Source: Halanaerobiales bacterium
GTDB lineage: Bacteria; Bacillota; Halanaerobiia; Halanaerobiales; DTU029
DNA: 24,000 bases
Direction of reading: 5' to 3'
NCBI GenBank assembly: GCA_029981855.1
Contig: JARRCS010000004.1
Span: 2,074-26,073 of the forward strand
Shown here: positions 1 through 24,000 of the stretch, piece by piece
Layout: each line of letters opens with the position of its first letter
Position numbering within the stretch: position 1 is the stretch's first letter
Position numbers and translations under genes: made by a program
The notes under the pieces: model-generated
The model's database searches: none
Seen by the model: only the letters and a program-made list of their open reading frames with translations
What the model was told of the DNA's origin: nothing

Positions 1-272
1 CCAAGGGTAAAAAAAATAAGCAGCAATAATTGCAGATTCCTTACCCGGTTTATATTATCGATGACAGAAACCAGTGAGAAGATCAGGGGGTATGATAGAT
101 TTCTGGTGGTAAATACCTCCAGGAGATAATTGATATTGATAATAATAATAAAAGCAAGAGCCATCCCTAAGAGATTCAGGGAGGAAAAGAGAAAAAATAA
201 CAGGCTATCACCTAAATTATGTTTTATTATCCTGAAAGCCTCCCTGGCAGCAAAAATAATCTTCCTAGGCAT
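1..272 (-). CDS. FtsX-like permease, N-terminal part (runs off the window at position 1)
   Basis: The ATG at 272-270 overlaps the ftsE-like stop (ATGCCTAG). The translation MPRKIIFAAREAFRIIKHNLGDSLLFFLFSSLNLLGMALAFIIIINI... has a basic N-terminus followed by a TM helix, as in FtsX. It sits directly downstream of the ftsE-like gene. It is absent from the ORF track because it has no stop inside the window. Confidence 0.5.
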   Translation of the reverse strand, partial: MPRKIIFAAREAFRIIKHNLGDSLLFFLFSSLNLLGMALAFIIIININYLLEVFTTRNLSYPLIFSLVSVIDNINRVRNLQLLLLIFFTL

Positions 273-906
273 AAAATCCCTTCTTTTTTTCATTCCTTCT
301 ACCCTTCTCTAATCTTATCACCCTGATATCATCCCCTAAAACCAGTCTCTTGTCACTGCTCAATAAAATTACCGTCAGCGAGAGTCTGTTAATCTTCTTC
401 AGGAGATGGATAATTGCCTGGGAATTAACTTCATCGAGCCGGCTCGAAGGGTCCTCCAGGATTAGAATTGAAGGGTAATTCAGCAGGGCCTGGGCGATAT
501 TTGCCCTGACCAGCTGGTGCCCGAGCAGTTCACCCGGCCTGAAGTTCTGATAACCCTCCAGACCTACGATATTTAAAACCCTTATTAACCTGAGATTGAA
601 ATGGGCCCGATTTAAACCCTTTATCTCCAAAATAAACTGTAAGTTTTCCGCCAGCGTCCTGTCAGGTAGGAGGATATTATCTTTAAAGACCACACCAATA
701 TCCCCTTTCAATAACTCAGGATTGAAATTATAGCAATTCAACCATCTGATCACACCGCTCTCAGGTTTCTCTTTACCGCTCATTAGATCCCTCAGCACCT
801 CCAGCACCCTCTCACTGGCATCATAGATATAGACAAATTCACCTCTATTTATGTTAAAGCTTAAATTCTTCAGTCCATTTTTACATACCCGGTTAAAGAC
901 GATCAT
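265..906 (-). CDS. ftsE: FtsE-like ABC ATPase homolog with degenerate catalytic motifs
   Basis: 213 aa. It aligns by eye with B. subtilis FtsE (GEFVY..., DIGVVFKDNILLPDRTLAENL, ILILEDPSSRLD). However, Walker A (GPSGAGKST) is replaced by DASERVLEV, the signature LSGGEQQ by LLGHQLV, and the H-loop His is absent. It is followed by an FtsX-like ORF. Confidence 0.6.
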   Translation of the reverse strand: MIVFNRVCKNGLKNLSFNINRGEFVYIYDASERVLEVLRDLMSGKEKPESGVIRWLNCYNFNPELLKGDIGVVFKDNILLPDRTLAENLQFILEIKGLNRAHFNLRLIRVLNIVGLEGYQNFRPGELLGHQLVRANIAQALLNYPSILILEDPSSRLDEVNSQAIIHLLKKINRLSLTVILLSSDKRLVLGDDIRVIRLEKGRRNEKKKGFYA

Positions 907-957
907 GAAAAATCCCCCTTATCATTATTAGTATACTTAATAAAGGAGAGATCTATA

Positions 958-993
958 AAGAAAAACCACAGGTAAATTAAACTACCTGTGGTT
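958..993 (-). terminator. Rho-independent terminator after yitT
   Basis: Minus strand: the stem CCACAGGTA (991-983) / TACCTGTGG (974-966) with an 8-nt loop is followed by TTTTTCTTT. Confidence 0.7.
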
Positions 994-1008
994 GATTATT
1001 CCTCTATT

Positions 1009-1845
1009 TTAACCGATCTGCTTAAAGCCTTCACCAAGGACCTCGTGAACATCGGCAATAATTACAAAGGCCCCGGGATCAATCTCATAGACCATCCTCT
1101 TTAATTTGGTTACCTCGGATCTGGAGATGATACAGAATAAGACATCCTTTTCCTCTCCCGTATAACCGCCATAACCCTCCAGTATGGTGACACCCCGGTC
1201 CAGATTTGAGATTATTCCTTCCCTGATTTTGTCCGGTTTAGAGGAGATGATAAAGGTAGCCCTGGTCAAGGAAAAGCCCTCCTGGACCAGGTCGATGGTC
1301 TTGCTATTAATAAATATCGTCAGGGCAGCATAAAGCGCAACCTCTATATTGAAAAAGATTCCGGCGAGCATAACAACAAAACCATCGGCCAGCAACAGCC
1401 CCTGCCCGGTACTTAAACCGGTAAAATGGTTTATTAACATTGCAACCATATCAGTACCACCGGTAGTCCCCTTTGCTCTAAAGACAAGCCCCAAGCCCAG
1501 ACCGCCGAGAATCCCGCCATAGATAGTTGCCAGCAGGAGATCCTTTGTTAATACCGGAACAACCGGCTGGAGAATATCGGTAAAAACGGATAAGGTTATA
1601 ATACCGTAGATCGTCCTGGCCCCGAAAGACCTTCCCAGGATCTTAACCCCGGCAATAAATAAGGGGATATTGATTGCCAGCATCATAATTCCCACAGGTA
1701 TATGAGTAAGGTAAAAGATAACCGTAGCTAAACCGCTCACTCCCCCGGCCGCAATCTTATTGGGTACCAGAAAGATAGTCAAACCGAGGGCAGTTAATAA
1801 CGAACCAAGGGTGATCCCTAGATAATCAAAGAATACCTGCCTCAT
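1009..1845 (-). CDS. YitT family membrane protein (DUF161/DUF2179)
   Basis: MRQVFFDYLGITLGSLLTALGLTIFLVPNKIAAGGVSGLATVIFYL... is typical of YitT. I place the start at the ATG at 1845, which has GGAGG 6 nt upstream. The longer ORF-track start (1959) would overlap tagA by 112 nt. Confidence 0.85.
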   Translation of the reverse strand: MRQVFFDYLGITLGSLLTALGLTIFLVPNKIAAGGVSGLATVIFYLTHIPVGIMMLAINIPLFIAGVKILGRSFGARTIYGIITLSVFTDILQPVVPVLTKDLLLATIYGGILGGLGLGLVFRAKGTTGGTDMVAMLINHFTGLSTGQGLLLADGFVVMLAGIFFNIEVALYAALTIFINSKTIDLVQEGFSLTRATFIISSKPDKIREGIISNLDRGVTILEGYGGYTGEEKDVLFCIISRSEVTKLKRMVYEIDPGAFVIIADVHEVLGEGFKQIG

Positions 1846-1847
1846 CT

Positions 1848-2594
1848 TTAACCTCCAAATCTTTTTCTGATTAACTCCCAAAAAACCAGTATAACAAATC
1901 TGGGCAGTGCCAGCATCCTCCCCAGCCGGCTGGGTTCCTGTAACAAACGAAATAACCATTCCAGATGCATCCGCTGCATCCAGAGAGGAGCCCTATTAAC
2001 CCGGCCGGCCAGCACATCAAAGGCCCCTCCTACGGTCATAGCCACCCTAACCTTTAATCTATGTAAATTTTGGGCTAAAAACTTCTCCTGTAAAGGCACC
2101 CCCATTCCAATAAATAAAAGATCTGGCTCCAGGCCGTTGATCTCATTTATGACCTCTTCCAGGAGTCTTTTATCAAGATAACCGTGATGGCTGCCGCAGA
2201 GATTCAGGGTTGGAAACTCCTCTCTGATCTTCTGCCCGGCCGTCTCCACTATCCCCGGTTTGCCACCCAGGAGGTAAATACTGTAATTATTTATCACAGC
2301 CAGCGAGAAAAGCTCCTTCATCAGGTCAAAACCGGCCACCCTCTCCGGTACGGGATCCTTAAATATACGGGAAGCCAGTACCACACCTGCCCCATCGGGG
2401 ACACTTAAATCAGCCTGATTTAAAATTGCCCTTAATTCGGGGTCCTCCCGGGCCATGACTATCATCTCGGAGTTGGGGGTCACAATCATCCTCCCCTGCC
2501 GGCCTCCCTCAATAAACTCCACTACCCTATCTTTAGCTTGCCCCATATTTACTTTATTAACCTTAACACCAAGGATATCAACCTGATCTCGCAT
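1848..2594 (-). CDS. tagA: WecB/TagA/CpsF family glycosyltransferase (ManNAc transferase type)
   Basis: 248 aa. The N-terminus has ILGVKVNKV..., followed by PNSEMIVMA, VPDGAGVV, LLGGKPG and FIGMGVPLQEKF, which is the TagA family pattern. GAGG lies 5 nt upstream of the ATG. Confidence 0.85.
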   Translation of the reverse strand: MRDQVDILGVKVNKVNMGQAKDRVVEFIEGGRQGRMIVTPNSEMIVMAREDPELRAILNQADLSVPDGAGVVLASRIFKDPVPERVAGFDLMKELFSLAVINNYSIYLLGGKPGIVETAGQKIREEFPTLNLCGSHHGYLDKRLLEEVINEINGLEPDLLFIGMGVPLQEKFLAQNLHRLKVRVAMTVGGAFDVLAGRVNRAPLWMQRMHLEWLFRLLQEPSRLGRMLALPRFVILVFWELIRKRFGG

Positions 2595-2612
2595 CTCAAC
2601 CTCAACTTTCTA

Positions 2613-2647
2613 AAGGTTTCTGCAATCGGAAACATCTATTTGTAGTT
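2613..2647. repeat. Repeat-family copy E: right-end fragment (3' arm of module H plus the right inverted repeat)
   Basis: 2613-2632 is identical (20/20) to 19343-19362. 2624-2642 is identical (19/19) to 20619-20637. It ends with CATCTATTTGTAGTT, the reverse complement of the AACTACAAATAGATG seen at 22317. Confidence 0.8.
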
Positions 2648-3808
2648 TAACAGGTCCAGTACCAGTCTGGCATTATAGATGGCTTGTTGATAAAAATCCT
2701 CCATTTTATGTTCCAGCAGGGTAATAAACTTCTCCCGGTTTTCCCAGACTGCCTGACAGACCCTCTTAAGGCTTTCAACATCCAGATCATCAAGCTCCAT
2801 CAGGGAGTTAACCCCCAGCATCTCCAGAAAACCCTTAACCTTGGGGTCATAGCTTAAAGCGACAAAGGGCAGGTGCTGGAGGGCAGCAAAGATCAGAGAG
2901 TGCAGCCTGACTCCGAGCAAAAAATCCAGCCTGGCAAAGAGCTTAAGCATCTCCAGCGGGTCATACCGGTCTGACAAGATCCGGACCTTACTCGCCAGCA
3001 AACCGGCCAGCTTCCTGCTTACCTCCTGATCCTGCCGGTAGTGCATAGGGATAATGATAATCTCCCCTCCGGTCAGCCCGGAGATAAAATCAGCGGTCCG
3101 GGCTACCTTTTCCAGATAGGAGTTATCACCCCAGGGTCTGACCGAAATTCCGATCAAGGGCTTTTCTTTTCTAATATCTGCCTTCACTTTAGCCTTCATA
3201 CCCTTTTCTTGCAGTAGTTTCTCGCTCTCAGTCCATTCCCTCCCCTTGAGGGCAAAAACCGGATCACTGGTTATTTTGATCAATCCGGGATCAACTCCGA
3301 GCTCAATGAAAAAATCCCGGGAGTTTCTATCCCTGACCGTTATTAAGTCGGTCCTGTTTGCTATTAGCCTGACAAACAGCCTCCCGCCCCTTCCTTTAAT
3401 CGGGCCGACTCCCTGAGCATAAAAAACAGTCTTTTTCCCCCTTAACTGGGCAAAAAAGACCTGACTGAGATAGTAGGGGATGGTTCTCCAGCTGGTTACA
3501 TCCTGAAGCAGACTCCCTCCCCCACTGATCAGGAGATCACACCGCGAGATCTCCCGCAAAACTGCCCTTAAATCATTACGGTAAACGGATTCAACCTGAT
3601 ACCTGGCCGCCGTTACCTCGGGCTGATTTGATAGAACAACTATCTCGAGCGGCTCTCTCTCTTCCCGGTAAAAACCAATTCTCTTCTCTTTCTGGGGGAG
3701 ACCGGACTCCTTTAATTCCTGGCGGAGAGCAGAGATTATACCTACCAGAACGGCCTCATCACCGAGATTATCAAACCCGTAATAACCGGAAATAACAATC
3801 CTAGCCAT
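2636..3808 (-). CDS. csaB: Polysaccharide pyruvyl transferase CsaB
   Basis: MARIVISGYYGFDNLGDEAVL... is the CsaB N-terminal signature. The protein is about 390 aa and sits next to tagA and DUF5693. The start is the ATG at 3808 (the TTG at 3811 is also possible). The last codons AAC TAC AAA TAG lie inside the repeat. Confidence 0.85.
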   Translation of the reverse strand: MARIVISGYYGFDNLGDEAVLVGIISALRQELKESGLPQKEKRIGFYREEREPLEIVVLSNQPEVTAARYQVESVYRNDLRAVLREISRCDLLISGGGSLLQDVTSWRTIPYYLSQVFFAQLRGKKTVFYAQGVGPIKGRGGRLFVRLIANRTDLITVRDRNSRDFFIELGVDPGLIKITSDPVFALKGREWTESEKLLQEKGMKAKVKADIRKEKPLIGISVRPWGDNSYLEKVARTADFISGLTGGEIIIIPMHYRQDQEVSRKLAGLLASKVRILSDRYDPLEMLKLFARLDFLLGVRLHSLIFAALQHLPFVALSYDPKVKGFLEMLGVNSLMELDDLDVESLKRVCQAVWENREKFITLLEHKMEDFYQQAIYNARLVLDLLNYK

Positions 3809-5765
3809 CAATACCTGCCTTCCTTCCGCTCCATAGAGGGATTAGATACCTTAAAACCACCAGCAGAATAATGCCGATAATCAGCCCCAGCCATAAGCCG
3901 TGAAATACCCTTAGTAAGGAAACTGACAGAGGGGTATGGACATGGGAAAAGGTATTTAAAATATTTATCTGCCCGATAGTAGCCAGCAGCAACAGCGGAT
4001 AGAAGATCAGGCGATTCTTTAAGCTATTTACCAGCCCCAGAGTAACGACCAGGAAGGGGTGTCCCAGTAAAAATTCTTTAAAACGCGGTCTAACATAGAG
4101 AACCTTTTCCAGCCAGTCCCGGATATAGACCTCGATATCGGGGACCGGTAAGATGGGGTAATTACCGGTTCTGCCGATATAAACAGCACCACCGAGGGCG
4201 AGAACAAACAGTAATAACAGATGCTTTACCTTGATATTTAGATTTAAAAAGGCTGTAATTCTCTCCCGCCAGTTAAACTCCCTTTTAAACCGTAATTCTT
4301 TAAAATAGTAGAAAGTTACCAAGATGACTGGCAGAATAAAGGAGAGTTTAACACCGGTAAACTGGTCAACCTTAAGCATAAAGCTAATATGGGCCAGACT
4401 CGCGCTGAGGAAGACGGCCCCCAGGAGGGAGATAAGACCTGCCTTTAAAAATCTCCACAACCAGCTATCCCCATTTTTGCTGAAAACCTGGGTAATTATC
4501 GCCAGACTGGGGAAAATTACACTACTGGCCAGGGCCAGTACCTTTCTAACCAGCATTCCCTTGCCGAGGTAAAAGAGACCTAACTCACCGATAAGACCGA
4601 GTAGAATAATAAATAAAGCCCATTTAGTCAGCTTTATTCCGGATAGGTATTCCAAAAGCAGCACCCCGGCAATCATAATTCCCAGACTAATAAATAAAAC
4701 CTCAACTTCAGTATTACTAAATTGAGGGTAGGGCCGGGCTTTCCCGATAATAAACCCTTCTTCCTTAAGCCTTGAACTTAGTGTCCGGATATAATCCAGA
4801 GTTAAATCAACAGGCTCCTTTCCCCCTTTTTCCTGTAAAAAAGGTTTTAGATAAAGGAGACGGACATTCCTTTCCCGGGCCGCCAGCAAGTAACGATCTA
4901 CAATTCTTTCCATTGAGTACTTCTCAAGTCTACTATCCATCTCACCCTGCTGGATACTGTGTACTCTGAGCACCTTATAATCCAGCTTCCTGGCCAGGGT
5001 AGCTGCCCCCAGCTGTCTGGCAATAAAGGGCTCAATCATTCCGAAACTAATCTGATTAGTCCGCATAATATCCGCTGTTTTCGCCAGCTGACTTCTGCCA
5101 GGCTCCCGGTCATAACCCGTAATCTCTTTCCCGCTAAAAATAACATAATCTGGCGACATTTCCCGTAAAAAGTCCCAGTTTAACTGATTATTTAGAGGGT
5201 TATTATCAACCCTGGGAATTACCTTCAAACCGGTTCTCTTTATTCTGTCAATTAAGTCTCTATCAAATCCGAAACTTAAATGGAGAAACTTAACCTTCCA
5301 TTCCTTAAAGAAAATAACCAGCTCATCATCTCTGGTCTTATAATCAAGTTGATATTTCTCTTTCCATTCCGGAAGATAAGTGACGGCTCTCCTGATAACC
5401 GCCGGGTCTTTAATTTTGACAAATAAAGAATCATCTTCATAGGGAAAGGAATTAAGCAGAGAGTCGATGGTACCGGTCTTGTCCAGGGTTCTATTAACCT
5501 CATTGCCACTTAAGAGCCTTGCCTGCCCCTGGTTTACCAGATCCCTGATAGTATCAGGATAGACAGCGACCCCGGTCAGCTCCCTCTTTTTTAATTCCAC
5601 CAGCAGGTCTTTATCGGTCTCTTTCTGTAAAAGGGAGAGGGCATTATAATCCATAATCAACTCTATTCTATTATTTAACTCTTCAACCCTCAATCTTCCC
5701 CATAAGCCTTTACCGGCAAAGATTAAAGCTATAATAAATAACACCAGCAGAAACTTTCTCCCCAT
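3801..5765 (-). CDS. Large polytopic membrane protein (DUF5693-like), SCWP-associated
   Basis: 654 aa. One N-terminal TM helix is followed by a soluble domain of about 330 aa and many C-terminal TM helices. I recall DUF5693 proteins as the usual neighbours of csaB/tagA in Firmicutes. The start overlaps the upstream stop (TAATG) and the stop overlaps the csaB start. Confidence 0.5.
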   Translation of the reverse strand: MGRKFLLVLFIIALIFAGKGLWGRLRVEELNNRIELIMDYNALSLLQKETDKDLLVELKKRELTGVAVYPDTIRDLVNQGQARLLSGNEVNRTLDKTGTIDSLLNSFPYEDDSLFVKIKDPAVIRRAVTYLPEWKEKYQLDYKTRDDELVIFFKEWKVKFLHLSFGFDRDLIDRIKRTGLKVIPRVDNNPLNNQLNWDFLREMSPDYVIFSGKEITGYDREPGRSQLAKTADIMRTNQISFGMIEPFIARQLGAATLARKLDYKVLRVHSIQQGEMDSRLEKYSMERIVDRYLLAARERNVRLLYLKPFLQEKGGKEPVDLTLDYIRTLSSRLKEEGFIIGKARPYPQFSNTEVEVLFISLGIMIAGVLLLEYLSGIKLTKWALFIILLGLIGELGLFYLGKGMLVRKVLALASSVIFPSLAIITQVFSKNGDSWLWRFLKAGLISLLGAVFLSASLAHISFMLKVDQFTGVKLSFILPVILVTFYYFKELRFKREFNWRERITAFLNLNIKVKHLLLLFVLALGGAVYIGRTGNYPILPVPDIEVYIRDWLEKVLYVRPRFKEFLLGHPFLVVTLGLVNSLKNRLIFYPLLLLATIGQINILNTFSHVHTPLSVSLLRVFHGLWLGLIIGIILLVVLRYLIPLWSGRKAGIDG

Positions 5766-6463
5766 TAAAATTCCGCCTTTCTTTCATTATTCCCTTTCCC
5801 GATAATCCTGAGTTCACCCCGGCCGATCTTAATCTCATCAATATTAAGCGGGACATCCAGTTCATCCAGATCAAAGGAAAAGCCCTTATCCTTCATAAAA
5901 TCACGGATTAAACCGGCAGAGATGCTGATATCCTCGAAGAGGAAATTCTGAGGGATAAAGGAAATTTTATTACCTTCGGTAATAGCCAGCTCCCCGGCTA
6001 ACTGCAGCTTTAACCGGGCCTCAAAAAACTTAAGCACCCCGCTTAAATAGACCTGGTCAGGGATTAACTCTATTTTAAAACTATCCAGTTCGGGGTAATT
6101 TACCCTGAGGTAGTTATTGAGGGCCTCCTCAGTTATCAAAATATCCAAAGCTATATTCTCTCCCTCAAAAGAGCCTTCCTTTAATTTGATATTCCGGTAT
6201 TTTACGGCAAAGGCATCAAGATAGAGGCCTTTAAACTCAAGTCCTCTGGATTCAACCGCTACCCGGTCCAGCCTCCCCAGAAGGATCTCTAAAGCGGGGA
6301 AGGAACTTACCTGAATATCCAATCTCTCTATCCTATCGGTTCCGGCCCGAAATATCTCCCCGATCCTTCTTTCAGCCATTCGGGGTAGGTAAAGCTCTAA
6401 ACCCAGGATAATAATTAAAACTAACAGTATTAAATACCAGAGGTAACCCCTTCTCCTCCTCAT
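5765..6463 (-). CDS. DUF2993 / LmeA-like membrane-anchored protein
   Basis: 232 aa. It has an N-terminal RRRR motif followed by a TM anchor, then a beta-rich body with LDRVAVESRGLEFKGLYLD and LSGVLKFFEARLKLQLAGEL, resembling DUF2993. The ATGA overlap with the prfB stop suggests translational coupling. Confidence 0.5.
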   Translation of the reverse strand: MRRRRGYLWYLILLVLIIILGLELYLPRMAERRIGEIFRAGTDRIERLDIQVSSFPALEILLGRLDRVAVESRGLEFKGLYLDAFAVKYRNIKLKEGSFEGENIALDILITEEALNNYLRVNYPELDSFKIELIPDQVYLSGVLKFFEARLKLQLAGELAITEGNKISFIPQNFLFEDISISAGLIRDFMKDKGFSFDLDELDVPLNIDEIKIGRGELRIIGKGNNERKAEF

Positions 6464-7579
6464 AACTTACTCCCTTCACCGGCCTCCATCTTCAGGTAGG
6501 CCTCAATAAACTCATCCAGGTAACCATCCATTACCTTTTTAACATTTCCTTCTTCCAGCCCGGTCCGGTGGTCTTTAATCATATTATAGGGGTGAAAGAC
6601 ATAGGAGCGGATCTGATTGCCCCAGGCAATCTCCTTATGCTCCCCTCTAAGTTCAGCAATTTTCTCCGCCTGGGCATCTTCCTTCATCTTCAGCAAGCGG
6701 GATTTGAGAATAGTCAGGGCCATCTTCTTATTCTTATGCTGGGACCTCTCATTCTGGCACTGAACTACCAGCCCGGTAGGTAGATGGGTAATTCTGACGG
6801 CAGAATCGGTCTTATTAACATGCTGCCCCCCGGCCCCACTTGCCCGGTAGGTCTCTATCTTCAGGTCATTGGGGTCGATCTCTATCTCAATCTCATCATC
6901 TATCTCTGGTATAATATCTACCGAGGCAAAGGAGGTATGCCTTCTCCCGGAGGAGTCAAAGGGGGAGATCCGGACAAGGCGGTGTACACCCCTCTCTCCT
7001 TTAAGATAACCGAAACAATAATCACCGGAGATCAAGAGGGTAACCCTCTTTATACCTGCCTCCTCACCGGGCAGAAAGTCCAGGGTCTCTATTTCATATC
7101 CATTACCCTCTGCCCAGCGGGTATACATCCTGAGTAACATCTCCGCCCAGTCCTGAGACTCGGTTCCTCCGGCCCCGGGATGGATCGACAGAATGGCGTT
7201 CTTTTCATCATACTTACCGCTCAGTTTTATCTTAAGCTCCATCTTCTCCAGGGTTTGAGCGAGGGACTTAACCGTCTCTTCCAGCTCATTCCAGAGCCCC
7301 GATTCCTCGCCCTCTTCTTCAGCCAGTTCCAGCATTACCTCTCCTTCTTCCAGTTTCTCTTCCAGTGAATTCAGGGATTGAATCCTGTTCTTAATCCTAT
7401 TTACCCGGCGGGCTACCTTCTGGGCCTCTTCGGGGTTATCCCAAAAATCAGCCCTGCCCATCTCTTGCTCCAACTCTTCCTTTAAATTGACCAGTTTATC
7501 CCAGTCAAAGAGCATCCCTCAAATCTTCTATTCTCTTTCTTAATTCAGTTAATTTTATCTGATAATTATTATTTAACAT
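6460..7579 (-). CDS. prfB: Peptide chain release factor 2, expressed through a programmed +1 frameshift
   Basis: Frame 0 starts at the ATG at 7579 and reads MLNNNYQIKLTELRKRIEDLRDAL, then hits an in-frame TGA at 7507-7505. The CTT TGA C site is at 7510-7504, with AGGGA just upstream. The +1 frame continues DWDKLVNL... and contains SPF and the GGQ motif (SGAGGQHVNKTDSAVR). Confidence 0.95.
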
Positions 7580-7583
7580 CTTA

Positions 7584-10154
7584 TTACCTCCCACAGCAAT
7601 GCTTATACTTCTTACCGCTTCCGCACGGACAGGGGTCATTTCTGCCCGGTTTATCTGGTTTAACGATTGGCCGACGTTTTACTAACTTCTTATTAGCCTG
7701 CTGTTCCCCGGCAGCCCTTCTCTGGACGAGGTTATTACTCTGCTGATACTGCAGATTCTCCCGATCAACATTAGGCGTTCTCAGGGTGAATCTCGGGGAA
7801 TCTTCCTCAACCTCGACCCGGAAGAGGTTTTTAATAATATCCTCCCTGATGGAACTGGTCATCTCATTGAACATATCATAGGATTCAAATATATACTCCG
7901 TCAGGGGGTCCTTCTGGCCGTAAGCCCTGAGCCCGATGCCCTGGCGCAATTCATCCATATTATCAAGGTGATTTATCCATTTCTGGTCAATAATCCTTAA
8001 GGCCAGGAATTTAATCAGTGCGAGCATCATTTCCTGCCCGAGCCTCTTCTCTTTAGCCTCATAGGTCTCCTGACCGAGCTTAACGAGATACTCCTTAATC
8101 TCATCTCTGGATTTACCCCTTAAATCCTCTTCTCCTAGCATCCTGTTAAAGTTATACTGGTTGAGATAATTAACCAATCCCTCCAGATCCCAGTCATCAG
8201 GGTGGATATCTTCTGAAATGAAGAGATTCATTACATCATCTACAGTCTTATTTACCATCATCAGGATATTTTCCTTAAGATCACCGGCAAAGAGAATCTG
8301 CCTTCTCTGCTGGTAGATAATCTCCCTCTGCATATTCATAATATTATCGTATTCCAGAACAGCCTTTCTGATCTCAAAATTACGACCCTCGACCTTTTTC
8401 TGGGCCCTTTCCAGGGCTCTGGTAATCATCTTATGCTTGATCGGCTCTTCCTCATCAATACCTATTTTATCCAGCAGACCTTTGATATTATCTGAGCCGA
8501 ATAGCCTGAGCAGATCATCCTCCAGAGAGACAAAAAACTGGGAAGAACCCGGATCTCCCTGACGACCTGAACGGCCTCTGAGCTGATTATCGATGCGGCG
8601 GCTTTCATGCCTCTCGGTACCGATTACATGCAGCCCACCCAGTTCCTTAACACCTTCACCGAGAACAATATCCGTTCCCCGCCCGGCCATATTGGTAGCA
8701 ATGGTAACGCTATTTTTCTGGCCAGCATCCTTAATAATCTCTGCCTCCCGCTCATGATTCTTGGCATTGAGGACATTATGGGGTATCCCCCTTCTCTTCA
8801 AACGCCTGCTCAATTCTTCGGATTTATCAATATCAACCGTACCTACCAGTACCGGTTGGCCTTTTTGATAACGTTCAACAATCTCCTCAATAACCGCGTT
8901 GAATTTCTGATCCTCATTGGCAAAAACAACATCAGGCAGGTCCTCCCTGATCATCGGTTTATTGGTCGGAATAACCACTACCTCCATGCCGTAGATCTTG
9001 ATAAACTCCTCCTCTTCAGTAGCGGCAGTACCGGTCATTCCGGCTAATTTATCATACATCCTGAAGTAGTTCTGATAGGTGATGCTGGCAAAGGTCTGGC
9101 TCTCCTTATTGACGGCCACACCCTCCTTGGCCTCTATCGCCTGATGCAGTCCCTCACTGTAACGGCGGCCCTCCATAATTCGACCCGTAAACTCATCAAC
9201 AATCTTAACCTCGCCATCCTTGACAATATAATCCCGGTCCTTCTTCATCAGGGTATGGGCCTTTAGAGCCTGATTTAACTGGTGAGCCAGCTTAAAATTC
9301 TCGTCATCGTAGAGATTGGAGATGCCAAGCATCTTCTCGACCCTGGCCACCCCTTCCTCGGTCAGATGGACTACCTTATTCTTCTCGTCAAGTTCATAGT
9401 CCCTCTCCTTAACCAGCCGTGGGATAATCCGGTTAAATTTGGTATAATCCCGGGTAGATTCCTGGACTGGCCCGGAGATAATCAGGGGGGTCCTGGCCTC
9501 ATCGATCAGGATGCTGTCTACCTCATCGAGAATAGCATAATTGAGTTCCCTCTGGACCACATCCTCGGGCCGGTAGGCCATATTATCCCTCAGATAGTCG
9601 AAGCCAAACTCATTATTGGTTCCGTAAGTGATATCAGCATTATAGGCCTTCTTTCTCTCTTCAGGGCTCATCCCATTCAGGATTACACCTACAGAGAGAC
9701 CCAGAAACCTGTAGATTTGCCCCATCCACTCACTATCCCTTTTAGCCAGGTAGTCATTGACGGTAACCACATGAACACCCTTACCGGTGAGGGCATTGAG
9801 ATAAACGGGTAATGTCGCTGCCAGGGTCTTGCCTTCCCCGGTCTTCATCTCGGCAATCTTTCCCTGGTGTAGAACGATACCGCCCATTAACTGGACATCA
9901 AAGTGACGAAATTTCTCTTTGGTAGAACGCTGGGCTGCCTCACGGACAACCGCAAAGGCCTCCGGCAGAAGGTCATCAAGGGTCTCTCCTCCGGCCAGCC
10001 TCTCCTTAAACTCAGTGGTCTTGGCCCTCAGTTCCCCATCCGATAACTTCTGCATCTTAGGTTCCAGGCTATTAATCATATCAACAATCGGTTGTAATTT
10101 TTCCAATTCTCTTTCATTAGAATCCTTAAAGATCTTTTTAATAAAATTCAGCAT
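7584..10154 (-). CDS. secA: Preprotein translocase ATPase SecA
   Basis: [20 protein letters not shown]..., the DEAD-like motor motifs ([39 protein letters not shown]) and the C-terminal zinc finger [14 protein letters not shown] are all present. I prefer the ATG at 10154 (GAGGG 8 nt upstream) over the ORF-track GTG at 10163. Confidence 0.97.
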
Positions 10155-10185
10155 TATAATCACCCTCTGGGTATTCTAGGCATTA

Positions 10186-10217
10186 ATGAAAATGTCAGGG
10201 TAAGATAACCCTGACAT
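10186..10217 (-). terminator. Terminator-like hairpin between the glutamate-synthase-family gene and secA
   Basis: Minus strand: the stem ATGTCAGGG (217-209) / CCCTGACAT (200-192) with an 8-nt loop is followed by TTTCATT, so the U tract is short. It lies downstream of a strong promoter-like site, so it may act as a leader attenuator. Confidence 0.45.
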
Positions 10218-10235
10218 CCTCATTCCCCAGATTTA

Positions 10236-10264
10236 ATTATAACACCATTTAAACTAAAACTCAA
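10236..10264 (-). promoter_or_regulatory. Sigma-A type promoter upstream of secA
   Basis: Minus strand: TTGAGT (10264-10259), a 17-nt spacer, and TGtTATAAT (extended -10; TATAAT at 10241-10236). Confidence 0.5.
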
Positions 10265-10283
10265 CTGAGATTTAAAACCCTCT

Positions 10284-11924
10284 TTAACCCTTTAAGATCT
10301 CTTTTGCTTCCTCATCAAAGGCCTCGGTCAGGTAAGGAAGTCCGGTTACTTCGGCCGTCTCTTTGTTGGCAGCGACCAGGTCAGAACGGCTGATACTATC
10401 TATGCTGAACTTCCGGGCACCGGCCATAAACTGCTGCAGTCCCGCTGATAGCTTGTCAACTAAGGTCCAGAGGGCGACAGCGCCGAAGGGGATATTCTTC
10501 ATCTCATCCTCGCCGACAATCTCCATTACATCATACCAGCCGGCAAAGATACTCTCCGGAGTCTCTCCGAATTCGGTAACGGTATTGGGCAGCTTATCCC
10601 AGTTGCCGTTTAGTTTTTCCCTTCTCTCCGGATAGAATACCCCTTCAATATTGGAGCCGAGGAAACCGGGGATCATCGGTGCCCTTCCCATACAGACAAG
10701 CTTGACATAGGGGGCCCCTAAAGCTAGAGCTTTGAAGATATGGTCCTCCCTGGCCAGACCGCCTGCCAGAGCCAGATCGGGTACCCTGATTCCCTGCTCG
10801 TTTAGGATATCTGCATATTCAATTGCCTTACTGTGCAGGGGCAGGGAAGGTATACCCCAGTGCTCCATCATGTTCCAGGGGCTCATACCTGTACCTCCGC
10901 CGGCTCCATCTATCGTAAGTAAGTCCAGGCCGGCATCGGCAGCAAAACGGAGAGCCATAGCTAAACCCTTCATTCCGTAAGCACCGGTCTTTAATGAAAT
11001 TCGCTTAAAGCCGAGCTTCCGTAAGTATTCTACAGAGTTCATAAAACTCTCCCTCAGGGCAGAAACTGTATCTGCATCAGTTCCTCCCAGTCTGCTGTGG
11101 CGGGCAAAACTCTGCAGGGAACCATTTTTAAAGGCCTCCTGATTCTTTTTCAGGGTCGGGTCAGGATCAACTACATAACCCCTCTCGGCCAGAAACCGGG
11201 CATATTCCAGGCTCTTAACCTGAATCTCTCCACCAATATCTTTAGCCCCCTGGCCCCATTTTAATTCGATGATTACATCATCACCATAGTTTTCTACCAC
11301 ATATTCGGCAACACCATTCCGGGTATCCTCAACATTTAACTGGACGAAGATTGCCCCACCGCCATCGGCATATTTGAGATAGGTCTTGATCCGCCGGTCT
11401 AACTCAGGTGCTTTGACGACCTTACCATCTTCAATCACTGCTTCCCGGTCAACACCGACAACATTCTCACCGATTACAATTGGAAAGCCGGCCAGGGCCG
11501 CACCGATGGCAAAGGAATCCCAGTACTTGGCCGCAATAAAGGTTGAGCCCAGGGCACCGGTCATAATCGGGACCTTACATTTTGTCTTAACCTCATTACC
11601 GAACTCTGTCTCGATATTTACATTAGGAAAAATACAATCATCAGCACTGTTACTTAATCCCTCCGGTAGGCCCTCAGCTCCATGGGTATAGCCCTGAATC
11701 CTAAGGGCATGGTAACCTACTCCCTGGGGGGCAATATTGGCGCTTCCGGAGGTAATCTCCCCGAAGTCCCTGGGGTAGAGCATCTTTCTTCCTCGCAAAG
11801 AGGAAAGCCAGGTCTCACACTTCCCCTGACAGTCGGCTCTACACAGGGTACAGAGTCCGGATTCTGCCGGATCACCCCTATTCACCGTTCCCAGTGCATC
11901 ATTTCTCTTTCTCCAATTACTCAT
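10284..11924 (-). CDS. FMN-binding glutamate synthase family protein (GltB FMN-domain-like)
   Basis: 546 aa. It has an N-terminal Cys cluster (CTLCRADCQGKC), then PIMTGALGS..., LKTGAYG, IDGAGGGTGMSP and LALAGGL, as in the PF01645-type glutamate synthase central domain. Confidence 0.75.
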   Translation of the reverse strand: MSNWRKRNDALGTVNRGDPAESGLCTLCRADCQGKCETWLSSLRGRKMLYPRDFGEITSGSANIAPQGVGYHALRIQGYTHGAEGLPEGLSNSADDCIFPNVNIETEFGNEVKTKCKVPIMTGALGSTFIAAKYWDSFAIGAALAGFPIVIGENVVGVDREAVIEDGKVVKAPELDRRIKTYLKYADGGGAIFVQLNVEDTRNGVAEYVVENYGDDVIIELKWGQGAKDIGGEIQVKSLEYARFLAERGYVVDPDPTLKKNQEAFKNGSLQSFARHSRLGGTDADTVSALRESFMNSVEYLRKLGFKRISLKTGAYGMKGLAMALRFAADAGLDLLTIDGAGGGTGMSPWNMMEHWGIPSLPLHSKAIEYADILNEQGIRVPDLALAGGLAREDHIFKALALGAPYVKLVCMGRAPMIPGFLGSNIEGVFYPERREKLNGNWDKLPNTVTEFGETPESIFAGWYDVMEIVGEDEMKNIPFGAVALWTLVDKLSAGLQQFMAGARKFSIDSISRSDLVAANKETAEVTGLPYLTEAFDEEAKEILKG

Positions 11925-12076
11925 CTCTACTCACTCCTCAAAATGTTGTATAATTAAATATTTTTTCTATATATTTATTCTCTTAAAATACGAAAAACCC
12001 TTTTCACTATGTGAAAATTTTTAATACTTTCGCACCTCCTGAGAATAATACCCGCAAACTAATCTATCAATGGGCA

Positions 12077-12110
12077 AGAAAAAACCAGCGGATCATAATC
12101 TCCCGCTGGT
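12077..12110 (-). terminator. Rho-independent terminator after hpf
   Basis: Minus strand: ACCAGCGG (12110-12103) / CCGCTGGT (12091-12084) with an 11-nt loop is followed by TTTTTCTT. Confidence 0.75.
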
Positions 12111-12138
12111 AGTAGCCACGTAATGTTTCAATATGTTT

Positions 12139-12702
12139 TTAAAAAGTCGGCTCGATCAAGCCGTAGTTGCCATCCTTCCTCTTATAAACAACATTGACCT
12201 CTTCGGTCTCGGCATTGGAAAAGACAAAAAAGTCATGACCGAGGAGATCCATCTGCATAATCGCCTCCTGAACATCCATCGGCTTTATCGCAAACCTCTT
12301 GGTACGAACAATCTTGGGCTCAAATTCATCTTCTTCAATATCCTCGTCATTAAATAGTTCTTCTGTTCTCTCTTCCTTATACTCTTCCTTAAACTCCTGC
12401 TTTCTCTCTCTGATCTTGCGAGTAATTTTTGTTTTATATTTACGTACCTGGCGTTCCAGTTTCTCAATAACGCCATCAATAGAGGCATACATATCATGTG
12501 TTTCTTCCTCTCCCCTGAGAATAATCCCATTGATATAAGCAGTTACCTCTACAATATGCCTATCCTTCTCAACCTGCATAGAAATATGGGCTTCCAGAGG
12601 TGCTCCATTGAAAAACTTGGCGATCTTACTGACCTTTTCCTCCGCGTAATTCTTTAAAGCCGGAGTAACATCAATATTCTTTCCATAGGTCATAATCTTC
12701 AT
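12139..12702 (-). CDS. hpf: Ribosome hibernation promoting factor, long form
   Basis: 187 aa. MKIMTYGKNIDVTPALKNYAEEKVSKI... is the S30AE N-domain. An acidic/basic linker follows, then a C-terminal dimerisation domain (RFAIKPMDVQEAIMQMDLLGHDFFVFSNAETEEVNVVYKRKDGNYGLIEP). Confidence 0.93.
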   Translation of the reverse strand: MKIMTYGKNIDVTPALKNYAEEKVSKIAKFFNGAPLEAHISMQVEKDRHIVEVTAYINGIILRGEEETHDMYASIDGVIEKLERQVRKYKTKITRKIRERKQEFKEEYKEERTEELFNDEDIEEDEFEPKIVRTKRFAIKPMDVQEAIMQMDLLGHDFFVFSNAETEEVNVVYKRKDGNYGLIEPTF

Positions 12703-12893
12703 TTTACCCGCCCCTTTCTTAAAATCTTAATGTCTAGTAAATTATGCATAGCTGAATCTGTGCACAATTTACGACATCAACAAATTGACCTTTTAAATGA
12801 TTATAGTAAAGCCAATTTGTTCAAATTATGTTAAGCCAAAACCAACATAATTTCCGCCATAACAACTACTAAAACTTCAGTATATTATAATTA

Positions 12894-12923
12894 ATATTCG
12901 ACAAAAAGATAATAAATTCCTGC
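12894..12923 (-). promoter_or_regulatory. Candidate sigma-H promoter for hpf
   Basis: Minus strand: GCAGGAATT, a 12-nt spacer, then GTCGAATAT. This matches the B. subtilis sigma-H consensus RNAGGAWWW-N11-12-RNNGAATWW as I recall it. A TATAAT (12890-12885) directly follows. Confidence 0.4.
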
Positions 12924-13040
12924 CTAAAATATTTATACCATCCCCTATTTATTCTCCTTGACTTTTAGAATATTTATTCATTTAATAATCGCTTTAGAGA
13001 TTATGATTAGGTAATCGGCGAAAATTATTCCCCGGCAATC

Positions 13041-13072
13041 AAAAAAACCCTGATCACTTAGAGCAATCAGGG
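13041..13072 (-). terminator. Rho-independent terminator after the cold-shock gene
   Basis: Minus strand: CCCTGAT (13072-13066) / ATCAGGG (13054-13048) with an 11-nt loop is followed by TTTTTTT (13047-13041). Confidence 0.75.
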
Positions 13073-13106
13073 TGGTGTTGCTATATTATAAGGTCCTTAC
13101 ATACCA

Positions 13107-13310
13107 TTATAATTTAACAACATTTGCGGCTTGAGGACCACGATCACCTTCTACGATCTCAAATTCTACATCCTGGCCTTCTTCCAGTGTCTTGAATCCT
13201 TCATCCTGGATGGCAGAGAAGTGGACAAATACATCATCACCATCTTCTCTTTCAATAAAACCATAACCTTTCTGTGCATCGAACCATTTCACCTTACCAG
13301 AAAAAATCAT
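13107..13310 (-). CDS. Cold-shock protein, CspA family
   Basis: 67 aa. [30 protein letters not shown] contains the RNP1/RNP2 motifs. AGGAGGA lies upstream of the ATG. Confidence 0.95.
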
Positions 13311-13381
13311 CTTTAAACATTCCTCCTAAAAATTCTTTAAATGGGCATTCGTTTTCCTAAGTATTTGTACCCATCAACATT

Positions 13382-13410
13382 ACTATAACATAACCCCGGA
13401 TACTTGTCAA
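13382..13410 (-). promoter_or_regulatory. Sigma-A promoter of the cold-shock gene
   Basis: Minus strand: TTGACA (13410-13405), a 17-nt spacer and TATAGT (13387-13382), with an A/T-rich UP-like tract upstream. It predicts a leader of about 65 nt. Confidence 0.65.
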
Positions 13411-13461
13411 ATAAATTTTTAATTGATTTTGCCTATTTTTACAAATTATTTCCGGCGATTA

Positions 13462-14205
13462 TTAATCCTGAATTCTCCCGGTGGCCAGAGTTAAAACATA
13501 AACCGATTTTATCCCACCCTTCTCTTTCAAAACAAGACTTGCTTCATTTACCGTAGCACCGGTAGTTAAAATGTCATCAATTAAAAGGATAACCTTATCC
13601 TTAATTTTTTCTCTATCAGCAAGCGCAAAACTACCCCTGATTACCCTATCCCTCTCTTCCGGGCCGAGATTATAGAGGGGCTGACTGTTTTTTATTCTCA
13701 GTAAAGCTCCGGTTAGTACCGGAATTCCGCATTTTTTTCCCAGAGAATCAGCCAGTATTCCGGCCTGATTATAACCCCTCTCCTCTTCCCTTTTTGCATG
13801 CAAAGGAATAGGAATAAGATAATCTATCCTATAATTATCATAATAGTGATGAAAATAAAGGGTTAAAAGCTCACTTAACGGCTCCTTTAATTCCAGGATA
13901 TGGCCGTATTTAAACTTCAGAATCAGCTCCCTCATCATCCCGTCATAGAGAGCAACACTTCTGGCCAGATTAAAATTAAAGGGTTTTGACCTGCATAATC
14001 TGCATAAAGCCGGCTTTTCCGGTGAAATAACCCGTCCACAATGGAGACAATAGTAATTAATAAAGTCAATCTTCCTCAGACATTCAGGACATAACCCTTT
14101 TATCTCCGGAAAAAATAATCTGGCGCCACAGTTAAAACATCGCTCCCTTTCCGGATAAACCATATCTAGTATGCTTGACCAAACCTTTAGTAATAACCCC
14201 CGCAT
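13462..14205 (-). CDS. comFC: ComF family protein (ComFC-type phosphoribosyltransferase-fold competence protein)
   Basis: 247 aa. It has N-terminal Cys pairs (CFNCGA...CPEC, CLHCG...CRLC) and a C-terminal PRTase motif (VILLIDDILTTGATVNEA). Confidence 0.85.
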   Translation of the reverse strand: MRGLLLKVWSSILDMVYPERERCFNCGARLFFPEIKGLCPECLRKIDFINYYCLHCGRVISPEKPALCRLCRSKPFNFNLARSVALYDGMMRELILKFKYGHILELKEPLSELLTLYFHHYYDNYRIDYLIPIPLHAKREEERGYNQAGILADSLGKKCGIPVLTGALLRIKNSQPLYNLGPEERDRVIRGSFALADREKIKDKVILLIDDILTTGATVNEASLVLKEKGGIKSVYVLTLATGRIQD

Positions 14206-14212
14206 TTTGGAT

Positions 14213-14836
14213 CTAACCTACTAAATCCTGCAGATTAAAGTTCTCCCTTATCTTCTCGATCTTTTTCCGGGCACGCTGTAAGGCATTATCTACCGCCTTA
14301 ATGTTTACCTCCAGGTTAGTAGAAATCTCCTGATAGGACTTGCTTTCTAAATACTGCATAAAAACCTCTTTTTCTAACTCCGTTAATTCATCATCTATGA
14401 CCTTAAAAATCATCCTTAACTGTTCCTGATAGATAAATCTTTCTTCCAGACCATTTTCATTACTGGCCAGTATCTCTTTATAACTACGGTTATTCTCATT
14501 ATTATCAAAGGATTTATCGATTGAGGTTGAACTATTTAGGGGGATATGTTTCTGTCTGTTGGCCCGTTTAATCGCAGAAACAAGCTGTCTATGGATACAT
14601 AACTGGGCAAATCCCCGGAAAGAAGCAGCCCTTTCAATCCGGTAATCCCTGATTGCCTTAAACAGCCCTACCATGCCCTCCTGGATTACATCATCACGGT
14701 CAAGTCCCTTGATGAAAAAATACCTTGCTTTGGCATAAACAATATCCATATTATTATTAATTAGATACTCAATCGCCTGCCGGTTTCCCTTCTGAGCCTG
14801 TTTAATAATCTCCTCTTCTTCCTGCTGTTTAAACAT
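14213..14836 (-). CDS. sigH: RNA polymerase sigma factor SigH (sigma-30 type)
   Basis: 207 aa. DDVIQEGMVGLFKAIRDYR...SFRGFAQLCIHRQLVSAIKRANRQKHIPLNSSTSIDK closely follows B. subtilis SigH (FAELCITRQIITAIKTATRQKHIPLNSYASLDK). The C-terminal part is SYQEISTNLEVNIKAVDNALQRARKKIEK. Confidence 0.85.
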   Translation of the reverse strand: MFKQQEEEEIIKQAQKGNRQAIEYLINNNMDIVYAKARYFFIKGLDRDDVIQEGMVGLFKAIRDYRIERAASFRGFAQLCIHRQLVSAIKRANRQKHIPLNSSTSIDKSFDNNENNRSYKEILASNENGLEERFIYQEQLRMIFKVIDDELTELEKEVFMQYLESKSYQEISTNLEVNIKAVDNALQRARKKIEKIRENFNLQDLVG

Positions 14837-14860
14837 TTTATCACCCCGGACGCAAGGAAT

Positions 14861-14989
14861 TTAGTCAAGGATAAATTTAAAAATCTGGTCAAAGGAAATA
14901 TTTAAGTCAACAATGGTTGCCATCACCAGTAAAATGATCAAGACCATTAAAAAATTAACTTCCCATTTTTTTAAAATCTGCTTTTTCAT
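14861..14989 (-). CDS. Hypothetical 42-aa membrane peptide
   Basis: The translation is MKKQILKKWEVNFLMVLIILLVMATIVDLNISFDQIFKFILD, with one hydrophobic helix. The ATG starts 2 nt after the hldC stop (TGAATATG) and the ORF fills the hldC-sigH gap. It is below the ORF-track length cutoff and I recognise no homolog. Confidence 0.3.
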   Translation of the reverse strand: MKKQILKKWEVNFLMVLIILLVMATIVDLNISFDQIFKFILD

Positions 14990-14991
14990 AT

Positions 14992-15465
14992 TCATAACCC
15001 TTTAATTTTTTTAATAATCTCTGACGTAGAGCAACCATTTACTACAGGAACCAGTTCAACCTCTCCTCCGTAATCCTTAACAACCGACCATTCCGGCAGG
15101 GTTGACAAGGTATAATCCCCACCTTTAACATAGACATCTGGCTTAAGTTCCCGCAGCAGACAGGAGGAGGTAGTCTCATTAAAAATAACCAGGTAATCGA
15201 TCATCTCCAGGTAGGATAATAATTCCACCCGCTCATCCTGCGACATAATCGGTCTCTTTTCTCCCTTTAACTGACGCACCGAACTATCACTATTAACCCC
15301 GACAATTAAAACATCTCCCAAAGCCTTTGCTTTGGCCAGGGAACGGACATGACCGACATGGATCAGGTCAAAACAGCCATTAGTAAAGACAATTCTTTTC
15401 TTCTGCTGCCGGAGCCTGGCTACAATCTCTTTTAGTTCGGCTAACTCTTTAATCTTTTCCTCCAT
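14992..15465 (-). CDS. hldC: D-glycero-beta-D-manno-heptose 1-phosphate adenylyltransferase (RfaE domain II type)
   Basis: 157 aa. VFTNGCFDLIHVGHVRSL is the cytidylyltransferase HxGH motif, followed by VGVNSDSSVRQLKGEKRPI and VKGGDY. It overlaps hldA by 17 nt. Confidence 0.8.
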   Translation of the reverse strand: MEEKIKELAELKEIVARLRQQKKRIVFTNGCFDLIHVGHVRSLAKAKALGDVLIVGVNSDSSVRQLKGEKRPIMSQDERVELLSYLEMIDYLVIFNETTSSCLLRELKPDVYVKGGDYTLSTLPEWSVVKDYGGEVELVPVVNGCSTSEIIKKIKGL

Positions 15466-16450
15466 TTTTCAGCACTTCCTTCCTTAATTCCTCCGGGGTT
15501 ACGGTGGCCACCCCGCTTTTCCTTATGACAATACCTGCTGCATAATTAGCCAGTTCCATAGCTGTATAAATATCCGCTCCGGAGCTTAAAGCCAGGGTAA
15601 GTGTACCTACAACAGTATCACCTGCCCCGGTCACATCAAATACCTCTGTATAATTGGCTGCCGGTATGTGCTTATAATCACCTCCCCTGGTAAAAATGGT
15701 CATCCCCTCTCCACCCTGGGTAATCAGCAGGTAATCCAGATCCATCTGTGGCAGGAGCTCTTTCCCCGCATCTATAACCTCTGCCTGAGTGGTAATGCTT
15801 CGCCCCAGGGCATAACCTGCCTCTTCCAAATTGGGGGTAGCAATTGTTGCCCCCCGGAAATCGCGTAGATTAAACCTGGTATCGACGGAAACAACCTTTT
15901 TCTTCTTCCTGGCGAGCTGAATTACCTCTCTTTTAACCCTTTCAGTAAAGACACCATTTCCATAATCAGATAACAAAATCCCGTCAATATTCTCTATTCC
16001 GGAAGAGATATAATCCAGGATCTTCTCCTCAATATCCTTCTTAATTGGGGATCTATCGAGGTAGTCTATTCTTACGACCTGCTGTTTGACAACCTGTTCC
16101 CCTCCCGCCAGAATCCGGGTTTTAAGAGCAGTAGGTCTATCCTGACAGATAGCAATGCCCCCGGTCTTGATACCCTTCTCCTGGAGGAACTGAGAAAGCA
16201 GGCGGCCCGCCCGGTCATCACCGATCACACCTACCAGGCTAACACTCCCCCCCAGACTGCAGATATTATAGGCCGCATTTGCCCCACCCCCAGGAAGAAT
16301 CTCCGTATTACGGTGGAGTAAGATTAAAACAGGTGCTTCCCTCGAGAGGCGTTCAGGTTGTCCAATTATAAACTCATCAGCAATAATATCCCCTATAACC
16401 ATAATTTTTCGTTCTTTAAACAACGGTATATAGTTCAACAGTTCCTTCAT
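15449..16450 (-). CDS. hldA: D-glycero-beta-D-manno-heptose-7-phosphate kinase (RfaE domain I, PfkB family)
   Basis: 333 aa. IMVIGDIIADEFIIGQPERLSREAPVLIL, GGGANAAYN and the C-terminal DVTGAGDTV are the PfkB/RfaE kinase motifs. Confidence 0.8.
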   Translation of the reverse strand: MKELLNYIPLFKERKIMVIGDIIADEFIIGQPERLSREAPVLILLHRNTEILPGGGANAAYNICSLGGSVSLVGVIGDDRAGRLLSQFLQEKGIKTGGIAICQDRPTALKTRILAGGEQVVKQQVVRIDYLDRSPIKKDIEEKILDYISSGIENIDGILLSDYGNGVFTERVKREVIQLARKKKKVVSVDTRFNLRDFRGATIATPNLEEAGYALGRSITTQAEVIDAGKELLPQMDLDYLLITQGGEGMTIFTRGGDYKHIPAANYTEVFDVTGAGDTVVGTLTLALSSGADIYTAMELANYAAGIVIRKSGVATVTPEELRKEVLKNGGKD

Positions 16451-16565
16451 CCTTAAATGGCGTAAGATACCCCGTCCTCTATAAGGCGAGGAGGAATGCG
16501 CCTTCCCCCTTCCTGTTAAGCAGAATAGATGTAACCATAACCATCAACTCTTAATTACAGCAGGA

Positions 16566-18413
16566 TTAGTCAGGTTTAACGATTATTAATCCGTTGCTGA
16601 TTAACCGTTTATCACTAGGATTATTCATGGTATAGCCTCTTACCACCATCCTGGCCGAGCCACCACCATCCAAATTCATACCCTTTACAACACCGTAGTC
16701 TAACATAAATTGGGCCAGTTCTTCCAGAGATATGCCGATACTCAAATCAGGCTGCCTGCCATCAACCGTAAAGATTAGTAAATGGCCTTCACTGTTAATT
16801 CCCAGAGCCGAACGGGGGGCCCGCCCCCTCGCTATATCCGGCTGAAATTCCTCTTCTGCCGTAGTTATTCTGACCTGACCATCTTTAATCAGCATAGGGC
16901 CCGCCCCCAGGGCAGAAATAACACCTGCATCCTCCCAGTCAGGGTTAAAATCATCCTCATAACTGACCCGGTCCCCAACAGCAAAGCCTGTTAGTTTTGC
17001 TCTGCCTTTTCCCCGGGCCTGTAAGATAAAACCATCTTCAGGAATTATGGTTCTCCTATCAGTTCCTCCTTCATTTATTTGTTTAATCTTATCCTTAGAT
17101 ATTACCAATTCTATTATATCATCCTGAACTGCCGGAGCAAAGGTCCCGTAGTACCTATTATAAATGACAATTTCATCACCGGCAGGCTTACGGTTAACAC
17201 CTGTTACCTCGATTTTAACATCTCCCTTATAACCACTAAATAATCCCCTCCATTCTACCCGGTTGATCAAAAACCTGTTATCACTGGTGATTCCTAAAGC
17301 CGTCCTTTCCTTTACCGGCTCACTCACCATCTGACCATCTATCATTAATAAACCCAGGGGCCGTCCGGTATAACTGAAATATCCGCCGTTAACCCCTGCC
17401 AGTGCACCTCTACTCCTCACCAGGTCACTCAGATCCTCCAGGCCCGGGATTTTACCGTTAGCTAAAACAGGTTCAACCTTATACCTTAATCTATCAAAAC
17501 GCAGTTTAAGTATGGTAATAACCCTTGGGCCCCACCAGGTTAACTGCCTTATCTCCTGATACCTTAAACCCCATTGAATCTCCGCATCTACCTTCAGCTC
17601 CTCTTCTACTACCCTGGTTAAATCTACCAGCTCAAGGCCCTGATAATAGTGGTGTAAAATATCCCGGTAGTCCGAACCTGTGGCTGCCATCACCAGAGAG
17701 TTCTGTACCGGTAACGGGAAATCAATCCTGGCTACTTCTCCCCTCTCCTTTAATATCTGTCCGGCGGTCGAGTTAACTGCATCCCTGATCAGATTATTAA
17801 CATCCACAATTCCCTGATAGGCCGGGAAGGATAATCTTCCGCTTTGATTATTAAAGAGACGGTATAATATATAGGTTCTACCTACCACCGCCTGAGCCTT
17901 TATAGCCGGTAAATAGTCCCTGGAAACCCCGGAGATTTTACCAGCTAGAACCTCAGGCAGTTTACCGGCCAGAATCCCGGAAAGCAGTTCAGATAGGCCT
18001 ACAGTATTATAGATATTAATACCCTTCTTTGTCAGGATAAACTCCACCTTACCGGGGTATACCTCCCGGCCCAGAATAACCTTCCCCTCTATCTCCAGGT
18101 CCCTTCCGGCAAAGAGCCGGTCACCTTTTAAATTATAAAGGGTGATTTTTTCATCAACTCCATCTGCAACCCTGACAAGGTATTTGCTATCCTTCAGAAG
18201 CCGGAAGTATTTTTTACTCTGTAAATCAATTATATCTACATCCTGCAGGGGGGTCAAGGGAAAACCCTTGATCTCATTCTTGATCAGTAAGCGAATCAGT
18301 TTGCCGTCCTGAATAAATTGTCTCACTGGCTCGGAAAAGGCAAAAACATACTGATTTATTAAGATGATAATTAGCAAAGAAATTATTAAAGATAAGAAAC
18401 ATCTGGGTTTCAT
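16566..18413 (-). CDS. Secreted SpoIID/LytB-domain plus phosphodiester-glycosidase (NAGPA/DUF2233) fusion protein
   Basis: The start is set at the ATG at 18413 (GGGGGG upstream), giving MKPRCFLSLIISLLIIILINQYVFA as a signal/anchor. KAQAVVGRTYILY is the SpoIID-type motif. The C-terminal half (GVNGGYF, GLLMIDGQ, PRSALGINSEGHLLIFTVDGRQ, NLDGGGS) is the phosphodiester glycosidase pattern. Confidence 0.7.
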   Translation of the reverse strand: MKPRCFLSLIISLLIIILINQYVFAFSEPVRQFIQDGKLIRLLIKNEIKGFPLTPLQDVDIIDLQSKKYFRLLKDSKYLVRVADGVDEKITLYNLKGDRLFAGRDLEIEGKVILGREVYPGKVEFILTKKGINIYNTVGLSELLSGILAGKLPEVLAGKISGVSRDYLPAIKAQAVVGRTYILYRLFNNQSGRLSFPAYQGIVDVNNLIRDAVNSTAGQILKERGEVARIDFPLPVQNSLVMAATGSDYRDILHHYYQGLELVDLTRVVEEELKVDAEIQWGLRYQEIRQLTWWGPRVITILKLRFDRLRYKVEPVLANGKIPGLEDLSDLVRSRGALAGVNGGYFSYTGRPLGLLMIDGQMVSEPVKERTALGITSDNRFLINRVEWRGLFSGYKGDVKIEVTGVNRKPAGDEIVIYNRYYGTFAPAVQDDIIELVISKDKIKQINEGGTDRRTIIPEDGFILQARGKGRAKLTGFAVGDRVSYEDDFNPDWEDAGVISALGAGPMLIKDGQVRITTAEEEFQPDIARGRAPRSALGINSEGHLLIFTVDGRQPDLSIGISLEELAQFMLDYGVVKGMNLDGGGSARMVVRGYTMNNPSDKRLISNGLIIVKPD

Positions 18414-18474
18414 TTTTTCCCCCCTGGAACAATAATTATTTCGCCCGACCATTATCTTTTATAAGGTAAATTTG

Positions 18475-18504
18475 ATAATACATTGAATAAATTTAACATA
18501 TCAA
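18475..18504 (-). promoter_or_regulatory. Sigma-A type promoter for the SpoIID-like gene
   Basis: Minus strand: TTGATA (18504-18499), an 18-nt spacer and TATTAT (18480-18475). A mirror TTGATA on the plus strand (18472-18477) followed by a 16-nt spacer and TAACAT could fire the opposite way. Confidence 0.45.
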
Positions 18505-18509
18505 ACTCA

Positions 18510-18640
18510 CTTTAATGTTCCGACGGTCCGTAGGGCCCAGTACTTGTAGTGAGACGCAGATGTGCCGAACGGAAAGTGAAACAAAATTTTGCCAACCACT
18601 TTTTGCCCTTCCGTGCGGGGCCGGGACATTTTTAACGTTC
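18510..18640. other. Unassigned GC-rich structured element (element F); candidate sRNA or operon 3' structure
   Basis: It is locally GC-rich within an AT-rich spacer. Three related segments are present: ATGTTCCGACGG (18515-18526), ATGTGCCGAACGG (18560-18572), and the complement of 18611-18629 (ATGTCCCGGCCCCGCACGG). The third can pair with either of the first two. There is an inner hairpin AAAGTG (18573-78) / CACTTT (18598-603), and T5 follows the 3' arm on the plus strand. Confidence 0.35.
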
Positions 18641-18650
18641 ATACGGAAAA

Positions 18651-18989
18651 TCATCTATCTATACTATGCGGCTCTTTTGACTTTAACTCCTGATATAATA
18701 CCCTGCTCAAGCTATTCATACCCTGCTGGTTAGAACCTATTTTACTGATTTCAGTGTCGAGCATATCTGTAAAGATATCTTCGGAAAACCCACCATCGAT
18801 AAACCCGCTCTCGGGAACCGTACCCCGCATAGCCTTAAACATCTGCTTTAAGAAGATTGCCGTAAACTCATTACATAATTCCTTAAGCTGCTCATCCTTA
18901 CTCCCTTTCCCTGACCAGGATTGTTTTTCAAGTTTCCGGGCATCCTGATAGGTTTTATACTGCTGCAAAATTAAATTATCTATCTTCAT
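18651..18989 (-). CDS. flgJ: Flagellar rod-binding protein (FlgJ N-terminal-domain only)
   Basis: 112 aa. ELCNEFTAIFLKQMFKAMR is the Rod-binding (FlgJ N-domain) motif. No muramidase domain is present. AAGGAG lies upstream of the ATG, and the gene is last in the flgFGAHI series. Confidence 0.7.
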   Translation of the reverse strand: MKIDNLILQQYKTYQDARKLEKQSWSGKGSKDEQLKELCNEFTAIFLKQMFKAMRGTVPESGFIDGGFSEDIFTDMLDTEISKIGSNQQGMNSLSRVLYQELKSKEPHSIDR

Positions 18990-19136
18990 TTAAGCCACTC
19001 CTTAAGTTTATACTTCACTTCCATTCAGCAATAACTGCAACAAGCAATTTCCTAGTAGTATTAGATTAATGCCACACTCTGTTCGGCAACTTGCTTTACC
19101 TTCAAACAACTGCAAATAGATGTTGGAGAAATGTTT

Positions 19137-19289
19137 GGAAATTTTTTGCAAATGACTCTTGGTGAATCGGAGTTAAAAATCAGGTCGAGCCACAGGATGT
19201 GGCGAGCTTATCAAGGGTCAGGATGACCCATTTGATAAGTTTGCCTGATTTTTAACGGAGATAAACCTTAGAGTCATCAAAAAATTTCC
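19137..19289. ncRNA. S module: 153-nt three-way-junction fold with twin CAGGATG hairpin loops (strand unresolved)
   Basis: P1 pairs 19137-19148 and 19152-19158 with 19271-19289 (19 bp, with a 3-nt bulge). P2 pairs 19172-19184 with 19244-19256 (13 bp, perfect). P3 is the hairpin 19189-19203 (GCCAC AGGAT GTGGC). P4 is the hairpin 19207-19239 (CTTATCAAGGGTC AGGAT GACCCatTTGATAAG). Both strands of the P1/P2 internal loop contain CGGAG. Confidence 0.5.
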
Positions 19290-19353
19290 CTGCGACGCGC
19301 TCGATGCGCTAGTGCAGAAACCATCATTGCGTAACTAAAAAGAAGGTTTCTGC
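19290..19353. ncRNA. H module, copy 1: two hairpins supported by covariation with copy 2
   Basis: The hairpins are GCGC-TCGAT-GCGC (19297-19309) and GCAGAAACC, a 22-nt loop, GGTTTCTGC (19314-19353). The paired positions co-vary with the copy at 23217-23280. Confidence 0.6.
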
Positions 19354-20487
19354 AATCGGAAAAGCAATTATATCCCTGGGGCTAGCCCCGATAGCATTTA
19401 GAGCTGCCACTATCTCGCCGATGGTCCCCCCACTCGGCACAACCACCATATGGCCTTCTCCCTCCGATATCTTAATCTCCGTCTCTTTAGTGATTGTTGT
19501 CTCACCACCGCTAAAGGGAGCGGGTTGGGAAACCTTCTCACCGCTAGATATCTTTACCGTTAGATTACCATGGGCCACGGAAACTGTCGAAATTCTCACA
19601 TTATGGCCCATAACTATTGTTCCCGTCCGTTCATTAATAACTACCTTGGCCTCCATACCTGCCCGGACCTTAAAATTGTTAATTTTGGCGATAAACTCTA
19701 CCACCTTATCCCTGAACTGTTCCGGTATATTAACATTTACCTTACCGGCATCTACCGCCTCAGCAATCGGTTCAGCAGTAAAAAGGTATTTAAAATTATC
19801 ATTTATTGCCTGGGCAATAAAACTAGCTGTCTCAAAATTCGGCTGGTCCAGCAAAAAGGTCAGGTTTCTATGGCTCAAGCCGAAATTCAATTCCCGTTCC
19901 ACAATGGCCCCTTCCGGTATCCTGGCCACGGTCGGGTGGTTCTTTCTGACCTGAGTTCCACCCGACCTGGTGTTAAATCCCCCGATAGAGACTGGTCCCT
20001 GGGCAACGGCATAGACCTCCCCGTTGGCCGCCTTCAAGGGGGTCATCAGAAGGGTACCTCCCTGCAAACTCTTGGCATCCCCCAGGGAATTTACCGTTAC
20101 ATCTATCCTGTCACCCTTATGGGCAAAGGGAGGAAGACTGGCGGTAACTATTACGGCAGCCAGATTACGGCTGCGAATCTGCTCCGGGGTAACATTAACC
20201 CCGAATTTTTTTAACATATTAGCTACCATCTGGATAGTGGCCTGGCTGCGGTTACTATCACCCGTTCCGGCCAGGCCGATAACAATACCGTTCCCCATCA
20301 ACAGATTATCCCTGATCCCTTCAATCCTGGTTATATCCCCTATATTAACTAGCGGGTCTTCAGGTGAGGCAGCCAAAAGAGAACTACTTAAGGTAATGGC
20401 TAAAGCAATGACTACCGGAACCGCTAATATATACTTAAACAATTTTCTTCTTGCTAAATAACGACCGAAGGCTGATTTATTAATCAT
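19324..20487 (-). CDS. flgI: Flagellar P-ring protein FlgI with a non-canonical, repeat-derived C-terminus
   Basis: 387 aa. A signal peptide is followed by IGDITRIEGIRDNLLMGNGIVIGLAGTGD, typical FlgI, through ...LNAIGASPRDIIA. The final FPIAETFFLVTQ is encoded by the repeat and replaces the usual ILQA.K.AGAL.AEL..I tail. Confidence 0.9.
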   Translation of the reverse strand: MINKSAFGRYLARRKLFKYILAVPVVIALAITLSSSLLAASPEDPLVNIGDITRIEGIRDNLLMGNGIVIGLAGTGDSNRSQATIQMVANMLKKFGVNVTPEQIRSRNLAAVIVTASLPPFAHKGDRIDVTVNSLGDAKSLQGGTLLMTPLKAANGEVYAVAQGPVSIGGFNTRSGGTQVRKNHPTVARIPEGAIVERELNFGLSHRNLTFLLDQPNFETASFIAQAINDNFKYLFTAEPIAEAVDAGKVNVNIPEQFRDKVVEFIAKINNFKVRAGMEAKVVINERTGTIVMGHNVRISTVSVAHGNLTVKISSGEKVSQPAPFSGGETTITKETEIKISEGEGHMVVVPSGGTIGEIVAALNAIGASPRDIIAFPIAETFFLVTQ

Positions 20488-20584
20488 GAACTCCCTCCTT
20501 TCATTAGAACAGTGTAAGACCTTTTTATAGAGAACACTTTATAATTAATCCCTTTCAATTAATACCTCATTATCGTTCGGTAAT

Positions 20585-20642
20585 AACTACAAATAGAGTC
20601 ATCAAAAAATTTCCACTGAATCGGAAACATCTATTTGCAGTT
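20585..20642. repeat. Repeat-family copy B: 58-nt miniature element with both inverted-repeat ends
   Basis: The sequence is AACTACAAATAG...CATCTATTTGCAGTT. The termini pair over about 12 of 13 positions, and there is an inner stem TTTCC/GGAAA. The interior consists of the 21-mer shared with copy A and the AATCGGAAA segment shared with copies A and E. Confidence 0.8.
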
Positions 20643-20671
20643 TTAAAAAAGGAATTTCCTACAGGATTTAA

Positions 20672-21259
20672 TTAGAAGATCCAGTTTAGAAATCTTTCCA
20701 GCAGGCCCGGCTTCTGTTTATCGGCAACAACACCCTTACCCTGGTAATCGATACTTGCCTCGGCCACCTTTTTAGAAGAAACCGTATTCTCCGGTGTTAT
20801 ATCCTCAGGCCTAATGATACCCGATAACCTGATTATCTGTTTCTCTCCATTTATTTTAATCTCCTTGGTTCCTGCAATCCTAAAATTACCACTGGGCAGG
20901 ACTTCCTTAATGATGGTAGTAATATCGGCCTTCAATTTACCGCTCTGTACGGTCTTACCATCTGCAGTGCTCTGATCAGAATAGCTAAAGCCGAAGGCCT
21001 TGATAAAGTCAAAGATACCCAAACCGGAACCTGCATCAATACTGCTTTCCTGGCTGGTATTGGTATTGGCACTCTGAACTGCATTAGCATCTTCCTCAAT
21101 TATAATGGTGACTACATCACCTACCCTGAACTCCCGGTTTTTATCTTCATCCTGATAGAGATTAACAGCCTGGTCTGACCAGAGGGAATTATCAGCAAAT
21201 ACTGTCAAACTGTAGGAACAAACCACTATAATCAGCAAGAATAATTTAACCTTCACCAC
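20672..21259 (-). CDS. flgH: Flagellar L-ring protein FlgH
   Basis: 195 aa. After a signal peptide come SLWSDQAVNLYQD, FRVGDVVTIIIEE and SGNFRIAGTKEIKINGEKQIIRLSGIIRPEDI, which is the FlgH pattern. It uses a GTG start with GGGGGAG upstream. Confidence 0.85.
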   Translation of the reverse strand: MVKVKLFLLIIVVCSYSLTVFADNSLWSDQAVNLYQDEDKNREFRVGDVVTIIIEEDANAVQSANTNTSQESSIDAGSGLGIFDFIKAFGFSYSDQSTADGKTVQSGKLKADITTIIKEVLPSGNFRIAGTKEIKINGEKQIIRLSGIIRPEDITPENTVSSKKVAEASIDYQGKGVVADKQKPGLLERFLNWIF

Positions 21260-21269
21260 TATCTCCCCC

Positions 21270-22268
21270 TTACGGTTGGATCACTCTTACCAGGTGGGAA
21301 TTAATAACCTGAGCTTTAAATCTGTAACCGGTCTTCAGATTCTCCACCAGAATATATTCGCCCTTTTTACCGTTTTCCCGGGCTTTAACAAGGGTAGAAA
21401 CCCTGATATTACCTACTATTACCTCTGCCTTTAGTACGTCCCCAAAAGATACGATATCCGGTATTATCAAATAATAGCTTGTCAGGATGCTACCTCTGGT
21501 AATCGGGATATTAACAATACCCTCCTTAACCAGTCTATTATTAAAATCTGTAATTAATTCGCCCCGGAAACTACCTATTTCCCTGGTTTCTATACTAAAA
21601 TCATCCCTAACAAGTCTTTCTCCCTTCTTAATGCTTCGTTTTGCTACAAATACCTCCTGTAACAACTTAACTTCAAATCCAAGATAGACCCTTTTATAGA
21701 CCTGCCCATCGATTTTAAGTAAAACCCGTAAGGATACATTCCCCTTAAGTTCTTGCTGGCCCATCAGATCAATCTCCAGGGAATAATCCCTATCCGGTAT
21801 TATTAAATCAGGGGGGTTGAACCTCGGTATAATCTCTACCCTGCCAGCCGGACAATTAACCTTTTCTTTTAAATAATCTCTGGCAAAGGCGATAATAGTA
21901 TCACTACTTACCCTCCGGCTAGCAGTCTTAACTGTCACCTTATAAGGCATATGCAGGGTAAAACTTGCGGGGGAATAGCCCTTCTGCTGGATCGCCAGAG
22001 AGATGAGTTCCCTGGGTATCTCCCGTTCATAGCCCGGGAGCAGGGCCTGGCCCAGATCAACCGAGGCAATTTCAGCCAGCTTCTCCCCTTCAACCCCTTC
22101 GATCCGGGCTATATCCCCCAGCGTAATTCGAGAATCGGAAACCTCAACATATTCCGGTATGATAATCTTAATTGTCCCCGCCTTAACCCCGCTGTTAAAA
22201 ACTAACGTGACCATTAAGATGAACAAGATCAATAATCGATAGAGATTTCTATTAATAAAAACCCGCAT
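21270..22268 (-). CDS. flgA: Flagellar P-ring assembly chaperone FlgA (SAF domain)
   Basis: 332 aa. It has a signal/anchor, an ITLGDIARIEG segment, a SAF-like VAKRSIKKGERLVRDDF, and a C-terminal GDVLKAEVIVGNIRVSTLVKARENGKKGEYILVENLKTG. It sits between flgG and flgH. Confidence 0.7.
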   Translation of the reverse strand: MRVFINRNLYRLLILFILMVTLVFNSGVKAGTIKIIIPEYVEVSDSRITLGDIARIEGVEGEKLAEIASVDLGQALLPGYEREIPRELISLAIQQKGYSPASFTLHMPYKVTVKTASRRVSSDTIIAFARDYLKEKVNCPAGRVEIIPRFNPPDLIIPDRDYSLEIDLMGQQELKGNVSLRVLLKIDGQVYKRVYLGFEVKLLQEVFVAKRSIKKGERLVRDDFSIETREIGSFRGELITDFNNRLVKEGIVNIPITRGSILTSYYLIIPDIVSFGDVLKAEVIVGNIRVSTLVKARENGKKGEYILVENLKTGYRFKAQVINSHLVRVIQP

Positions 22269-22316
22269 TTTTACTCACTACTCTTTGTTTAACTAGTTTA
22301 TTAAATCTTGGAGATA

Positions 22317-22345
22317 AACTACAAATAGATGCTCGAGAGATGTTT
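22317..22345. repeat. Repeat-family copy C: isolated end fragment abutting the flgG stop
   Basis: AACTACAAATAGATGCTCGAGAGATGTTT matches the left end of copy A (19108-19136) at 25/29. The flgG stop codon (22344-22346) overlaps its last bases. Confidence 0.7.
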
Positions 22346-23132
22346 ACCGCCTCAACTGGCTAGCAGTCCTCAACATCTCATCAGCCGCCTGGATTGCCTT
22401 GGAATTAATTTCATAGGCCCTCTGGGCAGCTATCATATTGACCATCTCTTCAACAACCTTGACATTGGACATCTCCAGGAAACCCTGGGCAATTGTCCCA
22501 TACCCAGCAGCTCCCGGGTTATTCACCATCGGCTCACCGGAAGCAACCGTGGCCTCAAAGAGGTTGCGCCCGATACTATTTAACCCGGCGGGATTCGAGA
22601 AACGGGCCAGCTCGATCTGCCCCAGTTGCTGCGGTTGATTATCCCCGGCTATGCGTACGGTAACAGTACCATCAGAGGTGATACTGATCTCAGTTGCATC
22701 TTGAGGAATATAGATCTCGGGCTGAATGGGGTAGCCATCAGAGGTGACAATCCTGCCACTACTATCCTGTTTTAAAGAACCATCCCGTGTATAGGCGATA
22801 GACCCGTCAGGACGTAATACCTGTAAAAACCCATCACCCTCAATCACAATATCTAAAGGATTACCCGTATTCTGAACACTACCGGCAGAAAAAATCTTCT
22901 GGGTAGCCGAGACCTTTGAGCCGTGTCCAATCTCAATACCAATAGGAACCTGTGCCCCCTGGGCATTGGGGGTTCCCGGTTCACGTAAGCGCTGATACAT
23001 TATATCCTGAAAATTCACCCGGCTCTTTTTAAATCCGGTTGTATTGACATTAGCCAGGTTATTTGAAATAACATCTATATTGGTCTCCTGAGCATCCATC
23101 CCGGTTGCAGCAGTCCATAAAGCACCTATCAT
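22344..23132 (-). CDS. flgG: Flagellar basal-body distal rod protein FlgG
   Basis: MIGALWTAATGMDAQETNIDVISNNLANVNTTGFKK... at the N-terminus, and a C-terminal GFLEMSNVKVVEEMVNMIAAQRAYEINSKAIQ. The start is set at the ATG at 23132 (GGGAG 8 nt upstream) rather than the ORF-track 23183. Confidence 0.92.
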   Translation of the reverse strand: MIGALWTAATGMDAQETNIDVISNNLANVNTTGFKKSRVNFQDIMYQRLREPGTPNAQGAQVPIGIEIGHGSKVSATQKIFSAGSVQNTGNPLDIVIEGDGFLQVLRPDGSIAYTRDGSLKQDSSGRIVTSDGYPIQPEIYIPQDATEISITSDGTVTVRIAGDNQPQQLGQIELARFSNPAGLNSIGRNLFEATVASGEPMVNNPGAAGYGTIAQGFLEMSNVKVVEEMVNMIAAQRAYEINSKAIQAADEMLRTASQLRR

Positions 23133-23216
23133 TAAAATCACTCCCTGTTTTTTGATTTCGTAATTCGGGGTTGTCTCTGTCATTCAACAACCCTATCAGC
23201 CTCCGTAAAGGTCCAG

Positions 23217-23326
23217 CTGCGACGCACTCGATGTGCTAGTGTCTAAACCATCATTGCGTAATTTTAAAGAAGGTTTAGACCGACATGCTCGATGCAAAAA
23301 GCAAATTTCTGTAGTATCTGGTTAAT
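23217..23326. repeat. Repeat-family copy D: H module copy 2, a second CTCGATG mini-hairpin and module X
   Basis: 23217-23280 aligns with 19290-19353 at 53/64, and every stem difference is compensated. 23293-23326 aligns with 19036-19070 at roughly 80% by eye (module X). It ends 5 nt from the flgF stop. Confidence 0.75.
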
Positions 23327-23331
23327 CCTAC

Positions 23332-24000
23332 TTACCCGACTCTGCCAACACTATTAACAGCCTTATCAAGGGTACTGTCAAGACTTTTAATAACCTTCTG
23401 ATTGGCCTCAAAGATACGGTTAACCTCAATCATCCTGACCATCTCCTGAAGGGTTTTAACATTGGAGCTCTCTAGATAACCCTGTCTTAACCGGTAGCCG
23501 GCCGTAAGCTGCTCTCCTGCGGTCCGGCTGCTGTAAAGATTATCTCCAATCTTCTCTAGCTGACTTTTATCCGGGAAGTCTACGATCAAGAAACGGTCAC
23601 CGCGTAGATTTCCCAGGTGAAGCCGTCCGTTACCGTCAATTTTGATCTCCCTGCCGGTAATCGTCTGGAGCGGTCCCCTCTCACCCCTGACCGGGTAACC
23701 CTGTTGAGTAACTATCTGCCCCTGCTGATTAAGGGTGAAGTTGCCGTTACGGGTATATCTAAGTCCTGCCGGGGTCTCAATCACAAAGAAACCATCACCC
23801 TCCAGAGCTACATCCAGCTTATTACCGGTATGTTTTAGATAACCCTGCCTGAAATCTGTATAGGTCTCCTCCAGGCTGACACCGGTACTCATAGAACCGA
23901 TATCCCCCGCTTTCCGGCCTTCTTCAATCCGGGAGATTAAAACCTCGGGAAAGGACTGTTCTATCCCTTCATCACGCTTAAAACCGGCGGTACTGGCATT
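23332..24000 (-). CDS. flgF: Flagellar basal-body rod protein FlgF (N-terminus beyond the window)
   Basis: The reading frame stays open to position 24000 (...NASTAGFKRDEGIEQSFPEVLISRIEEGRKAGDIGSMSTGVS...), so the ORF-track ATG at 23892 is internal. The C-terminal part GYLESSNVKTLQEMVRMIEVNRIFEANQKVI is a rod-protein signature. Confidence 0.8.
   Translation of the reverse strand, partial: NASTAGFKRDEGIEQSFPEVLISRIEEGRKAGDIGSMSTGVSLEETYTDFRQGYLKHTGNKLDVALEGDGFFVIETPAGLRYTRNGNFTLNQQGQIVTQQGYPVRGERGPLQTITGREIKIDGNGRLHLGNLRGDRFLIVDFPDKSQLEKIGDNLYSSRTAGEQLTAGYRLRQGYLESSNVKTLQEMVRMIEVNRIFEANQKVIKSLDSTLDKAVNSVGRVG

Follow-up and report, generated by a model that had tools for sequence, protein, structure and literature searches.

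The gaps between the flagellar genes flgF to flgJ very probably hold a pile-up of small, non-coding and non-autonomous repeats of the MITE/BIME kind, specific to this Halanaerobiales lineage, which were inserted, nested and partly deleted at gene 3' ends and operon junctions. The blocks concerned recur much more often than chance would allow, relatives lack them, and among strains that are 99% identical they are present, absent or rearranged. One allele removes the conserved end of flgI. The repeats are insertions rather than a conserved operon leader, and they apparently form a new, lineage-specific mosaic family. The stretch analysed (24 kb, hereafter the window) comes from an uncultured Halanaerobiales bacterium, this order belonging to the diderm Firmicutes, and the repeats lie in the gaps of flagellar rod and ring genes. 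All genes of the window are on the minus strand (gene context taken from Pfam matches).

The gaps of the flg genes measure 148 nt (F-G), 75 nt (G-A), 10 nt (A-H), 184 nt (H-I) and 334 nt (I-J). A module is found in each of those longer than 10 nt, in agreement with the original prediction that every sizeable gap is occupied. The shared blocks on which that prediction was built are recovered: 2613-2632 equals 19343-19362 (20/20), 19269-19289 equals 20594-20614 (21/21), and the identity of 2624-2642 with 20619-20637 (19/19) extends to 2624-2648 vs. 20619-20643 (24/25). The two imperfect blocks are found again as well, i.e., 19108-19136 vs. 22317-22345 with 86% identity, and 19290-19353 vs. 23217-23280, with 87% identity over 60 nt (19290-19349 vs. 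23217-23276). A 15-mer, AACTRCAAATAGATG, occurs five times in the window with at most 2 mismatches and in both orientations, against 0.13 occurrences expected; five or more were obtained in 0 of 100 shuffles. Its positions are 19108-19122 (+), 22317-22331 (+), 2633-2647 (-), 20628-20642 (-) and, with 2 mismatches, 20585-20599 (+). All exact repeats of at least 17 nt map to these intergenic sites, and 13 direct 17-mer pairs are counted vs. 0.03 in dinucleotide shuffles. Over about 26 kb there are 6 clear and 2 degenerate sites. The module boundaries are sharp and the modules recur in differing combinations. The identities between copies range from about 82% to 100%, hence both young and old insertions are present. 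None of the copies has an ORF of its own (longest ORF 47 aa at most, for units of 29 to 293 bp), as anticipated.

The sites differ in what they contain. Site A (csaB-tagA, 2613-2649) consists of the left 15-mer, a 9-mer and the first 11 nt of module H; the csaB stop codon falls within this 15-mer. Site C (flgH-flgI, 20533-20655) is 123 bp long vs. 8 bp in contigs of the same species. It includes tail T (20533-20584), an arm of the closing stem of module S (20594-20614) and a mini-element with both inverted ends (20585-20642), whose 15-mers match 13/15 and 15/15. Site D (flgG-flgA, 22317-22345) is a solo end of the long type, starting at the flgG stop codon. Copy E (flgF-flgG) is module H alone, without backbone ends and without the 15-mer (23217-23280), and an additional small hairpin, TGC-ATCGA-GCA, is found close to it (23287-23297). 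Both inverted ends are present in copy C only; copies A, B and D have one end each and copy E none.

Module X is real, though weaker than the other modules: copies B and E share 77.5% identity over 40 nt, and the comparison with copy C gives 77% over 30 nt. It follows three flg stop codons and is kept even in the emptiest alleles. In copy B (19044-19069, sense TTAATCTAATACTACTAGGAAATTGC) it starts with the native final codons and the stop of flgI; in copy C (20653-20675) it overlaps the flgH stop, the L end being joined at GGAAATT|CCTTTTTTAA; in copy E (23294-23326) it stands directly 3' of the flgF stop. At two sites, the junction between the L end and X falls at the identical point, GGAAATT|CCTTTT. 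The similarity of X and of the stem arm to Xer/dif sites or CodY boxes, as judged by eye, is limited to weak partial matches.

Copies also occur beyond the flg operon, i.e., at csaB/tagA, on contig L037 just past the window edge (a sixth copy, beside an ABC-transporter locus), and in degenerate form at 16.5 and 18.6 kb. The relatives suspected at 18643-18665 and 16518-16536 are plausible from the comparison of the sense-strand sequences. The one at 18630-18665 is a degenerate left-end copy located at the flgJ stop (sense ATAGATGATTTTCCGTATGAA vs. AATAGATGTTTCCGATTGCAG), and the one at 16515-16540 is a degenerate end copy in the gap between a gene with a NAGPA domain and a pfkB-family kinase gene (ACATCTATTCTGCTTAACAGG vs. 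ACATCTATTTGTAGTTTAACAGG of site A). Eight short-read contig ends fall inside modules, which implies further copies elsewhere that share 30-mers.

Copy B (19036-19363) seems to be composed of three or more units, i.e., a backbone with the AACTRCAAATAGATG ends, module H and the hairpin S. The repeats are real, but they are probably not a single family with one pair of inverted ends; three or more units, nested in one another, and their decay products seem to be present. The right end of copy B in gene-sense orientation is the terminal 15-mer (AACTGCAAATAGATG on the plus strand, 19108-19122). It is continued by the spacer of the long-type end (19123-19138, sense AAACATTTCTCCAA), which site D and the L037 copy have as well. 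The tail beyond the right end (19070-19107, sense GTTTGAAGG...GCCGAACAGAGTGTGGCA) has its first 7 nt repeated after the L037 copy. Underneath lies a basal layer (18990-19043), made of the end-like TTGTTGCAGTT and a T-like tail, which is present in all alleles and runs into the ribosome-binding site of flgJ; tail module T shows about 70% similarity between copy C and this basal I-J tail. On the other side, the 9-mer (19354-19362, sense TTTCCGATT), normally 3' of the left 15-mer, meets flgI directly at 19362|19363, with 48 nt of flgI and the left 15-mer lost.

The window allele has 293 bp in place of the final 48 nt of flgI, and 16 residues of the conserved C-terminus are lost. In the flgI ORF (19324-20487, minus strand) the C-terminus IIQEIKAAGALHAKIELI, found in all homologues, is swapped for FPIAETFFLVTQ, which is read from module H and the 9-mer. 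The final 12 codons of this ORF, together with its stop, come from copy B. An intact FlgI of 393 aa is found in three contigs of the same species (L030, L033 and L035), and a fourth (L036) has a flgI ORF of 392 aa, cut at its 5' end and with an intact C-terminus. The truncated FlgI was found in no independent assembly by exact look-up, and exact look-ups of the FlgI, SecA and PfkB-family proteins of the window returned no record. A self-splicing intron or IStron in flgI was considered and rejected: no intron family is matched even at an E-value of 5 and no intron core is seen. Excision in any frame would give at best LKVKQVAEQSVALI, without the invariant residues; IIQEIKAAGALHAKIELI is not restored, the 48 nt being simply absent.

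The test by which the mobile-repeat reading could have failed came out in its favour. In same-species contigs of about 99% identity the sites are either empty or filled differently. Three alleles of the flgI-flgJ junction are found in this species: a gap of 71 nt (L033, L035 and L036), an insertion after X (L030 and L034), in which AAATT flanks the insertion on both sides, and the 293-bp replacement of the window. The flgH-flgI gap is 69 nt in other strains vs. 184 nt in the window. More distant relatives (L031, L032 and L039, with FlgI about 70% identical overall and 74-75% locally) could have carried the same sequences at the same junctions; they show no homology to any module. Apart from two longer ones (153 nt at F-G in L032, 79 nt at A-H in L039), their flg junctions measure 0-17 nt, and at flgI-flgJ the range is only 0-12 nt. 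It must be added that the «empty» alleles are not pristine, since X and end-like remnants are retained; some of the polymorphism may therefore be due to deletion or recombination between copies and not to fresh transposition. No target-site duplication is common to the six other ends, which have A/T-rich flanks only.

Searches outside the species gave no relative of the family. The exact degenerate end pattern of 24 nt has no match in genome and metagenome collections that do not include this species. A second pattern, ATCTATTTRYAGTTGTTTRAA, has single matches in unrelated taxa only, consistent with chance and including a 25-nt look-alike in a very AT-rich sequence (L046), and a 17-mer has 27 single matches in viral contigs, again at chance level. 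The concatenated six-frame translations of the elements match nothing in a protein-database search. There is no transposase-family domain among the 21 window ORFs with Pfam matches, and no autonomous partner element with matching ends is found within the window. A full-text literature search with the end sequences returned nothing relevant. Halanaerobiales are not known to have elements of this kind, and a full-text search gave no paper that pairs Halanaerobiales, Halanaerobium or Halothermothrix with MITEs or REP elements.

Two modules are structured. Module H in copy B (19290-19353, 64 nt) has, on the sense strand, a 9-bp hairpin (GCAGAAACC/GGTTTCTGC) with a loop of 22 nt and a 4-bp hairpin with the loop ATCGA. 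Between copies B and E, 4 pairs are changed on both sides, 0 pairs are broken and 100% of the cells are paired, these compensatory changes indicating that the hairpins themselves are maintained. Rfam at relaxed thresholds gives only noise for modules H, C and E and for the loci of relatives, and hammerhead- or twister-type ribozyme cores in H, searched by eye, are limited to weak partial matches. Module S (19135-19291, plus strand, 157 nt) is a hairpin resembling the TwoAYGGAY RNA motif (Rfam RF01731; Weinberg et al. 2010, PMC2864571). The arms of its closing stem are at 19139-19160 and 19269-19289 (about 20 bp plus additional pairs), and its two adjacent terminal hairpins (GCCACAGGATGTGGC, 19189-19203, and GGGTCAGGATGACCC, 19215-19229) bear the CAGGATG loops (19193-19199 and 19219-19225). 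The z-scores of its fold are -8.7 and -8.8.

In a targeted search, S matches RF01731 over the full length of the model (1-168), on the plus strand only, with E-values of 0.006-0.012 and 29.5 bits, which is below the gathering threshold of 43 bits; at gathering level, the entire window has no Rfam match. Like TwoAYGGAY, S has a very long closing stem (the P1 stem reaches 24 bp in the published motif description), an internal loop and, side by side, two terminal hairpins whose loops contain GGAU. It differs by its score, by its loops, CAGGAUG rather than CAYGGAYG (AGGAU being one base short of AYGGAY), and by being here demonstrably one module of a strain-polymorphic composite insertion. The published TwoAYGGAY alignment itself has at least 5 copies with conserved flanks in one Psychromonas genome, and in an example from a gut metagenome longer inverted repeats surround the motif, which gives it a repeat-like look as well.

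S could encode a functional RNA of the TwoAYGGAY class as a plus-strand transcript, whose two CAGGAUG loops would titrate CsrA, the flagellum-linked translational regulator of Firmicutes; in that case the location of S within the flg operon would have a function. The full-length, single-strand match to RF01731 points this way, as do the loops, identical to the CsrB repeat CAGGA(U/A/C)G and close to the CsrA SELEX site RUACARGGAUGU (PMC7652899), and GGAG is found on the plus strand in both stem arms. Moreover, flagellin is under CsrA-FliW control in Firmicutes and TwoAYGGAY has already been proposed as a CsrA sponge in Clostridia (PMC4333381). Nevertheless such a gene is unlikely. The score is under the threshold and the loops are one base too short; the strand with the CAGGAUG loops is antisense to the flg genes and to every other gene of the window. 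No promoter is found near S on the plus strand, the sole consensus match being 470 nt upstream and the frequency of such matches no higher than in shuffles. There is a single S copy here, S is absent from relatives, and the operon is intact in strains without it. An inverse proposal, just as speculative, is that TwoAYGGAY-class hairpins in general might be cargo or core modules of small mobile elements, and not free-standing sRNA genes, and that in this lineage such an element can drop paired CsrA-type hairpins (CAGGAUG) into flagellar operons. If so, the orientation and read-through would decide whether mobile decoys for CsrA or antisense regulators are created, and these would rewire the CsrA-FliW control of flagellar assembly; at the very least, the orphan TwoAYGGAY motif would be explained as selfish DNA.

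Three other explanations of the region as a whole compete with the pile-up of MITE/BIME-like insertions. The one to be taken most seriously, though it is doubtful, is a system of the REP/BIME type, in which the hairpins would be single-stranded DNA substrates of a domesticated HUH tyrosine transposase (RAYT or an IS200/IS605-like TnpA) encoded once elsewhere, the 15-mer being a cleavage or guide sequence and not the terminal inverted repeat of a cut-and-paste element. The stems maintained by compensatory change, the conserved loops, the mosaic of modules in both orientations at gene 3' ends and within operons, the lack of a clear target duplication, the paired inverted ends missing from most copies and the two insertions immediately 3' of GGAAATT all suit this idea, and the G[T/C]AG of the end recalls the REP tetranucleotide. 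On the other hand, S and copy C have classical long inverted repeats, 6-8 copies are too few to bear on a cleavage-site logic, no RAYT or TnpA gene is seen in the window and, to our knowledge, REP/RAYT systems have been described mainly in Proteobacteria.

The second alternative, a conserved leader with a cis-regulatory role or an intercistronic RNA within the flg operon (attenuator, processing site or internal promoters), would account for modules placed exactly at stop codons and before ribosome-binding sites, for their very stable folding and for X following three flg stop codons in all alleles. This is largely refuted by the comparative data and is very improbable: the modules are missing from three relatives, whose junctions are mostly tight, and are polymorphic among 99%-identical strains; the same blocks occur at csaB/tagA and beside the ABC-transporter locus, in both orientations, and one allele has the flgI C-terminus destroyed. 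Equally hard to sustain is an assembly artefact, i.e., chimeric joins at repeats in a metagenome-assembled contig producing both the apparent mosaic and the truncated flgI. Short-read assemblies do break at these repeats and the exact truncated FlgI is not on record elsewhere, but contigs from other samples (L001, L002 and L037) are 100% identical across site D, the left junction of C and site A, L034 independently has H and the stem arm upstream of flgJ, and the flgI/element junction has no common k-mer that could cause a false join.

If the region is a pile-up of MITE/BIME-like insertions, the elements would be moved in trans by an enzyme encoded elsewhere, for which a transposase binding the 15-bp inverted ends or a single-strand HUH enzyme reading the hairpins are candidates. 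The short derivatives may come from deletion between microhomologies, e.g., TCTA...TCTA turning a B-type element into a C-type one, and module X (GGAAATT) is a possible preferred docking point. Because they are co-transcribed with the flg genes, the very stable hairpins probably affect the processing or polarity of the flg mRNA, which would be a side effect and not the raison d'être of the elements.

These results describe a repeat family not reported before in Halanaerobiales, with evidence of activity or instability at the level of strains. A flagellar P-ring gene can be inactivated in this way, which would be a ready source of variation in motility within natural populations. The repeats also fragment the short-read assemblies of this organism and need masking or modelling in any binning or strain comparison. 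Finally, a TwoAYGGAY look-alike that acts as a module of mobile DNA offers a lead for choosing among the sRNA, CsrA-sponge and transposon-structure readings of this motif.

Compared with known systems, the elements resemble MITEs (including nested ones) in being small (below the MITE limit of about 600 bp), non-coding, AT-rich, present in several copies and located at gene ends, with inverted ends (the 15-mer pair of copy C, the 20-bp arms of S), presence/absence polymorphism between close strains, and truncated and internally deleted derivatives. They differ from MITEs since a consistent target-site duplication is missing, one end only is present in most copies, the modules are recombined in many ways, and no parent IS was identified whose ends match. 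In Neisseria (Correia elements) and Streptococcus pneumoniae (BOX elements) there are likewise modular or inverted-repeat intergenic repeats co-transcribed with their neighbours, and these can alter mRNA processing and expression; however, neither the 26-bp terminal inverted repeats and TA duplication of the former nor the A-B-C order of the latter is found here, the comparison being one of pattern and not of sequence. REP/BIME elements (Enterobacteria) and the RAYT-mobilised REPINs (Pseudomonas), systems characterised by tens to hundreds of copies per genome and by a RAYT gene (IS200-like Y1 HUH) flanked by the repeats, are unrelated to the present elements in sequence; here the units are longer and less uniform, and the window shows no RAYT gene. 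The organisation is shared: short palindromic units and linkers form a co-transcribed mosaic in both orientations, with extragenic imperfect palindromes kept as hairpins by compensatory change and located after stop codons, at gene 3' ends within operons.

All the genes of the window are carried by the minus strand. The flagellar genes assigned by Pfam are flgF (23892-23332; its start probably lies beyond the window edge), flgG (23183-22344), flgA (22268-21270), flgH (21259-20672), flgI (20487-19324) and a flgJ-like rod-binding gene (18989-18651). Beyond flgJ are found genes for a NAGPA-domain protein, a pfkB-family kinase, a cytidylyltransferase-like protein and a sigma-70-family factor, then a ComF-like phosphoribosyltransferase gene, cspA, hpf, secA and prfB; csaB and tagA are located at 3811-2636 and 2594-1848. 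Halothermothrix orenii has a FlgI with 65% identity to the one encoded here, and the best named matches belong to Halanaerobiales. It must be noted that a 67-aa cold-shock protein (13107-13310, minus strand) is the sole gene of 12703-13461, with large untranslated flanks; in the relative L031, a cspA thermoregulator-like Rfam match (48 bits, below the gathering score) lies beside the csp gene.

The flg gaps (F-G, G-A, A-H, H-I and I-J) are 148, 75, 10, 184 and 334 nt long; a repeat module is present in all those longer than 10 nt, as the original prediction had it. All the block matches it reported were found again; the announced recurrence at csaB/tagA is copy A, outside the flg operon in the gap between these two genes, and the suspected degenerate relatives are plausible as degenerate copies, one covering 18630-18665 at the flgJ stop, the other 16515-16540. 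The 15-mer end sequence AACTRCAAATAGATG occurs five times in the window, in both orientations (0.13 expected). Exact repeats of at least 17 nt in the 24 kb all fall within these intergenic sites (13 pairs vs. 0.03 in dinucleotide shuffles). The modular-repeat feature is real, and its proposed interpretation is supported.

In the gene-sense direction, the full composite reads AACTRCAAATAGATG - TTTCCGATT - H (a 64-nt two-hairpin module) - GGAAATTTTTTGATGACTCT - S core - AGAGTCATTTGCAAAAAATTTCC - AAACATTTCTCCAA - CATCTATTTGCAGTT - tail, and its ends are of two subtypes, AAACAT-CTATTTGYAGTT and AAACATYTCTCNNNNATCTATTTRYAGTT. Copy B (flgI-flgJ, 19036-19363) has lost the left 15-mer along with the flgI end. 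Copy C (flgH-flgI) retains both ends and one stem arm, and a B-type copy can give rise to it by deletions at the microhomologies TCTA and GCAG. Copy A corresponds to the 5' part of the composite only. Copy D (flgG-flgA) and a sixth copy, AAACATCTCTCTAATATCTATTTACAGTTGTTTAAAC, are solo long-type ends; the latter follows an ABC-transporter-associated gene in L037, a same-species contig reaching 2 kb past the window. Copy E (flgF-flgG) is H alone, adjoining X, i.e., the short block beside flg stop codons. The eight stem positions of H that differ between copies B and E make up four compensatory pairs, changed on both sides, and pairing is preserved throughout, thus the hairpins are maintained, as RNA or single-stranded DNA. 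The predicted fold of the whole of copy B is, on each strand, much more stable than those of shuffled sequences (z about -8.8).

The elements also provide new gene ends. The 15-mer end of copy A (2636-2650) supplies csaB with its stop codon (TAG) and probably with its last codons (..LLNYK*), and the flgJ stop falls within a degenerate copy (18651-18665). The sixth copy is immediately followed (L037:3060-3140) by a strong ribosome-binding site, a 25-codon ORF (MLAMVQINYIRTASDVKDQLFFDNL) and an AT-rich spacer of about 250 nt with tandem TTTTTATTTGCTG repeats, after which comes a CtpB-like peptidase gene.

Variation within the species was followed on short-read contigs that exact-protein look-ups returned for seven further samples; their identity to the window is 99-100%. 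Three alleles exist at flgI-flgJ. In one (L033, L035, L036) the gap is 71 nt; a complete 393-aa FlgI is encoded in L033 and L035, and the 392-aa ORF of L036 is cut in its 5' part by the contig edge and has an intact C-terminus. In another (L030 plus L034, one sample) FlgI is intact and an insertion follows X at ...TAGGAAATT; it begins with CCTTTT and finishes with ...H-GGAAATTTTTTGATGACTCTAAGGTTTC, with AAATT on each flank. In the window allele, 293 bp (19070-19362) replace the final 48 nt of flgI, hence FlgI ends with FPIAETFFLVTQ and not with the invariant IIQEIKAAGALHAKIELI. Its final 12 residues (19324-19362) are encoded by the element, and the 16 C-terminal residues conserved in 9/9 compared homologues, intact in four other samples of the species, are missing. 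This flgI is probably a pseudogene or encodes a crippled protein, and the loss probably compromises the P ring of the window strain.

The flgH-flgI gap is 184 nt in the window vs. 69 nt in other strains, window positions 20533-20655 corresponding there to 8 bp. Empty alleles keep X and end-like remnants (e.g., AAAACT/ATATAAAAAGG vs. AAAACTGCAAATAG... in the filled allele), thus part of the variation is deletion of older insertions. Both junctions are hot spots for gain and loss. A second, G+C-rich segment of about 112 bp, unrelated to the modules, lies between flgJ and the NAGPA gene (18520-18631). It is present in the window and L036, cleanly missing from L034 (...CCGTATGAA/ACATTAAAGTG), and L033 and L035 stop within it. 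GAA or AA is found at both junctions, Rfam gives no match and folding is unremarkable (z = 0.09); the segment may be a further small mobile element. The L034 contig finishes (2804-2825) in Illumina adapter (AGATCGGAAGAGCGTCGTGTAG), a non-biological contamination of the public assembly.

Comparative and population data both contradict the view that the modules are a conserved regulatory leader. The orthologous loci of three relatives (L031, L032, L039; FlgI 68-72% identical over the full alignment, 74-75% to window FlgI in local alignment) have no homology to any module, and alleles vary within the species, in agreement with mobile repeats; empty alleles are seen there as the 71-nt I-J and 69-nt H-I gaps. 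The relatives' gaps are 153, 17, 15, 15 and 10 nt from F-G to I-J in L032, 12 nt (I-J) in L031, and 79, 10 and 0 nt (A-H, H-I, I-J) in L039. At F-G, window and relative have only the native CAGCTGGACC...ACGGA.GCTGA segment in common, thus the extra ~115 nt of the window (X + H) are an insertion. At the other sites, protein ends coincide to the residue with those in the relative, and elements start at the stop codon or directly after. The native segment (23184-23216; L032:3449-3601), i.e., CAGCTGGACC...ACGGAGGCTGA then a hairpin, is conserved in position; a native terminator or promoter between flgF and flgG is probably located in it.

An assembly artefact would explain both the mosaic and the truncated flgI, and the truncated allele is indeed seen in the window alone, an exact look-up of its FlgI returning no record. 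It is nevertheless unlikely: sites A and D and the left junction of C recur without change in independent contigs, and no k-mer is shared at the flgI/element junction. Independent assemblies have eight contig ends within modules, namely in H at site E, in the 15-mer at sites A and C, and in X and H at site B; for a k=31 graph, further copies with the same 30-mers would then be expected elsewhere in the genome. A self-splicing intron in flgI is excluded.

The best-supported reading is that the repeats form a lineage-specific mobile family of MITE/BIME kind, nested and non-autonomous, whose mobilisation occurs in trans. The 21 window ORFs with Pfam matches include no transposase-family domain; the 15-bp ends could be acted on by a DDE transposase, or the hairpins by an HUH enzyme. 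Among the copies, paired ends and target duplication are exceptional. The joint between the left 15-mer end and X is at the identical point (GGAAATT/CCTTTT) at two sites, which suggests a target preference. Such stable hairpins in the flg transcript may affect mRNA processing or polarity.

Module S (19135-19291, plus strand only) aligns full length to TwoAYGGAY (RF01731) in a targeted Rfam scan, with 29.5 bits (E 0.006-0.012), i.e., below the 43-bit gathering score. In both, a long stem closes the structure around two adjacent hairpins, the loops being CAGGAUG in S vs. the consensus CAUGGAUG. All local genes run antisense to the matching strand, no promoter-like site was found before S on this strand, and S is a single copy missing from other strains and relatives; S is thus treated as TwoAYGGAY-like and not as a member. 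P1 stems were described as very long in the original description (PMC2864571). In the published alignment, one Psychromonas genome contributes at least five copies whose flanks are conserved, and further inverted repeats enclose a gut example; on our reading, the known motif therefore also looks repeat-like. TwoAYGGAY is a proposed CsrA sponge in Clostridia (PMC4333381), CsrA binds the CsrB repeat CAGGA(U/A/C)G in hairpin loops (PMC7652899), and Firmicutes flagellin is under CsrA-FliW control. The coincidence of CsrA-type loops with a flagellar operon is striking; a CsrA role of S is a low-probability lead. Module S offers a testable lead on the orphan TwoAYGGAY RNA motif.

Follow-up and report, generated by a model that had tools for sequence, protein, structure and literature searches.

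A TwoAYGGAY-like three-way-junction fold in a truncated flgI gene is probably the centre of a mobile foldback repeat

A 153-nt three-way-junction fold lies antisense to the flg genes in the window, by which is meant the whole 24,000-nt stretch of DNA analysed here, and it is probably the centre of a non-coding, mosaic foldback (long-palindrome) repeat whose insertion at the 3′ end of flgI is peculiar to this strain. The original prediction had cast the fold as a possible decoy RNA inside the flagellar operon, a role that is left unsupported, with the fold located in an insertion block that is absent from sibling strains and that truncates flgI. The features on which the argument draws are collected in Table 1.

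Table 1. Positions of the fold, its parts and the related repeat modules within the window
Feature	Position	Strand	Basis or remark
Three-way-junction fold, 153 nt	19137..19289	+ (antisense to flg genes)	RNA/DNA folding; TwoAYGGAY-like
P1 5′ arm, GGAAATTTTTTG(CAA)ATGACTCT	19137..19159	+	partner of 19270-19289
P1 3′ arm	19270..19289	-	gene-sense reading = GGAAATTTTTTGATGACTCT
Hairpin A, GCCACAGGATGTGGC	19189..19203	+	MFE fold
Hairpin B, loop within GGGTCAGGATGACCC	19204..19242	+	MFE fold; 2-nt bulge; two basal G.U pairs
Inner 83-nt unit with both CAGGATG hairpins	19173..19255	+	sequence
Left modules B and C (TTTCCGATTGCAGAAACC... ...CATCGAGCGCGTCGCAG)	19290..19362	-	two hairpins; repeat families D1, D5
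Module C copy, flgF-flgG spacer	23217..23292	-	all strains of this species; not in related species
Outer right arm (AAACATTTCTCCAA, CATCTATTTGCAGTT, GTTTGAAGG...GTGTGGCA)	19070..19136	-	repeats D11, I24
Related repeat, flgH-flgI spacer, 123 nt	20530..20652	-	replaces 8 nt of siblings
Modules F and A′	22315..22345	-	directly after flgG stop codon; repeat D11
Modules A and B (AAACTACAAATAGATGTTTCCGATTGCAGAAACCTT)	2613..2648	-	pyruvyl-transferase/WecG gene junction
Strain-specific block, 293 bp	19070..19362	-	BLAST of L006, L008, L009 vs window
flgI, truncated	19324..20487	-	residues 1-375 FlgI; 376-387 (FPIAETFFLVTQ) from inserted block

All genes of the window are encoded on the - strand, and the flagellar cluster runs in the order flgF, flgG, flgA, flgH, flgI and a rod-binding flgJ-like gene, followed by a SpoIID/NAGPA gene and rfaE-type genes. 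The nearest named FlgI homologues belong to Halanaerobiales, for example that of Halothermothrix orenii at 65% identity. Three related contigs (L006, L008 and L009) are 99% identical to the window and lack the 293-bp block; they encode an intact FlgI of 393 aa, and their flgI-flgJ spacer is 71 nt long. The 293 nt running from 19362 down to 19070 in the window stand in place of 48 nt of the flgI 3′ end in these siblings, a replacement rather than a clean insertion, and the presence/absence polymorphism with an empty site applies to the whole block and not to the 153-nt unit alone.

In the window's FlgI, the conserved 18-residue tail is gone and 12 foreign residues stand at the end; the match to the Pfam FlgI profile reaches no further than residue 375 of 387 (profile position 326 of 343). 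This tail is kept in all 120 of the 120 closest homologues, where 115 have G[AS][LIV]H and the other five GALY or SALH, and a public assembly (P0001) encodes a 393-aa FlgI that is 99% identical to the window's and ends in the tail IIQEIKAAGALHAKIELI. An excisable or intron-like sequence capable of restoring flgI was considered and rejected, since the lost 48 nt occur nowhere else in the window and the out-of-frame tail ICSCLKVKQVAEQSVALI is unlike the FlgI tail. That 18-codon reading (ICSCLKVKQVAEQSVALI and a stop) spans 19069-19122 and is made up of the block's last 48 nt plus TTAATCTAA; its length exactly equals that of the lost FlgI tail at a DNA identity of only about 31%, and the match in length is probably a coincidence.

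A third allele was found in sample SRR13298159, where it comprises the end of contig L005 and the start of contig L007. The former carries an intact flgI and ends in ...TAGGAAATTCCTTTT, while the first 67 nt of the latter are 100% identical to window positions 19329-19263 (module C plus the left P1 arm) and pass into the normal spacer at the junction of TTTC with AAATTGCTTG, the rest of the fold being missing. This allele has module C and only the left P1 arm, placed 3′ of an intact flgI.

The fold itself is real. The + strand RNA has an MFE of -74.1 kcal/mol (z = -11.8), and none of 200 shuffles was as stable; the - strand folds to -66.1 kcal/mol (z = -11.6), and under DNA parameters the + strand reaches -45.7 kcal/mol (z = -13.2). 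On the + strand, P1 is predicted to consist of 12 + 8 bp flanking a 3-nt CAA bulge, for a total of 20 bp, and to be lengthened by two more 3-bp helices, with P2 predicted to pair 19172-19185 with 19243-19256 through 13 Watson-Crick pairs and one U.G pair. Both the sequence and the MFE fold bear out the identical CAGGATG that had been noted in the two hairpin loops on the + strand. The inner 83-nt unit that carries these hairpins folds on its own to -40.5 kcal/mol (z = -7.8) and is bounded by a perfect 12-bp inverted repeat (TTAAAAATCAGG / CCTGATTTTTAA). Two copies of CGGAG, at 19168-19172 and 19256-19260, had been described as unpaired elements of an internal loop; both are present and are direct repeats abutting the 12-bp inverted repeat of the inner unit. 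Such an arrangement is the signature expected of an 83-nt insertion into an older palindrome.

The stems had been held to be pure Watson-Crick and hence silent on the transcribed strand, which proved wrong. The MFE structure of the + strand contains 63 pairs, including 3 G.U pairs, whereas that of the - strand contains 60 pairs and no G.U pair, so the stems are not strand-neutral, and this asymmetry may serve as a weak pointer to the + strand. The predicted total of six GGA triplets was correct (19125, 19137, 19169, 19195, 19221 and 19257), although the first begins at 19125 and not at 19124. Two are situated in the hairpin loops and two in the internal loop; of the remaining two, one belongs to the flank and the other is paired at the beginning of P1. 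GGA enrichment was discarded as evidence, as dinucleotide-preserving shuffles of 19124-19289 average 4.5 triplets with P(>=6) = 0.24; what is notable about the triplets is only that two of them are placed in identical loops.

The absence of a convincing plus-strand promoter or terminator, remarked upon originally, was echoed by consensus scans, which found no promoter-like site on the + strand in 19000-19137 and no terminator-like site on the + strand 3′ of 19289. On neither strand does the fold show a G+C-rich stem with a U-tract behind it, as an intrinsic terminator would have. The modules were also compared by eye with sigma-28, sigma-54 and sigma-70 promoters, and no acceptable match was seen; a sigma-70-type scan of 18400-20750 likewise found nothing at the module copies covered.

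The 293-bp block is a mosaic of modules that recur in the window, where they are present in 2-5 copies. For example, AAACTRCAAATAGATG (gene-sense) occurs five times in both orientations compared with 0.13 expected, TTTCCGATTGCAGAAACC occurs at 2615-2632 and again at 19345-19362, and a window pattern search for the P1 arm, GGAAATTTTTTG(CAA)ATGACTCT, returned 3 matches compared with 0 expected. P1 itself is built from one module present twice in inverted orientation, and this module also stands by itself: the P1 arm is found without the rest of the fold in a 21-nt stretch at about 20594-20614 and in L007 beside module C. A 60-nt module is shared at 87% identity between 19290-19349 and 23217-23276, and the two copies of module C (19290-19365 and 23217-23292) preserve both of their hairpins through four compensatory changes, with TGCAGAAACC/GGTTTCTGCA becoming GTCTAAACC/GGTTTAGAC and GCGC..GCGC becoming GCAC..GTGC. 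Because these changes keep the hairpins, module C is a structured repeat in its own right; it has no match in Rfam.

In inverted orientation, the outer right arm of the block corresponds to the left half of the related 123-nt repeat that occupies the flgH-flgI spacer. This repeat forms a foldback of its own (AACTGCAAATAG...CTATTTGTAGTT) and carries a lone P1 arm without the twin-hairpin core. Since ~85 nt of homology link the left half of that repeat to the reverse complement of the block's right part, the palindrome arms reach well past P1. Inverted 17-mers flanking flgI (I24 and I17) are explained as arms of the foldback repeats; an invertible switch acting through them was rejected, all related contigs having the same orientation. 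CRISPR-like repeats were considered as well, and no array was found.

Contigs of related strains start or stop inside the modules, and two independent contigs (L015 and L016) begin inside the modules A/B repeat, as expected for multi-copy repeats. In the window, modules A and B at 2613-2648 overlap the pyruvyl-transferase stop codon and lie 18 nt upstream of the WecG start. Five of the six module-bearing sites are in the 5-kb flg cluster (18400-24000 vs 1-18400). Related species (67-76% FlgI identity) have spacers of 10-23 nt at flgG-flgA, flgH-flgI and flgI-flgJ, and neither modules nor a TwoAYGGAY match were found in their loci. Spacers in the cluster measure 69-148 nt in this species, and related species have 78-153 nt at flgF-flgG.

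The junction of TAGGAAATT with CCTTTTTT is identical at two independent sites (window 20640-20660; L005 3805-3828; L007 60-80), and AAATT is repeated at both junctions of the L005/L007 allele. Possible explanations for the shared junction and AAATT are a preferred target, a duplication of 5 bp or a site-specific core.

Other observations on the cluster concern its spacers and gene starts. The flgF-flgG spacer contains a sequence conserved across species, CAGCTGGACC...GGAAGCTGA (window ~23150-23216, L017 ~1100-1160, L018 ~7060-7110 and L019 ~175-235), followed by a hairpin whose sequence varies by species and reads GGGTTGTTGA...ACAACCC in the window and in L019; it may be a leader element of flgG. 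The longest flgG ORF (22344-23183, 279 aa) starts 17 codons upstream of its homologues (262 aa, MIGALW...), and translation probably begins at the ATG at 23132. A third insertion polymorphism is seen at 18520-18631, a GC-rich stretch of ~112 nt between the flgJ-like and SpoIID/NAGPA genes that is missing in L007 and present in L009, with L006 and L008 ending inside it; it has no target duplication and only a modest fold (-28 kcal/mol).

Searches for further copies were uniformly negative. The window and about 60 kb of related loci yielded no other complete copy of either the 153-nt fold or its 83-nt core, and no further copies were detected in genome, metagenome or viral collections, plasmids, phages or the protein database. 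Within genome and metagenome contigs, the P1-arm pattern gave only chance matches in unrelated coding DNA; in viral contigs, the twin-loop pattern and the A+B module gave chance coding matches or nothing. Neither the block nor a gut foldback from the literature had a blastn match among plasmids and phages. The block contains no ORF of at least 60 aa: the longest ORF confined to its interior has 31 aa, and a 47-aa ORF (19008-19151) exits its right end. Its read-through ORFs, searched as a 53-aa peptide and as a 423-aa all-frame concatenate, matched nothing in the protein database.

At Rfam gathering cut-offs, nothing was found in the window. Under E-value reporting, the covariance model of TwoAYGGAY (RF01731) matches 19135-19291 on the + strand from end to end (model positions 1-168 of 168) with 29.5 bits, a score that falls short of the 43-bit gathering cut-off, and with E = 0.0091 in a 351-nt search and 0.061 in a 2.35-kb search. 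As membership in RF01731 is not established, the fold is best called TwoAYGGAY-like. Its loops align as CA-GGAUG to the family consensus CAuGGAUG, the Y before GGA being missing in both. Published members have U, A, C or G at that position, and the 7-nt form of the loop recurs in a few of them as CA-GGACG, confined to the second hairpin. A core-only model, which was built from 12 published TwoAYGGAY cores with strong covariation and without the present sequence, gave its best window match at 19182-19246 (+) with only 11.3 bits and an E-value of about 0.28-0.3. The GGA strand of the published family has 8 G.U cells vs 1 A.C cell. One further candidate, the reverse complement of Bacillaceae-1 (RF01690), was rejected: on the - strand, only hairpin A resembles it weakly (19184-19210), and a match confined to one hairpin that scores 15 bits, far under the cut-off of 35, does not confer membership.

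The published TwoAYGGAY alignment also contains evidence of repetition. Psychromonas ingrahamii contributes at least five near-identical copies (PMC2864571), and three gut-metagenome copies from different contigs of the same alignment form the tips of ~345-nt foldbacks with energies of -165 to -173 kcal/mol, whose flanks diverge just beyond the right arm. The left outer flank is common to the three gut copies and includes a marked stop codon (PMC2864571, supplementary file 99). Judging from these flanks, the gut foldback may mark one end of a larger repeated unit. The fold described here is best read as a variant of an already known motif, and what is new is the evidence that such motifs ride mobile foldback repeats.

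The element probably spreads as a non-autonomous mobile repeat, with inverted repeats as its ends and a fold that serves the element itself. The twin CAGGATG hairpins of the + strand could then provide a twin site for a dimeric protein on single-stranded RNA or DNA. CsrA is the sole named candidate for that protein, a mobilising enzyme being the alternative, and the G.U pattern, both here and in the family, suggests that the + strand would be the one displayed. The inner 83-nt unit may have landed mid-way in an older palindromic repeat, an event that would explain the large and variable P1. The host would probably be left with a defective P-ring protein and with a highly stable hairpin in its flgI-flgJ transcript; a dedicated decoy RNA is not a likely effect. 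Neither P1 nor the 293-bp block is bordered by a target-site duplication, and neither a transposase nor any other gene that could mobilise the element was observed. An RNA that serves the host would likewise be consistent with the conserved GGA loops and the G.U asymmetry.

The resemblance of the fold to Csr/Rsm-type sites is genuine, its loops being exactly the CsrB repeat CAGGAUG. The general form of that repeat, CAGGA(U/A/C)G, fits both hairpin loops. The decoy idea is not new, because Gardner & Eldai in 2015 proposed TwoAYGGAY and the reverse complement of Bacillaceae-1 as CsrA-binding sRNAs of Clostridia and Bacilli (PMC4333381); motif resemblance is what placed TwoAYGGAY in the Csr-Rsm binding clan, and no report of a CsrA-binding test for it since that proposal was found in the literature. 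No csrA/CsrA or fliW/FliW domain occurs in the window. The flagellar context looks like an accident of insertion because the block is strain-specific, truncates flgI and is built of repeated modules, because no promoter or terminator was found on the + strand and its GGA count is at chance level, and because csrA and fliW are missing from the window.

A CsrA/Rsm-type decoy, in which a + strand RNA would bind a CsrA dimer through its twin CAGGAUG loops and titrate it off flagellar mRNAs, is an unlikely explanation, despite the fit of the loops, the CsrA binding proposed for TwoAYGGAY (PMC4333381), the 3 G.U pairs that only the + strand has and the excess of G.U over A.C cells on the family's GGA strand. 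Besides the failure to find + strand transcription signals and the lack of csrA and fliW in the window, just 2 GGAs are found in hairpin loops within a total that does not exceed that of shuffles, the element destroys the flgI tail and is missing from sibling strains and related species, and a single dimer site would need very high expression to act as a sponge. An action in cis on the flg mRNA, modelled by analogy on REP, BOX, ERIC and Correia repeats, seems quite improbable too. The - strand, which is the sense strand of the operon and folds nearly as well (-66 kcal/mol), would here stabilise the upstream message, offer an RNase III site or lessen read-through into flgJ; other module copies do lie at gene ends (2613-2648 and 22315-22345), and small mobile repeats are known to exert such side effects (PMC2229807, PMC3184786). 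The - strand stem, however, has no U-tract, no terminator-like site was found at the fold, sibling strains manage without it, and both the family similarity and the G.U pattern favour the + strand. Since the fold comes with a truncated flgI, any effect in cis is secondary.

The hairpins might instead be recognised as DNA, as a single-stranded signal that an integrated rolling-circle or conjugative element left behind, such as a lagging-strand origin, an ssDNA promoter or a nicking site. The equally significant fold under DNA parameters, the long foldbacks around published family members and the left outer flank common to the three gut copies, as if the foldback ended a larger unit, would all suit such a signal, yet it must be judged very improbable for a block of just 293 bp in a window devoid of replication, relaxase and transfer genes, with no plasmid or phage similarity found. 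A chance palindrome or an assembly artefact is scarcely credible given a z-score of -11.8, an Rfam family match that runs from end to end, and the 67 nt (module C and the - strand P1 arm) that are 100% identical in the independent assembly L007; moreover, a k-mer mis-join is unlikely because the flgI junction shares only 5 nt with the repeat. The mobile foldback repeat is the explanation that we favour.

If the fold is part of such a repeat, several consequences follow. The insertion that brought the fold in also damaged flgI, so that nothing can be learned about the fold's function from the adjacent genes, and its seeming connection with flagellar regulation disappears. At the same time, a curated but uncharacterised Rfam motif becomes tied to mobile-repeat behaviour by varying presence among strains, a position inside foldbacks, modular arms and what may be a target duplication, and should this link hold, TwoAYGGAY would have to be re-examined as a repeat before it serves as evidence for CsrA sponges in Firmicutes. 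The intact, block-bearing and one-arm alleles of flgI also make up a natural allelic series that is ready for questions of P-ring assembly, flgJ expression and CsrA binding. As a long shot, the TwoAYGGAY-type twin hairpins could be mobile CsrA-binding modules, in which a selfish foldback carries a high-affinity dimer site. Were this true, a module transcribed anywhere would tap into CsrA control, here in the flagellar operon of a diderm Firmicute, and it would be the first RNA outside the Gammaproteobacteria to act as an antagonist or client of CsrA, and one spread by transposition.

Comparison with known systems places the fold closest to TwoAYGGAY, with which it shares a long closing stem, a junction and two adjacent terminal hairpins with same-strand CA(N)GGAYG loops, along with a second hairpin of similar length; published copies are multi-copy and, like this one, embedded in foldbacks, and their P1 has been described as ‘often very large’ (Weinberg et al. 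2010, PMC2864571). There are differences nonetheless, as both loops are one nucleotide shorter here (CAGGAUG), hairpin A has 6 bp vs about 10, and P2 is lengthened to 14 bp across a region that forms an internal loop in the family. One TwoAYGGAY stem contains tandem G.A pairs (PMC4333381), whereas hairpin B has a 2-nt AU bulge and no tandem G.A (GA/AG internal loop). Moreover, the Halanaerobiales-like host is a taxon not listed for the family.

With CsrB, RsmY and RsmZ, sRNAs of a type established only in Gammaproteobacteria (PMC4333381), the fold shares GGA in the loops of short hairpins, the loop sequence CAGGAUG and a pair of sites, ~26 nt apart here, that would suit one CsrA dimer. Those sRNAs differ in having about 5-22 loop sites rather than two; the present element has no promoter or terminator of its own that could be found, is antisense inside an operon and is not conserved even between strains.

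Finally, the element can be set beside MITEs and palindromic repeats such as Correia, ERIC, BOX, RUP, Rickettsia RPE and BIME/REP. It departs from them in having no target duplication at its outer ends and in replacing 48 nt, and it has no sequence similarity to any named family and no known partner transposase. In other respects the likeness is close: the element is small, non-coding and strongly self-complementary, has a mosaic, modular build, is found at gene ends and here also inside a gene, varies in presence and absence between close strains, and possesses inverted repeats (20 bp in P1 and 12 perfect bp in the inner unit) together with a 5-bp direct repeat that abuts the inner unit.

Follow-up and report, generated by a model that had tools for sequence, protein, structure and literature searches.

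A hairpin cassette with compensated stem changes in flagellar operon spacers of a Halanaerobiales bacterium, possibly a module of a mosaic mobile repeat

Two copies of a short repeat, which we call cassette H, lie among flagellar genes in the 24,000-nucleotide window (the whole stretch of DNA analysed, part of a Halanaerobiales MAG deposited at NCBI). The genes near the two copies are all encoded on the minus strand, in the order flgF-G-A-H-I-J, and the proteins of the window carry accessions MDI3546929-46. The genes concerned are located as follows:

flgF, minus strand, stop codon at 23332, running past the end of the window
flgG, 22344-23132, minus strand
flgA, 21270-22268, minus strand
flgH, 20672-21259, minus strand
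flgI, 19324-20487, minus strand, 387 aa (MDI3546943), with the last 12 codons (FPIAETFFLVTQ and the stop) contributed by the composite element E described below and by copy A of cassette H
rod-binding (FlgJ-like) gene, 18651-18989, minus strand

Copy B of the cassette is found in the spacer between flgF and flgG, and the final codons of the flgI reading frame extend into copy A. Both have the same orientation relative to the operon and both occupy spacers behind a coding region.

A sequence-only reading of this DNA had aligned positions 19290-19353 with 23217-23280. The ungapped alignment was borne out, with 64 columns and 11 differences (columns 10, 18, 26-28, 46, 48, 49 and 61-63), and we place the boundaries of the unit more narrowly, at 61 nt (19293-19353 and 23220-23280), since the first three bases of the 64-nt unit (CTG on the plus strand, CAG on the minus strand) are flank; at copy B they are part of the conserved flgG leader. 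On the minus strand, copy A is bordered by TTTCCGATT (19354-19362) on one side and by CAG (19290-19292) on the other. At both known copies the mRNA-sense 3′ junction reads GTCG followed by CAG, i.e., CTG followed by CGAC on the plus strand, and no target duplication is visible at these two junctions, one of which lies inside another repeat. The 9-bp inverted repeat of the cassette closes one end of the unit only. Alignment and folding defined the following hairpins:

cassette H copy A, 19293-19353, 61 nt: small hairpin 19297-19300 paired with 19306-19309, loop TCGAT; large hairpin 19314-19322 paired with 19345-19353, loop 19323-19344
cassette H copy B, 23220-23280: small hairpin 23224-23227 paired with 23233-23236; large hairpin 23241-23249 paired with 23272-23280, loop 23250-23271
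third small-hairpin variant, CGAC ATGC TCGAT GCAA, 23281-23297, directly adjoining copy B

The same two hairpins were obtained by folding both copies on either strand with RNA or DNA parameters: a small one with a 4-bp stem and the loop TCGAT, and a large one with a 9-bp stem, a 22-nt loop and two further inner pairs. The cassette folds independently of the surrounding sequence at its loci, and the minus-strand RNA is the most stable of the four folds tested (z = -2.9 and -3.5 for the two copies). A column check confirmed that eight of the 11 differences form four stem pairs that stay Watson-Crick, that there are no one-sided changes, and that the remaining three differences all fall within the 22-nt loop. 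In the small hairpin, the pair of columns 10:18 changes from G:C to A:T, so that the stem can be written GCRC-TCGAT-GYGC. In the 9-bp stem, three adjacent pairs are switched: 26:63 from C:G to T:A, 27:62 from A:T to C:G and 28:61 from G:C to T:A. Two variants of the cassette can thus be told apart, with GCAG/CTGC versus GTCT/AGAC at the base of the large stem and GCGC versus GCAC/GTGC in the small stem. One more compensated pair is found in the third small hairpin, where stem position 2 is T:A for C:G; the basal position of this hairpin is an A.A mismatch, and a strain form with GTGC is present in the Logan contigs L044 and L045. Loops and linkers are better conserved than the stems.

None of 200,000 random sets of 11 substitutions reached four compensated pairs, the analytic probability being about 1e-7. 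When the 3′ partners were slid by one to three columns, the share of paired cells fell from 100% to 30-47%. A column-shuffle control gave 24/500, with a floor of about 1/16 when only two sequences are aligned. The pattern is beyond chance. All pairs are strictly Watson-Crick, with no G.T intermediates, and the compensation is therefore compatible with either strand, as DNA or as RNA.

These results bear on the earlier argument that neutral drift of a repeat would not preserve pairing in this way. The argument is sound for independent substitutions but too strong as a general statement, because template switching inside a palindrome alters several bases and compensates them in a single step, with no selection involved, as has been documented for hairpins (PMC8794818). 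The pairing of cassette H could accordingly be mechanical rather than selected: template switching, or gene conversion within the hairpin, would copy one arm of the quasi-palindrome onto the other, and a multi-base change of one arm (CAG to TCT) would be mirrored in a single event. The adjacency of the three switched pairs, which resembles a block replacement, the strict Watson-Crick pairing and the stability of the hairpin as single-stranded DNA all fit such an origin, whereas the compensation of the isolated pair in the small hairpin and of the pair in the third variant, and the better conservation of loops and linkers, are left unexplained by it. We give it a minor, though appreciable, share of the probability. 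It also presupposes that the hairpin forms physically, which makes it compatible with, and not opposed to, the mobile-repeat reading that we favour. The proposal of a functional RNA or single-stranded DNA structure thus stands insofar as the hairpins and their compensation are real and exceed what independent drift would produce; the evidence consists of two full copies (four pairs) and one extra small-hairpin variant.

We have next to consider what surrounds the two copies. Between the flgF stop codon and the conserved leader of flgG, the following features were distinguished:

109-nt insertion, 23220-23328, between the flgF stop and the conserved flgG leader, made up of copy B and 48 nt
conserved flgG leader, 23168-23217, minus strand, from GCTGGACC to a hairpin GGGTTGT/ACAACCC, directly downstream of copy B in the mRNA sense and separate from cassette H

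The 48 nt beside copy B resemble the left end and the target of element E. Four sister species have the same gene order and FlgG proteins that are 87-91% identical. In three of them (L031, L034 and L035) the flgF stop codon is followed by GCTGGACC after 4-13 nt and the 109-nt insertion is absent. In the fourth (L056), an unrelated AT-rich filler of 50 nt with internal GGTATTA repeats (9847-9896) lies between the flgF stop and GCTGGACC. Small insertions seem to have landed repeatedly at this position.

The flgG leader itself was compared at five Halanaerobiales loci (window 23168-23217, L031 6790-6873, L034 7051-7130, L035 9841-9920 and L056 9896-9950). It comprises GCTGGACC, a GGAGGC-type box and a hairpin of 7-8 bp with the loop TGAC.GA.AGA; in L034, five pairs of this hairpin have both partners changed, and L056 has a further variant. 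The leader matched no Rfam family. From its sequence, it is a candidate cis-regulatory element.

Copy A lies within a larger repeat, composite element E, which we characterised by comparing the window with Logan contigs (L-numbers) from other samples of the same species. The features of the window that belong to this element or are related to it are:

composite element E, 19063-19362, flgI-flgJ spacer, without its left 28 nt (the complete element is about 330 nt)
TwoAYGGAY-like palindrome, 19135-19291, plus strand, with a 24-26-bp closing stem and hairpins at 19189-19203 and 19215-19229 that have AGGAU loops
H-less related element, 20533-20655, flgH-flgI spacer, reading CCTTTTTTAAAACTGCAAATAGATG-TTTCCGATT-CAGT-GGAAATTTTTTGATGACTCT... 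on the minus strand, absent in L010 and L019
partial module Y+/X′, 22317-22345, directly behind the flgG stop codon, in all strains examined
repeat fragment, 2613-2648, consisting of AAGGTTTCTGC (an H stem arm), then AATCGGAAA, then an inverted module X′, with the csaB stop codon inside

In mRNA (minus) order, E consists of TTTCCGATT, cassette H, CAG, the TwoAYGGAY-like palindrome, module Y+ and a right end finishing in ...GGCATTAATCT. The window is 99% identical to contig L010 apart from two blocks (20533-20655 and 19070-19362) that only the window has. E is thus present or absent between strains that are 99% identical; L010, L019 and L020 have empty sites, with an intact flgI and a flgI-flgJ spacer of 71 nt. 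Target duplications of 13-14 bp (...CT.TAGGAA) flank the element, and its ends form no clear inverted repeats. In sample ERR14750377, contig L015 ends in ...AATCCTGTAGGAA followed by ATTCCTTTTTTTAAAACTGCAAATAGATGTTTCCGA, and contig L039 starts inside the palindrome and runs through ...GCGTGGCATTAATCT, AATCCTGTAGGAA and TTTGAAAAC into flgI. Since AATCCTGTAGGAA stands on both sides, at the end of L015 and the start of L039, a complete E with a 13-bp target duplication occupies the flgH-flgI spacer of this strain. The same start of E follows ...AATACTACTAGGAA behind flgI in the ERR1475xxxx strains, and in the window the right junction of E reads ...GGCATTAATCT, then AATACTACTAGGAA, then ATTGCTTG. 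In sample SRR13298159, the end of L011 and the start of L018 reveal a short E in the flgI-flgJ spacer, made of the left end, a type-A cassette H and one palindrome arm.

Among near-identical strains, no fewer than three forms of the flgH-flgI spacer occur: one of 8 nt (L010 2592-2601, L019), the 123-nt H-less element (window, L012) and a full E. The full E of this spacer (ERR1475xxxx strains; L038/L039 1-150) carries a variant palindrome whose loop is AGGAG, not AGGAU.

Cassette H is optional within this family of repeats. On the minus strand E reads ...AAACTGCAAATAGATG-TTTCCGATT, then the 61 nt of H, then CAG-GGAAATTTTTTGATGACTCT..., and in the related element at 20533-20655 the order is ...AAACTGCAAATAGATG-TTTCCGATT-CAGT-GGAAATTTTTTGATGACTCT..., with H missing to the base (20615-20618). 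The H-less element belongs to a diverged subfamily, and presence or absence of H within E could equally result from deletion between the flanking GCAG repeats.

Element E also affects the flgI reading frame in the window. The TGA stop codon of flgI falls in the H loop of copy A, and the conserved C-terminal 18 residues of the protein are lost, with 12 repeat-derived residues in their place; the junction lies between 19362 and 19363. In all five Logan variants FlgI has 393 aa and the canonical end IIQEIKAAGALHAKIELI, and the 387-aa form occurs only in the NCBI MAG. We infer that E was inserted behind flgI and that a secondary deletion of about 97 nt followed, which would have taken the target copy on the left together with 48 nt from the end of flgI and 28 nt from the left of E. 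Replacement of 48 nt of flgI by 293 nt through another mechanism, or an intron, was considered and rejected, because insertion of E with target duplication plus the deletion of about 97 nt explains the pattern. The 387-aa gene is either a rare deletion allele, whose P-ring protein is possibly defective, or a problem of the MAG.

The restriction of this junction and of the 387-aa FlgI to the NCBI MAG raises the question of whether the H pattern as a whole could be chance similarity or an assembly artefact. For H itself an artefact is refuted by independent assemblies: sequence-identical H variants are present in Logan contigs, variant A in L018 and variant B in L010, L012-L017 and L043-L045. 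We consider the probability of this explanation to be negligible for practical purposes.

The sequence-only reading had offered, as one function, a processing or stability element of the host. In this scenario, H would act in cis within the polycistronic flagellar mRNA (minus strand), serving as a processing site or as an exonuclease barrier that sets the ratios of neighbouring products; control of the relative amounts of neighbouring products has been proposed for REP and Correia elements. The common orientation of the two copies relative to the operon, their location in spacers behind a coding region, the stability of the minus-strand RNA fold and the independent folding of H are what one would expect of such an element, and because all three contexts lie in one operon and in one orientation, a role in the flagellar transcript is conceivable. 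The genomic context nevertheless speaks against it. Four sister species with the same gene order do without H, the insertion that holds copy B is absent in them, the element that holds copy A is strain-polymorphic, and one copy truncates flgI. The cassette is optional and is carried by a larger repeat, it lacks a U-tract and a terminator signal, and the hairpin that is conserved ahead of flgG is another one. We therefore judge an mRNA element to be unlikely.

The palindrome next to copy A invites a different functional explanation. A search with the TwoAYGGAY model (RF01731) matched 19135-19291 over the full model (1-168) with 29.5 bits, short of the gathering score, which is 43; the E-value was 0.12 for 4.5 kb and 0.0096 for 371 nt. 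The fold of the region has z = -9.3. Its loops, CAGGAUG, are one base shorter than AYGGAY and keep the GGA core, and it has two hairpins and a P1 of 24-26 bp. TwoAYGGAY RNAs are described as common, with very long closing stems, and have been proposed to bind CsrA (PMC4333381); in the published alignment, Psychromonas has multiple copies, with other hairpin repeats beside them. The palindrome loops ACAGGAUGU and UCAGGAUGA resemble, by sequence, CsrA binding sites, and they are antisense to the flagellar operon that surrounds them and are carried by a mobile element. On its reverse strand, the palindrome weakly matches Bacillaceae-1, another family proposed to bind CsrA (PMC4333381).

Cassette H might then be a 3′ extension or stabiliser of a plus-strand small RNA of the TwoAYGGAY type. 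Copy A does abut the TwoAYGGAY-like structure on the plus strand, and the hairpins that follow TwoAYGGAY in Psychromonas provide a parallel. H lies outside the TwoAYGGAY model, however, copy B has no such partner, and the short E of L018 retains H with one palindrome arm only; moreover, no plus-strand promoter-like site and no terminator were found, and the TwoAYGGAY score is below the Rfam threshold. A small-RNA role for H appears very improbable to us.

Further copies of the cassette and known signals were searched for. A covariance model (R1) built from the two H copies and a regular expression, applied to about 180 kb of related loci, retrieved only known or orthologous copies. Two full copies of H were available, and the covariation rests on four (plus one) pairs. 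The H pattern TCGATNNNNTAGTNNNNNNNNNATCATTGCG gave seven matches in JGI metagenomes, all by chance, and three patterns run against viral contigs gave nothing or chance matches. A blastn search of E against plasmids and phages found none. In Rfam 15, no family covers 19293-19353 or 23220-23280, the only match being a spurious one to MIR834 (13.7 bits, E = 1.7). Neither copy of H has a terminator-like or σ70-like promoter signal on either strand, no transposase or recombinase is encoded in the 24-kb window or any fetched locus, and no spurious ORFs overlying H or E were found in the protein collection. A σ54/σ28 promoter reading of modules X/Y+ was rejected, since inspection by eye showed that the spacing does not fit. 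The loop of H has a weak similarity to the right end of E, with a local score of 20 versus 12.7 ± 2.2 in shuffles (14 of 2000 shuffles reach the score), which is only a hint, at the level of sequence, that the two may be homologous.

More copies of H probably exist. In more than seven samples, Logan contigs break at the same bases on either side of the ACTAG linker of H, flgF-side contigs ending in ...GGTTTAGACACTAGC and flgG-side contigs starting with TTAGACACTAGCAC...; the breaks were seen at the 3′ ends of L043, L044 and L045 and at the 5′ ends of L010, L012-L017 and L018. Breaks that are common to samples, as expected of a de Bruijn graph with repeats, point to further copies or variants of H, and they hint at unseen variants, e.g., a G.U intermediate or hybrids of the A and B forms. 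The start of L018 lies 30 nt ahead of the third-position base of the small stem.

How does cassette H compare with known systems? BIME/REP mosaics (REP, REPIN, RAYT) are, like H, short intergenic hairpin repeats located behind coding regions and combined with other motifs, and their stems likewise vary from one subfamily to another without loss of pairing; they are believed to move in the form of single-stranded hairpins (PMC2817692, PMC3116915, PMC3733652). A REP is defined by a stem of 8-9 bp or longer, a loop of 4-5 nt and an unpaired GTAG/CGTC tag at one foot (PMC3733652). The large hairpin of H, in contrast, has 9 bp but a 22-nt loop, and the small one has 4 bp; no GTAG/CGTC tag is in position, the linker being CTAG/TAGT and CGTC occurring nowhere except across the small stem. 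The 24 kb of the MAG and the short Logan contigs showed no RAYT gene, and among REP hosts the Firmicutes-related ones are atypical. The BOX elements of Streptococcus pneumoniae (boxA-boxB(n)-boxC) resemble H and E in being modular and intergenic, with an optional or variable internal module and stable folds (PMC3049150); BOX has inverted terminal modules, whereas E is flanked by a target duplication of 13-14 bp and its ends form no clear inverted repeats. A relation in sequence would not be expected.

Miniature IS200/IS605 elements (PATEs) have, like H, hairpins at or near both ends, and they insert 3′ of a fixed short sequence with no target duplication, to which the CTG flank of H on the plus strand (n = 2, one junction lying inside another repeat) may be a parallel. 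Their hairpins near the two ends are similar and bound by the same TnpA, but those of H share no sequence, the distance between cleavage site and hairpin is not the expected one, and a search for TnpA found none. Classical MITEs differ from H, which lacks a target duplication and has an inverted repeat at one end only, and from E, which has the 13-14-bp duplication but no terminal inverted repeats. An intrinsic terminator would require a GC-rich stem with a U-run, and there is no such site at either copy. The neighbour of copy A resembles TwoAYGGAY (RF01731) in matching the whole model, in the long closing stem with two GGA-loop hairpins and in being embedded in repeats, and departs from it in its AGGAU rather than AYGGAY loops and in scoring 29.5 bits against a gathering score of 43. 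These comparisons would place H, as a new family, among the small mosaic repeats that form hairpins, with BIME/REP and BOX as its nearest counterparts in behaviour.

The explanation that we favour, with about equal measures of confidence and doubt, is that H is the hairpin cassette of a lineage-specific mosaic mobile repeat, whose pairing is kept because it works as a folded single strand in the element's own propagation or persistence. H would be one optional module of insertion-polymorphic intergenic repeats that have settled in the short spacers following stop codons of the flagellar cluster in this species. It would function once folded into a hairpin, whether as single-stranded DNA while the element is mobilised or replicated or as part of a transcript, and only copies or master variants with intact pairing would propagate, which would keep the stems complementary. 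The two H variants would correspond to two sublineages of the cassette. Most likely, then, H is a structural signal for the propagation or stability of the element itself and not for control of flagellar genes. A recognition hairpin for a transposition enzyme had been among the suggestions of the sequence-only reading, and it fits best of them, although no enzyme was identified. We may speculate that the absence of a target duplication of H, together with the constant CTG flank, would suit a structure-specific single-strand enzyme of the HUH/Y1 type.

A bolder version of the mobile-repeat reading is a long shot. According to it, E and H would form a small mobile element of an undescribed kind that homes to spacers behind the stop codons of the flagellar operon and carries a CsrA-type decoy palindrome. 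H would be recognised by a single-strand-specific enzyme, and the three varying pairs at the foot of its stem would be a guide-like specificity determinant rather than merely structure.

If H is indeed the cassette of a mobile repeat, Halanaerobiales would add an example to the poorly understood mosaic hairpin repeats, which have been studied mostly in proteobacteria and streptococci, and the orphan TwoAYGGAY motif would be linked to a setting that is mobile and mosaic. Near-identical strains would offer a remarkably clean natural experiment within 4 kb of a single operon, with empty, full and short alleles and alleles with and without H, one of which destroys the conserved terminus of a flagellar protein. 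There is also a warning for annotation: compensated stem changes between two copies of a repeat are not by themselves evidence of a host regulatory RNA.

Modules of these repeats are found behind other stop codons as well. A module of about 65 nt (AAACATTTCTCCAACATCTATTTGCAGTTGTTTGAAGGTAAAGCAAGTTGCCGAAC...), which is the right part of E, lies behind the stop codons of the unrelated genes flgG, fliA and a 202-aa gene (window 19061-19136 and 22317-22345; L043 6870-6935; L028 16106-16150), and its 15-nt core is also present in inverted orientation (2633-2647 and 20628-20642). Repeat modules make up the spacer between csaB (pyruvyl transferase) and wecG, with the csaB stop codon within module X, and the same arrangement occurs in L028. 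Behind the csaB stop, the sequence reads ATG TTT CCG ATT GCA GAA ACC, and these codons (FPIAETF) recur at the end of the truncated flgI.
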